Source: Carpediemonas membranifera BICM (taxonomy: Eukaryota; Protista; Fornicata). Taken from it: a DNA stretch of 64,000 bases. The translations under genes were made by a program, and so were the position numbers. The stretch is taken from assembly GCA_019828565.1 (NCBI GenBank), contig JAHDYR010000002.1, positions 248,001 through 312,000 of the forward strand, in the 5' to 3' direction. The notes under the pieces were generated by a model, which saw only the letters and a list, made by a program, of their open reading frames with translations, made no database searches and was not told where the DNA came from. Shown one piece after another: positions 1 through 64,000 of this stretch (positions within the stretch are counted from its first letter, which is position 1; the number at the start of each line of letters is the position of its first letter).

Positions 1-145
1 CCTGGCCGGCCAGTGGTTCGAGGCGTCACATGGCTCGGGCGAAGTGGCTGAGATGAAGGAGTGCGAGGCGCCGGCTCGTTCATATTTGCATACAATCGTC
101 ACTGTCGACGTCGACGCGTGGATCCCGGGCGAGACGGGCATCTGA
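1..145 (+). CDS. 3' end of an RCC1-like family paralog (partial, runs off the window)
   Basis: Near-identical to about 19918-20048 (…EASHGSGEVAEMKECEAPARSYLHTIVTVDVDAW); stop TGA at 143-145. Confidence 0.8.
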   Translation, partial: LAGQWFEASHGSGEVAEMKECEAPARSYLHTIVTVDVDAWIPGETGI

Positions 146-1279
146 AAAAAATCGTCGCCTTGATCACAGATCGCTATCCTGCCGTTTATTAATACGACCA
201 ACCATGCCCTGTCTCAGCTGGACAGGGCGTTCAGATCCTTCACAAAGCCGGCTACATCGTGCATCTCGCCAAGAATATCCCCTGATTTGATTGTCTCAAG
301 AATTTTGGGCCAGACCTCCGTCATCCCCGCAGATTGGATCAGATGGGTCTGCCGATGCAGCGGCAGGTCGGGCAGTATCGACTCGAGCTCACGCACGCCG
401 CTCAGCGCAAACACATGAGCTTGAAGCTTGTCCTAGCGAACGCATGAGCAAGTGAGTTGCACAAACCATTGGCATGAGCGAGGGCTAGCTCTGCCGCTCC
501 ACCGTGTTCTGCGTCGGCCAAAACATTTGGCGGCCCAATCACAGGATCGCGTGCGGATCGGGTGGAGTCAAGCGGAGTCGTCAGCATTTAGCGAGCCCCG
601 GTCGAGGTTGTTCTTGAGGAGGAGTTGAGGCTGTCCCGGCACCCGAGATAAACGCTGACCCGCGGTGATTGACATTTCGCAGTTTATACGAGCGTCGAAC
701 GAAATGGGCAAGGAATCGCTCTTTCTGCCAATCACAAGAACAGACAACATATTGAAGTCTGATCCGGACTTTCCGCCTGCGTCGAGGGACACGATTGCCC
801 TGATCACGCGCGCAACGGTTTGTTTTCGCCGAATAACCACATCTAACGCAGGAACTCTTTGTCCAGGAACTTTCGAAGTCTGCAGGGAAGAACACGAAGG
901 CTCGCGGCGCCAAGACCCTTTCTTATGATGATGTCGCCAATGTAGTTGCAAACGACTCCCGGTTTGCCTTCCTCAACGACGAGATCCCGCGGACACAGCC
1001 CTACAAGGGCCCCGCTGGCGCTCCTGAGCACACCAGCTCGGATAAGAAGTGAACATACAACTCTTGTGCTTTTTAAACGCAGGCTCCAGTGTGACATTTC
1101 GTCATTCCCTCGAATCGTTGTGGGAAAAGAAGCAAGTATCAAGCAGTTACAGCACATCCATACAACATGCAAGAGCATGACATGGGGCTAAATGGCCGTC
1201 AAAACTTCGCGGCAGCACACGCAGCTTAAGGTATGCGCGGTTCGAGTTTCGTCCTTCCAACGCCTCTTAATCACTCACA

Positions 1280-1922
1280 ATGGGCATAAGCACCTCAAAG
1301 GTCTCCAAAAACACGTTGCGGGAGCTAGTGAAGAAGACTAACTTCGAAATGGATGAGGTGAAGGCTCTTCAGGAACATTTCTCTGCGATTAGCAGCTCAG
1401 AGGTTGACGACGGGCTTATCGACCAGTCGGAGATGAAGCGTGCACTTGGACTTCGCGGAGACCTCTTTGCGGAACGGTTATTCGGCCTCTTTGACGAGAA
1501 CCATGATGGAGTGATCAATTTTTCCGAATTTGTTCAGGGTCTCTCGATCTTTGCACCCCAGGCCTCCATAGACCAGAAGTTGAAGCTCAGTACGTCACTC
1601 ATGCGCTACATGAAATACCGTGGCGCATTTTTCGACCCACTTTTACCCAGGTTTCCGAATCTACGACTTTGACGGTGATGGGTACATCGACCGCCGCGAG
1701 CTCTACGATTGCCTAAAAGCCTCTCTCCAAGAGAACTCAATGGGGCTTAATGATGACCAAATCCGCTCGCTTGTTGACAAGACTTTCGAGGAGGCTGATA
1801 TGAATGGGGATGGTCTCATCGACTACAATGAGTATAAGGCGCTAGTACTCAAACACCCCGTGATGATCAAGCACATGACTCTGTCAAACCCGGTTGAATC
1901 GGTGAGGAAGATCCGGAGGTAG
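1280..1922 (+). CDS. Calcineurin B-like / neuronal calcium sensor-type EF-hand protein; one intron at 1590-1650
   Basis: N-terminal MGxxxSK myristoylation motif and EF-hand loops DENHDGVINFSE, DFDGDGYIDRRE and DMNGDGLIDYNE. Removing the intron GTACGT…CCCAG (61 nt) joins KLKL-S-FRIYD in frame. Confidence 0.9.
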
Positions 1923-2394
1923 ATCTTTCACATATTAGACGATGCGCAGGTGAATGGTAAATAGTTTTCTCCATTTTCTCCATTAGGAGGGTAAGGATGG
2001 ATGGGAGGTAGTGTTGCCGCTTTGGCAAGTGTGGTGTGTTCGGCAGACGTCACCCATGACGGGGGTGAGTTTGCTTGCGGCAGGTCCGGAGAAAGCGCGG
2101 CAGGCTATCTTTTGGGACTGGCGTATGCAGTGGTATACGCCACATTCGACGGCAGCAGCGGATCTTGTTTTGTCTTGAATTGTCACGCCAGCTCATTCCT
2201 GGGTCTCAAGTCTGTCAGAGAAAAATTTAAAAAGAAGCCTCGGAGAGTAGTAGAAGGTACATGCCATCACCACAGTGGTATATCATCCCATATATAGCTG
2301 CATTGGGCGAGAAAAAGAAATCTCGACACCATTGTGTCGAAAATGCAAAGGCTCTGAGAAGCAATCGTTGAATATCACCGAGGAAACAAGCAGG

Positions 2395-3162
2395 ATGGCT
2401 ATCAACAAGTTTGCGCTTTTGGAAGATGAGGTTCAGGAGACCACTCCTGTTGTTGAGAAGAAGGTGACCGCCACCAAGAAGGTGGAGAAGGTTCCCGGTC
2501 TTGTTGCTGCCCCTGCTTCCCGTGCCGACACGCACGTGAAGAAGACCCGTGAGGAGAAGCCTCTTAAGCACAACGGCCTTGGCCGCCACTCTGGCACTGG
2601 CCGCGGCAAGGAGGTTCGCAAGGGCGGCAAGGGCGCCCACGCCTGGGGCGACGAGAAGCCCGAGTACAAGGGCTCCGAGGCTGCTCGTGAGACCACTGAC
2701 GTCACTGAGGCCGTTGAGGGTGAGACCACCCCCGCTGAGCCCGAGGTCGAGCTCATCTCTGCCGACGCCTTCCTCAAGAACCGCGTCGTCGTCGGTGCTG
2801 AGGCCGAGGCCCGTGAGGTCGATGACTCTGCCTATGAGGGCAAGGGCAAGAAGCTCGAGAAGGAGGTCGACGAGTCCCTCACTCGCTTCATGAACGTTAC
2901 CCGCAAGAAGAACCTCCGCACCCGTGAGGCCAAGGATACCAAGCTGGCTGCTCCCACTGAGATTTCTTTCCGCACCGCTTCTTCCCGCCCCCAGCGTGAC
3001 GACCGTGAGCGCCCCGCTCGCCGCCCCCGTGAGGAGGGTGACCGCCGTGCTGCCCGGCCCGACCGCAAGCCCCGCACCGAGCGTACCGTTCCCGGTAACA
3101 ACAAGCCCGCTGCTGGCAAGGGCGTCAAGCTGACCGATGCCGACTTCCCCGCTCTCCACTAA
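2395..3162 (+). CDS. SERBP1/HABP4/Stm1-like mRNA- and ribosome-binding protein
   Basis: Motifs N-x-F-x-L-L, RHSGTGR…RKGGKGAHAWG and C-terminal DFPAL; strongly biased codons suggest high expression. Likely ATG at 2395. Confidence 0.85.
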   Translation: MAINKFALLEDEVQETTPVVEKKVTATKKVEKVPGLVAAPASRADTHVKKTREEKPLKHNGLGRHSGTGRGKEVRKGGKGAHAWGDEKPEYKGSEAARETTDVTEAVEGETTPAEPEVELISADAFLKNRVVVGAEAEAREVDDSAYEGKGKKLEKEVDESLTRFMNVTRKKNLRTREAKDTKLAAPTEISFRTASSRPQRDDRERPARRPREEGDRRAARPDRKPRTERTVPGNNKPAAGKGVKLTDADFPALH

Positions 3163-3365
3163 ATCTTCTAAAGCGATTTACCGGACTTCGTTCATTTCGG
3201 GCGATTGTCAGAAGCATTTTCGCAACGGTGCAGTTGTATGCCATAAGCATGGTCTGAATATGGTCTAGTAAGGCCAGCATTGGGCCATATCGCATGCGAG
3301 AAGCAATCTGACTCCGCCGGAGTCGAGTGCAGGCTAGCCCAAGACGTGCAGGCGTGTTTGAGCGA

Positions 3366-4760
3366 ATGAGGGATCATTACGAGACTCTAGGCATCGAAGA
3401 GACCGCATCAGCTGGAGAGATCAAGAAGGCGTACTACAAGCTTTCTCTCAAGTGGCATCCTGATCGTAATTTCGGCGATGATGTGAAAGAAGCCGAGGAG
3501 AAGTTCAAGGAGATCCAGAACGCCTATGGCATTCTCTCAGATCCACAGGAACGTGCATACTATGATCGCCACAAAGATGAGATTCTTCACAGCACTGCTT
3601 TCGACGACGATACCCGCGTGAACCTCTACAGCTTCTTCTCTTCGAACTGCTACGACGGCATGGATGGCCCCAATGGCTTCTACGCAGTCTACGCCTCCGT
3701 ATTCGGCGAGCTCTTGGCTGAAGAGGAGGAAGAGCTCGGCAAGGGCCTGAGCTGGCCCACCTTTGGCGACGCAGAGGCAAGCAACAACGACGTGGACGCC
3801 TTCTACCGCCACTGGACCAACTTTTCAACCAAGAAATCGTTTACTTTCGCCAAAGTCTACGACGACCACGGCGTGACGGGCCGGTGGATGAAACGAGCCG
3901 TTGCCAAGGAGAACGAGAAGGAGAGGAGGGACCAGAAGCGCGCGTTTAACGAACGGGTGCGCCACCTTGCTCTTTTAGTCCAGAAACGTGATCCGCGATG
4001 GATTGTCCTGCAGCAGGCCAAGGCTGCCGCGGAAACCGAGCGCCTCGCCGCTATGGCCGCAAGGCAAGAAAAGGCAACCCAAGAGAAGGAGCGCAAGCGT
4101 GCAGAAGCACGCGCCAGACGCAACGAAGAGGCCGAAGCCGAGCGCCTTCGTGCCTTGGAAGAGTTCGAGTCGGCCGACCCAACAACAGTCCATCCTCTCG
4201 ACGACAGCTGGACGTTTGAGTCTGGTCAGGTGGAGATAGACGTGGCAGAGGAGCTCCTAGAGTGTTTGGACATCGATGAGTCTGGGCAGCTCCGTTGTGT
4301 GGTGTGTAATAAGTTGTTTAAGTCAGATGTGGCTTTTACAAAGCACTGTGATTCTAAGAAACACAGAGCTGCTATTGCTTCCCTTGAAGAGGAGGTTAGC
4401 AAGGACGAGAACACCCTACCCGAGTCCAACGGCGGGAATGAGACCAGCACCGGCAAGAAGAACAACGGCACCGACGAGACCACCACCACTGATGTCCAAA
4501 CTCCCCGCTCTCCAAGCCCAGACCTCGGCCGGCGTCGGAAAACTAAGACATTCAACTTTTCGGTCAACAGCGATGATGAAGGCCAGGAGGATGAGGCATA
4601 TTCTTCGAGGAAGAAGGGAAAGAAGGAGAAGCGCAAGGGAAAGAAGAAGGGCGGTAAGGCCGAGGGCGGGTTGTCGTGTCAGATATGCGGCGCTTCGTTC
4701 GCAACGAGGAATAATTTGTTCGCTCATATTCGGGAAACTGGGCATGCCGCTCTCAAGTGA
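3366..4760 (+). CDS. DNAJC21: DnaJ subfamily C member 21 / Jjj1-like J-protein
   Basis: J-domain with WHPD, a zuotin-homology region ([10 protein letters not shown]…RDPR) and two C2H2 zinc fingers (CVVCNK…H…H and CQICG…H…H). Confidence 0.9.
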
Positions 4761-4872
4761 GATCGCGGTTTGTTTACACGGTAAATTATGCGGGTATGTA
4801 ACTCATGTATTTGCTCGTTCCTTTGAACAGCGATGTGAATCACCCTCTACTTCACACCAACACGTCAACCAT

Positions 4873-5952
4873 TCAACCATCATCATGATCACCGTCTCTC
4901 ATGCCCTGCCCCAGCACCACTGTCCATCCGAGCGCCCTCACAGCATCTGCCACAGATCCATTGCTCAGCACGAAAGCTGCGTCTATCCCGCCCGCGCCAG
5001 GTAATCCTGCACAAAGCACGCCTGGAGTAGACCCGATTGCTGCTAGGAAGTCTTTGGCTACTGGGGGGAGGATCGGCGAGTCGTCTCCGACTGCAAGGTC
5101 CACCTCTGCTTGGCAGGAGGCGAGGGTTCGAGCCGCGGCTCGTGTGGCCGGCCAGTGTGAAGAAGAGGATAAAGAATGGCCTAGTGTATCTACAAATCGA
5201 GTCGTGGCTGTTATGAATCTGTTTTGAATCTCTGGATCGACTGATTTGAATCTGCCAATCATTGAGATCGTCTCAGATCCTGCAGATTTGGGTGGAGTGC
5301 AGAGAGTCAATCTTGGGATCCGCTCAATCTTCTTGAAAGGGCACGCTGTGACATAATCTTTCACATTTCTGACTGCCTCATCATTTCCTGACTGGACTGA
5401 AGAGATTGTTGTCTTTGGCAACGATCGGAAGACGATGGAACCAAACACAGCTGCTGCAACGTCTGCACCGCTTCCTACCTTTCCTTGGGCCTTTGAGTGG
5501 GCCAGTAAAGCTACCGCGAAGGTCGTAGCATCGTCAGTAATTCCATGGAAAGAAAGGACTGCCCTTGCAATAGCAGAGACGACAGCCGAAGACGAGCCGA
5601 GTCCTGTCTTGCCATTGTTGGAGTAGAACTCGGCGTCGACTTCAAGAGTAGCTTTGAACGGCTTTAGCGAATGTCCCGTGGAGGCCAAGTGGGCGAGTGC
5701 AAGGGAGAGTGGGTGGTAGAGGAACGGATTTGAGGGAATGGTGGTGCTATCCTCGTCTAGGTGCGATATTGCGGCAGTTTCTCCTGTCCGCACGGAGAAT
5801 ACCGAGAAACTAGAGGTGGATGCTGAAACTCGGACATGAGCGGAGCAATGCAATTGAACGACGATCGCCGAAATATTAGGTTGTAGTATAGCGTAACCAC
5901 CTGCTAAGATGCACTTGCCACCAGCCGAAACGTCCAGAGTGTTCGTGTTCAT
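4873..5952 (-). CDS. ERG8: Phosphomevalonate kinase, ERG8-type (GHMP family)
   Basis: Motifs GKCILAGGY, KTGLGSSSA, AHSKAQGKVGSGADVAAAVFG and PGAGGIDA. Confidence 0.88.
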   Translation of the reverse strand: MNTNTLDVSAGGKCILAGGYAILQPNISAIVVQLHCSAHVRVSASTSSFSVFSVRTGETAAISHLDEDSTTIPSNPFLYHPLSLALAHLASTGHSLKPFKATLEVDAEFYSNNGKTGLGSSSAVVSAIARAVLSFHGITDDATTFAVALLAHSKAQGKVGSGADVAAAVFGSIVFRSLPKTTISSVQSGNDEAVRNVKDYVTACPFKKIERIPRLTLCTPPKSAGSETISMIGRFKSVDPEIQNRFITATTRFVDTLGHSLSSSSHWPATRAAARTLASCQAEVDLAVGDDSPILPPVAKDFLAAIGSTPGVLCAGLPGAGGIDAAFVLSNGSVADAVRALGWTVVLGQGMRDGDHDDG

Positions 5953-6103
5953 GAATGGTCAAATGTGGCAAAACAATTGCGCTGAGTTTGCGGCTGATCG
6001 AACAGTAGACACCGACACACATGCGTAACCAGGCCATATACAACCAGAATGCAACTGATTGAGGATGCGCAGTTTATGACAGAACGAATTTCACCAAAAT
6101 ATC

Positions 6104-7096
6104 ATGCAGCGCGTGGCTTTGCAGCCACCGGACGAGCCAGTAGCTTGGAATGATGTAGAGAAATTCAACATTAACGCTCTTTTTGAGACAGGCTTCATAG
6201 ATATCGCAGACACAGCCATGTTTGACAAAATGGTCAACATCCTTGCCTATGGAGACCCAGAACAAGCAATCCACGGTTCAGTAGAGGACCACCTTCGCCA
6301 CCTCCGGCTATTCTACCGCTCCCTCCAAGGAATGGTGCAGTATCTTGCGCCCATTTCTCAGCAGCTGCACCACCACGTATACGCCCTCGAGCACGAGAAC
6401 AAGGAGCTTCAGCGCAAAGTAGACCGCATGGAGAAGAAATATTCCGACTCGAAGAAGACGATCAAGCAGCTTACAACGCAGAGGAAGGAATACCGTCGCC
6501 TGCTGGACCGGTATGAATCACTAGTGATGGCCAACGCGCAGCATGGAGCGAAGTGCGAGGTGTGCGGCAAGGTATTCCGGACAGGCGACCTCATGCTCGA
6601 GCATTGCGACCGGCATTGTGAGGAGCCGTCAATATACCCAAGAGATACAGAGATTTCAAGGCAAAAGCACGCCGAGTTCGCAATCAGGTTCCGCAGCGAG
6701 AGAGACAAGGGTCCTCCCGAAGATGCCGAGGCTCAAGTCGGTGGCCAGCCCAAGATGGGTCTGGCCGAGCTCCTCAAACTCACAGGCACTCGCCCAACCC
6801 AGCCAGATGTCCCCAAACGCGACTTCAACACTGAGTTGAACCAACTTATGAGCACAAGAGAACGGGTAGAGTCCCAGTACTTTATTGGACAGGAGCGACC
6901 CGCCCCGCCACTACCAGCAGCACTGCCTGATATTCAGGTCAACTTAGACGAGAGTCAGGAGTCAGCAAGTCCACCGCCGAGGAGACCGCCGTCGCCGGAG
7001 TCGGCACCACCGCATAGGAGGCCCCCAATGGCACAAGGTGGGATGAGCGAGAGCGAGACGGAAGGGAGCTTGTCAGAGGAGGAGTGGATCGTTTGA
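6104..7096 (+). CDS. DZIP1/Iguana-like ciliary protein
   Basis: Dzip-like N-terminal pattern (W…LQGMVQYL), a coiled coil, then a C2H2 finger CEVCGKVF…HCDRH. Confidence 0.7.
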   Translation: MQRVALQPPDEPVAWNDVEKFNINALFETGFIDIADTAMFDKMVNILAYGDPEQAIHGSVEDHLRHLRLFYRSLQGMVQYLAPISQQLHHHVYALEHENKELQRKVDRMEKKYSDSKKTIKQLTTQRKEYRRLLDRYESLVMANAQHGAKCEVCGKVFRTGDLMLEHCDRHCEEPSIYPRDTEISRQKHAEFAIRFRSERDKGPPEDAEAQVGGQPKMGLAELLKLTGTRPTQPDVPKRDFNTELNQLMSTRERVESQYFIGQERPAPPLPAALPDIQVNLDESQESASPPPRRPPSPESAPPHRRPPMAQGGMSESETEGSLSEEEWIV

Positions 7097-7243
7097 GGGG
7101 AGCGTTTATGGTATACATAGGCTTAATCATAAAATTCGACGCGCGTTGAGTGATGTAAAGGCATATTGCCCGCTTTAAGTCAGGTTATGCCTCGTATGTG
7201 GCAATTTGGTTATGTCACGCGTTGACAGCCTTTTGATTAGCTC

Positions 7244-8764
7244 ATGTATTCCATAAATGGAATTCGTAATTCCACATTCGCCCTGACAAACAGTGGCCAC
7301 ATGAGTACAGATTCTAATGAGGAGCCGTCGGAAGTCCTCGAGTGCCCTTTGAGATTCCCTGTCTTCTCCGCCTATGCAGGGCATCAGTCTTTATCCTCGC
7401 AATTCAAAGCAGCAGTAATCACAAAGAACGGCGCAGGGGTTGATGTAACGTCACTCACGAGAGCTGAGAGCCCTTCCAAGCAGCATATTATGGCCCGTCT
7501 CTCTTCCCGCGTGCTCCGCTTGCTTCTCCTCCGCTCCCCTGATGAAAGCCTTGTCACTGTTCTTTTCTGCAATAGCACCACAGCCGCCGCCGCCCTAATG
7601 GCTAACCTGCCAACCTTAGCATATCGTTCTCTCCAACAGCATGACCTTGAAGCAATCCGCGGTGCCGACTCGTTGGCGATGAGTGATCCTTCTTACGACA
7701 TCCCTGCTGCATTATCAGCCGAAATGCGCAGAGGAACATGCTTCTGCGACTGGAACGGCGTGAAAACACGCGGAGCTGCTCCCGGTTACTCTATCAGCGA
7801 TGCTTGGTCAGGCTATAACGACCAGGGAGAGCCCGTGCTTCTAGCATGCTCCATGGACCGAGTTCTGCATAGAATGCGCAAAGGACCGGATATCCAACAG
7901 ATGGCGCCCGTGAACTTCCAGGTAGGCATACGCACTGTTGCGTACTGCCCCCGCGGTAATATCATTGCTGCAGGCATGACTCGTCAGGCAGTCGAGTTTT
8001 ACCACGGTCATGACATACTCAATTCCGATGCCAAGACTGATCCTACACTCATGGGCGGCTTTAACGTTGAGGACTTGCCGACCGCCGTCCGTCTTACCCA
8101 GGCGGCATCTGAGACAATCTGCATCTCACAATACGGCGGTAAGATGATTCAGATGCACCGACTGAGGCATAACTCATACAGGCCTGGGCACGACAGGCTC
8201 GTGTGCGACCCTATCGGCACCGTACGAGACTCTCGGGCGTTCAGTGCTCTCGATGTAGACCGTCACGTCCTTGCCACTGGCGTAGGCTGCGCAGGAGCCT
8301 ACGTCCGCCTCTGGGACATCAGTCAGCAGCGTCCTTTCTTCCAGGCAGGCAACTTCCTCGGCGTCTTGTCAATGAGCGTGAACGTCGCCGCGCAGGATAT
8401 GGTTGTTGGCACGGGCGACGGGAGTTGGGGCTATGCCGGAAACGTGTTCACACTCGACCTCCGTTCGCCCAATGACCAGGTCAACCTCACAGGCAACTCG
8501 TCGGCCAGGCTCTCTGGGACATACTTTGTTCGTGCCTGTCTTGATGGATATACCGTTATTTCGGGACACGGAAACGGTCACATCAACTTTTATGATAGAC
8601 GTATGGGCGGGGTGGTACACTCGATCAGCTTGAGGCAAAAGCCGCGCAGCAAGTGCATTGTCACCCACATTGCCGAGTTTGGCGACGAGGTGGTTGTGAC
8701 CACCGCTTCGAAGAACACAAATGTGGTCATCTTGTCGAAAGACCATAGAGGAGGTGTTATGTGA
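7244..8764 (+). CDS. WD40-repeat protein (start may be ATG 7300)
   Basis: Long ORF with WD-like repeat ends VRLWD and SGHGNGHINFYDRR. Confidence 0.7.
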   Translation: MYSINGIRNSTFALTNSGHMSTDSNEEPSEVLECPLRFPVFSAYAGHQSLSSQFKAAVITKNGAGVDVTSLTRAESPSKQHIMARLSSRVLRLLLLRSPDESLVTVLFCNSTTAAAALMANLPTLAYRSLQQHDLEAIRGADSLAMSDPSYDIPAALSAEMRRGTCFCDWNGVKTRGAAPGYSISDAWSGYNDQGEPVLLACSMDRVLHRMRKGPDIQQMAPVNFQVGIRTVAYCPRGNIIAAGMTRQAVEFYHGHDILNSDAKTDPTLMGGFNVEDLPTAVRLTQAASETICISQYGGKMIQMHRLRHNSYRPGHDRLVCDPIGTVRDSRAFSALDVDRHVLATGVGCAGAYVRLWDISQQRPFFQAGNFLGVLSMSVNVAAQDMVVGTGDGSWGYAGNVFTLDLRSPNDQVNLTGNSSARLSGTYFVRACLDGYTVISGHGNGHINFYDRRMGGVVHSISLRQKPRSKCIVTHIAEFGDEVVVTTASKNTNVVILSKDHRGGVM

Positions 8765-8959
8765 ACCCCCTCTTATCGGATATTAAGGTAAATGGATCAG
8801 ATCGGACTGTGATGACCGGAGACGGCGAAAATGAACGGGAAAAGGCTGGGTTGACGCGAAGATAGTCATGCGAGAGCAAAGAGGGTCTGCCCACCATTTG
8901 TATCCGAATGTTCACGGCTCGAGGCAGCAGGTTTAGCCACCCACAAACCAAGCCAACGA

Positions 8960-11900
8960 ATGTCAGAAATCGGAGGCAAACAGCCATTGAAAATGAGCCT
9001 CAAGATGCTAGATGCCGTTAAAATGAGCACCTACGTTAACCATAGCATTTGCTGCCATCTTAGCGATCATGTTCTTGGTGTACACCAGCATGCGCTCATG
9101 ATCCTTCATCTTTCAACACGGATTCACTTCCGATACAGCTATAAGAACGAGCTTCCCTTCCCTGAGGTGCACCGGGCGTGTCAGCTGAACGGTGTGGTGT
9201 ATGCTCTGCCGTCCATGGGCGCATCGTTCGCGTCGTTCGACCTGGCGACGCGCCAGTGGACGAAGCTCGCTGATCTGCCGACGACGGCGCTGGTCGACTT
9301 CGCGATGACCGCCGCGGATGATTGCGTGTTCGTGCACGGCGGGAAGGGCAAGAAGGCGCTCTACGTATACGACATCGCCGACGACGCGTGGACAAAGCAC
9401 AACACCGACTTCAGCGCGGCTGGCCATGCAGCCGGCGGGCGCTACCTGCTGCACCGCACGCAGTTCCGCCGCATCGTCGGCAAGAAGCTCGAGACGCTGC
9501 CCGACTGCCCCATCGAGGCCGAGAACGCCCAGCTCGTCGAGACGGCCGACAGCCTCACCGTCCTCGCAGGCGGCAAGCTCGCGTCGTTTGGCGTCGCCAA
9601 GGGACGCTGGGTCGGCACCAGCGCTTGCGAGCCCGGCGCTGTCCTCGGCGTCCGCGACGGCGCCCCCGTCGTTGTCGTCCCCCTCGGCCAGTGTAGCGAC
9701 GTCGGCTGGCTTTCAAAGGTCCAAATCTCAAACGATTTCGCCGATATTCTTCGTATCTCCGGAATCAACCCAGATTCGCCCGATCTTTTAACTGCCAAGG
9801 ATCTTCGCGGTCGCACTGTTCTCCACCTAGCCTCATCCCATCGCCCAGAGATCGTATCTGACCTAATCTCAGGCGGTTGTTCAGTCAACCAGCTCGACAA
9901 GTGCAGCCTCCCCCCATTGGTTGACGCAGTTGTCGCCGACAATTACACTGCTGCCACAGCACTGATGAAAGGTGGCGCTGATCCCAGTTTCGTGACTCAG
10001 GACATGCTTGAGGGTCGACCCGACCTTGCCGAGCTTCTCCGCACGCAACAGACAGTCGTCGCGCAGTCTATGGCACCTCGTAGGACACATCCCAGTGACC
10101 GCGTTTTCCAGGCGATCGCGACGAGAGTGAGGATCGCGAACGAGATCCGGGATACGGAGCGGACTTATGTGGATGCCATGAGATTTATGGTTGACACAGT
10201 AATTCCGGAGTTTGTTGCAAGATCGGAGCAACGCGGATGGCCAAAGCAGCTCAAGAATCCTTCTGACGTGTTCGCGAACGTCGATCAGTTCATTTCAGCC
10301 AACGTCGAGCTCCTTGCCCGCCTCGACGAGCGCCTCCTCGACTTTGACCCAACCGAAACAGCAATCGGCGATATTTTCGTCCACACAGGCGCTTTTTTCA
10401 AGATGTACAAAGAGTACATCAAGACTTACGACTCTGCCCGCGAATTGCTTCAGATCACATCCCTAGCACTTGGCACACTCTTCCACCGTGTGCAAGAGAC
10501 TCCCCTGACCAACTACAAGGACATGCTTCGACTGACAGACACGCATCCGCTCGTGGCCGGATTTTTGGACTGGGTCAAGTGCCACCCTGATAATGCCAGC
10601 CATCATGATTTGCTCAGTTTATTAATCATGCCTGTTCAGCGTGTGCCAAGATACACTATGCTGCTTGCTGAGTTAATCAAAAGGACTGATGATGGGCATC
10701 CAGATATGGAGAATCTTCGTGCCGCTCTCAAGATTATGAACGACGTTGCCGACTCCGTCAACGCACACATGTCTGAGCAAGAGCGCAGAGACGCCGTCAT
10801 GGGCCTCAAGAGCTCTATTTCGAACTGGAATGATGTGGCAGATTGCCTGGCGCTGCCTCAGAGACAACTCTACCGCCGCGGCCAGCTTCACAGACAGACT
10901 GCGAATGGCGAGTGGCGTGACAGGCAACATGTTTTACTCAGCGATGTTTTGTTTTATATTTCGAGAGGGAAGCTGAATGTTGAAAAGGCGGTGATCCCCC
11001 TCTGCGTCGCTTTCGTCCGCGAAGGAGAGAATGAAAATGAAATCGTCATTTCCACGCCGATGAAGACGACTACGCTGAGTGCAAACACGCCCATTGAGAG
11101 AGATGAGTGGCTTCGTGACATTCAGATGAGACTCAACGCCATCGAAGGCGGCCTGGTTGGTGTCCGCGCCGCTCGAGAACGACTCGAACGACGTATGGCA
11201 GCCGCACCGGTCGCCACACCTGTCTCGCCCCTCACGGATGAGTGGATGCTCTTGATTCATTCACTTTCATGCGCCCTAAGTGCCAAGATTGGCCACGAGA
11301 CCATGCTCGCTTTCATCCAAGACACGCCTGAGGCTGACTTGTCACTTGCTGAGTTTAACGGTCAGGATTCAGTGAGAGTTGGGTCATTTGTGGTCAGAGT
11401 TGGGTTAGATTTCAAGATTATATCTTTGGAGTCGGGTGACTCTGTTGACTATCTCATGGGAACAGGATACGCTCTTCCCTTCCCTGAGGTGCACCGGGCG
11501 TGTCAGCTGAACGGTGTGGTGTATGCTCTGCCGTCCATGGGCGCATCGTTCGCGTCGTTCGACCTGGCGACGCGCCAGTGGACGAAGCTCGCTGATCTGC
11601 CGACGACGGCGCTGGTCGACTTCGCGATGACCGCCGCGGATGATTGCGTGTTCGTGCACGGCGGGAAGGGCAAGAAGGCGCTCTACGTATACGACATCGC
11701 CGACGACGCGTGGACAAAGCACAACACCGACTTCAGCGCGGCTGGCCATGCAGCCGGCGGGCGCTACCTGCTGCACCGCACGCAGTTCCGCCGCATCGTC
11801 GGCAAGAAGCTCGAGACGCTGCCCGACTGCCCCATCGAGGCCGAGAACGCCCAGCTCGTCGAGACGGCCGACAGCCTCACCGTCCTCGCAGGCGGCAAGC

Positions 11901-12178
11901 TCGCGTCGTTTGACGTCGCCAAGGGACGCTGGGTCGGCACCAGCGCTTGCGAGCCCGGCGCTGTCCTCGGCGTCCGCGACGGCACCACCGTTTCCATCGA
12001 GACGAAGGGAATACGCATCCCCAAGTGGCACGACCCCAACGCCGGTATTATGCCTTGGATCCGGCGTGCTGCTACGTCTGAGACAGTCGAGGCGATGAAG
12101 CAGAAGTTGAGGGGGGAGGGCGAAGAGGAGTCCAAGGGCATCGTGGGCCGGTGGTTTAAGAAGGATGAGAATACGTAG
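8960..12178 (+). CDS. Kelch-like + ankyrin + RhoGEF (DH-PH) protein with a duplicated kelch block
   Basis: DH motifs EIRDTERTYV and LLIMPVQRVPRY, PH end ERDEWLRDI, ankyrin GRTVLHLA, and kelch-like VFVHGG…YD…W present twice. Confidence 0.88.
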   Translation: MSEIGGKQPLKMSLKMLDAVKMSTYVNHSICCHLSDHVLGVHQHALMILHLSTRIHFRYSYKNELPFPEVHRACQLNGVVYALPSMGASFASFDLATRQWTKLADLPTTALVDFAMTAADDCVFVHGGKGKKALYVYDIADDAWTKHNTDFSAAGHAAGGRYLLHRTQFRRIVGKKLETLPDCPIEAENAQLVETADSLTVLAGGKLASFGVAKGRWVGTSACEPGAVLGVRDGAPVVVVPLGQCSDVGWLSKVQISNDFADILRISGINPDSPDLLTAKDLRGRTVLHLASSHRPEIVSDLISGGCSVNQLDKCSLPPLVDAVVADNYTAATALMKGGADPSFVTQDMLEGRPDLAELLRTQQTVVAQSMAPRRTHPSDRVFQAIATRVRIANEIRDTERTYVDAMRFMVDTVIPEFVARSEQRGWPKQLKNPSDVFANVDQFISANVELLARLDERLLDFDPTETAIGDIFVHTGAFFKMYKEYIKTYDSARELLQITSLALGTLFHRVQETPLTNYKDMLRLTDTHPLVAGFLDWVKCHPDNASHHDLLSLLIMPVQRVPRYTMLLAELIKRTDDGHPDMENLRAALKIMNDVADSVNAHMSEQERRDAVMGLKSSISNWNDVADCLALPQRQLYRRGQLHRQTANGEWRDRQHVLLSDVLFYISRGKLNVEKAVIPLCVAFVREGENENEIVISTPMKTTTLSANTPIERDEWLRDIQMRLNAIEGGLVGVRAARERLERRMAAAPVATPVSPLTDEWMLLIHSLSCALSAKIGHETMLAFIQDTPEADLSLAEFNGQDSVRVGSFVVRVGLDFKIISLESGDSVDYLMGTGYALPFPEVHRACQLNGVVYALPSMGASFASFDLATRQWTKLADLPTTALVDFAMTAADDCVFVHGGKGKKALYVYDIADDAWTKHNTDFSAAGHAAGGRYLLHRTQFRRIVGKKLETLPDCPIEAENAQLVETADSLTVLAGGKLASFDVAKGRWVGTSACEPGAVLGVRDGTTVSIETKGIRIPKWHDPNAGIMPWIRRAATSETVEAMKQKLRGEGEEESKGIVGRWFKKDENT
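9152..9661 (+). repeat. 510-bp intragenic direct repeat, copy 1
   Basis: Matches 11474-11983; one difference seen (G9591 vs A11913). Confidence 0.9.
11474..11983 (+). repeat. 510-bp intragenic direct repeat, copy 2
   Basis: Matches 9152-9661 at an offset of 2322 bp, in frame. Confidence 0.9.
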
Positions 12179-12333
12179 CATGGTATTATAAATATGATAC
12201 ATAGACTGGGTTGACTTGGGTGTGGCTGATAGAGACGCGCCAGGGAGCAATTTCTCAAGGTGGTCTTACCTCTCGCTGTGCGTATTTCGCGAAGTCATCA
12301 CTAAACACCCTTCATTTTTGCCCTCAGAGCATA

Positions 12334-12855
12334 ATGTCAAGGTATCTCACTCTTATGGTCCTAGCTGCTATGCTTATTTGTGTCTATGCCAAAAGCGATG
12401 CTCAAGAGAACATGGAATCTGATGACGACGGAATCATCATGACTTTCGGCATTCTCATCTTTGTTGGCATCATGACGATCATTCCCCTAGCGTTTGCCGC
12501 CATTGCCGTGATCGGAACCCTCGCCATCGTCTTCTTCATCTACTGGAGAGTATTTTCCACCATTGCCAACAGCAACAACTACGATGGCCAGGCGCTCTTG
12601 GCTTCAGACGGCACAGCTACCGCTACTACTATGACTGGAGTCCCTGTGCGCGTCCATACCGGCGTGGCTGTGGGCCCCAGGGTCACCGTGGGAGGCCCCT
12701 CTGTCGTGGTCGGCGGACTGATCCCCTCACTCATCGGTGCGGCACTGTTGTCTAACCAGCAGAAGCAAGCCCAGGCTCAGGCCCAGGCAAACGCTGCGAT
12801 GAGTCAGCAGCCAGCTATGCCGCCGACTGACTACAGCCAGACACCCTACCAGTAA
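12334..12855 (+). CDS. Small membrane protein (signal peptide, long hydrophobic segment, Q/P-rich tail)
   Basis: Signal-like N-terminus MSRYLTLMVLAAMLICVYA and hydrophobic stretch IIMTFGILIF…IVFFIYW. Confidence 0.65.
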   Translation: MSRYLTLMVLAAMLICVYAKSDAQENMESDDDGIIMTFGILIFVGIMTIIPLAFAAIAVIGTLAIVFFIYWRVFSTIANSNNYDGQALLASDGTATATTMTGVPVRVHTGVAVGPRVTVGGPSVVVGGLIPSLIGAALLSNQQKQAQAQAQANAAMSQQPAMPPTDYSQTPYQ

Positions 12856-12919
12856 GCATTGTTAGTTGTGGGAGACCTAGCCCAGGAAGAGAGGAGGGGG
12901 GAATGACAATTGCGCAGTA

Positions 12920-13070
12920 AAAAAGACTGTGCTGCGCAGGATTAGAATTGTTGAGTCCAAAACACACAGTGATCCGAGCAGCATCAGGATCGCAGTGTGG
13001 TTCATCATACTCTATCAATCGTGCGCAGCATATCACGTGCGCTGCAGCGCGTGCTTGCTCAACTTAGCAT
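12920..13070 (-). ncRNA. Candidate Fanzor omegaRNA scaffold
   Basis: Lies immediately 3' of the Fanzor stop. Outer stem 13030-13017 pairs with 12943-12930 (13 of 14 bp), with an inner hairpin at 12999-12963 and the palindrome GCGCTGCAGCGC at 13039-13050. Confidence 0.55.
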
Positions 13071-13071
13071 G

Positions 13072-14971
13072 TTAATGATAGCGAGGAAGAGCACCTCTCT
13101 GGGAGTCGTAGTGGAAAGGAGATTGCTCTATCTGATCTGAAGTTGCATCGAAGGAGCACCAAAGGATGTTCTCGCTGGCGCTCTTATCTCGGTGAGAGAG
13201 ATTGAGAAGTATGTCTCTCTGCTCGGGATGCCGACGTAGCCGTTCAACGCGCCATGGAGCTCCCTCGCACGCGGGATTCTGGCAGAGCATGGTGCGGTGT
13301 GTGCGCACCACACGTCGGAAGTGTGCTTTGCAGTATGGGCACACGATGGAAGTGCGGAATTCCGAGACCATGTCGACACTCACGACGACGTTGTGCCGGA
13401 GCATGATGCCAGGGAGAGCTCGAGCAAAGTGTCGGTACGGAGCACAGGAGGGAGTGCCGGCGGAACCGAACAGTGCAGCCCCATACGCGACTTCGAGGTG
13501 AATGGGCTCCGGGGGGCGCCCGCCGAGATCATCCAGGAGTTGACGTCCAGCCCGGGCGAAGTGCTTCAGGCGCAGACAGTGATTGGCAAAAGTCGCCCGG
13601 CGGAAACACTTTCTCGTCCCCTCGTTGAAGATCTGAACGATGTTCTCATGGACAAACCTAATCGACTGTTTGAGAGCCTCTAGACTTGTCTTTTTGAACG
13701 ATGCTGCGCTCATATTCACGCGGAAAGAGGGGGTGGCAGTGTAGCCACACTTAGCGAGTACGCCAGATACACTCTGCCTGTCTGGGCGGCGGATCGTGTA
13801 GCCGCCCAGCGACCGAGCACCAGGGTCGAAGCCCATGAGAGCTTGAATGTCCGGGGCAGGAGTAGCTTCGGCGTCATCCTGACCGAGCCGAGCCCGCTTG
13901 TTATTGCTACCCTTTTTGTACGTGGGCCGGTCAGCCACCCGCCACGGTATTTCTCGCGACCCACCCAAACCGTCACAGCAACAGAGACCCCGTCAGTCCT
14001 CACAGAGAGCACTCTGCGGAGCTTGGTGATGTCGCCGTGATCACGCTCGTATTCAGCCACCTGCTCGTCGGTCAAATTCTTGGTTGCTGACCAATTCACG
14101 TGCACACGCAGGCGCCTCTTCATCGCTGGGGTGAGCGCTGTTACTCCGCGCTCGAGGGTCATGAACCCAGGCTTGACCGGTGCCATCGGCACGAACGGAA
14201 CGAGCTTCGGCTCTGGCAGGGCCTGACTGAGCTCGAGGTTCACGGCACGAGTGAGTGTGACCAGCTTGGTCACTGCAGCAATCATGCGCGTGACGCACGA
14301 CAGCACGCCGACGAGGGCCTCGGCCACGGTACCAGTGCGACCCACCCGTTGCTCCTCGGGCAATGCATGCATTTGAGGATGATACCTGTCATGATCGGCG
14401 GCTATGGCGGCAACCTCAGTGTCGAGCTCGCCTAGGGTGTCGAGAAAATCCTGTCGAACACCCGGCTGATCATGGAGGAGCGGACGCACCCGTTCTAATC
14501 CAGCACGAAGACGGGTCAGGTACCCGGGTGACGCGCGCGAGAGCCAGACCCGGGTGGATGTGGAGTACTCGCCCAACCAGGTGTCAAATTGCTTGCACAA
14601 GCCAATGTAGCTATAAGCCGTGACGAAGTCCTGGACGAGTGGGGTTATGTCAGGGTCCCTCCACATCGCCAGGTCGCCAATCCACCTGCACCGATCCGCT
14701 GCCTTTGCCTTCGACACCTTTTGCTGAGCAATGCTGACGATCTGCTTGAGGACCTCCTGGTCGAACAGGTTGACCGTCCTCGGTGGGTCAACGCGTGCGC
14801 AGATGCAGAGACGCACGCAAGCAGGCAAGTGAATGTGTACTTAGCCTGCGTGAAAGAACGCATGCCCGGTTCAAGATTTCCTCGCCGCGGCGCGTTGTTA
14901 TCGCCTCCACCGTTAATCTCGCCAATGGCCTTGTTAACGGAAGCCTTCACTGTGTATATCTTGGAAGGCAT
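13072..14971 (-). CDS. Fanzor1-like RNA-guided nuclease (TnpB homolog), split by two frameshifts (about 14820 and 13950)
   Basis: N-terminal IYTVKAS; SVRTDGVSVAV; RuvC-I MGFDPG; VAYG; RuvC-II VSEFRTSIVCPYC; second Cys pair CQNPAC; RuvC-III HRDKSASENI. Confidence 0.85.
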
Positions 14972-16335
14972 CGGAGTCTATTGAGCTGCCTGCATCGATC
15001 ATTTCTTTTCAGGGTTCATCAGCTGGCAGCATCCCTCAAAACACAAGAAACCAGCATCATACAACACAAAGCGTCTTTACTACTAGCTACAACCGCTTTC
15101 GACCACTAGTGTCTCTCACAACAGACGAAGATGACGAAGACGACATGAGCTTCAGACGCCAGCAATGGACGACAGATGAGCGCGTAACAGACGAGCACAG
15201 ACGCGAAAGAAGGCAGCAGCGTTCGACACAGACGATGGACGACAGACGACGCATCTTTTCGTGCAGACCGACGACTGAAAGCACGAAAGCCCGATGGTAC
15301 AGACGAGGGCTGAAGTGGGTGAGTGGAGGTAGTGTGCTGCGCAGGATTAGAATTGTTGAGTCTAAACATGAATCCTCCACATAAACCCTCTAAATACCAC
15401 AAAGACTGTTGCGCAGTATAAACACATTGTTGGACCCTTCATAAGCACAAAGACTTGAACCTAAAACTGCACCACAATACGACGACATAGAGAGATGTTC
15501 AAGGGCTTCTTCAACAAAGGAACTGAACCGGTCCCCGAGATCGGCGAGATTCAGATTTTCGGTGATGGGATTGGTGGCGGCAAGGGATCTGGCGGCGTGG
15601 CGGACGGCAGAGATAGCTCTGGATATGGCGGTTACTGCTAAGATCCTGATATTATTGATGCATATGCGTTAAATGATGCGTATACTTGTCCTGTGAATCA
15701 AGTGAACTCGAATTGTGTTCATCTCGTGGTTTATGGTTTGTGGCTCGGAAGAAACGAGGCCTTGACCAGGAATCGATGACCAAGAACAGCTTGACGTTGG
15801 ATCGCACAAGAGCTCTTTCCGGTCGTCTACGCGTTGGCTCATCCTTTCTCCATCATGCAGCATGATCGTCTTCATTAGTCCGGAAAGAAAGGAGACTTCG
15901 CACTGGCTCCAACATCACTCTGACATCCATGTCCATCGCTTATAGGGACTTACAGGAGAGTAGTTTATAGGGAGGGGCTGACCGTTGCTGGGACCCGATA
16001 CGGTTCAGATCAGAGCCTGGCGCCAATTTGTGGGTCGAAATGAACAACACAGGTGATTCGGCATATGCAGCGTGAGAGCTCCATGGAGAGCCTCTCGTGC
16101 AATTTTGTTAAAAATACCCTTGCAGAAATATTTGTTTCGCGCATTTCTGGTCGTGCGCCGTCATTTGAGTCGAAAGTGAACGCTCAAATGCCCTTCATGA
16201 AAGCAGTAAAACACCCCGCAGCACCCATCATTGCATGTCCTCACTCCAATAGCGAAGTCAAACTTTGTCAATCGGTGAGACTCAAGCCCACCACAGTCGC
16301 TTTTGGAGTCTTCGTCACACAGATTTGGAGTGGAA

Positions 16336-17987
16336 ATGCTCGTCGATACTTTCTCTGTTGCCGGTAAGGCCGACACTACTGATTACAAGACGTCTAAGTT
16401 CGTATTTGGTGTGTTTTTGACTGACCTAGGTTCGTATACAACAACACTGAGGTGGAAATGAAGGACGGCCACGCCGTCGTTACTCCTACCCGCAAGGAAT
16501 TGGAGATCCGCATCAGCCAGCACGCTCCCAAGACAGGCCTCATGCTTGTCGGCTTCGGTGGCTCCAACGGCTCCACTCTTCTCGGCGGCCTTCTTGCCAA
16601 CCAGCACAACATCTCCTGGGAGCGCAAGGACGGCGTCTGCAACCCCAACTTCTTCGGCTCCATGATCGAGAGCTCCACCGTCCGTCTCGGCACCACCCAC
16701 GCCGGCGAGGACGTCTATGCTCCCTTCCGCAGCCTCGTCCCCTTCGTTGACCCCAAGAACCCCGACCAGTTCATGCTCGGTGGCTGGGACATCAACAACG
16801 ACAACATGTACGCCGCTATGCAGAAGGCCGCCGTCCTCGACGTGACCCTGCAGCACAAGCTCCGCCCCTACATGGAGAACATCACCCCCATGCCCTCCGT
16901 CTTCGACATCAACTTCGTAGCCGCCAACCAGGAGGACCGCGCCAACAACGTCATCACCGCTGAGTACGCCAAGGAGATGCTCGGCGAGGAGGTTGACACC
17001 ACCGGCCGCCGCTGGTACGTCGAGGTCATCAAGGCCCAGATGCGCAAGTTCAAGGAGGAGAACAACCTCGAGAAGATTGTCGTCCTCTGGACCGCCAACA
17101 CCGAGTGTTTTGCCCCCATCATCGAGGGCGTCAACACCACCGAGGCCGAGCTCCTCGCCTCCCTCAAGGACGCCGAGAAGAGCAAGCACATCGCCCCCTC
17201 CAGCCTCTTCGCCATCGCCGCCATCGAGGAGAAGGTCACATTCATCAACGGCTCGCCCCAGAACACCCTCGTCCCCGGCGTCATCGAGTACGCCGTCCGC
17301 AACCGCTCCATGATCGGCGGCGACGACTTCAAGTCTGGCCAGACCAAGATGAAGTCTGTCCTCACCGACTTCCTCGTCTCCTCGGGCATCAAGCCCACCT
17401 GCATCGCCTCCTACAACCATCTGGGCAACAACGACGGCCTCAACCTCTCCTCCCCCGCCCAGTTCCGCAGCAAGGAGATCACCAAGGCCAACGTCGTTGA
17501 CGACATCGTTGCCTCCAACGACATCCTTTACAAGCGCCCCGGCGAGATCGAGAAGCCCGACCACTGCATCGTCATCAAGTACCTCAAGTACGTCGGCGAC
17601 TCCAAGCGCGCCATGGACGAGTACACCTCCGAGATCTTCATGCGCGGCAAGAACACCATCGTCCTCCACAACACGTGCGAGGACTCCCTCCTGGCGGCCC
17701 CCATCATCATGGACATGGCCCTCTGCGGCGAGATGCTCGGCCGTCTCCAGATCCGCGAGCCCAACGGCGAGTGGGAGAACTTCCACCCCGTCATGAACAC
17801 CATCTCCTTCTTCTGCAAGGCCCCCCGCGTCCCCGACCAGACCCCCATCATCAACGCCCTCCCCGCCCAGCGCGCCTGCCTCGAGAACATCCTCCGCTGC
17901 GTCGCCGGCCTCCCCATCGAGACCAACATGCGTCTTGAGAACCGCGTCATGCCCATGATGCGCGAACGCGGCTCCCTCCAGGAGTAA
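16336..17987 (+). CDS. INO1: Inositol-3-phosphate synthase; 32-nt intron at 16398-16429
   Basis: Motifs GFGGSNGST, LWTANTE, NGSPQNT, GDDFKSGQTK, SYNHLGNNDG and CEDSLLAAP. Removing the intron GTTCGT…CTAG gives the N-terminus MLVDTFSVAG. Confidence 0.95.
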
Positions 17988-18500
17988 CTGTTCAAAACGT
18001 CCGTCCATCTTATCTGATAAAGCTTCAACATCAGCAGGCTGTGTCAAGAAGAGCATCATTGTGGAATGCCAGGGTAGTGGTTCCTTGCTCTCCTGATGAT
18101 GTTCGAGTGGGGAACATCATCGACTTGGCCAGCAAAGAAACGAAAAATAAAAAATGTGTGGTAGGCCAAGCCGTGGCTGCATTCACCTTTTTGATACTTT
18201 ACCAGATGCGGCCCTGAGGCTCAGCGTCTGTCGGGGCAGGCACAGTCGACCCGGCGGCGGCAAAGCTCCGGAGTCTTGTTTCAATCAAACTGTGACGATT
18301 CAAGCGAAAGGGATACTGGGTAGACTCTGATCCCTTTCAGCAGTACATCCGCACGTGCGTTCGAACCCGGACTTTACCCCATCACCCTTGTTAACCACCC
18401 GACCGACAAAGCGAGCTGAGCCCGGAAGGCGCTGACACAGGTAGCCTAGCCAGAACATCTGACCTGAGATGACCCTGTGACTGTGTTGAGAAAAGACGAC

Positions 18501-20056
18501 ATGGCCAACAAAGACAAGACGACTCTTGATGCATTGACAGCGGCCCATAAGCTATCAATCACTACCACGAACAGTATTGCAGGCGATGTTCCCTCGCTCA
18601 TTGACTGCGCATGCCGACGCCAATTGGAACAAGCTTCACTGATGTCCAGAATGCTGTTCGCGTTCAGGACGTTCAGGAGTAGACATGCTACCAACGATAC
18701 ACCGCAAGACGCCAAGAAACTTGATTCCCTCACCGCCATGCTCTCCGAGACCCCCCTCTCGAGCCAGCCGCGCAAGTCCTCCTCGATCGCGCCCGCTCGA
18801 TCCTCACCAGCGGCCCCCCGCTGTCCATGAACGTCGAGCTCGCGGAGGGGCAGGAGCTCCCGGCCGCCCTGCACACGCTCAACCAGGGCGCTTACCTTAC
18901 CAAGATGTATGACAAGATCTACAAGGCTCTCACGCCCGAGGCCAAGTGCCTCTGGTTCCTCTGCCGCAAGTTCTTCTTCACCTGGAACGTCGCCGAGAAG
19001 GACGGCGAGAGCTGTCAGTGGAATGCATTCGGGAGATGCTACCACCACCGCATGTACATGGGCCGACTCTTCATGCTCTGCATTGATGATTACGACACCT
19101 CTTTCACTAGGGCCAGAATGCCCAGGGCCCTCGAAGTCTATATCGAATGGTCAACCTACATCGACAGAACGCCCAAGGGCCTGTGGGGCTGGGGGCATAA
19201 CGATGTGGCTCACCTGGGGTTCAAGACATCTGGCTTCGTCGACCCGACCCGCCTCACCTTCCCCACCTGCCCCGCGGTCGCCGAGCTCGAGGCCAGCCAG
19301 CCCCCCTGGGAGAAGCACATGATGGTGACTGATGTGTCGATGAAGGGATATCGGACGTTCATCCTCACCCCAGTCGGCACTGTCATGGCCGGCTTCAATG
19401 CTCAGAGATATGTCGGCCCAGTCGACCGGGCGATCAGGAATCACTTCCACCCAGTCGCTGTGCCACCTGGCTTTGTCCCAGATCACATCATGCAGGGTAG
19501 CAGAGTTGCCATCCTCTCCATGGGCGATCGGCAGATGATCAGCGGGAGCAACTGGGATGGCCGCCTGGGACTCGGGCACGAGAATTGGGTGACCGGCTTC
19601 GTCGACCTGCCCTTCAGGGTTGACCGGGTCATGTCCGAATGGTTCTTCAACATATTCCTCAGCGGCCGCCAGCTGCTGTTCGCCGGAATGGTTCTCAAGC
19701 ATATCGCCAAGTCGGGCCTGCTTCCGGGATTCAATCAGCGCGACATCTGCCTCACACCCACCCCGCTCCGGTTCCCTGAGAGGGTCAAGGGGTTCTTCAT
19801 ATCACGCCAAGAGCTGATCTGGGTCACCGAGGGCAAGACCCATTATTGTAAGCATCATGAAGAACCCATCATTCTCCCCTTCGAAGCGACAAGTTTCTGT
19901 AAGGGCTCCTTCTGCAACCCGGCCGGCCAGTGGTTCGAGGCGTCACATGGCTCGGGCGAAGTGGCTGAGATGAAGGAGTGCGAGGCGCCGGCTCGTTCAT
20001 ATTTGCATACAATCGTCACTGTCGACGTCGACGCGTGGACCCCGGGCGCCGAGTGA
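18501..20056 (+). CDS. RCC1-like repeat family protein, copy 1 (frameshifted 5' part)
   Basis: RCC1-type motifs LWGWGHNDVAHLG and GSNWDGRLGLG; frame breaks near 18750-18825 at C-runs. Confidence 0.75.
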
Positions 20057-20250
20057 TAAAGACTGTTGTGAACATCTTGAAACACCCGCTGGGCAGAGTG
20101 AAGCGAGCCCTCCATCGGCTGCTTGGGGAGACAGCTCCGGCTGGTATCGCAGCTGTGAGCGTGTATCGCGGCGCCACGTCGGCTTCACGGCTGGCGGTCG
20201 GCGAGTCGGCAGTCAGAATTTGACATCCGCTGAACTGAGCGCCGGGAGCG

Positions 20251-21654
20251 ATGAGCAGCGCTGATTCCACGCATGTTGCTGCTAGAGAGGCGCTTATCTC
20301 CGCATTCCGTCTTTCAGTCGCCATCACCGCCTCGATCCCCGGGGACATCCCCACATTGCTCAAAGAGGCCTTCTCCAGGCACTTCAACGAGCAGATGCCG
20401 GCCATCCACGACGCAGAGACCACAACTACACCGACCAGCGCCGAATCGCTCTATTCCCTCACCGCCATGCTCTCCGAGACCCCCCTCTCGAGCCAGCCGC
20501 GCAAGTCCTCCTCGATCGCGCCCGCTCGATCCTCACCAACGGCCCCCGCTGTCCATGAACGTTGAGCTCGCGGCGGGGCAGGAGCTCCCGGCCGCCCTGC
20601 ACACGCTCAACCAGGGCGCTTACCTTACCAAGATGTATGACAAGATCTACAAGGCTCTCACGCCCGAGGCCAAGTGCCTCTGGTTCCTCTGCCGCAAGTT
20701 CTTCTTCACCTGGAACGTCGCCGAGAAGGACGGCGAGAGCTGTCAGTGGAATGCATTCGGGAGATGCTACCACCACCGCATGTACATGGGCCGACTCTTC
20801 ATGCTCTGCATTGATGATTACGACACCTCCTTCACTAGGGCCAGAATGCCCAGGGCCCTCGAAGTCTATATCGAATGGTCAACCTACATCGACAGAACGC
20901 CCAAGGGCCTGTGGGGCTGGGGGCATAACGATGTGGCTCACCTGGGGTTCAAGACATCTGGCTTCGTCGACCCGACCCGCCTCACCTTCCCAGCTGCCCG
21001 AAGGTCGCCGAGCTCGAGGCCAGCCAGCCCCCCTGGGAGAAGCACATGATGGTGACTGATGTGTCGATGAAGGGATATCGGACGTTCATCCTCACCCCAG
21101 TCGGCACTGTCATGGCCGGCTTCAATGCTCAGAGATATGTCGGCCCAGTCGACCGGGCGATCAGGAATCACTTCCACCCAGTCGCTGTGCCACCTGGCTT
21201 TGTCCCAGATCACATCATGCAGGGTAGCAGAGTTGCCATCCTCTCCATGGGCGATCGGCAGATGATCAGCGGGAGCAACTGGGATGGCCGCCTGGGACTC
21301 GGGCACGAGAATTGGGTGACCGGCTTCGTCGACCTGCCCTTCAGGGTTGACCGGGTCATGTCCGAATGGTTCTTCAACATATTCCTCAGCGGCCGCCAGC
21401 CGCTCTTCGCTGGGATGGTTCTCAAGCATATTGTCCAGTCGGGCCTGCTTCCTGGATACTTGTACATGGAGGAGGGAAGATTGAAAGGTGCGGTCACCCA
21501 CCCCAACAGAGGCATTGTAGACCTGGCACTTACCCTCGGCAAGGGCGGCTGCGATGTCAAACATGAGCCGGTGGAGCCAGCGGCTCAGTCAAGGTCAAGT
21601 CAAGTCAATTATTTCAGTCGACAACGAACCATGATGGTTACAGCACTGACATGA
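20251..21654 (+). pseudogene. RCC1-like family copy 2, frameshifted and 3'-truncated
   Basis: Near-identical to copies 1 and 3 until about 21460, then unrelated sequence. Confidence 0.7.
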
Positions 21655-21683
21655 GAACCACACTATTGTAGGCGCTGAATGCA

Positions 21684-23258
21684 ATGAATAAGCTCACAAG
21701 TGTGAGTAGTTCAGTCGAAAGCTCGCTTTTTGCCGTATATGACCTCGCGATGCACACAACAAGAGAAGTATCGGGTGATATCCCTTCCCTCATCGCATCT
21801 GCCGCCCAGTTTCACTCCAACTACGATCCCTCATCAGAATATCATCAAGTATCAAGCTCCAAACGACCATATCCCGAGTGCCCTGCCCACCTCCTCTCTA
21901 TGCTCTCCAAACTTCCTCCCCTGCAACCAAACGCCCAGGCCTGCATTGACAAGGCCATCTCCATCCTAAGTCAAGGCCCCCACCTTAGTATGAACATCGA
22001 GCTGGCAGAGGGCGAGGCACTCCCAGATCATCTCTACACCCTGCTCCAGGGCACCCTCTGGGCCATCCTCATGCAAGCTGGCGCCGATCCAGACATGTAT
22101 GACACTGAACGAAAGCTGTACTCAGCAAACACAAAGAGCTTATGGTTCATATGCCGCAAGTTCTTCTTTACACACCAAGTTTCCGAACTCGACGGGGCCA
22201 AGACCGACCATTATTCCATTTATTTCCACCGTTTATACGCAGGTCGACTCTTCGCACGCGATATACTCCACGGCCACCACAGTTACGGGTCATATACACA
22301 CCTTCGCACTCCGCCGGTTATCAGTGCCCACTCAACGGCAGACGCCACATGTTCAATGCTCATACTCACCCCAAGAGGGTTGTACGGCTGGAGCACCAGC
22401 GCCCAATGCGAGCTCGGCTTCGAGAAATACACACCGCTCGTGCCGACGAGAATAAGATTCCCAGCCTGCCCAGCCATTACCGCGCTCGACAACACCCTAC
22501 CCCCATGGAAGAAGCATCGGCTGATAAGACAGGTTTCTCTCAACTACTACCACGCCTTTGTGCTAACCCCAGTCGGCCTGGCAGTATGTGGGTTCAAATC
22601 CCACTTTTTTGTCTCAGAATCCACTCCAACCATATTTCACCCTGTGTTAGGCGATATAGTGCCTGAATACATCATATCTGGAGCAGGGGCGACTGTTGTA
22701 TCAGTATCTGGTCATCAGTTGGTCGCTGGAGACAACTCTTACGGCCAGCTGGGACTAGGGCACTCAACCTCACGTCGTATGTCTGGCTTCGTCCCTGTAT
22801 TGTTCGAAGTCAACGCAATTCTCCACTCCGTGTGCAGCTTAGAGTTTTTCAATGTTTTTCTCAGTGGGCACCAGGCTCTGTTTGCTGGCCGAGTGCCCAA
22901 GTTTCTCTCCGTGTCCGGCCTTCTCCCCGGCTTTTCCCAGTACTCTTGCTGCGAAACTGCCCGACCTCTATGCTTTCCAGCCCGTGTGAGTCGTATTTAC
23001 GTTGATACATTCGAAGTTATATGGGTGAGTGAGAGTCTGACACATTGCTATGACTTCCGGGGCCACTATACCGTTCTGCTTGAGGCGATAGAGGTTGGTA
23101 GCTACTGTTCAGAGCCGTGCTTCATGGATGAGCGCGGAGCCTGGTTCCGGATGTCTGGAATGTGTGGCAGGGTGGCGCAGGTCAGGCCGTTTGGCAGTAA
23201 TCATTTGATTAGTTTGAGGCGAGTGTTGACTGAGGTTGATCTGGCCCCAGTCAAGTAA
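21684..23258 (+). CDS. Divergent intact RCC1-like family member
   Basis: Same architecture (LSMNIELAEG, LWFICRKFFF, GDNSYGQLGLG) in an uninterrupted 524-aa ORF. Confidence 0.8.
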   Translation: MNKLTSVSSSVESSLFAVYDLAMHTTREVSGDIPSLIASAAQFHSNYDPSSEYHQVSSSKRPYPECPAHLLSMLSKLPPLQPNAQACIDKAISILSQGPHLSMNIELAEGEALPDHLYTLLQGTLWAILMQAGADPDMYDTERKLYSANTKSLWFICRKFFFTHQVSELDGAKTDHYSIYFHRLYAGRLFARDILHGHHSYGSYTHLRTPPVISAHSTADATCSMLILTPRGLYGWSTSAQCELGFEKYTPLVPTRIRFPACPAITALDNTLPPWKKHRLIRQVSLNYYHAFVLTPVGLAVCGFKSHFFVSESTPTIFHPVLGDIVPEYIISGAGATVVSVSGHQLVAGDNSYGQLGLGHSTSRRMSGFVPVLFEVNAILHSVCSLEFFNVFLSGHQALFAGRVPKFLSVSGLLPGFSQYSCCETARPLCFPARVSRIYVDTFEVIWVSESLTHCYDFRGHYTVLLEAIEVGSYCSEPCFMDERGAWFRMSGMCGRVAQVRPFGSNHLISLRRVLTEVDLAPVK

Positions 23259-23418
23259 AGTAAATGTTAAGCGAGCCCTCCTCCGGCTGCTTGGGGAGAC
23301 AGCTCCGGCTGGTATCGCAGCTGTGAGCGTGTATCGCGGCGCCACGTCGGCTTCACGGCTGGCGGTCGGCGAGTCTGCAGTCAGAATTTGACATCCGCTG
23401 AACTGAGCGCCGGGAGCG

Positions 23419-24962
23419 ATGAGCAGCGCTGATTCCACGCATGTTGCTGCTAGAGAGGCGCTTATCTCCGCATTCCGTCTTTCAGTCGCCATCACCGCCT
23501 CGATCCCCGGGGACATCCCCACATTGCTCAAAGAGGCCTTCTCCAGGCACTTCGACGAGCAGATGCCCGCGATCCACGACGCAGAGACCACAACTACACC
23601 GACCAGCGCCGAATCGCTCTATTCCCTCACCGCCATGCTCTCCGAGATCCCCCCTCTCGAGCCAGCCGCGCAAGTCCTCCTCGACCGCGCCCGTTCGATC
23701 ATCACCAGCGGCCCCCCGCTGTCCATGAACGTCGAGCTCGCGGAGGGGCAGGAGCTCCCGGCCGCCCTGCACACGCTCAACCAGGGCGCTTACCTTACCA
23801 AGATGTATGACAAGATCTACAAGGCTCTCACGCCCGAGGCCAAGTGCCTCTGGTTCCTCTGCCGCAAGTTCTTCTTCACCTGGAACGTCGCCGAGAAGGA
23901 CGGCGAATGCAATCAATACTATTGGCGAGAGAGATTCTACCACCACCGCATGTACATGGGCCGACTCTTCATGCTCTGCATTGATGATTACGACACCTCC
24001 TTCACTAGGGCCAGAATGCCCAGGGCCCTCGAAGTCTATATCGAATGGTCAACCTACATCGACAGAACGCCCAAGGGCCTGTGGGGCTGGGGGCATAACG
24101 ATGTGGCTCAGCTGGGGTTCAAGACATCTGGCTTCGTCGACCCGACCCGCCTCACCTTCCCAGCTGCCCGAAGGTCGCCGAGCTCGAGGCCAGCCAGCCC
24201 CCCTGGGAGAAGCACATGATGGTGACTGATGTGTCGATGAAGGGATATCGGACGTTCATCCTCACCCCAGTCGGCACTGTCATGGCCGGCTTCAATGCTC
24301 AGAGATATGTCGGCCCAGTCGACCGGGCGATCAGGAATCACTTCCACCCAGTCGCTGTGCCACCTGGCTTTGTCCCAGATCACATCATGCAGGGTAGCAG
24401 AGTTGCCATCCTCTCCATGGGCGATCGGCAGATGATCAGCGGGAGCAACTGGGATGGCCGCCTGGGACTCGGGCACGAGAATTGGGTGACCGGCTTCGTC
24501 GACCTGCCCTTCAGGGTTGACCGGGTCATGTCCGAATGGTTCTTCAACATATTCCTCAGCGGCCGCCAGCTGCTGTTCGCCGGAATGGTTCTCAAGCATA
24601 TCGCCAAGTCGGGCCTGCTTCCGGGATTCAATCAGCGCGACATCTGCCTCACACCCACCCCGCTCCGGTTCCCTGAGAGGGTCAAGGGGTTCTTCGCATC
24701 AAACTTCGACCTGATCTGGGTCACCGAGGGCAAGAGCCATTATTGTAAGCATCATGAAGAACCCATCATTCTCCCCTTCGAGGCGACAGCTTTCAGCAGT
24801 TGCAGCTTCTGTAAGTGCGGCCAGTGGTTCAGGCCGTTGAAAGACTTGGATGAAGCTATTGAGATGGAAGACTGCGAGGCGCCTCGTTCAGATGTGCATA
24901 TGATCGTCACCGTCGACGTCGATCCGTGGACCCCGGGCGCCGAAGAGTCGACTGAATTGTGA
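23419..24962 (+). CDS. RCC1-like family copy 3 (one frameshift near 24160)
   Basis: ORFs 23419-24219 and 24216-24962 join if one C is added in TTCCCAGC. Confidence 0.75.
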
Positions 24963-25350
24963 AGTGATATTGACTCCAGCTTGAGTCGGGTCCGAGTCTG
25001 CTTCTCAGCGATAAATCACAGTTCAACACGACTTCTGTCTGGAAGGTCTGGGTCTGTCACGCTGAGTGCTCAACTGTGAAGTGTGACTGGCTCGACTCCG
25101 CTTGTGACCGGAGATTTGATCAGATCGGTGGACTCGGAGGTAGACCCACAACGCACAGCCTCACCCTGATTGATGGGATGAGAAAAGTGGCGCAATTGAC
25201 TCGCACGTGTGTCGATAGTTATCTTTATCACAACTCTACCACATCACGTCCACATAAGTTCGCCAGGCCAAAAACATAAAAAATCAGCCACCTCACACCA
25301 TACACAAGCAGAGTTTTATAAATACAAGTAAACGACCCACCTCCGGCATG

Positions 25351-26894
25351 TCACCCCGACCCCGCGAAGAAGTCGTCAAACGCTGCAGCCAGCTCCCCGC
25401 CCGCCCCCTCCTCTGCCTCCTCTCGCACCCCCACAAGTCCAAAGAGGTCACTCAACTCCTCAGTCACATCCTTTGACATGCTCTGCCTCTGCCTCTGCGG
25501 CGTGGCTGGGGCGTCTGTGACAGAATGGGCACGACTCCGGGCAGACCATGGTGCCTCGGGGGTGCCGCCTGCAATGTCTGCAACTGCTGGGGCAGCCATG
25601 CTCTTTGGCTTATATCTGTCATGTAACACAGGGAACTGTTCGATGGCAAAGCCCGGGGGCACTTCGCGGTAGACCCGAATATTCCTCATCGCCATTTCAA
25701 AGTCCGAGGGTCGAGCCAGCTTCTGTTTGAAAGCGTTGAATACACCCTTGAATCCAGTGATTGAAGGGCCCTCGCATTGGTACCTGACGCATGCCTCATC
25801 GCTGGTCTCGACGGCACGACGCCACTCAGCTCCAGCCTGGGTCTGTAGAAAGGCGGTTAGGAACTTGCTAGCTGTTCCACTGCGTGATTTGAGATAGCCG
25901 CTCATGTTGAAAGTCCTCTTAGCTTTGCCGTCAGTAACAATATCTTGAACAAACTGCTCAGTGTTTCGAACAAGCATGCACTGCAATTCACGGAGCTTGG
26001 AGGAAGAGTCAGGTCCGGGGGTCAGCTTGGAGAGAGGAGTGGCCACTGCCGCGGGAAGGGAGGGGATCTTCACGCCAGACATTGGCGTGACTCGGCCAGA
26101 GTCGACGTTAACGAGGACGGTACCGTCCGTGGCTTCGGCGGGGAGGGTTGAGAGGAAATATTCCTGGATTCCTATTATATATGAGGTCTGGGTAAGTTAT
26201 GTAAACCATAAATACGAACTGGTGCCATCAAATATTCGGCCATATGTTGGGGTAGAAGTGGAATAAAGACGCCAGACCACTCGTGCGGCGCCAGCATTGA
26301 GGGCATAGCTATGGCGCATGCTGTGAGAGTGTGCAACTCCCTAGCAACTATGAGAACTCGGTGCTCGAGCAGCAAGGCGCCAAGAAGCTTGACAAGCGCT
26401 GGTCCGTAAATTCTAGTAACAATAGGTGTGATATCAGTATGAATTGGCGGTGATCTGAGGTGTCTGGGCTGGATTATGAACGGTCCCACGGAGTTTGGCA
26501 AGTTGGGGTCGAGTTGCTCCGTTGCGAGGCGAAGAATGCTGGCGTGGAGTCGATCGTAAGAGAGGGCGCGGTGGGTGGCGATAAAGGTGGCCGCCTGGTC
26601 CAGGATGACGGAGTGGAGGAGCTTGCGTATGACGCGGGCGCCAACAAGCACTTCATATGTGTCGAAGCGTTTGCAAAGCGCAAAATACCGCGTGCCGTCG
26701 TCGGTGGTAAGAGTCATAGCGTATATGGAATGGAGGGACGTAAACTTGTCCGGGCTCGTCATATCCGTGAAGAAGAACTGCTTAATGCCAGGGATGTGCA
26801 GGCCGTCTCTGAAAAATGAATACTCCAGTTCCACTTCCTTCATACCGTTGCGTTTCACCTGGTTTGCAACGCAGAAGATATCAACAATGCCCAT
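25351..26894 (-). CDS. DENN-domain Rab GEF; 32-nt intron at 26188-26219
   Basis: DENN motifs LTTDDGTRYF, ALLLEHRVL, FIPLLP…YLMAP|TSYIIG and FLQTQ. Removing the intron GTTCGT…CCCAG restores the frame. Confidence 0.88.
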
Positions 26895-27227
26895 TTCAGA
26901 ATAGGCACAGTATCTTTGGGAACTTCGCGAAGTAGCAGGGACACTAAAGTGCGAACACAACATCCCATCACATGGAGATGTAGCTGTAGAGCTACGGTAT
27001 CAATGAGACAATAAGCCATATTCCTCGCCTATTTGTGCAAACCCGATGCTTCTGCGGGCCCTGGCAGGGGCGGGCAAGACGATGAGAGGAGCGGGTCGGC
27101 GGGTCATTATATGCGGGGGAGCTGGTGTTCAGAAGGATATCACCGTCTGATCCTGTGCCTTCGGCGCTGATTTATCGTTTACGTGAGTCGAAGTATTGGC
27201 CGACAAGCACGAAATTTTGTCTCGTGA

Positions 27228-30200
27228 ATGGAGCGAAGGAACGACACCTTGGCTGCTCTCGCGGATGTGCGGAAGATTTTGTACACCACGCGACGGCAGA
27301 ACCGGATTGTCACCCTCGCACACGTCATTGAGACCTACAACAAGACGAAGAACCAGAGATCTGCCCGAAACGACAGCTTTATCTACAAGTTTATCCTCCA
27401 AATGAGCATGATAGCGCATCCAGACTGGGAGGAGCGCTACAGGATTGCCCGGGAGCAGTATCTCGCCGTCATTAAGTCCGACACGTTCAACGAATCCCGT
27501 CTCATCAAACACGCCTTTACCAAGTGGCTTTCCAGGTACCAGGTGCGTGTCAACAGGCGAGTAGAGTCCAGTACTAGGTCTCATCGTGCAACACATGGCA
27601 AGGGGCGGGACTCCAGGCTTTATGCGTCAACTCTGGTCACTGACCGGGCTGGGGGTGACATGGGTGCGGGCGACCTCGTGAGCAGGAATAGGTATAGCGC
27701 AGCACAGCCTGTGGACGAGATGGGCATGACTTCGGGCTACCCGGAGTTTGGACAGAGTCGGTTCGACGCAGGCCTGCCTCCAAGGGCTCACCCCACCGAG
27801 CTTGGCCGCGCTGGATCCCAGCCTGCATTCGACGCGACGGGTCGCCCCACCGAGCTTGGCCGCGCTGGATCCCAGCCTGCATTCGACGCGACGGGTCGCC
27901 CCACCGATCTTGGCCGCGCTGGATCCCAGCCTGCATTCGACGCGAATGGTCGCCCCACCGAGCTTGGCCGCGCTGGATCCCAGCCTGCATTCGACGCGAC
28001 GGGTCGCCCCACCGAGCTTGGCCGCGCTGGATCCCAGCCTGCGTTTGGTGACATGACTGGCCGCGCACAGCAGCTTGACGCGAATGGTCGCCCCACCGAG
28101 CTTGGCCGCGCTGGATCCCAGCCTGCGTTTGGTGACATGACTGGCCGCGCACAGCAGCTTGACGCGAATGGTCGCCCCACCGAGCTTGGCCGCGCTGGAT
28201 CCCAGCCTGCGTTTGGTGACATGACTGGCCGCGCACAGCAGCTAGACGCGAATGGTCGCCCCACCGAGCTTGGCCGCGTTGGATCTCAGCCTGCATTCGA
28301 CGCGACGGGTCGCCCCACCGAGCTTGGCCGCGCTGGATCCCAGCCTGCGTTTGGTGACATGACTGGCCGCGCACAGCAGCTTGACGCGAATGGTCGCCCC
28401 ACCGATCTTGGCCGCGCTGGATCCCAGCCTGCATTCGACGCGACGGGTCGCCCCACCGATCTTGGCCGCGCTGGATCCCAGCCTGCGTTTGGTGACATGA
28501 CTGGCCGCGCACAGCAGCTTGACGCGAATGGTCGCCCCACCGAGCTTGGCCGCGCTGGATCCCAGCCTGCATTCGACGCGAATGGTCGCCCCACCGAGCT
28601 TGGCCGCGCTGGATCCCAGCCTGCATTCGACGCGACGGGTCGCCCCACCGAGCTTGGCCGCGCTGGATCCCAGCCTGCGTTTGGTGACATGACTGGCCGC
28701 GCACAGCAGCTTGACGCGAATGGTCGCCCCACCGATCTTGGCCGCGCTGGATCCCAGCCTGCATTCGACGCGACGGGTCGCCCCACCGATCTTGGCCGCG
28801 CTGGATCCCAGCCTGCATTCGACGCGACGGGTCGCCCCACCGAGCTTGGCCGCGCTGGATCCCAGCCTGCATTCGACGCGAATGGTCGCCCCACCGAGCT
28901 TGGCCGCGCTGGATCCCAGCCTGCATTCGACGCGAATGGTCGCCCCACCGAGCTTGGCCGCGCTGGATCCCAGCCTGCGTTTGGTGACATGACTGGCCGC
29001 GCACAGCAGCTTGACGCGAATGGTCGCCCCACCGAGCTTGGCCGCGCTGGATCCCAGCCTGCATTCGACGCGAATGGTCGCCCCACCGAGCTTGGCCGCG
29101 CTGGATCCCAGCCTGCGTTTGGTGACATGACTGGCCGCACCCATCAACTTGACGCAAACGGTCGCCCGAAGCCTCTAGGCCGTCTCGACACCCAAGCAAC
29201 CTACGCCGAGCTCGCCAGCATCCCCCAATCCGCCCGGTCCGTCGGCTTCGAAGAGAACTCGAGCGACCAGACCGAGACGATTGTCGGAATGACTGAGGAA
29301 GACATCAAGAAGCACGTTGAGACTCAGCGCCGCCGAGCTAAGGAGATTGACGCAGCCATTGTGTCTCTAACAGTCACGAGAGCGAAGAACCTCATGGGGG
29401 ATTGCTTCGATGCTTGGGCCGGCTTCGCAGAGATTCATGCCAAGTACTCGGCGATGGGTCGTGATGCTACCAACCACGCTAATGAGCTTGCGATCTTCCA
29501 TGCACTGGACCAATGGCGTCTGGGAACTGCCAAGCGGCTCGAGGACGGTGATCACGCGGATGACATGTACAGTGAGGCCGTGCAGCGTCGTTTCATTACC
29601 CTGTGGATGAAGCAGGCTCAGCGTAAGATCAGATGCGATGAGGCGGTGCTTATTCGAGACGAGCAGGCCGAGCAGGACGCCTTTAACACCTGGCGCAAGG
29701 CTGCCATCCTCTTGCAGCTTTGCCACCACTTCCAAGCTGACCTCCTCGACAGCAGAAGCACGCGCATGTTCGAGCGCTGGCACCATAGCGCTATGGAGAA
29801 GATGAAGACCCGTGAGCAGCAGACTAAGCTCCTCTTGGACGCGAGACATCGTCGTGAGACGGTCAAGCTCGTCAACTTCTTCAAGCATTGGGCCAAGCGT
29901 GCCGAGCTTGAGCATACCGCGACTGAGGCCAACCAGGCTCGTAATGAGCGCGCTCTTGAGACGATCTGGGCGATATGGCGCGCCTATACAGAAACCTCGG
30001 TCCACCGCCGCCATCAACTCGCCTTTGCTCTCGAAACCAGAGCTGACGCAACTGTCTCAAGAACTTTCACCCACTGGGTCGCGATGACTCGCCTAGAACA
30101 GCTGCTATGCGTCGAAATAGCCCGTAAGGAGGACAAGATGCTGCAGTTCTTCTACCACGAGTGGCGCGGGGAGGTTTCTCGGATGAAGAAGATCAGGGCG

Positions 30201-33188
30201 GATGTTGACGCGTATATCAGCCGCCGTGACGGGGCCAAGACAGCCCAGGTCTTCTCCAACTGGGCGCATGTGACCAAGGTTGAGGTTGCTGGCAACACTT
30301 TTCTCCACAACCGTGAGGAGGTGCAGGTTAAGGCTCTTTTTGACTCATGGACCAAGGGAGCCACCCTCCGCAGCCTCGAACGGGCCCTTGTCCAGACCCA
30401 CCATCACCGCGACAAGCGCAGCACGTTCACTCATTGGCATACGAGCGCGGTAAGGGAGATTAAGCACCGTACAGCCTTCACCACGATCCAGACAAGGCTC
30501 GCCGCCATGTCCCCGGCCGCAAACACGCGCGTGCGTGCCCTTGCAGCCATCCTGTGCGACGACGGAACTCGTCGCGGCAAGTTGACAACCGACACGGGCC
30601 TGGCGACCATGGGCTTCCTACTCTTCAAGGACGCCGTAGCCGTGAGCAAGCGTGAGACACGCAACGACGCAGTGGCCTCTGCCTTTGTCCGACGCCACCG
30701 GCTTATGGTCGTGTTCAACGCGATACAAGACTACGGGAGGGCCCAGAGACATCAGCAGCTCGCCCACGCCCACCATCGCCACGCCTTGGCGCTCAAAGTC
30801 TGGCGCGAGTTCCATACGGCAACCAAGTCTCGCGCGAGAAGCACGCATGCAGCTACGGTCATCGACAGCACCGTCTCTGAGCATCTTGCCCGTGCCGCCT
30901 TCAAGCTGTGGGTTCGTAGAGCAGCCACTGAGCAAACTGGTCACGACCTCCGCGCCCAGCTCAGCGAGAACTATCGCCAGCGTCTTGTCGCGGGCACGTT
31001 CAACTACTGGTTTAGAACTTCACTTGCGTCTCGTCACTTTAGAGCCATGTCTCACGGCATGAGAGCGACAAGAATGCAGTGGGTCGTCACGGAGTCTTTC
31101 GAGGCATGGCGGGCGCACGTTGCTCGTAAGAAGCAGGTTCGGGAGGTGCTTTCCAGCCACCTCCTCCTCACGGCAGAGGTTCAGGCGAGCGAGGTAATCA
31201 GACGGTGGCGGGGTTATGCAGAGACAAACCGACTCCAGCGCGCGGCATCAGATATCTTGCAGAAGGTCGCTGAAAGGCGTCAGGCCCTCGCCGCCCTCGA
31301 CGCTTGGTCTTCTTACTCTGGCAAACGCTGGATGACACAGCAGTCGTGCGACATGATGCGCGTTCTCATGCGCGAGCGAGTTAAGTCCGGCGTCTTTTAT
31401 CTCTGGCGCCAAGCCTATCACGATATCACTGAGGGCCACGCCAAGGAAGCCCTTGCCGACGAGCACTGGAAGAACAAGTGCAAGTCTGCCTGCATTACCA
31501 CCTGGGCTGAAGAGACGAGGTCCAACCTCACGATCAGATCCGGTCTTCGCCGGATCGTGACCCGCAGAAACCATAAGCTGCTCGGCGAGATCATCAGGCC
31601 TTGGCTCGACCTCGCGAAGGCTGAACGGACGAGTGAGAACGCTACCATCGCTGTTGTTCGTGTCCAATGGTGTGTGAGAGAGACCCGCGCCGCTCTCCTC
31701 GGCTGGCGTGAGGCTAGTCTGGAGATGAAGGGCGAACGACTCAACCGACTTCTCGTGCATCGACTCACGTTTGATGCTTGGCGCAAACACGTCCACGAGC
31801 TCAAGGCAGAGCATGCTGTGGCTGAGGACCATCGTGTCGCCGCTGTCAATGTTGACATTTCCCGCGAGAAGGTGCGCCGCGCACTCCAGGGCTGGCTTCT
31901 CTGGGCCAAGCGAGAGGTGCTCGTCAAGCACTGCCTCGCTGCTCGCGACGAGCGGGCCAAGCGCGTAGCCCTCGCCGAGTTTGGTGCTATCGTCGAGCGC
32001 GCGCATCTCTTTGCCGCCAAACAAGACACTCTCAACGCTGGTCGCGAAGCACGTGCTTTTGCAAACTGGACAACCGTCGTCTCCCACCGGAGATCCAAGG
32101 AGGCATTCCAAACTACCCTCGACAGCCGCCAGCTTCGGGCCCTCTTTGCCGTCTGGTCCTTTAGAGCACAACATGAGGCTGGTATGAAATCTCTTCAGAG
32201 CCACATCAACGCTGACCTAACCCTCTCAGCAATGGAGGTATGGCGTGAGTACGTTTATAATGAGAAGCGCGTGAGGGCCGCTCAGGTCTCAATGGATCTC
32301 GGCCAGTTAAAACGGACGCTTCGCGCCTGGCGTGACTGGCGCATCTCCGTCCATGACCTTCGTCGCGAACTCGTGGTTGCTCGTAACAAGGAGCGCGTCG
32401 CAGTTGCCATGCATCGCTCTCGTCAGCGCAAGGACATGCACGCTGTATTTGGAGTCTGGAAGGAGCTCATCATTGAGCGGCACCGAGATTTGATCATTGC
32501 CCACCGCTTTGACAACCGGAGGCGCATGAATCACGGACTGAACGCGTTCTTCGTCAACGCGGCAGAGCGTACAACTGCCTTCCGCAAGGCCGAGATCGCC
32601 GTCTTTGACATGCATCGCACTCGTCGCGCCAACACCATGCGTAGCATCTTGCGGGCCCTCAGGGAGAACGTCCGGCACAACCAGCTCAAGCGCGAGGAGC
32701 ATGCCCGCGTGATGGCCAGATACAACGCCCGTCTGGCCCGCGACGCTCTTCTCAAGCTTCATACCACGCTGGTCGGTCTCCAGACGAGCCGCGCCGAGCT
32801 CCTCGAGCAGCATCGCGCCATATGCGCCCAGAAGGCGATGCACCGTGCTTTCGAATGCATCCGCGTGGCGACAGCGATCAGCAAGGATGAGAGGGCGACC
32901 GAGCAAGCCCGGGTGCAGCAAATCGAGGTCCTTTGCCAGCAGCACACCGTAGAGCAGGCTATGTACGTCCTCAAGCACGCCTCATGGAGACGTAGAGCTG
33001 TGGCTGTGATGACTACACGCATGACGAAGCGGACTCGGGCTGGCATCTTCGAAGAGTGGCACCGTTGGACTATGGATGAGCGCATTAAGCACGGGAACGA
33101 CAGGCGCGCCCGGCAGCACTATAGGCGGAGGCAACTTGAGTTGTTTATGTCTGCCTGGCGCACTTATGTGGACAGCATGACGTGGTAA
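27228..33188 (+). CDS. Sfi1-like centrin-binding repeat protein with an N-terminal tandem-repeat insert
   Basis: Dozens of periodic F/L-x-x-W motifs (AFNTWR, FKHWAK, TFTHWH, AFKLWV) in a helical, R/H-rich 1986-aa ORF. Confidence 0.75.
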   Translation: MERRNDTLAALADVRKILYTTRRQNRIVTLAHVIETYNKTKNQRSARNDSFIYKFILQMSMIAHPDWEERYRIAREQYLAVIKSDTFNESRLIKHAFTKWLSRYQVRVNRRVESSTRSHRATHGKGRDSRLYASTLVTDRAGGDMGAGDLVSRNRYSAAQPVDEMGMTSGYPEFGQSRFDAGLPPRAHPTELGRAGSQPAFDATGRPTELGRAGSQPAFDATGRPTDLGRAGSQPAFDANGRPTELGRAGSQPAFDATGRPTELGRAGSQPAFGDMTGRAQQLDANGRPTELGRAGSQPAFGDMTGRAQQLDANGRPTELGRAGSQPAFGDMTGRAQQLDANGRPTELGRVGSQPAFDATGRPTELGRAGSQPAFGDMTGRAQQLDANGRPTDLGRAGSQPAFDATGRPTDLGRAGSQPAFGDMTGRAQQLDANGRPTELGRAGSQPAFDANGRPTELGRAGSQPAFDATGRPTELGRAGSQPAFGDMTGRAQQLDANGRPTDLGRAGSQPAFDATGRPTDLGRAGSQPAFDATGRPTELGRAGSQPAFDANGRPTELGRAGSQPAFDANGRPTELGRAGSQPAFGDMTGRAQQLDANGRPTELGRAGSQPAFDANGRPTELGRAGSQPAFGDMTGRTHQLDANGRPKPLGRLDTQATYAELASIPQSARSVGFEENSSDQTETIVGMTEEDIKKHVETQRRRAKEIDAAIVSLTVTRAKNLMGDCFDAWAGFAEIHAKYSAMGRDATNHANELAIFHALDQWRLGTAKRLEDGDHADDMYSEAVQRRFITLWMKQAQRKIRCDEAVLIRDEQAEQDAFNTWRKAAILLQLCHHFQADLLDSRSTRMFERWHHSAMEKMKTREQQTKLLLDARHRRETVKLVNFFKHWAKRAELEHTATEANQARNERALETIWAIWRAYTETSVHRRHQLAFALETRADATVSRTFTHWVAMTRLEQLLCVEIARKEDKMLQFFYHEWRGEVSRMKKIRADVDAYISRRDGAKTAQVFSNWAHVTKVEVAGNTFLHNREEVQVKALFDSWTKGATLRSLERALVQTHHHRDKRSTFTHWHTSAVREIKHRTAFTTIQTRLAAMSPAANTRVRALAAILCDDGTRRGKLTTDTGLATMGFLLFKDAVAVSKRETRNDAVASAFVRRHRLMVVFNAIQDYGRAQRHQQLAHAHHRHALALKVWREFHTATKSRARSTHAATVIDSTVSEHLARAAFKLWVRRAATEQTGHDLRAQLSENYRQRLVAGTFNYWFRTSLASRHFRAMSHGMRATRMQWVVTESFEAWRAHVARKKQVREVLSSHLLLTAEVQASEVIRRWRGYAETNRLQRAASDILQKVAERRQALAALDAWSSYSGKRWMTQQSCDMMRVLMRERVKSGVFYLWRQAYHDITEGHAKEALADEHWKNKCKSACITTWAEETRSNLTIRSGLRRIVTRRNHKLLGEIIRPWLDLAKAERTSENATIAVVRVQWCVRETRAALLGWREASLEMKGERLNRLLVHRLTFDAWRKHVHELKAEHAVAEDHRVAAVNVDISREKVRRALQGWLLWAKREVLVKHCLAARDERAKRVALAEFGAIVERAHLFAAKQDTLNAGREARAFANWTTVVSHRRSKEAFQTTLDSRQLRALFAVWSFRAQHEAGMKSLQSHINADLTLSAMEVWREYVYNEKRVRAAQVSMDLGQLKRTLRAWRDWRISVHDLRRELVVARNKERVAVAMHRSRQRKDMHAVFGVWKELIIERHRDLIIAHRFDNRRRMNHGLNAFFVNAAERTTAFRKAEIAVFDMHRTRRANTMRSILRALRENVRHNQLKREEHARVMARYNARLARDALLKLHTTLVGLQTSRAELLEQHRAICAQKAMHRAFECIRVATAISKDERATEQARVQQIEVLCQQHTVEQAMYVLKHASWRRRAVAVMTTRMTKRTRAGIFEEWHRWTMDERIKHGNDRRARQHYRRRQLELFMSAWRTYVDSMTW
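27791..29167 (+). repeat. Coding minisatellite with mixed 54-bp and 84-bp units
   Basis: Units RPTELGRAGSQPAF-DA(T/N)G, with or without the insert GDMTGRAQQL; about 21 units. Confidence 0.92.
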
Positions 33189-34950
33189 GGAGTTGTGATA
33201 AAGATAACTATCGACACACGTGCGAGTCAACTGCGCCACTTTTCTCATCCCATCAATCAGGGTGAGGCTGTGCGTTGTGGGTCTACCTCCGAGTCCACCG
33301 ATCTGATCAAATCTCCGGTCACAAGCGGAGTCGAGCCAGTCACACTTCACAGTTGAGCACTCAGCGTGACAGACCCAGACCTTCCCGCCAGTAGTCGCGT
33401 TCAGCTGTGATTTATCGCTGAGAAGCAGACTCGGACCCGACTCAACTGGAGTCAATATCACTTCACAATTCAGTCGACTCTTCGGCGCCCGGGGTCCACG
33501 GATCGACGTCGACGGTGACGATCATATGCACATCTGAACGAGGCGCCTCGCAGTCTTCCATCTCAATAGCTTCATCCAAGTCTTTCAACGGCCTGAACCA
33601 CTGGCCGCACTTACAGAAGCTGCAACTGCTGAAAGCTGTCGCCTCGAAGGGGATAATGATGGGTTCAGCATCACACTTACAATAATGGCTCTTGCCTTCT
33701 GTGACCCAGATCAGCTCTTGGCGTGATATGAAGAACCCCTTGACCCTCTCTGGGAACCGGAGCGGGGTGGGTGTGAGGCAGATGTCGTCCTTATTGAATC
33801 CCGGAAGCAGGCCCGACTTGGCGATATGCTTGAGAACCATTCCGGCGAACAGCAGCTGGCGGCCGCTGAGGAATATGTTGAAGAACCATTCGGACATGAC
33901 CCGGTCAACCCTGAAGGGCAGGTCGACGAAGCCGGTCACCCAATTCTCGTGCCCGAGTCCCAGGCGGCCATCCCAGTTGCTCCCGCTGATCATCTGCCGA
34001 TCGCCCATGGAGAGGATGGCAACTCTGCTACCCTGCATGATGTGATCTGGGACAAAGCCAGTTGGCACAGCGACTGGGTGGAAGTGGAGCTCGTTCTCCA
34101 CCTTGACTGGGCCGACATATCTCTGAGCATTGAAGCCGGCCATGACAGTGCCGGCTGGGGTGAGGATGAACGTCCGATATCCCTTCATCGACACATCAGT
34201 CACCATCATGTGCTTCTCCCAGGGGGGCTGGCTGGCCTCGAGCTCGGCGACCTTCGGGCAGCTGGGAAGGTGAGGCGGGTCGGGTCGACGAAGCCAGATG
34301 ACTTGAACCCCAGCTGAGCCACATCGTTATGCCCCCAGCCCCACAGGCCCTTGGGCGTTCTGTCGATGTAGGTTGACCATTCGATATAGACTTCGAGGGC
34401 CCTGGGCATTCTGGCCCTAGTGAAGGAGGTGTCGTAATCATCAATGCAGAGCATGAAGAGTCGGCCCATGTACATGCGGTGGTGGTAGCATCTCCCGAAT
34501 GCATTCCACTGACAGCTCTCGCCGTCCTTCTCGGCGACGTTCCAGGTGAAGAAGAACTTGCGGCAGAGGAACCAGAGGCACTTGGCCTCGGGCGTGAGAG
34601 CCTTGTAGATCTTGTCATACATCTTGGTAAGGTAAGCGCCCTGGTTGAGCGTGTGCAGGGCGGCCGGGAGCTCCTGCCCCGCCGCGAGCTCGACGTTCAT
34701 GGACAGTGGGGGGCCACTGGTGAGGATCGAACGGGCGCGGTCGAGGAGGACTTGCGCGGCTGGCTCGAGAGGGGATCTCGGAGAGCATTGCGGTGAGGGA
34801 ACCGAGCGATGCAGCGCTGGTCGGTGTAGTTGTGGTCTCTGCGTCGTGGATGGCCGGCATCTGCTCGTCGAAGTGCCTGGAGAAGGCCTCTTTGAGCAAT
34901 GTGGGGACGTCCCCGGGGATCGAGGCGGTGATGGCGACTGAAAGACGGAA
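33155..34950 (-). repeat. Inverted segmental duplicate of about 23470-25270
   Basis: The RCC1 gene and about 300 bp of 3' flank are both shared; 25076-25236 corresponds to the reverse complement of about 33190-33350. Confidence 0.85.
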
Positions 34951-35004
34951 CGCTAGAAATAGGGCATCTCCGACGTCTGTTGTGTGCGATTCATGGACAT
35001 TCAT
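33463..35004 (-). CDS. RCC1-like family copy 4 (inverted, frameshifted)
   Basis: ORFs 34615-35004, 34206-34700 and 33463-34209 are near-identical to copies 1-3. Confidence 0.75.
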
Positions 35005-36426
35005 TTCGTCCAGCTCCGATATTCAGCATGTCATGGCATTTGACTCCAGCGAGTCGGGGAAACCCCGACGCCGCGAGTCAACAAAAGTCTGGAGTCGTGT
35101 TGAGTCGTGCAGACGACGAACATCTCACTGTTCTTTTTAATGGACGAACGAGGTATTATATGGATCGGCGACGAGCCCAACAGGGCCGATTATGACGCGA
35201 TGATGGCGAATCCAGCCACCCGTGGTACCTTCATGGACGAGGAGGCACCCTATAAGCCGTCCCCGAGCTCACCACTTATTAAGTGGGCCAACAACTGGCT
35301 CATCAGCGACATCCTACGAGTCATCAACATCGGCAAGACCGAAGCCGATAAGGTGAAGCTCATCAAGCTGTACCGCACCAGTGTGGTCTCCAAGAGTATT
35401 TATAAGTCGACACAAGGGTGTCGTCCTTTCTTTCAGACTAAAGTTTACCTTCTGACTACACCAGCCCCACAGCATCTATGTATCGGGCGAGCTGAATCGA
35501 CACATATTGCCAACTTTTGGCTCACGAATCGCATGTGGACATCTCGCCTTGTTGAGCAGACACACTGCGGGTTCGGGAAGAAGAGCTTCGTGACACTGCC
35601 CATGGCTACGCTACTGGTAGAGATGACATAATGGGACCGGCGGGAGATATGCTCGGAGTCCCGGAGGCAGGTCAGCGACGGCTCTTTACGAATTTATCCG
35701 TGTCTGTTTACGATTTTCCATTTATCACACGTAAATTGCTGGCTTATGCCGACAGCCCTGCCGGAAGAAGCTCCAGCGGGTTGAACAGTCCCAGCTTGAC
35801 GCACCACTTGTCATTTACTTTACGTGCGGAGTGAGGTTCGGTTCGCGGGCCAGCTTCCCCATCTTTTGCTCCAGACTATTCAGAGGTCGTTCGGAATAGT
35901 TCAACAGGACGAATATCTCCTGTGCAATCGTGCATCGCTCCCTGATGGTTCCTGTTTCGTGTGCACGGTTAACCAAACCAAGCAGGGTTGTCTCGTCCGT
36001 TGTAAAACGCTTCTTTGATTGAGATGATCTCGCCACAGGTGTTGTTTGCTGAGCAATCGTTGGCGTCTGCTCGGCTTCTTGATTCATCTCTCTCGTGTCA
36101 GAAGATAACTCATCTGATATGATGTTAAGGCGGCAAACTGCTTTGTTAAGGCGGCAAACTGCTTCGTTAAGACCTGCTGTTATATCTGTTAGACTCTCTG
36201 ATATTTCTTGCTTCGGGGGCATTTGATGAAAATTCGCAGAATAGCTGGAGTCGATTTGCCTGCGATTGGGTCCGAGGGAAGGATTTACTGGCGTGGGGAT
36301 CGCAGGGATCCCGCTTGTCGCAGGCGCAGCCGGCGCAGCCCGACTCATGACGACCTTAGACTGCGCGAGTCGTGGAGTCACGCAGGGTGACTCCACGTGA
36401 GTCACTTCATCAGGGAATAAACCTTT

Positions 36427-37644
36427 ATGCACTCAGAGCTCACACCACAGATGATATCATCTGCCAAGCACGAAGGACCCCAGCAGATGATGGCCAGCGA
36501 TCGGGGACGCCCGGTGCCGGCAATGGACAACACTAACAACTCGAACAACCCTGCGGAGCGTTTCTGGTGGGAGGACATCATCCTCACCGATACTATAGCA
36601 CACTCCGCGGGCCGAAACATCAGCGGCGACATGACTGGGGCTGAACGGCCCACGCCGCGGGACTCGGGGGTCGCGAACCCGGGCCCCCTGGAAGATCTCA
36701 TCAGCGGGACCGCTGGGCCCCTTGAAGACCTCATCACGCCGAGGGACCAGCGGTCGCACCGACCCTTACCTTACCTTACAAACACTCCAGTTACCCCAAA
36801 CACCACGCCTCCAGGTCCCCCTCAGGGGATGCCTCACGGGATGCCACCCGTACCCTGGGGAGCCAACTGGGTTCCACCCTGGGGGATGCCGTGGGCCGGA
36901 TATGCCTACCCGCCGCCCATGTGGCAGGTGCCGGGCGCACCGGGAGCCACGAGCGCACCGCAACAGGACACAGCACCCGCGCTCCCAATATCGGCGCCGT
37001 GGAACCGTCCGACCGTCTCGAGCACGCTTCCGAAGTATCCCGAGCTGCTCGTGTCGCTGGAGGACCGCTCCAGGATCGAGACGTTCCTCGACGAGCACGA
37101 AACATACGCGAACGCATGCAGAGCAATCGGACAGAGCGCACCTCACATCTCGCATTTCGTCCAGGGCACCCTATACACGTTCCTGGTCCAAAGAGGCCCC
37201 GACGTGCTCGCTACGATCAAGTCTTTGATCGCTCCGAAGACGTTCGACTCGTCTTGGAGTCGCCTGAAGGCAATCCAGTTCAACCACAACGCAAACACCG
37301 AGACCCTCAGTCTCCGTGTGGCCTCGTACACCGCCAAGGTCGCCCAAGTCCTGGACATCACGCCGATGGATGCCAGACCGACTGAGAAGGCGGTCCGTCA
37401 ACTCGTCATGCGCAAGCTGCCGAGCAAGGTCAAGGAACGCATCCAAGACAAGTTCGGGCCCGGATCCCTCGCGGAGCTGCTCAAGATCGCCCCGGACGCG
37501 GCAGACGAGATTGCACGGGCGACGCTCGTTGCGGCCCACAGAGAAGGTCGCGCTGAACGTGAAGATCTACAACGCGGCAACCGGCGCAACGGCCGGGACC
37601 ACGGCCAGAACAGCGGCCAGAGCAGTGGACGCACTGTCGGTTGA
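36427..37644 (+). pseudogene. Gag-like protein of an LTR retrotransposon, truncated by an LTR insertion at 37635
   Basis: Pro-rich N-terminus followed by a capsid-like helical region (IETFLDEHETY…WSRLKAIQF…VMRKLPSKVKERI); the ORF ends inside the neighbouring LTR. Confidence 0.5.
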
Positions 37645-38137
37645 AATCATTTACAGTAAACCGCAGCGGGGTAAAAGTGGTCAAAACTGGACGGAGCAGT
37701 TTATAGACCGGTGACACTACCTCCCTTTTTGATGAGAAAACCCCCAACCTGCAAGGAACGGGGGAAAAAGATGGTTAGTAGAGTTTCAGGTTCTTCCTCG
37801 CCTTACGGGCCAACCTCTTCATCTCCTCGAGGTGTTTCACTCCCGAGAGTGGTTCTTCCGTTATGTTTTCGAATCCTACCCACTTGATGGCGGCTGTCCC
37901 TTCTTTCCAGTCTACCGATACTACTCGCTCTACCTCCCATTTTTTCTGGTCGAAGCTTGCAAGTTGAAGCATCATCGTGTCCGTTACGGCATCCGTGTCG
38001 AACATCATGAGTTTTTCAATGTGGGTTGATCTGGTCGATCCGTCGAGTATCGACTGCAGGACTATTCTGTTATTATCAAGTACATCGTGTACCTTCCATG
38101 GGCCCCTGTTGCGCGCGTCTAGCTTCTGAGGGGCCTC
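37635..38137 (-). mobile_element. 3' remnant of a chromodomain Ty3/gypsy element: integrase C-terminus, PPT and 82-bp LTR (37635-37716)
   Basis: Integrase end KLDARNRGPWKV and chromodomain WEVERVV…IKWVGF…EEPL; PPT AAAAAGGGAGGTAG followed by an LTR with TGTC…GACA termini. Confidence 0.7.
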
Positions 38138-41100
38138 GAGAAAGAAAGAAAATTTAACGTATCCTGTACACCTGTGTAAATCAGGGAATTACCAGTTTGC
38201 ACCACCCCATGTCCCCGGGAACGCCTTAGCGTGTTGACTTCCCTTCGTGAGCGAGCCTGATACTACGTTGGGGGCGTTAGCACCATCACCGTCAGGGTCC
38301 AGCTGGTAAGGCTGGGTAGTCCCTTGCATGTTGACCTATCAACTGGCTGGCCCGATACCCCCAAAGTCGGGATAACCCAGGTCTTACTCTTGGGGGTCCT
38401 TCGGGCCCCCGTTCTGCCTGGCACCCGCAAGGCCTTGCCCTGCACACCCGCCACCGGGGCCTTCTGCTCGGTTTCCCCCTACAGGGCTCCTCTCAGGGAT
38501 ATGTTCTCCATACCATTCGACCCAGTTTGCAATTTTTCAGGCACCCGCCGAAGCGGTTTCGGGCTTGGCGTTTGCCGTACCACGCAATTGGGCCAGTTAT
38601 GAAACCCACCGATCATCGCTGGGTAGCTATATGTTTCACGGCTGCGTTCGGGCTCTTCCACACTTTCCGTTCCGGCATGGATCCCCTCCTCAAGGATTTG
38701 TTCCCTATAGGGCTTCTTCCTAACTTCCGGCTGGTTCCAAGTTTTGGGTGCCGGGCCGTTCGGCGCAGCTCTGTTTTGGTCCAGGTGCCGCCCAGGTGGT
38801 ATTGTTGCCTTATGGTTACCCTCCTGTTTGGCTGCTGCGCCCCGATACCTCGCACGTACGTGTATACATGTGCATACGTGCCCCGCCCTATGGCTCTGGG
38901 TTATTTCTTATACGTGTGAAGAGTGTGCCGGTTCTGCCGGCTGAATGTTGTCTACGTTCCCAGTATGGGTGAGCGTTTGTGTGTTAGCGAGATTAGTGGG
39001 CAAAGGCATGGGAAAGAACCAACAGGGGAGTTAAGCAAGGGTGCGTCCTGGCACCGACACTGTTTGTGCTGTTCATGGCTAACTGGCCCCACCTGGCCAG
39101 AATGAAAATCAAGGGAGAACGGTACGACATCAGAGAACCGCCAAGGACCACGAGCCACCTCAGCGACCGACTACCGGCAGCACTTACCATGTTTGTGGAT
39201 GACACTGCGGTCACAGGGAGCAAACCGGAGCATAGCCAGATGGTCGCCAACATAATGGTGGACATAATCAGAGAGCATGAAATGAGGGTGAACGCCCAGA
39301 AGAATGTAATGATTAGCGTGGACAGAACAGCCCTAGTCAGGATCGAGGGGGTAACACTACTGCCAGAGAAGGAGGCGAGATACCTGGGATTATGGATCGC
39401 AAGTGGGAAGGACCCTATGTCGGCCTGCATAAGGCGGAAACAGGAGCAGAGCGAAAGGTACAAGAGACTGGTGAGATGGGCAGGGTGGACCAGGGCAAAC
39501 ATGCCAGCACTAGCGAGCAGGCTACTACTGGAAATATATATATGGCCCAGGATCCTCTTCGGAGTCGAGGTGTGGGGGAACGCACCGGGAGTTAGAAGGA
39601 TCTGGAATGACTGGCAGGGAATCATGGCAGGAACAGGACCGGGAGGGGGCGCAGCCATGAGGCTGATGAATGGATGGGTGGACCTCCAGGCACACATGGA
39701 ATGGCTGGCAGTCAAAAGGATAGTCAACTACAGGGACCAGGATATACCAGTCAGAAACAGAGAATGGGGGCGAGGCACGGTTATGTGGGAAGCTAGGGGA
39801 GAGAGTGCAGCATCTACTGGAGGGCACCAGAGAGGGAGCCCCCAAACCAGCGCTACTGGATTATGGCATGGAAACGATCAGGAGGGGGTGGATGAAGCGG
39901 TGCAAAAGCCGTACGGCACTAGGACTAATGGAAATCATGGGGACAAGGAAATTAAGCAAGTGTCTGCAAGGTAAGCCTACGGTAGACCGAAAGGCTGGGA
40001 AGGGGCAAAGCAGGGCGGAATGGAAGAGAATTGTATCCATTGCAGCCAATGTCAGCCCATCCCCATCGTCGGCAGAGAGAGGGGAGGGCCCTATGAGAGC
40101 CATCACAGAGCTGGCCCAAGGCGCTGACCTGAAGAGAGAAATTAGCAGACTATGCCCCCTATGCTCGGAGGAGTCGGAGGTGAGCCTGTTCTACAGGATC
40201 ATTAGGGAAAAGCCAGGACCAGCAAGGAAGCAGGAAATGATCAGGGAGTGGGCAGAGGGCCAGAGGCTAGGATCGGCAGCGCACATAATCTGTGAATGCC
40301 CGGCAGTAGACAGGGGAGAAGCTTGGACAAAGCTGTGGACAGCAGCGAAGCACAAAACTAAGGACTTGGAAGTAAGGCAGGGCCCCCAGGGCGAATGGTA
40401 CCAGGAAAGACCCATCCTAGAATTACAGCAACTAATAATATGGGGCTCGGAGGACATTTGGGAAGGCCTCACGGCAGGACTACGGGAACTGGCAAAGGTT
40501 TACAACAGCTTCAAGGTGGAATAGAAGCATGTCATGAACCCCTGACTCCAGGACCGGGAAGGGATGGACAAGGAATCAGCCATGGACCACCCTCGCTGGT
40601 GCTAAGCTCCTGGGATCAGTGAGGAAAGGCCCCACGTATCCCGGTAGCCAGGAACCAAAGCAAGGGAAGGAACGACTGCAAGGAAATAACAGGAAGGACA
40701 GACCAGAAATAAGAAAGAAAGGACATGCAACAAGGACAGAGCAAGGATAAGGTCAAGGAAATCCATATTCATATGGTTGCACCACTCGTTGGGACCCCAA
40801 GGAAACTGCAGGGACTGGCCACGGGGGTCGGAGGGGCACAGGTGCCCCTGCCGCCCTTGTTAACGACATGGGAAACCAAGGACATGTAGTGCAAGCGAAA
40901 AAAAAGCAAGCGAAAACACTGCTGCTCAAAGCAGTATCGCCGACCAACGCTTCCTGACGAGGAAGCACCTCAAATATGTTTCATCCGCCCCTCCTGTCCT
41001 CAAAAGACAACTACTAGCAGGCATTGCCTTTATTGGGGACCCCGTAATCATCCATCCCTTCAAAACTGAGCTTGCAACACACTCATCGACGGGCAATTTC

Positions 41101-41336
41101 GTCTCGGTGGCAATCCCAAACCTAAAACGGGACAACGCCCGCTATAAGCGGGCTAAGGATGCCTGTAATGACCTACTCCAAGATGCTGAGCACCTTGCAG
41201 CTGCATTTGGGCTCTCCATCCGGGAAGGTATCCTCAAACTCTTTCCCCTCATTGCCTATGATCTTGTCCACACGGTTGGAACGCTTAAGGCTGCCCTAAT
41301 CCACTGCAGGTTCACGGGACTCCCCCAGCTAGCAGC

Positions 41337-42458
41337 ATGGACTGGAGCAAGTTCGCAGATTTCATCTCCGCCAGATGCCCTACAGTGTTAGACCAACGGA
41401 ACGATCCTTGGCCTCCAACCATATCCACTGTCCCGAACTCTCCGAGCCTGACATGGCAGGCAGTCGGTCAAAGAGAGCCTCTTGGTCCCCGCATCGCTCA
41501 CTCCGGCCGGCCCGGCCCCATTGTATCTCCGGATGGTCTCAACCTCACGCCGTTCATGGGCCTCGAGGTAATCCACTTACTGTATGGCGCCTCTCCCGTG
41601 TTGGGAGGACATGCGATGACTGAGCTTTATGCCGAATGGGGTGGAGCCACAGCGGCCGACCTTCAGTCTTCCTTATCGAATACCTTATCAGACAGCCTTA
41701 TCTCTCCCATTCGCCGGAAGGCCTATCCAGTCGATGACTCTACTATATCCATAAGTTCCTGTTCAAACTCTGATGTTGAGCTCGCAAGCCCGATCCCTGT
41801 TAGCGTGGAAGAGGTTGCGCGGCAGATTCGGAAAGAAATATCGTCTTGCGAAGAGAACAGCATTTATCCATCATCCCCGATCGTAGCTGAGGAGCCTAAC
41901 GCCCGTTGGGGCCCTCTCATGAGCATCCCAGTTCACGCCGACGGCAACTGTGGCCTTCACTCACTTGCTGTCTCTCTGGGTATGACGGGCCTGACGAGAC
42001 GAGAAGCCGTGTCGAAACTTGCCTCCGCCATCCAGAATGGTACAGTGGATCTTAACTCCTCGTGGAGATCCACGGTGCGCACTTTAACCACACACACCAC
42101 CGCTAGCGACATTGGTAGTGCCTTCCTATCCACCACAGACCTCCGCAATATTGCATCGCTCTTTGGAAAAAATGTGCTTATTGCTCATCGATATGATGCC
42201 AACACAGTCTCAGTAACCATCCCAGCATTATCCGAGTTCTCTACACTTCCTCTCAATATTGACGCGCTCAAAACGATGCTCAAAACCGATTACATCCTCA
42301 TTAGACTGAGTGCTCTGCACTTCACGCCTCTTTTTCCGTCTGTGAGGAGCGCAGAAGCAAGGCGCCTGCAATATGCTGAATATCGTCCAAGAAGAGCCCC
42401 CTCTAGTGTGGCTCGCAACAACATCGCCGCTGAAGGCCTCGATAGCGCCCCCCTCTAG
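41337..42458 (+). CDS. LINE-A segment with an OTU-like cysteine protease domain
   Basis: IPVHADGNCGLHSLA (catalytic Cys loop) and LSALHFTPL (His). Confidence 0.75.
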   Translation: MDWSKFADFISARCPTVLDQRNDPWPPTISTVPNSPSLTWQAVGQREPLGPRIAHSGRPGPIVSPDGLNLTPFMGLEVIHLLYGASPVLGGHAMTELYAEWGGATAADLQSSLSNTLSDSLISPIRRKAYPVDDSTISISSCSNSDVELASPIPVSVEEVARQIRKEISSCEENSIYPSSPIVAEEPNARWGPLMSIPVHADGNCGLHSLAVSLGMTGLTRREAVSKLASAIQNGTVDLNSSWRSTVRTLTTHTTASDIGSAFLSTTDLRNIASLFGKNVLIAHRYDANTVSVTIPALSEFSTLPLNIDALKTMLKTDYILIRLSALHFTPLFPSVRSAEARRLQYAEYRPRRAPSSVARNNIAAEGLDSAPL

Positions 42459-42781
42459 TGTGGCCCGCAACAACATCGCCGCTGAAGGCCTCGATAGCGC
42501 CCCCTCTAGTGTGGCTCGCAACAACATCGTCGCTGGAGGCCTCGATAGCGCCCCCTCTAGTGTGGCCCGCAACAACATCGCCGCTGGAGGCCTCGATAGC
42601 GCCCCCTCTAGTGTGGCCCGCAACAACATCGCCGCTGAAGGCCTCGATAGCGCCCCCTCTAGTGTGGCCCGCAACAACATCGCCGCTGAAGGCCTCGATA
42701 GCGCCCCCCTCTAGTGTGGCCCGCAACAACATCGCCGCTGAAGGCCTCGATAGCGCCCCCTCTAGTGTGGCCCGCAACAAC
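42396..42781 (+). repeat. 51-bp coding tandem repeat (APSSVARNNIAAEGLDS), about 7.5 copies
   Basis: Directly visible; two units carry an extra C that shifts the frame. Confidence 0.92.
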
Positions 42782-43546
42782 CGTGATGGCGTCCATGGCG
42801 CTCTCATAGGCTTGTCTGGCAAGAGAGAGGGTCCTGTTTCTCATATCCTAGTGGTCGACTTTGAAGGACTAGGAACTGCCGTAGACCGCAGAGCCACCAA
42901 ACAGAGTCGCGTCTCATATCCCGTAGAGGCCGGCGCCACACTCCTAGCCCGCGTCAAGGATCCTGAAACGGGGATAATGATGTGGGACGTCGCAGGGGTC
43001 CACTGGGGCGGCTTAGAAGTTGATATCCCAGCGCAGTTAATGCAGACAGCTTTATACCAAGCGGCAGTTGTTCATGGGTGTCCTCCCATGAGCTTCAGAG
43101 TACACCCCGACCACCCCGGGATCTCATTCCCCAGCCCGACCGACTGGCTTCACCACCTCACGGTCATAGTGAGCTCCCTCCCGAACTGCATCATGGTCGC
43201 CAAAGACCCGAGACTTGAGAACTCCGTCCTAGAGTCATGGGTCTCGGAAAGCGATGCCCCCTTCCTTGACAAGGTCTATGACATAAGTGATCTAGAGTCC
43301 ATAGACAAAAGATCCTTTGGGCATATCCATGACTACTGCCGTTCACCCGAGTTCTCTGAGGCGATGTCGATAGCCCAATGTCTCACAATGGTGAAGTGCC
43401 CCTGCCCGTACCACATTGGAACAGATCCAGGCTACCATTGTGCTCTCAGTGACACTGTAGCTTTCGCGGCGGTACTGCACACAGTCTCATGTCTCGACCG
43501 AACATCTAGGGGAGCTATCACATCCACGTACTCTGGAAATCACTGA
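42782..43546 (+). CDS. Maelstrom-like DEDD/ECHC nuclease domain (LINE-A)
   Basis: Motifs ILVVDFEG, YPVEAG, VHGCPP, MVAKD…E, KVYDISDL and CPYH…YHCALSD. Confidence 0.75.
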   Translation, partial: RDGVHGALIGLSGKREGPVSHILVVDFEGLGTAVDRRATKQSRVSYPVEAGATLLARVKDPETGIMMWDVAGVHWGGLEVDIPAQLMQTALYQAAVVHGCPPMSFRVHPDHPGISFPSPTDWLHHLTVIVSSLPNCIMVAKDPRLENSVLESWVSESDAPFLDKVYDISDLESIDKRSFGHIHDYCRSPEFSEAMSIAQCLTMVKCPCPYHIGTDPGYHCALSDTVAFAAVLHTVSCLDRTSRGAITSTYSGNH

Positions 43547-43562
43547 TGCATGGAGGAAAGAC

Positions 43563-46500
43563 TTGGATGTCCTCATCGGCAACTGGTCCTCTCTCCTGCC
43601 CGACCTGGCCGTGCTACTACTCCAAGACCTCCACCTGCCAACGCTTGAGGAGCTGCACCACATCCTCAAGGAGTACGTAATAGCACCTAAGGGTGGCTGC
43701 TCCTTCCCCACAGGTGATAGGGCCAGACAGGCTATGACGTGCCGTCAATTTATTGCAGTGCGGAGCCCAGCTCGGCGAGGGTGGGAATGGTTTGATCCTC
43801 TTGCCAAGATGATAGCGGTGGCGGATGCGGCAGGCATAGTCCCTCCAAACAGCCTAGAACAGCCATTCATCAGGATAGCGACGGTGAATAACGACAGCTC
43901 CTTCAGCAATCAGTTGACGGCTCAGCAAGTTTACTGGGAGTGCCCTCCTCACCGAGACCTACCGCAATCTGCTGCAGAGCTTCTGGCTCTCAACGTTCCT
44001 CCCTCGGCAGACAACTCCAAAGGAGTAGTCAAGAGGTCCTACAGAGCGCCGGATCATTGGTTTCTAGTCCCGAGAATCCCCAACAAGCCAGTGCGAGGGC
44101 TCCGCAAAGTCAGACTGAGAGGGCCCATGACTCGAGGAGACATGGATGCCCTCATACAGAAGGCAGAAACAGCATGGGTCAGCGAAGCGTGGGACCTTTC
44201 TCCGGTGTTCAAAGCTCTCCAGAGTGCCCGAGCTCACGACGGTAACTGGAGTAAGGTTGAGCCACCGGCTTCTTCCACGCCAGCTCCAAGCTTAGCCACG
44301 CGAGTCTCGCCTGCGACCTTCAGGAATCAGAGAGGGCGAAGTCAAGCAGGTAGACGACCAGTAAATGGTCACCTCTACTCGTGGAATTGCACATCACTCA
44401 ACATCACCAAGATGACTCTTGCTCTAGTACAAGACGTGGACATCATGGCCATTCAGGAGCTATGGTGGTGGGCCCAGTCCCCGGAGCTGCCCACAACGAA
44501 TGACAAGGTCCTGCTATACCACGGAGTGATCAAGTCAGAGTCCGAGACAAAGCATCTAGGCGTAGGCATCATGCTGAGGAAGGAATTAGCTGAGCTCTGC
44601 ACATACGTCGAGAACCAACCCCACTCTCCAAGGTTGATTCAAGCTGACCTAGGCTGCGTGTTTGTAACAGCTGGCAAACTGAAGGTCCGTGTCATGTCCA
44701 TCTATAGTCCATGCACGGGAGCACAAGCCAAGAAAGAGTTCCACACTCTACTGTCCTCCGAGGTGAAGAAAGCTATTGAGCAAGGGCTCCAAGTTCTTGT
44801 CATGGGAGACTTCAACACGAACCTACTAGATCCATCGACGCTGTGGGCTACCACCCTAAAGGAGTGTGGCTTGAGACTGGTAGTGCCCGACGGCCCGACC
44901 TTCATGGACAGAGTAATTGATGGCATCGCAGCAACACCTAAGCTGGCTGATCTCATCAAGAAGCCGCTCACAGTATCCCTTGAACCCAAAGGACACAGAG
45001 CGGTTGTAGCAAGATCAGGCATAACGGGTTACTTTCGCACGAGGAGCAAGGCAACAGCAGTCCTCAACGAAAGACATGTGGCTAACGTACTTGAATGCAG
45101 CAAGGATCATCGAAAGGCGAGGACTCTCCTGAGGAACATCAGCCACCTTGATGTCGACCAAGCCTTTCAAAGCCTGACGTCGACTATCAACCGATGGGCG
45201 TTGGTGGACACTGCGGCCTCACATGAAGTGAGAGAAGTCGAGAGAGCAGAAGACTACGACCACTGGTTTGTCGCCGGAGAGCAGATCGGTATTTCCCCTG
45301 AACGGCTCTATGAGCTCATCATTGAGGATCATCGCCACCAACATCAGCTCAAGGAGAGGACGAGCAGAGGCCCCAAAGCTCTCGTGTGCTCTGAGCTATC
45401 ATCAGCAATGCTATCAGTAGCGTTAGCATCCTCGGAGAGCCACGCCCACTCAACACTCAAAGCCTACCATGCCCGAGCCAAGCGAGTCTCTGAGAGCATG
45501 GATGTCATGTCCCCTGAATTCTTTAGATACGTCCATTGGAAGCTTTTTGAAGGGGCAGGCCAGAGTGTCTGGTCTTCGCAGAGACCTGGAAGGCTTACTC
45601 AGAGGACCCGGCCTTCCTGCTACCACCACAGTAGGAGGCAGAGTGATCACCAACCGAGAAGAAGTAGCCAAGGCCTTCGAGGAGTGGTATGCGTCAGTAT
45701 CATATGTGGCAGGAGCAGTAGAACCATCCATCTCTCGCCCCCGATATAGAGCTCGAAATCACGGACACTCTCCTGGAAGGGGCTCTCAAATCTGCCAAGA
45801 ATAGATCAGCCCCAGGCAGTGATGGACTAACCCCGGCAATTTTCAAATATTGCCCAGTCCTCAAGGAGGCGCTCAAGACTCTGCTACAGAAGTGCATTGA
45901 CCAACTCAAGACCCCAGCAGAGTGGCATACCGCCGTGGTAATTCCATTGAAAAAGCCCGGCTCTACTAGCGATGCTCCTGTGGCGTTCAGACCTATCTCC
46001 CTACTTTCCACAGCCCACAAGGTGCTCGGCACAATGATGATCCGCACGATTGACCGAGACAACCCTCTTCCCCCTGAACAATACGGTGCAAGGCCGGGTG
46101 TTTCATCGGTTGATGCACTATGGGCTATTGAGCACGCGAGACGTGGGTTCAAAGCGACCCACATTGGGACTCTGGACGTGGCTAAGGCCTTTGACCGTGT
46201 CCCGAGGAGAGATGCATTGGACTCGTTGAGGGGGAACAGAAGGGCCATTGAGATGTTGAAGGAGATGCATTTGCACACAAGGATCTCTATGCGAGGTAGC
46301 AGCACTAGCGCCGCTACCAACACAGGAGTACGGCAAGGATGCACCACTGCTCCCTTCATCTTCACAAGATACCTTGCGGAAGTCCCTCACATCATTGCAA
46401 GCTTAACCGCTCTAGGGAAGGAAGCAATTGAGAAGCTTCCTCCCGACATAGAGACCCTGAGACGAGTGGCAGCAAGGCCGTGCGTTCCCTGGATTGTCAC

Positions 46501-47652
46501 AGTCCTGTTCGTTGATGACATTACAATAGTAGCTCCCTCCCCTTAAGTGGTTGGAGGCAGCACTTACGGCGGCATGGACATGCATGCTAGCGCTATCCTT
46601 GGAGCCCAACGATAAGACCACCTATGTCTCAGAGGACGACACCCCCTCCCTCACCATCCATGGCAATCCAGTCATTAAGAGAGACGCGGTCAAGCTCCTA
46701 GGGGTCCTCTTCGATACGTCCCGAGACTTCTCCACCCAGAATAGGACTATGGGCGAAAGGATAGACAGAGAGCTACGACTACTGAGAGCTAGCGGCGTGA
46801 TGCACTCCAAGTTCTGTCCTCGCATTGTAGAGGTCTACACCCTCCCCAAGCTGCTGTACGGGTGGAGCGTCTGGGCTAATCATAAGGCTGTCTCCCAGGT
46901 AGGCAAGCTTGCATCGGCAGCCCTAAGGATCAGCCCAACTGCATCGGAGGCGAAGTACCTGGAGCTAGGCTGGCTGCATCCAGAGGCAATGCTCCTGCTG
47001 GACAGATTCAAGCAAGGGGGTGAGATGGGCGAGAATCCATCCGGGCAAGGATCTCCCAGACTGCATTGCTGAGGCACAAGGCAGCCTTGGCCTGTCCCAC
47101 TCCGACAGCCTTGACCTAGCAGCCTGTCGAGCAGCCCAGCTCTCTCACGACATAATCTGCCGTGGTAACAAAGTGGCTGTCAGGAGATACGTCACGGAGT
47201 CGGCACTCACCCGCCCTTTTACCCGCTCTAACTACCCGGCCAGGCAGCCATACCTCGACCATCTAACGGCTGGGCCAGCGAAGCGCCTCGCGATGCTACG
47301 GCTATCGTGTCTACCAATGCCAACGAGAGGGGCTCTTCCTGACGCGTGGCAGCCGGTCAGGGGAATCCTACAGGACCTGAAGGATGAACCGGAAGCCGCC
47401 GCAGCTCTTGAGGCATGTCCTCTCTGTCAGGGTGAGGCCATCGCCGCGGCTGTGATTGAGATCCTGACGTCCCCTACCAAGACCTTAGCAGTGCTGAGAT
47501 CCAGGACGTGGGTTGTCCTGAACCAGACCCACTTGGCTAAGTGCGACCACTTCAAGATTAACCCCATCCTCCTTTTCAAGGACCCCCTGACCCTGAGCAG
47601 GCGTGACGACGCCAAGCTCACACATATGTTGAGTGTACTTTGTGACGCGTGA
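43563..47652 (+). CDS. LINE-A APE endonuclease + reverse transcriptase (several frameshifts)
   Basis: APE motifs SWNC, AIQE, SIYSP, MGDFN and IDGI. RT motifs APGSDG, FRPISLL, QYGARPG, LDVAKAFD, GVRQG, FVDD and KLLGV. C-terminal CPLC…HLAKC. Confidence 0.9.
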
Positions 47653-48743
47653 CTGGTAGGTTCCCTCGCTTACATAGGAAAACGCCACCGTCCTCCCCGG
47701 TCTCAGGACCTCCTCGATCATCGTCCTGAGGGAGCCCCATCGGGCTCGGAGCACAGAGTCCCGCAGCGCCAAGAGCTGGAAGTTGTGAGCTGGCCGACCC
47801 GCGTGGGTCATCTTTTTACCCTTCTTCGAAGGGGTTTTAGGCCCTCCTCTCCCTGCAGCTTCAGAACAGTACTCTTGGGCGCCGCAGCTCTGGCTTCCAA
47901 TGTTATGAGAACCGTTGCCCTCCTGCGGCTGATCACCGCTCGTCTGGCTCGGGTTGTGGCCAGTGCCTGGAGGTGGACACCCCGGCACTGTATCAAAAAA
48001 TAAACTCAAAAACTCAAAAACTAGTGCAAGCGAAATGTTGTAAGGGGTAACAGGACAACCAGGCCTAGTGCCTGGGGGTACACCACCCATGCCCTGACCC
48101 ACGCCACCTAACCGGGGTAGACAGCATGGACTTAGTCACTTTCCCCGCCTTCGGGTAGGCTTCTTAACAGAGTCGAGGGGGCATGGAATTGGGGAACCGG
48201 ACAGACGAGAGGGTGCCGTGGCTGAACGGCTCTACAAGGACTGCAGGGAAGCAAGGAGTGTCATAGTCAAGGTTCTGCAGGACGATCCTGCCTGTCAATG
48301 CCCCGAGGACAGACCCCCAGGCTCCCCGGATAGTTGCCGGACTTTCAGGGAGACAGGAAAGCATATTTGCACGGAGATGGCCGCAGGGCCTCTGGGGCGA
48401 TTGGAATCGGCTTTCCGCGGAGACAGTAGCACCGAAAGCCCAAGGCAAACGCTGCTGACCAGTTTGCCACGGGAAATAGGCAGTACCCCGGGGCACTCAG
48501 CTCCAAGACAACGGGAAACAAGCTCAGTCCGGGGTCAGAATCCAAGCACCATAAATTTCTTTCTTTCTTGTTAGCGAGATTAGTGTTCGGGGTTGAGTCC
48601 CCCTTCCGCGGCTGGGTGCTACCGGGGTACGTGGGGCTTGCGTCCCCCGCTGATCCCAGGAGCGCTCCGCTTCGGTTGAGGCGGGGGGTTGGGTCCCAGT
48701 TTGACCCTGGTCCCAGAGGTCATAGGATTCTGGGATGGTGTAC

Positions 48744-50151
48744 TTACCCGTCTTTCCGGAGGTTCAGAAGGGCACGTCTGCCGTTCTGCAGTCCCTCTCT
48801 GACGGTATGGTCCTCGCTGCGGAGGAGCCAGAGCATTTCCAGGATTGCCCTTGAGTTGTACCACTCCGCCTCCTGCCCTTGCCTTAGGGCGTGGTACTGT
48901 GTGCGTAGATGCGCCTCCGCCAGGATGTCATTCCATCCTTCTGGGCGTTCTACCGCCTTGCATTGGCAGATGATGTGGCTTTGTGTTCCCAGGGGCTGGT
49001 TGTATGCCCATTCTGAGAGGATTTTGGTGGTTTCCGCCGCGGTTCTGGTGACAGTGTACAGGCGAGTAATGGTGTCGCCTTCTGAGTCCAGGGTACATAG
49101 GGGGCAACATCGCTTGATCCTGCTCAGGAGGGCCTGGGGCTGGCCGATCGCGCTCCCAAGTATGGCTCTGCTTCTGCCACTGTTGCTGGGGGAGGGGAGT
49201 GTGTTGGATGCAGTCATGATTACTCTCTTGACTTCCCGTCTGGTTATCATCTCACCCTTGATCATTCCTGGTTTCTTGGGTCTCTTCCCTTGCTGCATGC
49301 TGAGGATGACTTCCGGGGCTAGTACTGTTGCCACCCCTTTGGCCGTTCGGCTCCCGGTGTGCAGTAGTTCTTCTGCTGTGAGGGTCCAGCCTCCCCTCTT
49401 TGCTCTTTCCCTGGCGGGCATCTCCTCCTGTGTGCCCTGGAGGACGCTCCGTCGCCATTGGTAGAGGCGATGTAAGACCGATCCTCTCTCCGCTGTCGCC
49501 CAGTCCAGATTCCCTAGGGGGGTCGGACGGTCCGGGTCGTGCGCAGACTCATAGAGCCTCACCGCTCTCTGCCCCATATCTGCCTCCCAGCACATCCATC
49601 CCATTAGTACACGGGCGGCTCCTCCTCCCCCTGGTCCTGTGCCTGCCATTAGGCCGCGCCAGTTGTTCCAGATGGCTCTTCCCCTGGCGCTTGGCCCCAG
49701 ATCTCGATCCCGAACTCGATCTTGGGCCAGAGGAAGGTTCTGAGGATGGATTCCGAGGTGGCGGCCGGGGTGGATCCTTTGGTCCACCCTGCTCTCCTGC
49801 CAGGGCTAGGTATTTCCGGGATTGTGACGTCTTCATTTTGATGCATGCTGCCAACGGATTCTTCCCGCTGGCTAGCCAGAGTCCCAGATACCTTGCTGAG
49901 TCTGACGCCAGTGTGGGAGTTCCTTGGATGCTGACCGCTGCAGTTACGTCGGTACTTATCACCACACTTTTGCCTGGGCTGGTCTGGAGTCCATGGGCTT
50001 CAATTACCCTGACCACTGCGTCTGTGCCTTCTTCGGCGAGCTGCGGGGTCTCGGCTGAGATGCTTGTATCATCTACAAACATTGCAATGAGGCAGTTTTT
50101 GGGCCTATCGTCCGTTGGAGGGAGGCAGGGGTCCGGGATCTCTCTATGCCG
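48744..50151 (-). CDS. LINE-B ORF2 3' part (RT C-terminus and CCHC), frameshifted
   Basis: Motifs MFVDD, YLGLWLASG and CPLC…HIICQC; continues the ORF at 54867 once the LTR element is removed. Confidence 0.85.
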
Positions 50152-53100
50152 TGTGACATGTTAGAGATGGAACGGAGAACTGTTTACATAAAGTGCACTG
50201 CAGGTTGTGCAGGATAACCCATCACACTTCCCCTCCGGAGGGCGACCTAGCGGCGTCCGCGAGTGCGGAACTTGCGCTTATAGCGGTCGAACAAAGGGCG
50301 CAGGTGCGGGTTGGTCTGGAGGTAATCGTCAAGGGCTGACAGCTGGTCGTAGTAGGCGTTATACGGGATGTAACTGTCTTCAGAATCTTCGAGGCCCTGC
50401 CAATGGATAAGCATTTCGAGGCGGCCAGAGCGTTCGCGATGCCCGACGATGGACTCGACAGGCTGTTCGTCCTGTTCGAACCCGACCAGGGTCTCAAGGT
50501 CCTTGAGCGACGTGTTATGGGCACGTTTGAACGGCACGAGGCGATCGGCATGTACGAGTAGCTCGGCCTTCGTGACCAGGTCCTGGAGGCGGTAGGTATT
50601 GGGGCTCTTCCCTTCCCCCACCATGCGGACAGGGCCGCGAATAGGGGCGAGGATTTTGGATGGAGTCTTCGTGGGGTAGCGTACGAGGACGAGTTCCTGG
50701 TCTTTCCAGGGGAACTCTAGAGTGTTGGCAGAGGAGGCCTTGGACTGCTCGTACGCCTCGATGCGCTGGCGGGCGAGGTCCTGAACCGCTTTCACGTCGG
50801 ATTGGAATTTCTTGATTGCGGCTTGGGTTCTCTGGGAGGTGAGGTTGAGGAGTTGAATCGCGTCTTCAAGCTGGTTGTCCGACAGAGTGGTGAGTCTGGT
50901 AGTTGAGCCGAAGAGGATCTCGAACGGCGAAAACCCGGTGGTGGCGTGGGTGGATGAGTTGACGACGTGTTGGACGAATGGTATCAGGTCGACCCAGTCG
51001 GTTGACTTAGCGTCGATCAGCAGTGCGCGGAGGCGGCGCATGATAGTTCCGTTGGTCCGCTCGACGATGCCGTTGGACTGTGGATGGTATGCCGTGCTGA
51101 AGCGGTGGTTGAGTGTGAGGTGTCGGTTGAGCTCGGCGATGAAGGCGTTGCGGAACTGAGATCCTTGGTCTGTCTGAATCTGCTTGGGCAGTCCGAACTG
51201 AGCCCATAGGTGGAGCATGGCAGTTGCGGCTTCCGCGGCTGAAGTGCTCTTGGTAGGATGGAGGAGCACGTATTTCGAAAATGTATCGATGAAGACGACG
51301 ATATGGGCGAACCCATCGCAGTTAGGCAGGGGCCCGATCGTGTCGATCTGCACGGACTCGAATGGGGACAGGGTCTGGGTGGAGTGCCAGGGGGTTGAGG
51401 TCTTCTTGTGGGCCTTCAGCTTCTGGCAGACTGGGCAGGTGGCCACATAAGTGGCGACGTCGTCGCGCATAGACTTCCAGGAGTGGCCGGCGGCCTTGAG
51501 GTTGCGGATCGTCTGGTCGACCGCGACGTGTGCGAACTTCCCAGCATGCGCCTGGACGATGGTGTCGAGATGGTCGTCCGTCGTTGACTCGTCCGCGCTG
51601 GCGCGGACGGGGGGCCTGGATAGGGCGTCGGCGACGAGGTTTGACGAGCCCGGAATGTGCCGGATCTCGAACGGGTATTCTGAGAGGATTAGGCGCCACC
51701 TTGTCAGCTTCCGGGTGCCCTCCTCTGATTTCATCAACAGCCAGACCAAGTTCCGGTGGTCTGTTGAGATTGAGAATGGCTTGAGCTTGAGCAGGCTACT
51801 GAACTCGGGGCGGGTGACACAGAAGACGATTGCGTACAGCTCCTGCTCGACAGTAGCCCATCGGCGTTGGGTGTCCGTGAAGGTTTTGGAGAAGAAGGCG
51901 AGAGGACGTTTGGTGCCGTCCTTATGCTGCCAGAGGACGCCGCCCAAGGCGATCGTGGAGGCGTCCGTCTCGAGGGTCCATGTGGCGTTGAGGTCCGGGA
52001 GGGCCAGGGCCTCGTGGCTGGTGGACAGTTCCTTCATACGGGCGAAGGCCCTGTCATGCTGCTCAGTCCAAGGAAGCTTGTCGCTGCCCTTGGGTGACCC
52101 TTTCAGGAGGTCGTTCAGCGGGCCGGTGGATTCGGCAGCTGCGGCGGCGAGAGTGGGGATGTAGGCGGCAAGGTGGTTGAACTTCCCCATGGTCCGGCGG
52201 AGTTCTGTGACGGTCGTCGGGGGCTGCAGGTTAAGGATGGCGTCCACGCGGGACTGGGCGATGGAGCGGCCACGCGCGTCGATCACGAACCCGCATACTT
52301 CGACCTGGTTAGCGCCGATCACGCACTTGTCCGCGCGAAGACGCAGGTTACAGTCGTCGAGGCGTTCGAGGGTCGTTCTGAGAGTTGAAAGGAAGTCGTC
52401 TTGACTGCGGGCGAAGAGGAAGATGTCGTCTATGTAGACTCTGACACCGGGGATGCCCTCCAAAAGCGACTCCATGGCCCTTTGGAACTTCGCGGGGGGC
52501 GTTAGTGAGGCCAAAGGGTACGCGCAAAAACTCATAGTGGTGACCTGGGACCGAGAAGGCGGTCAGGGGGGATCGAGGCGGGGTCGACCCGTTGTTGCCA
52601 GTATGAGGTGCGGAGATCAAGGCTCGCGAAATAAGAGCATCCGCTGGCCTCGTGTGGGAGCTCGCGAAGGTCCGGGAGGGGAAATGCGTCCGGAACGGTC
52701 ACGTCGTTCAGTGCGTTGTAGGCTACACAGAACCGGGGGTCTCCATTTTTCTTGGTTGCCATGGTGTGGGGGGACGCATACGAGGATTTCGAGTCCCGGA
52801 TGATGCCTAGACGGCGCATCTTCTCGATCTCGGCTTGTGCAGCCGAGCCGGGGGTCCCAACAAGGGGGCGGGGCCTGCACTTGATCGGCGTCGAAGACGT
52901 GAGTTCGATCACATGCGGCTCCAGGTCGCTTCCTTCCGGGTGTAGCGTCGCGTTGAACAGGCGAGGTCGTTCTGCCACTATAGCACGGACCAGAGATTGG
53001 AACTCGGGCCCGTGGTCGTCTGGCACCGTAACGGAGAGGTACTCGTCGTCTGTCGACACCTCCACCAGGTCGGCGTCCAACATGTGGTGGTCCTCAAGGT

Positions 53101-54866
53101 CGTCTGGATCGCCCATTGAGGCGGGCATGATGACCAGGCGGTCGTTGGCGATGTACCCAAGGTGGGCAAGAAGGTCCTTACCAACGAGGACTCGTCCGCT
53201 GTCACCCTTGATGACGTGGAGGGGCCAGACGGTCGTAACAGGGCGTCCGTCTACGCTAGGGAGCGTGATGGCGGCGACAGCGCGCTTACCAGTGGAGATG
53301 GTCTTGTTCTCGGCAGATGTGATCACAAGGCTCGAGTCTTCGGTTGAAAGAGCAAGCTCTTCGGCCTTGGCTGCAGAGATGGTGCAAACATCGGCTCCCG
53401 TATCAAGTTTCCCGTTACAAGGAGTTCCATCGATGTTCACCGTGGTGTTGATCGGAACAGAGGTGGTGTGAACCTCATCGGCAGAAGCTGCCTTCTTCTG
53501 GAGGTATATGCAGTTTTCTGTCGTGTGTGTGGAGTTGTAGCCGTGGTGCTTGCAGAAGTTGGAGAACCGCTCGGGGATTCGGAACTTCTTGCGGTCCTTA
53601 AACTGCGCGTAGCGGTCGCCGGAATCGAGCAGCCGGGGCTCCGGGAGGTCGTTGGCGTCGCTGCGGTCCTGGCTGTCCTCTCGGGCGGATGTCTCGGGCT
53701 TCTGCGGAGTGTCGGGCCGGCCATCGCGAGCGTGACGTGGCTTCTTGGGAGGCTTCGAAGGTGTCGAAGCCTCCTTGAACGCGCGCCAGGGTATCACGAC
53801 GTTGCCCTCGTGGTCCACGGCGAGATCGCGGAGGGCTGCAATGCATTCGGCGGTGGTGCGGCGCTGGCCGTCAGCATCCGTCTCGACCAGGGCTTTGTAC
53901 AGTGTCTTTGCGGCGCTGGTGTATCCTTCGAGGGCGAAACCAGCAACGATGTCACGCGTGGTGCTCTCGGGGAGGCGTGCGTAGTTGGTTGCGTCGACGT
54001 CCGGGTTGAAGGCGTTGAGGAGGTTCTCGACCTTGCTGAGCGCGAGCCTGTGCTGCGCCGAGGGGCCGAATAGAGTGGGGTGGGACGAGCTTGCAAGGGC
54101 AGCAAGCCGGGTGCCCCTGTCCGTGGAAGGCATCAGGGCTAAGTATAGGTGAGGGAGAATGGTCTCGGCCTCAGCAGCGAGGCGTTGGCGGAGGCTGGAG
54201 GTGTCTGCCACAGGGAACGAGGAGGGCAGACCCTCGTTCGCCGAACTAACGAAGTCCGCGCTGCGCGAGGGCTCGTCATCGAGCGGGTTGGCCAGGCAGG
54301 TGTAGGTCAGGAGGGAGATGGGTTGGCCTGGATCGGCCCGGAGGAGGGATGCGGTGTCCTGTAGCTCTTCCATAGTGTCGTCGAACAGGGCTTGGGCCCT
54401 GCGGAACGCAGGCTTCGTAAGGCTCGAGCCCTTGTACCGCGCCTCGGCGGCCGCGCAGAGGAGGAATAGGTCATCCTCCAGAAGGGCCTTGATCGCCCGG
54501 AGGCGCTTCGAGATGAGGTGGGAACGCGGGGAGAATGCCGGTTCCCCTGCATCGCGTTTGCTTCCCTCGGTGTCGCTAATGAGGGATTTGGTGAGCTCTT
54601 CGAACGTCGGGAACGCTTCCGAATGGCGCCATGAAGCCTTAATGAGTTCAAGGCTCTTGGCCGTGAGGCAGTTGAAGAACGAGCGCGGATGCTTCACGTT
54701 CAGGACCTCACGGGCCCACTTTTCGTGAGCGGCGTGGAGCGTCTTGGCGTCTGAAACGCTCTGGATAGTGTGAGCATCAGAATATCGATATTGTGACATG
54801 TTAGAGATGGAACGGAGAACTGTTTACATAAAGTGCACTGCAGGTTGTGCAGGATAACCCATCACA
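50152..54866 (-). mobile_element. Complete Ty3/gypsy chromodomain LTR retrotransposon with identical 75-bp LTRs
   Basis: LTRs at 50152-50226 and 54792-54866 (TGTGA…TCACA); 4-bp TSD GCCG; PPT GGAGGGGAAG. Confidence 0.93.
50247..54799 (-). CDS. Gag-Pol (gag with CX2HX5HX4C knuckle, protease, RT, RNase H, integrase, chromodomain); two breaks at G-runs near 52495 and 52570
   Basis: Motifs LDTGAD, YIDD, TDAS…EQE…TDH…ADALSR, HHCC, D…TDQG…GIVER and VESIVGHR…IHWQG. Confidence 0.92.
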
Positions 54867-56820
54867 GCCGGAGGTACAGTGCCGCCTGGCTTAGCCAGTT
54901 AGCTGTGAAGAGAATGAACAGAGTGGGGGCCACCACACATCCTTGCTTGACCCCCATGTTTGTTCTGGACCATGTGCTTGCCCCTCGTACCGAGATGTAC
55001 GTTTCTGTAAGTGTATTTCGGATGGCCCTCGTCAGTCTTGGGTGTACCCCCATGAGCGTCAACTTGTTCACCAGCAGGTCCCTTGGGACCGTATCATATG
55101 CTTTTGCTATGTCAAGTAGGACGCTGGTACGGTTTCCGGACTGGTGGAGTTGGGCTAGGAGGGCTATGTGATCCACTACAGTTTTCCCTTTCATGAACCC
55201 AACTTGCTCTCTGGGGATGAACTTCTCCACCGTCGGCCTGAGGCGCCATTTCAGTATCCTCCCGTAGGCTCTGTATAGGAGGGGGGTGAGGGAGATCGGT
55301 CTGTACGAGCTGGGCGTGAGCTTGTCCTTCCCAACCTTGTGGATAGGCGACACCGCTGCATACTTCCATGTGGTTGGCATGGTCCCGCTGTCGTATACTT
55401 TCGCGAGCAGGACTGTGATTGCCTCGTACGCTGACTCGGGGAGGTCCCTCAGACAATCTCCAATAATCCCGTCCAGGCCTCCGGCCGAGGACTTCCTTAT
55501 GGACTTGACCGCCGCTGTCACTTCTTCAAGCGATGGCGGATGGTCCTCCATGTCCGTTTCCGGCTCGGTTTCCCAGGTGGGTTCCTTCCCGGAGCTTACC
55601 TTCGCGTACTGCTCCTGGAGGGAGTCTGCAATCTCCCTCTGCCTTGCTAGAATCTTGTTTCCAGCCTTCAGCATCACCGGGAGACCGGCGTGCTGCTTCT
55701 CGTTCCAGAAGCGGAACACTTGGTTTGCGAGGATCCTTTTTGTCGTTTTGTACCCATCACGGGATCCAACCTCAACCTGCTCATTCCAGTCATGTTGGAA
55801 GGTCCTCCATGATCTGCTCAGTGCTCCGTTGAGGGACTTTTTGATATCTTTGGCGGCGGTTTTGCTCCAGGTGGAGGCTTTGGCCAGCCGTTCCCATACC
55901 TCACTAGGGATACGTTCCTGGTTTTCTACAGCGAATGGGTGCCTTCTGGAGGTAGCAAACCCGGTGGACAACCATTTCCTTATGAGAGTCTCCATCTCGT
56001 CCACTGGTATTTTGCTGTCTAGTGGTGGCCACTCTTCTAGCTTGGGCCCTGTTCTCCTGGGTTTGACCAGCCACGTATCGATCCGTGGGATTTCCAGTCT
56101 CTTTGATATCTCTGGTTTCCCTGTCGGGTTGTTATCCCAGGTGAGCTCTATGGCTTTGTGTGCCGACCCCCAGTGCCCGATTGTGGTCTTGTCTATTACC
56201 CTAACAACCGGGTTTTGGATACCCCCTGTTACCGCTGCATAGTCTATTGTGGACGTTCGGGAGTTAGTCCCGTACGTCGGTGCAGTTGGTGCTATTGGGG
56301 TGAGGTTCCATCGCTGGAGGGTCATCGCAGTTGCTTGCCTGAGTTTCCCTGGCCTCCTGTTCCAGTCCCCGATGATGATGATGTCACACCCCTCATAGTT
56401 CGCGACGGTTTGCTCTAGCATCCGGTCGAACTCCTCAATCTCGGGTCGTGCACATCCACTATCGGGAGCGTAGATATTGATGACTGCCGTGGCCCTCGAT
56501 GCTTTGAGGATGCTTACTTGGATTCGTGGGTTCGTCCCGTCGGACACGCCTACGTCCCATTCCGCTTTGGAGTGCGGGCTAATCAGTGTGGCCAGTCCCT
56601 TTGTGGGTCGCTTGCGCGTTGCCTCTAATGGCTTGACCTCTCCTGCACAGGCGTACTGGAGATCTACCCAGCAAGGGATGGTGGTATTACCGTACCGCTT
56701 GGTTTCCTGGAGGAGGATCGCATCAGTCCTTATCCTCTTGCGGATGGATAAAGCTATGGATCCGCTGTAATCGTTTGCGCCCGCTAGGTGCCCTTCGCTG
56801 TTTAGCGATATTATTCTCAT
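54867..56820 (-). CDS. LINE-B ORF2 5' part: APE endonuclease + RT
   Basis: Motifs ISLNSEG, LLQETK, INIYAP, IGDWN, TIDY, SAHK, AGGLDG, YRPISL, QVGF, LDIAKAYD and GVKQGCVVAP. Confidence 0.92.
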
Positions 56821-57405
56821 TCAGGTTGTTCTGACATAAACTGCGGGAGTTACCCTGCGCGCACTAATCTGCTCTTTGTAGACATTCCCTTTTTGGGCGT
56901 ACCTTTTGGTGGGTTGCTGAGGCCTCTAACCGAGCAGTCGTTTCCTTTTGGGCAGGCTTATGCCTGTATTCCCTTAGTTCCCGGCCTAGGGCATACCATT
57001 CCCTTTCACAGTCGGTGCCTCACGATGCTTGTCGGCATTGCTGCCGGTCTCCGCTTAGCTTCCTTCCTCGCCGCATGGCAGGACCATTACCTAACGAGCT
57101 TAGGTGGGAGCGACAGTGGTTGTTGCCCCTCCCAAGGCTGGAGTTACAGCCTGCCGGACAGGCAGGGCTCTTTTTACCTTTTGGTAACCCTGCCCCCGGC
57201 CCCTGTGGGGCACAGGGGTTTGTTGAAAAATTGTTTGAAAAAAGAAAGTGTTGCGTTTTTGCTCCCGCCGGAATGGTTCGCCGGTGTCCATTTGGACTTT
57301 AAGGCCCTACTAGTCACAGCCTGGCCATACATGCTGGTTCATATATATACCTTTAGCTCAGACTTATATCACACTACCCTCTGCACCTCTTACTTATGAT
57401 TGTTT

Positions 57406-59674
57406 CTACTCTCCTTCCTTCTCCTCGTCTCTCTTCCTTCTCAGGTCAGACCTGAAGTTATCCATCTTGGCTGCTAGGGTGAAGCTGAGGGCTTCGTTGG
57501 TTGCCGAGAGTCGGGCCGCGCGGCTGAGTAAGTCCTCGTTCTCTTCGGTTAGAGACGAGCACTTCTCCGTTGTCTTCCTGAGGTCCTTCCGCATCTCGTC
57601 CAACGCAGCTTGGGCTGCTCTCCGGGCTTCCCGTTCTTCCTCCAGCTCCTGGCTTTTTGGCCTTGAGCTCGTTGATGGTTCTGGCTGCAGCTTCTTCCAG
57701 CTGTTGTCTGACCTCTGCTTCTCGCCGGGCCATGGCTTGGTCCAGCAGGGCCGCTATGCCTCTGCCCAGGTCGGTGTCCTCCTGTCGTGCTCTTTTTGGG
57801 CTGCAGGTCCTCTTGGTCCACCTGTCTGACCTGGCGGGTCTTGGCTGATGGGTTGGGGGTATGGGGGGGCACAGCTCTTAGTTGGAGGGGGCCCGGGCTC
57901 TGTTCGCTCTGTCCTGCTACTTTGCGGTTGTTCAGTGACAATTTGCCCGCGTGGAGGGCCATATAGGCCCCCTATGCCGCCATTCGGCAGGTAGACCTCC
58001 GTCCTCCTGTGGAGCATCTTGGCGAGTTCAGTAGCCCTTCGTCTCACCTTTGTTCGAAGCGCCTGCTTCCTCTCGGTCCTCAGTCTGTTCTTGGCGTTAG
58101 TGCTGGCGCCTTCCGGGAAAACACAGTTCAGCGTGTCCCATGGCTTCCCCCCTTTTGGGTGTTCCACGCCTGAGCCCGCCAGGGCGAGTTTGCCTATCCA
58201 GGAGGCGCTCCTCAAGGTGCCCACTCGCCTCTTCCCTCTTTCTGCTGGTTCATCCGTGATACCCCAGTCCCGGGGGGAGGAACGAGGGGAGGAAGTTGAT
58301 GGAGCCTGTCTCCGGGTCGACACACATGTTGGCCAGGAGTTCTCGATCGTCGGCTGGGACCTCCGTGAAGTATTTGAAGATCTTCTTCCTGGCTTCTCTG
58401 CCCATGTGGCCTCCAGCTATGTCGAATTTGTGGACGGGCATCAAAGACGCCGCTTGGGATAGGGTCATCGTTTTGGTGTCGCTGACGTCTAGAGTAAGCA
58501 TCTTTTCCGCGTCTATTTCCGTGGGCTCCCCCCTCAGGTTCGCCCAAGGGAAACCGTCTTGGACAGCGCGGCGGCGCCCGTTCCACTCCGAGTGGATTTC
58601 CAGGAGGATGGGTCGCGCTGGTTCGCCTACTCTCGCGAGCGATTCTGGGTTTCCGATGATCACGGCTGTTCCTTCCAGGGCTCTGGTGATACCCTTTCCG
58701 GAGCTGAAATCGTTTTCCTCCCAGTTGGTCATGATAATCTGGCCCCGTTTGGGGTTCTTGGTGCCAAAGAGGTTGACTTGTTGGGACAATGGGGTTAGGC
58801 GACCGGCCGCCCCGGCGCCGAGGCCGTGTCTGGCGTTGACTTTGGTCGCCAGGTCCTTGTATTCATCATGGTACGGCGACTCCCTGCCCATGAGCATGCT
58901 TCCTAGGGCTGTGAGGTGGGCTTCTACCTGCCCCCAGTCCCAGCCTGGGTTGTCTCTCATCCAGAACGCTGTTGCTAGTCTGACGTAGAATATGGAGACA
59001 TCTGCTAGGGTGCAGTGGCAGTGGTGGGGTGCGTGCTTGTGATAGGGGCACACCACTTTTGCCTCCGGGCGCTGTTGGTACCTTCTGGTCCAGGTCCGGC
59101 CCAGTTCGGACTGGGGTCGGGAGGGGAGGCCGGTGAGGCTCTTCTCCCCACTATTGGGGTAGAACCAGGTCAGCGTGTCGAGGATGTTGGGGAAGATCGT
59201 GTTGAGGTCAGTTTCATCCATGAGGCGTAAGCTTAGCCAGGTGCGGAGGTTCCCGTCTGGGACGAACTTCTCACTGGTCAGGATGCTTCTCTCAGCCTCG
59301 ACTCCCTTAGCCACGATGTGGACGTGGGTCTTCTGTGGCCCCGAGTCGTCTTCCAGTCTCTTCAGCTCTGTAGCCATCTCGGTGCACCATCGCTTGGCGT
59401 GGGGGAAGTCTGCTTCGTATCCCTTGGGGGCTTTGCCCGTGGTGACGTCGACAAACGTAGCTGGTGGGCAGCCATGGATGTAGTGCGTGGCCCACAGACA
59501 TTGGTCCAGGGCATCCACTGTGATGTCTTCCCCAAGCATCCCGTGCATGTAGTAGAGGATTTGCTCGTTAGCTGGGTCGAAAATCAGTGCCGCCCCTTCG
59601 CAAATGATGGCCTCGTCTCCTTGGTTGGATCTGGCTCTTCCTTCCTCAAAGTCCACCATAGCGATCAACTGCAT
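57406..59674 (-). CDS. LINE-B ORF1: N-terminal Maelstrom-like domain, unknown middle region, C-terminal coiled coil (frameshifted)
   Basis: Motifs IAMVDFEE, IICEGA, IHGCPP, IVAKG…E and CPYH…CHCTLAD; overlapping ORFs 58250-59674, 57754-58323, 57458-57733 and 57406-57603. Confidence 0.72.
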
Positions 59675-59738
59675 ACTGTTAGAATGGCCAGTTAATCCGG
59701 GGATATACGGAGGATAAACACCCTTTTGCACAAGAAAC

Positions 59739-59854
59739 TGCAAGAAAAAATGAGATTCACCCGTATCTTTTTCACTATTTCACACGTTTCACCAACGTTG
59801 GTGAAACGTAGAGAAACGTGCGGAAGGTACGGGTAAGTCTCATTTTTGCTTGCA
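59739..59854. repeat. Long inverted repeat / hairpin with a perfect 26-bp central palindrome
   Basis: Arms 59739-59769 and 59824-59854 give 27 of 31 Watson-Crick pairs; ACGTTTCACCAACGTTGGTGAAACGT at 59784-59809. Confidence 0.85.
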
Positions 59855-60193
59855 TACGACGTGCTAGGGGCATTCTTGTGATTCGTAGGTAGGTGCTGAT
59901 GTTGCATAACCATTCATTGCTTATTCAAAGTGATAATAACGTGTTAGTGGTCTTTAAGTTGCTGTATTACATCTATAAACATATCTCCTATCTCTTCCAG
60001 AACGTGTTGTGTGTCATTCAGCCTCTCATTCACCAAACCCTCGCAATTCAGCCCAGTGATGTGATTTCGTATTTCTCGAACAGAATCTTGTATCTTGCCG
60101 ACTTCATGGAGGCAACTGGTCATATGATTAAGCCTTTCGTTCGTGGATAACCGGAACATTGTCGTCAACACCTGCGCAGTTTAAGATGAGAAT

Positions 60194-61414
60194 ATGACGA
60201 CCAGTGAAACTGCGAAGAAAGCTGAGATTTCGCAGGGCACGTCTTGCGGATCGGATAAGAGAACAGAGTACCGCCGGCTGTTCGTGACTAGCTTCCTGGA
60301 ATGCTTTTTCGACGTCGCGGACATCCCAACTATCGGTCTGACGACCTCTGACGTTCATCGCGCTCTCCTTGGCATGCAGGATGTGATATCGGGCCTCTGC
60401 AACGGCTTTCGCAAGATTGCTATTGCAAACTCCGTCAGGCGCACGACTACTGAGCCCATTCAGGCATTTGTGGCAAGTAGAAAGGGTGGCACAGAGCTCA
60501 TTGGCACAAAGATACCCTACCTGGTTGTCAGAGACAGAGCAAATGCAGCTGAACACTTGCAGGAGTTTAGAAACAGGATGTCTGTGCTGTTTTGGGGACT
60601 TGGACTCCACGATGTCTCCAGTCTGATCACTTGCACCGGCATTCAATGGCCTCCAGCCGTTGTAATCAGGATCAAGCATCGCAAGCTCCAGCCTGAGCCA
60701 CGTACCCCAGCAGAAACACCCGCAGAGACACCCACAAAGACTCCAGTGACAACATTGGTACCAAAGCTCAGAAAAAGAGCTGACTTGGCTACCATCAAGC
60801 CTGATTCCCCCGTCAAGAAGCTTAATTTTGATGCGCAGATGCATGAGCCTGCTCAGAAGCGATCGAGGCTCGAAGAGGCTGACTTGAAGGAGGTTGCCGC
60901 GATGGTGACGGCTTCACTCTCCACAACTGTCACTGATCTCCTCAAGCAGTCACCCAAGGCCGTTGAAATGAACGATAAGGTCCCCGCCCTCAAGCAAGCG
61001 ACGTTTCTGAAGCTATATCAGCGTAAGTTACTGTTCGCATGCGCTGTTTGTGCCTCACCTGAATGGTACTTCAACCCAAACATGAAAAGAAACGAGTATG
61101 AAACGTGCTATCTCTGCCATCAGTTCATGCATCTTCAGTGTGTCAGAGAGAAGAGGATTGATGGTAAGAACAGAAAGGTTTGCGCAGCTTGCAGTCTGGC
61201 AGGAAGGTCTAACAGATGTCACGCGTGTATCAAGGACGGAGACAAGTCGACAAAGGACACTGGCGTCTGCCGGGCGTGCCTAAACTGGTTCTGCGAAGAG
61301 AAACACTTCAGCTATGCTGAGTTCCATCTCGACGGCCAGGACTATCGTGTCAGGTTCTGCGACCAGTGTATGACTGTCTACCAGAAGGTGGCGGATATGA
61401 AGCCAATTGAGTAA
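60194..61414 (+). CDS. Hypothetical protein with C-terminal PHD/RING-like Cys-His fingers
   Basis: Pattern CAVC…CYLCHQFMHLQC…CAAC…CHAC…CRAC…CDQC. Confidence 0.65.
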   Translation: MTTSETAKKAEISQGTSCGSDKRTEYRRLFVTSFLECFFDVADIPTIGLTTSDVHRALLGMQDVISGLCNGFRKIAIANSVRRTTTEPIQAFVASRKGGTELIGTKIPYLVVRDRANAAEHLQEFRNRMSVLFWGLGLHDVSSLITCTGIQWPPAVVIRIKHRKLQPEPRTPAETPAETPTKTPVTTLVPKLRKRADLATIKPDSPVKKLNFDAQMHEPAQKRSRLEEADLKEVAAMVTASLSTTVTDLLKQSPKAVEMNDKVPALKQATFLKLYQRKLLFACAVCASPEWYFNPNMKRNEYETCYLCHQFMHLQCVREKRIDGKNRKVCAACSLAGRSNRCHACIKDGDKSTKDTGVCRACLNWFCEEKHFSYAEFHLDGQDYRVRFCDQCMTVYQKVADMKPIE

Positions 61415-61437
61415 GTTAAATAGGGAGATTTTGAACT

Positions 61438-62544
61438 TTAAGTGTCTTCCAGTGCCGCTCTGTGCGCAACTGTCATCTCAGTAATGTAGCGCGAGGCCAT
61501 AACATCCGCCGGAGATCTCTGCAGTGGTCTATATGCAAGTACCTCAGAAACAAGGTCGACCATCTCGGGAAGAGGGATTGGCGTGCGGAACTGAGTGGCT
61601 GTGAGGATCTCAATCGCGCCCGGGGTTATGGACATTGATCCATTCGCGATAACCCGTCTCCCTGCTGTGCCAGGTGCGAGCCCATAGCCGGAGAAGTAAC
61701 GCGAGACGAAGTGGAGCGGGTTGTCCATGCATGTAGTGCGGTAGAGCCAAAAGCAGTCCTGCAGGACGAGTTCGTTGGCAAGCATTTTCTCCGGAGTGAG
61801 AATGATGCACGTATGCTCGTATGCCTGGGTCGAAATGGACTGCTTAAGCAGAGAGAACTCGCTATTGTCCGCTCCGGTACAGGTGGCGAAGTAGATGAGC
61901 CGAACCCGGCTGGTGGTGACGAGGGATGGCTCACGGAAAGCGAAGAGGATCATCTGTACGATATCGTGAAGGTACAGGAACTCGTTAGCGCTCGCATTAA
62001 CGATCATTCTCGACGTTGTGGTCTCGCTGTGGCCAGAAACAACCCAGAATGTCTCGAAATTGGCGAATTCTGCAGCCAACTGTTGCAGTATGGAGCCGAG
62101 GTGGGTCGTCGAGACGAAACTGACGGCAACCGTGGTGAGCCACTCGTCGCTGACGAGATCGAGGATGGCCTTCATGCGCTTGTGGTACCCCTCGGAGCCA
62201 GCAAGCCCGGTGACAGTGAAGACCGGGTTCGCACAAGTAGGTGCTTCGAAGCCATGGACTGGCTCGAGCAGGATAACGATGCGGCGGTTCACAAGCTTGC
62301 TCAGGGTGAAGGGGCAGTCATGCGTGTACCTGATTCCGTCATATTCCTTCAGCCCTTGGTTGCGAAGGTCAGAACGCGGCCTAGTGATTCCACAGACGCA
62401 TTCATACGTGAGAGGATGGTCGCTGATGCGTCTGGTACCGAATTTGCCAAATTTCCTCTCCATTTGGCAACTACCACTTTTTTTTTCCAACACTGGTAGT
62501 TGGCCGAACCAGCTATAGGGAAGGATATGGACCACAATAAGCAA
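61438..62544 (-). CDS. Hypothetical protein, possible CHAT/caspase-fold protease
   Basis: FWVVSGHS and LIYFATC resemble the His and Cys strands of the caspase-hemoglobinase fold. Confidence 0.45.
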   Translation of the reverse strand: MLIVVHILPYSWFGQLPVLEKKSGSCQMERKFGKFGTRRISDHPLTYECVCGITRPRSDLRNQGLKEYDGIRYTHDCPFTLSKLVNRRIVILLEPVHGFEAPTCANPVFTVTGLAGSEGYHKRMKAILDLVSDEWLTTVAVSFVSTTHLGSILQQLAAEFANFETFWVVSGHSETTTSRMIVNASANEFLYLHDIVQMILFAFREPSLVTTSRVRLIYFATCTGADNSEFSLLKQSISTQAYEHTCIILTPEKMLANELVLQDCFWLYRTTCMDNPLHFVSRYFSGYGLAPGTAGRRVIANGSMSITPGAIEILTATQFRTPIPLPEMVDLVSEVLAYRPLQRSPADVMASRYITEMTVAHRAALEDT

Positions 62545-62649
62545 GCATTCTGGTGTTACAGATAAGATATTGTATGTGTGTCCTTTACGGTGTGAGACGG
62601 CCCCATCAATCCCGAGAAATACCGCGTGTCCGTTTGCAAAAAAAATCAG

Positions 62650-63459
62650 ATGGCGAGAAGAAAGGCGCTCCCACCAAAGCCGCAGCCTGGGGGTATCAGA
62701 ATACCCATTACGTCCACTGCGGGCAAGACGCCGCCGTCTGCGCCTTCAAATGATTCTCAGGAGGATTCCTCAAGCGAAGATTCCATCATTGAATCCGTTG
62801 TGCATACTCAGGCACTGCATCCGGATCTGGTCGCCGCGATCTACCCAAACACTCCCGAGGAGTCGATCAGGGAGCTTAAGGAGGCCGAGAAGGACCTTCC
62901 TCCCCTCGAACCCCCGAGTTGGTTATCCACCCGGCTGACCCACCCCTCCATTGCCGTTGAGGTGCAGCCTTGTCTGGCTCCCCGACCACACGGACGTGGG
63001 TAGAGGCCTCATTGCAACTGCCGCAATTGAGCCCGGAAAGCTCCTCGGCATTTACGCCGGTAGGATTGTGTCCGACGAGGACTACCACGCGAATAACAGC
63101 AACATGGTGTTTGTTCATTGTTCATTATGCCTTTACACAGCATTTCATTCGACGCTAGCAACCTTCACGTCGACGCCGGCGAAGGTGAAGGCATTGGTGT
63201 ACACCTCATCAACCACAGTGAGAGTGACACCAACTGCCAGTTCACCAACCGTTTGCTCAAGGACCTTCCAGTCCTTGCGGTTGAGTCGACGAACGTCATT
63301 CAGGCCGAAGAGTTTCTTCGTATCAGTTACGGCGAGATCTTCTTTGATGCGGGTGAGGTCTTAACCATTGCTAGGTTCCCGAGTCTGCCCATTTCTCATC
63401 CAAACTATCTCACAAGGTTCCTGGAGCAGTATCCGGCACTCAAGAAGCGGAAGAAATGA
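62650..63459 (+). CDS. SET-domain protein; frameshift near 62970 and 32-nt intron at 63109-63140
   Basis: Motifs GRGLIATAAIEPG…IYAG, LINHS…NC and EEFLRISYG; removing the intron GTTTGT…CACAG restores the frame. Confidence 0.75.
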
Positions 63460-63485
63460 ATTAAAATGTCAAAACATCTCTTTTT

Positions 63486-64000
63486 TTACTCGGGAACTCC
63501 ACGCTTAACGTCCTCGGCATCAACAACTCTCTTTTCGCGATCCTTATCGACTGCCTTGCGCTTGATATAAGTCGTATGAGCCTTTCTCTTACCACCCTTT
63601 GAACGTTTGCGGACAAATAGCGTCGCATGCTCATCCTTGACGACCACAATAGCTTGCGCCGCAGCCACATCTTCATCAGATCCACGCCGGACCATGCCGG
63701 ACTCATAAACTTCCGTCAAATGCATCCGCACAATATACTTGTCATGGTACGTCAACATCTTGACCCAGATAACGACTACAGTCTTGCTTTTCAGAGCTGA
63801 CCAGGCCATGACACCAAAGTTGCTGTACCAATCAGTGGCATCGTCGAACATCAGGGTGGGCACGAACACGTTAGACGTCTCAAGCCTCAGCCTCTCGCCA
63901 GCATCGGAGAATCCCCAGGCGCGCACCTCCTCCCTCACTGCTGCCACTTCCTCTGCCGCAAACTTCTTGTCGAACTCGCCATTCTCAACCTTCTGCAGGC
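63486..64000 (-). CDS. Hypothetical protein, 3' part (runs off the window)
   Basis: Open frame with a basic C-terminus; no recognised motif. Confidence 0.45.
   Translation of the reverse strand, partial: LQKVENGEFDKKFAAEEVAAVREEVRAWGFSDAGERLRLETSNVFVPTLMFDDATDWYSNFGVMAWSALKSKTVVVIWVKMLTYHDKYIVRMHLTEVYESGMVRRGSDEDVAAAQAIVVVKDEHATLFVRKRSKGGKRKAHTTYIKRKAVDKDREKRVVDAEDVKRGVPE

Follow-up and report, generated by a model that had tools for sequence, protein, structure and literature searches.

Organization of the LINE-A Locus

The window, a stretch of 64,000 nucleotides from the genome of Carpediemonas membranifera, carries at 40917–48021 on the forward strand a non-LTR retrotransposon, LINE-A. 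The element is flanked by the 14-bp TSD described in the first-pass annotation, the sequence TAGTGCAAGCGAAA at 40887–40900 being repeated exactly at 48022–48035. That annotation placed the start of the element at 40901, but the family-homologous body begins at 40917: all other copies match only from query base 17, and 40901–40916 is a copy-specific 16-nt filler, a partial repeat of the target (GCAAGCGAAA) at a truncated 5′ junction. Full-length copies have an ATG 12 nt inside the 5′ end of the element (MGKSSSGYRG...), and in the window copy ~80 nt are missing from the 5′ end, and this family ATG with them.

All features of the element lie on the same strand. The N-terminal region of the long open reading frame (ORF) (40917–41801) is conserved in the sister family A2, has no Pfam match and is broken in the window copy by a C-run indel at 41321. 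It is followed by a predicted divergent OTU-like cysteine protease domain (41802–42389) and by a linker (42396–42781) made of in-frame tandem repeats of 51 bp, or 17 residues (APSSVARNNIAAEGLDS), for which Tandem Repeats Finder gives a period of 51, 7.5 copies and 96% matches in the window. The 17-residue motif occurs 8 times in the window copy and 2 to 13 times across the full-length copies, and the two extra Cs in C-runs that had been noted as breaking the repeat are found at 42448 and 42704. A predicted MAEL-type DEDDh nuclease domain (42782–43553) and a region of ~270 residues conserved in families A2 and A3 (43560–44366) lead to the APE endonuclease (44367–45036; Pfam Exo_endo_phos, E 1.3e-7, 32 bits, above the cut-off). 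The RT domain (45953–46700; Pfam RVT_1, E 2.6e-19) is split in the window copy by indels at 46229 and 46539 and is continuous in the sister copies L029 and L035 (RVT_1, E 2e-20). The C-terminal region extends over 46701–47652 up to the stop codon and is broken in the window copy at a G-run at 47016. The 3′ UTR (47653–48021) ends in a (CTCAAAAA)n tail.

The Pfam matches place APE ahead of RT on one strand, as in APE-type LINEs, and the element shows the TSD, 5′ truncation and repeat tail expected of a LINE, in which the 3′ tail is a simple repeat or A-rich. The C. membranifera genome of 24 Mb contains ~16 full-length LINE-A copies that are 98–100% identical, the median divergence between them being ~0.75 substitutions per kb. 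Every other full-length copy has its own private TSD of 11–15 bp, and 5′-truncated copies also occur in the genome. The exact TSD in the window, the private TSDs, the near identity of the copies and the low substitution rate together show that LINE-A is a recently active, very young non-LTR retrotransposon. Taken as a whole, the account developed below, in which such a LINE encodes the OTU-like domain, the repeats, the MAEL-type domain and APE in one frame, with RT joined at CUU-UUU-G, is one that we consider likely.

A Single Frame from the N-Terminal Region to APE

In natural sister copies the N-terminal region, the OTU-like domain, the repeats, the MAEL-type domain and APE share one frame. 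Copy L032 is open from the ATG to the stop codon at 45801, giving a product of 1583 residues in the order OTU-like, repeats, MAEL-like and APE, and copy L033 has an open frame of 1748 residues. The entire RT frame is contained in L029 and L035, and none of the assembled LINE-A copies is free of breaks across both frames. The first-pass annotation had suggested that a single polyprotein extends from OTU to RT; L032 and L033 bear this out from OTU to APE; for RT it is not supported in that form, 16 of 18 assembled copies having RT in the +1 frame.

Three frame breaks had been counted before, and the window copy has eight in all. As proposed earlier, the breaks between the modules are indels: apart from the T-run discussed below, each of those in the window copy is a one-base indel in a homopolymer, and these indels differ between copies. 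The frame of APE and RT indeed extends upstream to 43461 and so overlaps the MAEL frame, whose end lies at 43543. The break in the latter is caused by one extra G at 43535, common to three other copies. Nine of the 13 copies without this G read across in one frame, and the remaining four break nearby at 43669, 44135 or 44148. Homopolymer runs of C, G, A or T contain nearly all one-base indels among the copies, most of which are restricted to one to five copies. The assembly was made from Nanopore and Illumina reads (PMC8516963). This pattern of indels between copies suggests that the variable homopolymer breaks are long-read assembly noise.

If instead the stops were real and the long frames arose by chance, the modules would be separate genes or decayed pieces. 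The window copy, like most of the assembled ones, does fall into 4–7 open segments, and the proteins modelled in the public annotation are short (KAG9393429.1, for example, has 508 residues). However, the break positions differ between copies and are almost confined to homopolymers, substitutions are nearly absent, natural copies are open across 1583–1748 codons, and families A2 and A3, at 27–53% identity, retain the order of the domains and their collinearity, so that separate genes or decayed pieces are very improbable. Two public gene models, KAG9393429.1 and KAG9391364.1, each cover a fragment of such an element, and their introns appear to be artificial.

The OTU-Like Domain

Both motifs of the DGNC…HF pair noted in the first-pass annotation are present, the Cys box as HADGNCGLH with its Cys codon at 41949–41951 and the His box as LSALHF with its His codon at 42318–42320. 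The Cys–His gap of ~123 residues in family A agrees with OTU-like spacing. The two boxes are conserved in families A, A2 and A3, as HADGNCGLH or HMDRDCGLH and as LHF, DHF or VHY, while the identity of the OTU-like region among the three families is 27–31%.

Assignment to the OTU family is supported by motifs, by language-model neighbours and by weak fold matches that are all to OTU proteases, and not by Pfam. The OTU HMM search suggested in the first-pass annotation gave no match in the element: PF02338 does not match the OTU-like domain at E values up to 5 or, in the genome-wide search with the same profile, even at 10, whereas that search detects only two host genes, at 81 and 47.7 bits. No PDB sequence or profile matches the domain, and its AF2 model is of low confidence (pLDDT 48.6). 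These results would be expected if the domain were not a protease and DGNC and HF were chance motifs in a lineage-specific domain. Against this, both motifs survive in three families despite their low identity, the UniRef name of the product is "OTU domain-containing protein", and 29 of the 30 named Atlas (language-model) neighbours have PF02338, with 180–186 shared features. Foldseek with the AF2 model gives E values of at least 0.4, with viral OTUs among the best matches. In the VIA fold comparison even this poor model ranks only OTU proteases in the top 16 rows (Z 3.3–3.9), and residues 45–174 of the model align with residues 35–151 of the nairovirus vOTU. The alignment would place Cys50 and His173 of the model on the catalytic pair of vOTU, which we take to be C40 and H151. 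A chance origin of the motifs is therefore unlikely, and 41802–42389 is probably a divergent OTU-type cysteine protease.

OTU-type Cys/His domains are carried by other mobile elements and viruses, including the nairovirus vOTU and the tymovirus PRO. They occur in Helitron and Ginger1 DNA transposons (PMC2836005), which belong to other element classes, and these transposon and viral OTUs are recognised by PF02338, in contrast to that of LINE-A. LINEs bearing a cysteine protease include NeSL/Utopia (Ulp1-like) and Dualen (Josephin-related) (PMC4640811; PMC9977147). Like them, LINE-A appears to combine a protease of a ubiquitin- or ubiquitin-like-cleaving cysteine protease family with RT and an endonuclease in one ORF; it differs in having an OTU-like protease, APE as its sole endonuclease and an additional nuclease of the MAEL type.

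The MAEL-Type Nuclease Domain

The predicted structure of the MAEL-type domain (pLDDT 77.7, pTM 0.79) belongs to the DEDDh/RNase H-like fold shared by Entamoeba EhMael (EHI_192630) and animal Maelstrom (5AF0, 4YBG). Foldseek finds RNase T with an E value of 2.8e-6, and Drosophila MAEL (4ybg) has the best TM score (TMq 0.52). In VIA, Bombyx Maelstrom occupies ranks 1–4 with a Z score of 13.0 over 199–200 aligned residues, and RNase T follows within 1 Z unit (Z 12.4, 177 residues). Since the two are tied at this level, assignment to the MAEL subfamily depends on the aligned length and the zinc motif. The Atlas neighbours of the domain are RNase_T and Rv2179c-like.

The sequence contains a D-F-E motif beginning at 42857, C-x2-H-x8-C-x3-D at 43403–43453 and a further invariant Glu. 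As in a DEDDh nuclease, D26, E28 and E146 are invariant among nine sequences from several LINE families, and every complete sequence retains H219-x4-D224. The ECHC zinc-binding motif is present as predicted ligands: E49 and C208 are invariant, and each of the eight sequences long enough to include the later positions has H211 and C220. The C-x2-H-x8-C-x3-D spacing is that of C290/H293/C302/R306 in Bombyx, and the C-x2-H-x8-C part is identical in the LINE-A domain and in MAEL proteins. Profile searches are silent on this relationship: Pfam PF13017 gives no match, the PDB profile search finds only ERI1 exoribonuclease 2 at E 0.11, and neither this domain nor the OTU-like one is tied to its family by Pfam, PDB-sequence or library-wide sequence search. 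The earlier MAEL-like call nevertheless stands, with Bombyx Maelstrom as the best fold match and with the ECHC and DEDDh residues in place, and assignment to the MAEL type at the level of fold and motif is well supported by the model and the conserved residues.

Unlike MAEL proteins, the LINE domain has no Pfam Maelstrom match and no HMG box, is encoded by a retrotransposon, either in a fused polyprotein or as ORF1, and appears to have Glu instead of Asp at the third acidic position. It shares the DEDD-type acidic residues and H-x4-D with the amoeba enzyme, which is active (PMC4408791, PMC2628886), and exoribonuclease activity is established for a protist MAEL in which DEDD and ECHC occur together (PMC4408791). 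Judged from residues and predicted fold, the LINE-A domain is probably an active Mg-dependent 3′–5′ exo(ribo)nuclease acting on the RNA or cDNA of the element itself.

The Junction with the RT Frame

The frame upstream of RT ends at a stop codon at 45799–45801 in 11 of 17 aligned copies; in the window copy an extra C at 45738 stops it earlier, at 45746. Homology sets the junction of this frame with the RT frame exactly at CUU-UUU-G (CTT TTT at 45543–45548). The T-run at 45544–45548 has five Ts in 16 of 18 copies, which puts RT in the +1 frame, and four Ts in the other two, which fuses RT to the upstream frame. When read with four Ts, the element aligns in exact collinearity with sister family A3 (FFRYVRGRLRKGAARQ versus FFRYVHWKL-LKGQARV).

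Ty1 uses a +1 frameshift at CUU-AGG-C, in which the CUU peptidyl-tRNA re-pairs one base downstream and RT is read in the +1 frame. At the LINE-A site, too, the Leu codon is CUU, and the base after it would permit re-pairing one base downstream. In contrast to Ty1, it has no rare or slow A-site codon; UUU is common in the LINE-A ORF (16 TTT against 24 TTC), so that no hungry-codon stimulator is evident. The candidate site also separates APE from RT within a LINE, unlike the gag-pol site of Ty1. We tentatively favour a real +1 ribosomal frameshift at CUU-UUU-G, at somewhat less than even odds.

A plain fusion would give an uninterrupted ORF of ~2200 residues (OTU–repeat–MAEL–APE–RT), the true run being four Ts and the fifth a systematic base-calling or polishing error. 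The collinearity with A3 and the two four-T copies agree with this, and the same sequence context can yield the same errors, while short reads polish repeats poorly. However, five Ts are found in 16 of 18 copies, and at the other variable T-runs (42331 and 47638) the frame-breaking allele is the minority (2 of 17), which indicates that the majority normally represents the true state. Moreover, nowhere else in the 7 kb is the majority of copies out of frame, and this speaks against systematic error on a wide scale. An error-masked fusion is thus rather doubtful, if still a serious contender. RT could also be made from a separate start, since an ATG in the RT frame (45469–45471; ORF 45469–45804) lies 25 codons upstream of the T-run, or LINE-A could be a defective family moved in trans; each of these two seems unlikely. 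If the junction at CUU-UUU-G is real, it would represent a frameshift between APE and RT, of which, to our knowledge, none has been described so far.

Sister Families and the Role of the Two Domains

In LINE-B, the MAEL-like domain lies in a separate ORF1 (58250–59743 of the window), as stated in the first-pass annotation, and is followed by an APE-RT ORF. Another assembly has a MAEL-type domain in an ORF1 of 1250 residues adjoining an APE-RT ORF2. The ORF1 proteins with the MAEL-type core in several LINE families contain no other recognisable RNA-binding module, suggesting that the domain would be the nucleic-acid-handling core of the ORF1-equivalent part. The few known LINE ORF1 types include those with an RRM plus coiled coil, a zinc knuckle or an esterase. 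A DEDDh/MAEL nuclease as ORF1 core, as it occurs in several families and also in another assembly, would be a new ORF1 type, and it would link the fold of the transposon-silencing factor Maelstrom to transposons themselves. In the literature searched, no LINE is reported to encode an OTU or MAEL domain.

In families A, A2 and A3 the OTU-like domain occurs together with the collinear MAEL–APE frame, whereas the ORF1-type families lack OTU, which ties OTU to the fusion of ORF1 and ORF2. These observations lead to a plausible scheme in which the OTU domain arrived along with the fusion. In full-length copies translation starts at the ATG near the 5′ end and one frame reads through to APE, and RT would be joined to the giant protein at CUU-UUU-G. 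OTU would most likely act in cis to cleave the giant protein, and removal of ubiquitin may be a further activity.

Alternatively, as the first-pass annotation proposed, OTU and MAEL may be counter-defence modules directed against the ubiquitin and small-RNA pathways of the host. Viral OTU proteases remove ubiquitin and ISG15, which would fit such a function. An exonuclease with the same combination of DEDD and ECHC, that of arenavirus NP, blunts host sensing by degrading RNA (PMC4408791). However, the MAEL-type domain is the conserved ORF1 core in several LINE families, which fits a housekeeping role inside the element's own particle better than an added counter-defence, and no host Maelstrom gene was found in the genome with the Pfam model. 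Counter-defence is thus an improbable, if not negligible, function of the two domains.

The preferred scheme of an ORF1 core fused to APE can be extended to a bolder one, in which metamonad LINEs use a catalytically intact MAEL-type ORF1 core that shares direct ancestry with animal Maelstrom, through capture or domestication, and in which LINE-A makes RT by a genuine +1 frameshift and OTU cuts the product. This combination is speculative, and we regard it as unlikely to hold in full. If the OTU assignment is correct, OTU would be the third ubiquitin/SUMO-type cysteine protease family in LINEs, after Ulp1 and Josephin, and its presence in LINE-A would strengthen the idea that such proteases have been recruited repeatedly upon LINE protein fusion.

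Boundaries, Copies and 5' End of LINE-A

An exact 14-bp direct repeat (TAGTGCAAGCGAAA) flanks the LINE-A element (40901-48021) at 40887-40900 and 48022-48035. On the plus strand, a Pfam scan of the window ORFs detects APE endonuclease and reverse transcriptase (RT) domains, and a tandem repeat with a 51-bp unit (7.5 units) occupies 42396-42781. A search of the C. membranifera genome (24.2 Mb, 69 contigs) has revealed about 16 full-length copies with an identity of 98-100%, besides truncated copies, and every full-length copy has its own target-site duplication of 11-15 bp and a (CTCAAAAA)n tail. The median divergence between copies is 0.75 substitutions per kb when the repeat is left out. The LINE-A family is very young and has been active recently.

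The remaining copies align to the window copy from 40917 onward only. Since about 80 nt shared by the other copies are missing upstream of 40917, the window copy is 5'-truncated, carries 16 nt of filler and has no start codon. The full-length copies begin with ATTTTCCGCACC followed by ATG GGC AAA AGT, the start of MGKSSSGYRG, and the leader before the ATG is 12 nt long (L021-L035, natural copies elsewhere in the genome). M-G-x-x-x-S is the usual N-myristoylation pattern, and the MGKSSSGYRG start hints that the giant LINE-A protein may be membrane-anchored.

The 5' junction is heterogeneous: about 25 A residues separate the target duplication from the element 5' end in copy L034 (C. membranifera genome, C1:741872-749114, minus strand), and in other copies 1-7 additional A or T residues stand at this point. 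Copy L029 (C36:3459-10823) is 5'-truncated, beginning at element base ~206, and lies inside an integrase zinc-finger-like sequence, with a flanking duplication of about 41 bp as opposed to 11-15 bp. Two full-length copies (C39:457999-464792 and 465031-472131) form a tandem head-to-tail pair with 239 bp between them.

One Reading Frame from the N-Terminus to the APE

The reading frame was analyzed in an alignment of 17 LINE-A copies, and all proteins are unaltered translations of natural copies, made with no consensus and no repair. The full-length copies have 2 to 13 repeat motifs, and apart from repeat number nearly all differences among the 17 copies are one-base indels within C, G, A or T runs, mostly private to one to five copies. 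Those of the window copy are at 41321, 42448, 42704, 43535, 45738, 46229, 46539 and 47016. The first-pass annotation, which had read LINE-A as a possible single polyprotein, correctly ascribed the frame breaks in the repeat to two extra Cs (42448 and 42704), and the one further indel that it required where the MAEL and APE frames overlap is an extra G at 43535, missing from 13 of the 17 copies. As judged from the alignment, several homopolymer indels per copy against almost no substitutions are the pattern that consensus errors of long reads leave in repeats with poor polishing; the assembly combines Nanopore and Illumina reads (PMC8516963).

Starting at its ATG, the frame of L032 stays open for 1583 aa (4 repeat motifs) and ends at a stop codon at window-equivalent 45801; L033 has an open frame of 1748 aa. 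Since these natural copies are open, the N-terminal region, the OTU-like domain, the repeats, the MAEL-like domain, a 270-aa region and the APE constitute one ORF. The entire downstream frame, from 45427 or 45494 to 47649, is intact in L029 and L035. KAG9393429.1 and KAG9391364.1, annotated as hypothetical proteins, are actually pieces of LINE-A and of its sister family; parts of the natural frame are missing from their gene models, apparently because introns were predicted so as to bridge frameshifts.

The APE–RT Junction

Homology of family A with the sister family A3 fixes the frame junction exactly at CTT TTT, 45543-45548: family A reads FFRYVHWKL and then LKGQARV, and A3 reads FFRYVRGRLRKGAARQ in a single frame. 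The T-run is T5 in 16 copies, in which the upstream frame continues to the stop at 45801 and the RT is in the +1 frame, and T4 in 2 copies, in which the upstream and RT frames fuse. The proposal of a single polyprotein thus holds for the modules through the APE, and its extension to the RT agrees with the two T4 copies and not with the 16 T5 copies. At two other variable T-runs the frame-breaking allele is the minority (2/17 copies), which by analogy makes T5 the probable true state at 45543-45548, the sole site with a majority state out of frame. One alternative is that genuine +1 ribosomal frameshifting at CUU-UUU-G joins the RT to the upstream frame. Ty1 frameshifting uses a CUU slip, which the putative LINE-A frameshift would share, but TTT is not a rare codon in the LINE-A ORF. 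The RT may alternatively be started separately at the in-frame ATG at 45469, or LINE-A may be a defective family moved in trans. A systematic assembly error is the alternative to T5 itself. A protein word-index search for Illumina-derived proteins that span the junction region gives no match.

The OTU-like Domain

The OTU-domain HMM check proposed by the first-pass annotation is negative. The Pfam OTU model does not match the OTU-like domain, although it finds two host OTU genes (81 and 47.7 bits), and neither sequence and profile searches against the PDB nor a protein word-index search with this domain gives a match. On the other side, a Cys box (HADGNCGLH / HMDRDCGLH) and a His box (LHF / DHF / VHY) are conserved across three families at 27-31% identity, UniRef names a public fragment an OTU domain-containing protein, and of the 30 language-model neighbours that have a name, 29 are OTU clusters, with 180-186 features in common. 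The structural model is poor (pLDDT 48.6); its weak Foldseek matches are strongly enriched in OTU proteases, and all top 16 VIA rows obtained from it are OTU proteases at Z 3.3-3.9. At the ends of the VIA alignment, Cys50 and His173 of this pLDDT 48.6 model fall on the nairovirus catalytic pair. On the whole, a true OTU-type domain is quite likely, and its protease activity is putative.

The MAEL-like Domain

Pfam scans, run on every ORF piece and on natural long ORFs, detect APE and RT only and no MAEL domain, PDB sequence and profile searches with the MAEL-like domain give nothing but ERI1 at E 0.11, and a protein word-index search gives no match. An exhaustive profile search of 1.84 billion representatives matches 6 proteins, three from C. 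membranifera's own elements and three ORF1-like proteins with the MAEL-like domain only; no canonical OTU or Maelstrom protein is among them. Within the C. membranifera genome the domain has >80 matches, mostly copies of a few LINE families. The Pfam Maelstrom model has no match in the whole genome and thus detects no host gene for a canonical Maelstrom; MAEL-type domains are present in dozens of LINE copies.

Despite these blank sequence searches, the fold and the motifs bear out the MAEL assignment. The domain is modelled well by AlphaFold (pLDDT 77.7, pTM 0.79). Foldseek matches it to RNase T at E 2.8e-6, with the top TM of 0.52 to Drosophila MAEL (4ybg), and VIA-align places Bombyx Maelstrom first (Z 13.0, 199-200 residues aligned), tied within 1 Z with RNase T (Z 12.4, 177 residues). 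In the Atlas, searches by shape and by features both lead to RNase_T and Rv2179c-like exonucleases. In an alignment of nine sequences, D26, E28, E49, E146, D167, K205 and C208 are invariant, and a CP[YFH]H-x8-C-x3-D motif is shared, its eighth position being His in 8/9. The spacing of C208-x2-H211-x8-C220-x3-D224 is identical to that of the ECHC zinc site of Bombyx Maelstrom, C290/H293/C302/R306 (PMC4408791). The domain also retains DEDD-type residues and H-x4-D, and exoribonuclease activity is established for the Entamoeba MAEL protein in which both motif sets occur (PMC4408791; PMC2628886). We conclude that the LINE-A domain is a DEDDh nuclease of the MAEL type, which is probably active.

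Possible Roles of the Two Domains

LINE-B-type families have the MAEL-type domain in a separate ORF1 protein. In families A, A2 and A3 it is fused in frame to the APE, and the OTU domain is found in these families only. This pattern suggests that LINE-A is an ORF1–ORF2 fusion, in which the putative OTU protease would release parts of the giant protein in cis; since A, A2 and A3 are related, the association counts as one evolutionary event and argues weakly for this scheme. A deubiquitinase is an equally ordinary alternative for the OTU-like domain and is compatible with cis release. The MAEL-type nuclease more likely acts in handling the element's own RNA or cDNA, and a role as an added counter-defence module is less likely.

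Cysteine proteases of the ubiquitin/SUMO-protease type, as is putative in LINE-A, are known in other LINEs, being Ulp1-like in NeSL and Utopia (PMC4640811) and Josephin-related in Dualen (PMC9977147), whereas that of LINE-A is OTU-like. OTU domains are known in the DNA transposons Helitron and Ginger1 (PMC2836005), whereas LINE-A has an OTU-like domain in a LINE. A literature search of an incomplete library found no report of a LINE that carries an OTU domain or a MAEL-type nuclease.

MAEL-type ORF1 in LINE-B and Other Families

LINE-B, the second LINE in the window (54862-59743, minus strand), has its MAEL-like domain, as the first-pass annotation had described, in a separate ORF1 (58250-59743, minus); an APE–RT ORF2 follows (54862-56820, minus; cut short). 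The domain also occurs in ORF1-like proteins of 1200-1250 aa, two of which trace to another assembly, one directly upstream of an APE–RT ORF2. BLASTP of the LINE-A N-terminal and post-MAEL regions against LINE-B-type ORF1 detects no homology outside the MAEL domain.

A short motif downstream of the MAEL domain (window 43900-44060, and the corresponding part in A3 and in the proteins P0004-P0006) may be common to the fused and ORF1-type families, reading SYRAPDHWFLVPR in A and ...IPPGWGV / IPREWGA in ORF1-type proteins; its BLASTP match reaches only E 2.4. Loci L043 and L044 of GCA_002919055.1, the assembly of another organism (PPCM01001449.1, PPCM01002078.1), are LINEs with an ORF1 of 1233-1250 aa, which combines the MAEL-type domain with a long C-terminal coiled-coil-like part and has an identity of only about 30% to the Carpediemonas domains; in L043 an APE–RT ORF2 of 1177 aa follows. 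The truncated ORF2 of LINE-B ends beside an ORF with aspartyl-protease (gag/protease) matches at 52532-54799, and an LTR element has therefore probably inserted into it.

Follow-up and report, generated by a model that had tools for sequence, protein, structure and literature searches.

Two LINE retrotransposons of the free-living protist Carpediemonas membranifera lie in the window, by which we mean the whole 64,000-nucleotide stretch of DNA analysed, and both seem to encode a nuclease domain resembling Maelstrom (MAEL). Does this domain really belong to the elements, is it really of the MAEL type, and what might it do for them? The question matters because Maelstrom is known as a conserved protein with which hosts silence transposons, and in animals it is a disarmed nuclease. 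We consider it highly likely that these are APE-type LINEs with an integral, ancestral nuclease module of the protist MAEL type, in which both the catalytic and the ECHC positions have been kept.

The two LINEs and the place of the domain

The first element, LINE-A (40901-48021, + strand), is a full-length copy of 7.1 kb, recognized by its target-site duplications (TSDs), A-rich tail and ORFs; its reading frame is broken. The 14-mer TAGTGCAAGCGAAA occurs twice in the window without a mismatch, as the 5′ TSD (40887-40900, +) and the 3′ TSD (48022-48035, +), and no match was found to this pair in 100 shuffles. Between them lie, in order, an N-terminal ORF (373 aa by translation, 41337-42458, +), a linker of tandem 51-bp (17-aa) repeats (42393-42781, +), the MAEL-like DEDDh nuclease domain with its putative zinc site (42851-43500, +), an APE endonuclease, a reverse transcriptase (RT) and the A-rich tail (47990-48021, +). 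The APE core (44418-44855, +; Pfam Exo_endo_phos, E 1.3e-7) corresponds to residues 286-431 of the ORF at 43563-45749, and the RT (45935-46546, +; Pfam RVT_1, E 2.6e-19) is a fragment of the broken frame. Since exact TSDs bound the element and the A-rich tail immediately precedes the 3′ copy, the MAEL-like domain is inside LINE-A, as a preliminary description of this DNA had proposed. The linker, evident from the translation and from repeated blastn matches of positions 1300-1482 of copy L013, has 204 bp (4 units) more than in L013, to which the window copy is otherwise close (99.5% DNA identity). The N-terminal ORF had no match in Pfam or PDB searches; an OTU identity was considered on account of a Cys-box-like motif seen by eye only and was rejected for want of Pfam or PDB support.

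The second element, LINE-B (48560-59672, - strand), is 5′-truncated and has a Ty3/gypsy element nested inside it; its 3′ end, marked by a short GAAA repeat, is approximate, and no convincing TSD was found for it. DNA homology to the full-length copies L032, L034 and L037 begins at the truncation point, 59672, which falls just ahead of the first strand of the domain. The MAEL-like DEDDh domain, again with a putative zinc site (59000-59672, -; from motifs, alignments and a first structural model), is part of ORF1. The remainder of this ORF (58250-58999, -; translation) belongs to no known family, and its equivalent in L037 gave no match in a Pfam scan. ORF2 (54862-56820, -; Pfam Exo_endo_phos, Exo_endo_phos_2 and RVT_1, E 2.7e-23; 31% identity to ORF2 of copy L061) encodes the APE and the N-terminal two thirds of the RT. 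The RT is split by a Ty3/gypsy chromovirus (50152-54866, -; Pfam protease, RT, RNase H, integrase and chromodomain) into halves at 56814-54868 and 50130-49673, the second being the C-terminal part (49673-50130, -), which matches residues 687-841 of L061 ORF2 by tblastn.

In both elements the APE is followed by the RT (Pfam Exo_endo_phos and RVT_1), the layout of APE-type non-LTR retrotransposons, and the domain lies upstream of the pair, in agreement with the preliminary description. Other LINE hallmarks are the TSD and A-rich tail of LINE-A, the 5′ truncation of LINE-B and the many dispersed copies. The nearest solved structure to the RT is human L1 ORF2p (E 1e-20). Outside the family, the database RTs most similar to L061 ORF2 are unnamed, distant LINE RTs of 23-29% identity.

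The domain is by no means confined to the window. Matches to it occur at more than 140 places in the C. membranifera genome, in at least 10 LINE subfamilies. LINE-A itself has 17 near-identical copies; the frame is broken in the window, but other copies stay open for up to 1748 codons, and in the intact ones the domain is in frame with APE-RT. In L013, the N-terminal ORF, the MAEL-like domain and the APE all share one frame. In 40 further copies the domain is 2-3.6 kb upstream of APE-RT, linkage in subfamilies other than LINE-A being judged from match coordinates; altogether, linkage to LINEs recurs in 59 copies. Related LINEs in a second assembly (GCA_002919055.1) have the domain in ORF1 with the same layout, beside a coiled-coil-like stretch suggested by weak Pfam matches. 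Other copies thus keep the domain, where copies lacking it would have counted against the idea of a LINE lineage stably carrying a MAEL-type domain. The domain and APE-RT have diverged in step across 10 or more subfamilies, and the domain is an integral, ancestral LINE module. No stand-alone MAEL gene was detected in the C. membranifera genome with a profile made from cellular MAEL proteins.

Relationship of the domain to MAEL

The series of motifs originally reported for the two elements was found in full. In LINE-A (+ strand) it consists of VVDFE (42851-42865), PVEAG (42920-42934), HGCPP (43073-43087), VAKDPRLE (43196-43219), CPYH (43403-43414) and HCALSD (43436-43453), and in LINE-B (- strand) of MVDFE (59659-59645), ICEGA (59605-59591), HGCPP (59476-59462), VAKGVEAE (59314-59291), CPYH (59050-59039) and HCTLAD (59017-59000), giving spans of 42851-43453 (+) and 59659-59000 (-), respectively. 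Common to both are D-x-E, a Glu in beta-2, HGCPP, AK-x4-E and C-x2-H-x7-H-C-x3-D. The two domains are homologous, aligning colinearly over about 260 residues with 24% identity (BLASTP E 6e-6, in a single comparison), and the likeness is not due to chance, because intermediate subfamilies of the same genome bridge them.

The catalytic set, in LINE-B numbering D31/E33, E151 and H243/D248, is invariant or nearly so, and all five positions are kept across subfamilies of merely 22-30% identity. Both window domains have every DEDDh position, bearing out the earlier remark that the DEDD acidic residues are retained; the Exo II position (E151) is a Glu instead of an Asp, as in protist MAEL proteins. 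The residues of the putative zinc site (E49, C232, H235 and C244, LINE-B numbering) are invariant and equally spaced in 11 LINE domains. Their C-x2-H-x8-C spacing is that of C290, H293 and C302 in Bombyx Maelstrom, which together with E137 form its ECHC zinc site (PMC4408791).

Sequence profiles show the domain to be homologous to MAEL. An exhaustive profile search at E 0.001 retrieved, outside the LINE family itself, four proteins scoring above the Pfam Maelstrom cut-off (E 1.7e-7 to 3.4e-4) and one further partial match, from Mastigamoeba. Among its matches there was no DnaQ, CAF1 or viral NP exonuclease of the generic kind, the classes of enzyme that would have refuted the preliminary description had the searches favoured them. 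The LINE domains align with the four PF13017 proteins (P0015, P0016, P0018 from Rhizamoeba saxonica, and P0019) at 99.45% in hhalign (E 4.9e-22, 200 columns), and a reverse profile built from these four alone recovers the LINE copies (E 2.8e-13). When the Rhizamoeba MAEL protein was the query, a homologue search found nothing but that protein. In a tree that included the four cellular MAEL proteins, the LINE domains group in a clade of their own (support 100/99), which is a deep sister to these four.

Pfam PF13017 itself had no match among 11 aligned members, even at E 10, and direct Pfam scans of the ORFs and of these members gave no RNase_T match either. A six-frame PF13017 search of the genome also found nothing, but is uninformative, as the controls were not recovered either. 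As PF13017 reaches no LINE member, the LINE domains are to be seen as a divergent branch. Searches of PDB chains by sequence and by HMM yielded nothing significant (Drosophila MAEL, E 0.7), and no HMG box or other partner domain was found beside the MAEL-like domain with Pfam. The proposed identity, a DEDD fold with a MAEL-type ECHC site, is thus upheld by the profiles, hhalign, the residue spacing and the structural matches described below, but not by the Pfam model of the family.

Possible functions and competing readings

By analogy with the MAEL protein EHI_192630 of Entamoeba histolytica, an exoribonuclease that was active when assayed (Chen et al. 2015, PMC4408791), and judging from its residues, the domain is probably an active Mg/Mn-dependent 3′-5′ exoribonuclease. 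Such an enzyme would be made as part of ORF1 in elements of the LINE-B type and in those of GCA_002919055.1, and as an N-terminal fusion to APE-RT, in a single polyprotein, in the LINE-A type. Its likeliest role is in cis, within the LINE ribonucleoprotein (RNP), where it would bind and process RNA and take the place held by RRM or esterase domains in other LINE ORF1 proteins; in connection with target-primed reverse transcription it might shorten or remove RNA. We put this cis role at just short of an even chance. As for expression, matches in one small public run amounted to no more than two short identical contigs, of 81 and 195 nt.

The LINE exonuclease might instead destroy the dsRNA or small RNAs that guide a host Argonaute against the element, by analogy with arenavirus NP. 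The genome encodes two Argonaute-family (Piwi-domain) proteins, none of the LINE subfamilies seen has lost the domain, and arenaviruses combine DEDDh and zinc sites in the same way in their NP exonuclease, the viral matches being weak (E 0.6). However, a genome search, to which a method caveat applies, found no Dicer-type (RNase III) domain, and the location in ORF1 by a coiled-coil-like stretch fits a structural role in the RNP at least equally well. Counter-silencing is an explanation we find rather doubtful.

A third option is that the exonuclease substitutes for RNase H, removing the RNA template following first-strand cDNA synthesis. Neither L061 ORF2 nor the window LINE ORFs showed an RNase H domain, and since the whole genome holds only three RNase H matches, the multicopy LINEs must be without one. 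Nevertheless, at least two of these three resemble ordinary host genes and could serve, many LINEs work without an RNase H of their own, and DEDDh enzymes are 3′-5′ exonucleases rather than hybrid-specific endonucleases. We hold this substitution to be quite improbable.

Slightly less probable still is that the module is catalytically silent and retained for binding LINE RNA, as in animal Maelstrom. Bombyx MAEL does bind ssRNA, at about 130-220 nM, and leaves it uncut (PMC4408791). The near-invariance of five catalytic positions at such low identity would nonetheless be hard to account for without catalysis; animal MAEL has lost them.

Structure comparison bears on whether the domain is rather a generic DEDDh exonuclease (DnaQ-H, RNase T or ERI1-like) that acquired MAEL-like Cys and His residues by convergence. 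The predicted fold is that of an RNase H-like DEDD nuclease, a five-stranded sheet with beta-2 antiparallel and flanking helices. A first model, of the LINE-B domain, found Bombyx Maelstrom (9nhs_F) as its best Foldseek match; built from 6 sequences, with a pLDDT of 61 and weak around the zinc site, it serves as a lead only. The alignment for the better model held four cellular MAEL rows, which could pull the model towards MAEL. Structure searches favouring a generic exonuclease would have refuted the preliminary description, and its refuting outcomes did not arise: the top five matches by VIA are all MAEL domains. Their lead over RNase T, however, is about 1 Z unit, which the tool rates as a tie, and Foldseek E-values put RNase T (1.2e-6) ahead of MAEL 4ybg (1.2e-4). 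Generic enzymes also make up the language-model neighbours (unnamed 'Exonuclease' and Rv2179c-like clusters in the ESM Atlas) and the BFVD matches (DnaQ-like phage exonucleases only), and the Pfam Maelstrom model, as described above, misses all members. We regard convergence as largely refuted and most improbable. Lastly, chance adjacency of a host MAEL-like gene to LINEs, or an assembly or annotation artefact, has nothing in its favour except that the window copies are broken or truncated, and it is refuted, with virtually no likelihood left to it, by the location within TSDs, the shared frame with APE in intact copies, the 59 linked copies and the same layout in a second assembly.

MAEL-bearing LINEs among known systems

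The armed form of MAEL is here a stable, ancestral part of transposons, and no stand-alone host copy was detected. Given this and the position of the LINE clade as a deep sister, transfer could have occurred in either direction. More specific scenarios, with MAEL as a LINE weapon against Argonaute guide RNAs or with the cellular Maelstrom of amoebae and animals as a domesticated, disarmed transposon nuclease, seem unlikely to us. Two questions become testable, namely the substrate of the ancestral MAEL nuclease and the movement of MAEL between transposons and hosts; the domain, at about 230 residues, is experimentally tractable, and mutants of the catalytic and zinc sites would be clear-cut. 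The ORF1 and accessory domains of LINEs have so far comprised RRM, zinc knuckle, PHD, esterase and RNase H, a short list to which a new enzymatic class is added. The pairing of a LINE with a MAEL-type domain appears to be new, our literature searches having found no earlier description of it and no described LINE clade with the domain, as the preliminary description had supposed. The LINEs characterized here appear to be the whole LINE complement of Carpediemonas, an organism without several canonical DNA-processing systems (PMC8516963).

The closest relatives of the domain are the protist MAEL exoribonucleases (PF13017), which share with it the colinear series (I/V)DFE, P-x-E, IHG-x-P, AKG-x3-E and C-x2-H-x7-HCAL-x-D and likewise retain both the DEDDh and the ECHC sets. 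Unlike these, it is encoded by LINEs, not by a single-copy host gene, and is without RRM or HMG partners. Animal MAEL is an HMG-box factor of the piRNA pathway that has lost its catalytic residues. In contrast to metazoan Maelstrom (Bombyx 5AF0, 9NHC/9NHD/9NHS; Drosophila 4YBG), the LINE domain has these residues intact, is borne by a transposon instead of acting as a host piRNA-pathway factor, and has no HMG box; sequence similarity between the two is not significant (E 0.7).

The NP exonuclease of arenaviruses such as Lassa virus has a DEDDh site as well as a zinc site of Glu, Cys, His and Cys, one zinc Cys being the residue that follows the catalytic His, and clears dsRNA, blunting host sensing. 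The LINE domain shares the DEDDh and ECHC layout and is likewise carried by a selfish RNA-based replicator, but resides in a retrotransposon rather than in a viral nucleoprotein. The local match between them at H-C-x3-D is insignificant (E 0.6; 8cnl_B, 4o6h_A), and arenavirus NP is absent among the best 50 structural matches by VIA. To our knowledge, the cellular DEDDh exonucleases (RNase T, oligoribonuclease/REXO2, ERI1, Pol III epsilon and TREX1) have no Cys/His zinc site, and none was retrieved by the LINE-domain profile at E 0.001.

Retroelements with enzymes of the same superfamily are known from bdelloid rotifers, where ORF3 of the LTR elements Juno and Vesta and of the Penelope-like Athena encodes a DEDDy exonuclease (Rodriguez, Kenefick and Arkhipova 2017, PMC5408684); a Cys-His-Cys motif was noted by these authors in Vesta2 and Vesta5. 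Both cases have a DEDD-superfamily 3′-5′ exonuclease borne by a retroelement, the activity being predicted for the LINEs. The rotifer enzyme is RNase D-like, of the DEDDy type, and occupies a third ORF of LTR or Penelope-like elements in an animal, whereas the LINE domain is of the DEDDh/MAEL type and occupies ORF1 or the N-terminus of a polyprotein in APE-type LINEs of a metamonad. In its position it resembles the esterase-type ORF1 of CR1, L2 and RTEX LINEs, in the summary given in PMC5408684. The esterase is an SGNH hydrolase and the MAEL-like domain a nuclease, and the LINE lineages and host groups differ, but in both an enzymatic domain stands in the gag-like ORF1 position, accompanied in the elements of GCA_002919055.1 by a coiled-coil-like stretch.

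LINE-A and LINE-B in the window

LINE-A (40901-48021, +) is bounded by an exact 14-bp target-site duplication (TSD; 40887-40900 and 48022-48035), with an A-rich tail just 5′ of the 3′ copy; the 14-mer has no third occurrence in the window and was absent from all 100 shuffles. Its Maelstrom (MAEL)-like domain (42851-43453, +) is enclosed by these TSDs, as previously described. In LINE-B, DNA homology to full-length copies elsewhere starts only at 59672 (−), indicating that this copy is 5′-truncated. The apparent LINE-B ORF opens with 24 codons (59743-59673, −) of flanking, non-LINE DNA, and the 116-nt inverted repeat at 59739-59854 is thus external to the element. The reverse transcriptase (RT) of LINE-B is split into two parts (56814-54868 and 50130-49673, −) by a nested Ty3/gypsy chromovirus (50152-54866, −) with protease, RT, RNase H, integrase and chromodomain. 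The insertion point lies between the equivalents of residues 681 and 687 in ORF2 of L061, an element from a second assembly, GCA_002919055.1.

All five motifs were found in both domains exactly where the preliminary description had placed them, and the two domains, noted there as colinear but diverged, do align colinearly (24% identity, BLASTP E 6e-6). Pfam also located the APE endonuclease and RT 3′ of the domain in both elements, in agreement with the order first reported.

In LINE-A, a 373-aa N-terminal ORF (41337-42458, +; residues 82-453 of L013, an intact copy elsewhere in the genome) has no match in Pfam or PDB; by eye, it shows a Cys-box of OTU type (..HADGNCGLHS..) and, late in the sequence, an ..LHF.. 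motif. Between this ORF and the MAEL-like domain lies a Pro/Ala/Ser-rich linker of 51-bp (17-aa) tandem repeats (42393-42781, +), whose unit number differs among copies, the window copy being 204 bp longer than L013 at this place. Since N-terminal ORF, short linker, MAEL-like domain and APE follow one another in a single frame in intact copies, LINE-A would encode a single polyprotein, which may begin with a cysteine protease or deubiquitinase.

Linkage of the domain to the LINEs

The MAEL-like domain is part of the LINE. In L013, 1245 of 1245 codons of the retrieved stretch are open, and APE lies directly 3′ of the domain in 19 of the 20 A-type loci retrieved. For LINE-B and other subfamilies, match coordinates show 40 domain matches that are followed, 2-3.6 kb further along their own strand, by an APE-RT match. 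The full motif series occurs in one open frame in 45 of the 60 copies examined, so the domain is retained in copies beyond the window; together with the TSDs, these data uphold the proposal of a LINE lineage that stably carries it. Domain identity and APE-RT identity, both measured against LINE-B, correlate (Spearman rho 0.77, p 3e-5, n=22), as expected of a domain that diverged along with its element and not of one captured repeatedly.

The published C. membranifera assembly comprises 24.2 Mb in 69 contigs (PMC8516963); database proteins identical to those of the genome, e.g. KAG9391364.1, are annotated Carpediemonas membranifera. At least 52 genomic matches to the LINE-A domain were found, 17 of them essentially identical and with the domain in open frames as long as 1748 codons. 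The LINE-B domain has at least 144 matches, which fall into identity classes between 100% and 29% and imply at least ten subfamilies. Pieces of the domain also occur in gene models annotated as 'hypothetical' or as named host proteins (KAG9395705.1, or P0012, 'Splicing factor U2AF'; P0004, P0006, P0007, P0011 and P0013), which are probably LINE pieces or chimeras.

So far, two assemblies show MAEL-LINEs: that of C. membranifera and GCA_002919055.1. Contigs of the latter carry related elements, with the domain in an ORF1 of 1233-1250 residues and a separate APE-RT ORF2 after it (31% identity to LINE-B ORF2). The stretch following the domain in LINE-B ORF1 belongs to no known family; by eye, it looks alike in L037, a full-length LINE-B copy (2320-3744, +), and in ORF1s of the second assembly (P0009, 620-980; P0003, 690-1000). 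In the GCA_002919055.1 ORF1s it is followed by a coiled-coil-like stretch, with only weak, sub-threshold Pfam matches. A chromodomain ORF downstream of the LINE in L061 (9824-10660, +) is probably the end of a neighbouring chromovirus. In a maximum-likelihood tree, 11 LINE domains formed one clade (support 100/99) versus four cellular MAEL proteins. Rows on, or attributed to, GCA_002919055.1 interleave with the C. membranifera subfamilies, so several MAEL-LINE lineages predate the split of the two sources.

Relationship of the domain to Maelstrom

The profile check proposed at the outset gave a divided answer: Pfam Maelstrom (PF13017) itself misses every member of the LINE domain family, whereas profiles built from the LINE domains detect cellular MAEL significantly. 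PDB sequence searches returned nothing significant. An exhaustive search of 1.84 billion representative proteins with an HMM of six LINE domains gave 19 matches: eight from C. membranifera, six further proteins (the two whose contigs were looked up being on GCA_002919055.1), four exceeding the Pfam Maelstrom cut-off (P0015, P0016, P0018 of Rhizamoeba saxonica, an amoebozoan, and P0019, with an RRM + MAEL architecture) and a partial, C-terminal one from Mastigamoeba balamuthi (P0017). No generic DEDDh exonuclease appeared at E 0.001. Profile-profile comparison of 11 LINE domains with five cellular MAEL sequences gave a probability of 99.45% (E 4.9e-22) over 200 columns, covering the whole domain. 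Conversely, a profile made exclusively from cellular MAEL proteins matched the C. membranifera genome at 79 positions, with LINE-A copies scoring best (E 2.8e-13) and no stand-alone MAEL gene scoring better than the LINE copies; those matches that were compared with the LINE-domain lists coincide with them.

Invariant across LINE domains of 22-51% identity are the Glu of D-x-E, the strand-2 Glu, the AK-x4-E Glu, C-x2-H, H-C and the Asp at +4 from that Cys; the first Asp of D-x-E is present in 10 of 11. Cellular MAEL proteins have the same conserved positions. These residues, and a C-x2-H-x8-C spacing equal to that of Bombyx Maelstrom, indicate that the domain has both a DEDDh catalytic set (Glu at Exo II) and an ECHC zinc set.

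A first structural model, based on six sequences, was of low confidence (pLDDT 61) and had Bombyx Maelstrom as top Foldseek match. A second, of the LINE-A domain (pLDDT 84.1, pTM 0.83), used a 15-row alignment that included four cellular MAEL rows; RNase T ranked first by E-value (1.2e-6) and Drosophila MAEL 4ybg had the best TM-scores (0.55/0.57). The margin of MAEL over RNase T was about one Z unit, a tie by the tool's standard. Taken by itself, the model suggests a DEDDh fold for which MAEL is at least as good a match as any alternative. It is the sequence evidence that decides the assignment: profile searches in both directions, profile-profile alignment and conserved residues show homology to MAEL, bearing out the original identification.

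Possible roles and known counterparts

From homology, fold, residue conservation and linkage we infer a mechanism. Judging from its residues, the domain probably works as a metal-dependent 3′-5′ exoribonuclease. It sits at the ORF1 position or polyprotein N-terminus, a place taken in other LINEs by an RRM, zinc knuckle or esterase as the RNA-binding or accessory module, and MAEL domains bind single-stranded RNA. We tentatively favor a role in the LINE ribonucleoprotein, as its module for binding and processing RNA. A counter-silencing role seems rather unlikely: two genes of C. membranifera have a Piwi domain (Argonaute family; C7:87108-88037 and C65:23790-24737) and could be opposed in this way, but no RNase III (Dicer-type) domain was detected genome-wide with PF00636, and a canonical Dicer may be missing although Argonautes are present. 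Substitution for RNase H is improbable, even though the LINEs encode no RNase H and only three RNase H matches turn up genome-wide. Least probable is a silent RNA binder, given the invariant catalytic residues.

An Entamoeba MAEL protein with both motif sets showed robust Mg/Mn-dependent exoribonuclease activity (Chen et al., PMC4408791); the LINE domain has both sets by sequence. In animal Maelstrom, by contrast, the catalytic set is missing, leaving RNA binding as the only activity (PMC4408791). In Bombyx, C290/H293/C302 are followed by Arg306 where the Exo III Asp would be (PMC4408791), whereas the LINE domain has this Asp at +4.

Full-text literature (a scope that leaves Repbase Reports and subscription journals outside) yielded no paper tying MAEL or DEDDh domains to LINEs, in line with the earlier remark that no described LINE clade with this domain was known. 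The observation is confirmed and the MAEL-LINE interpretation supported: a lineage of APE-type LINEs whose accessory domain is a MAEL-type nuclease, new as far as the searchable literature shows. The nearest precedent is the RNase D-like DEDDy exonuclease ORF3s of rotifer LTR and Penelope-like elements, described as previously unreported in retrotransposons (Rodriguez, Kenefick and Arkhipova, PMC5408684), which differ in exonuclease class, position in the element, element class and host.
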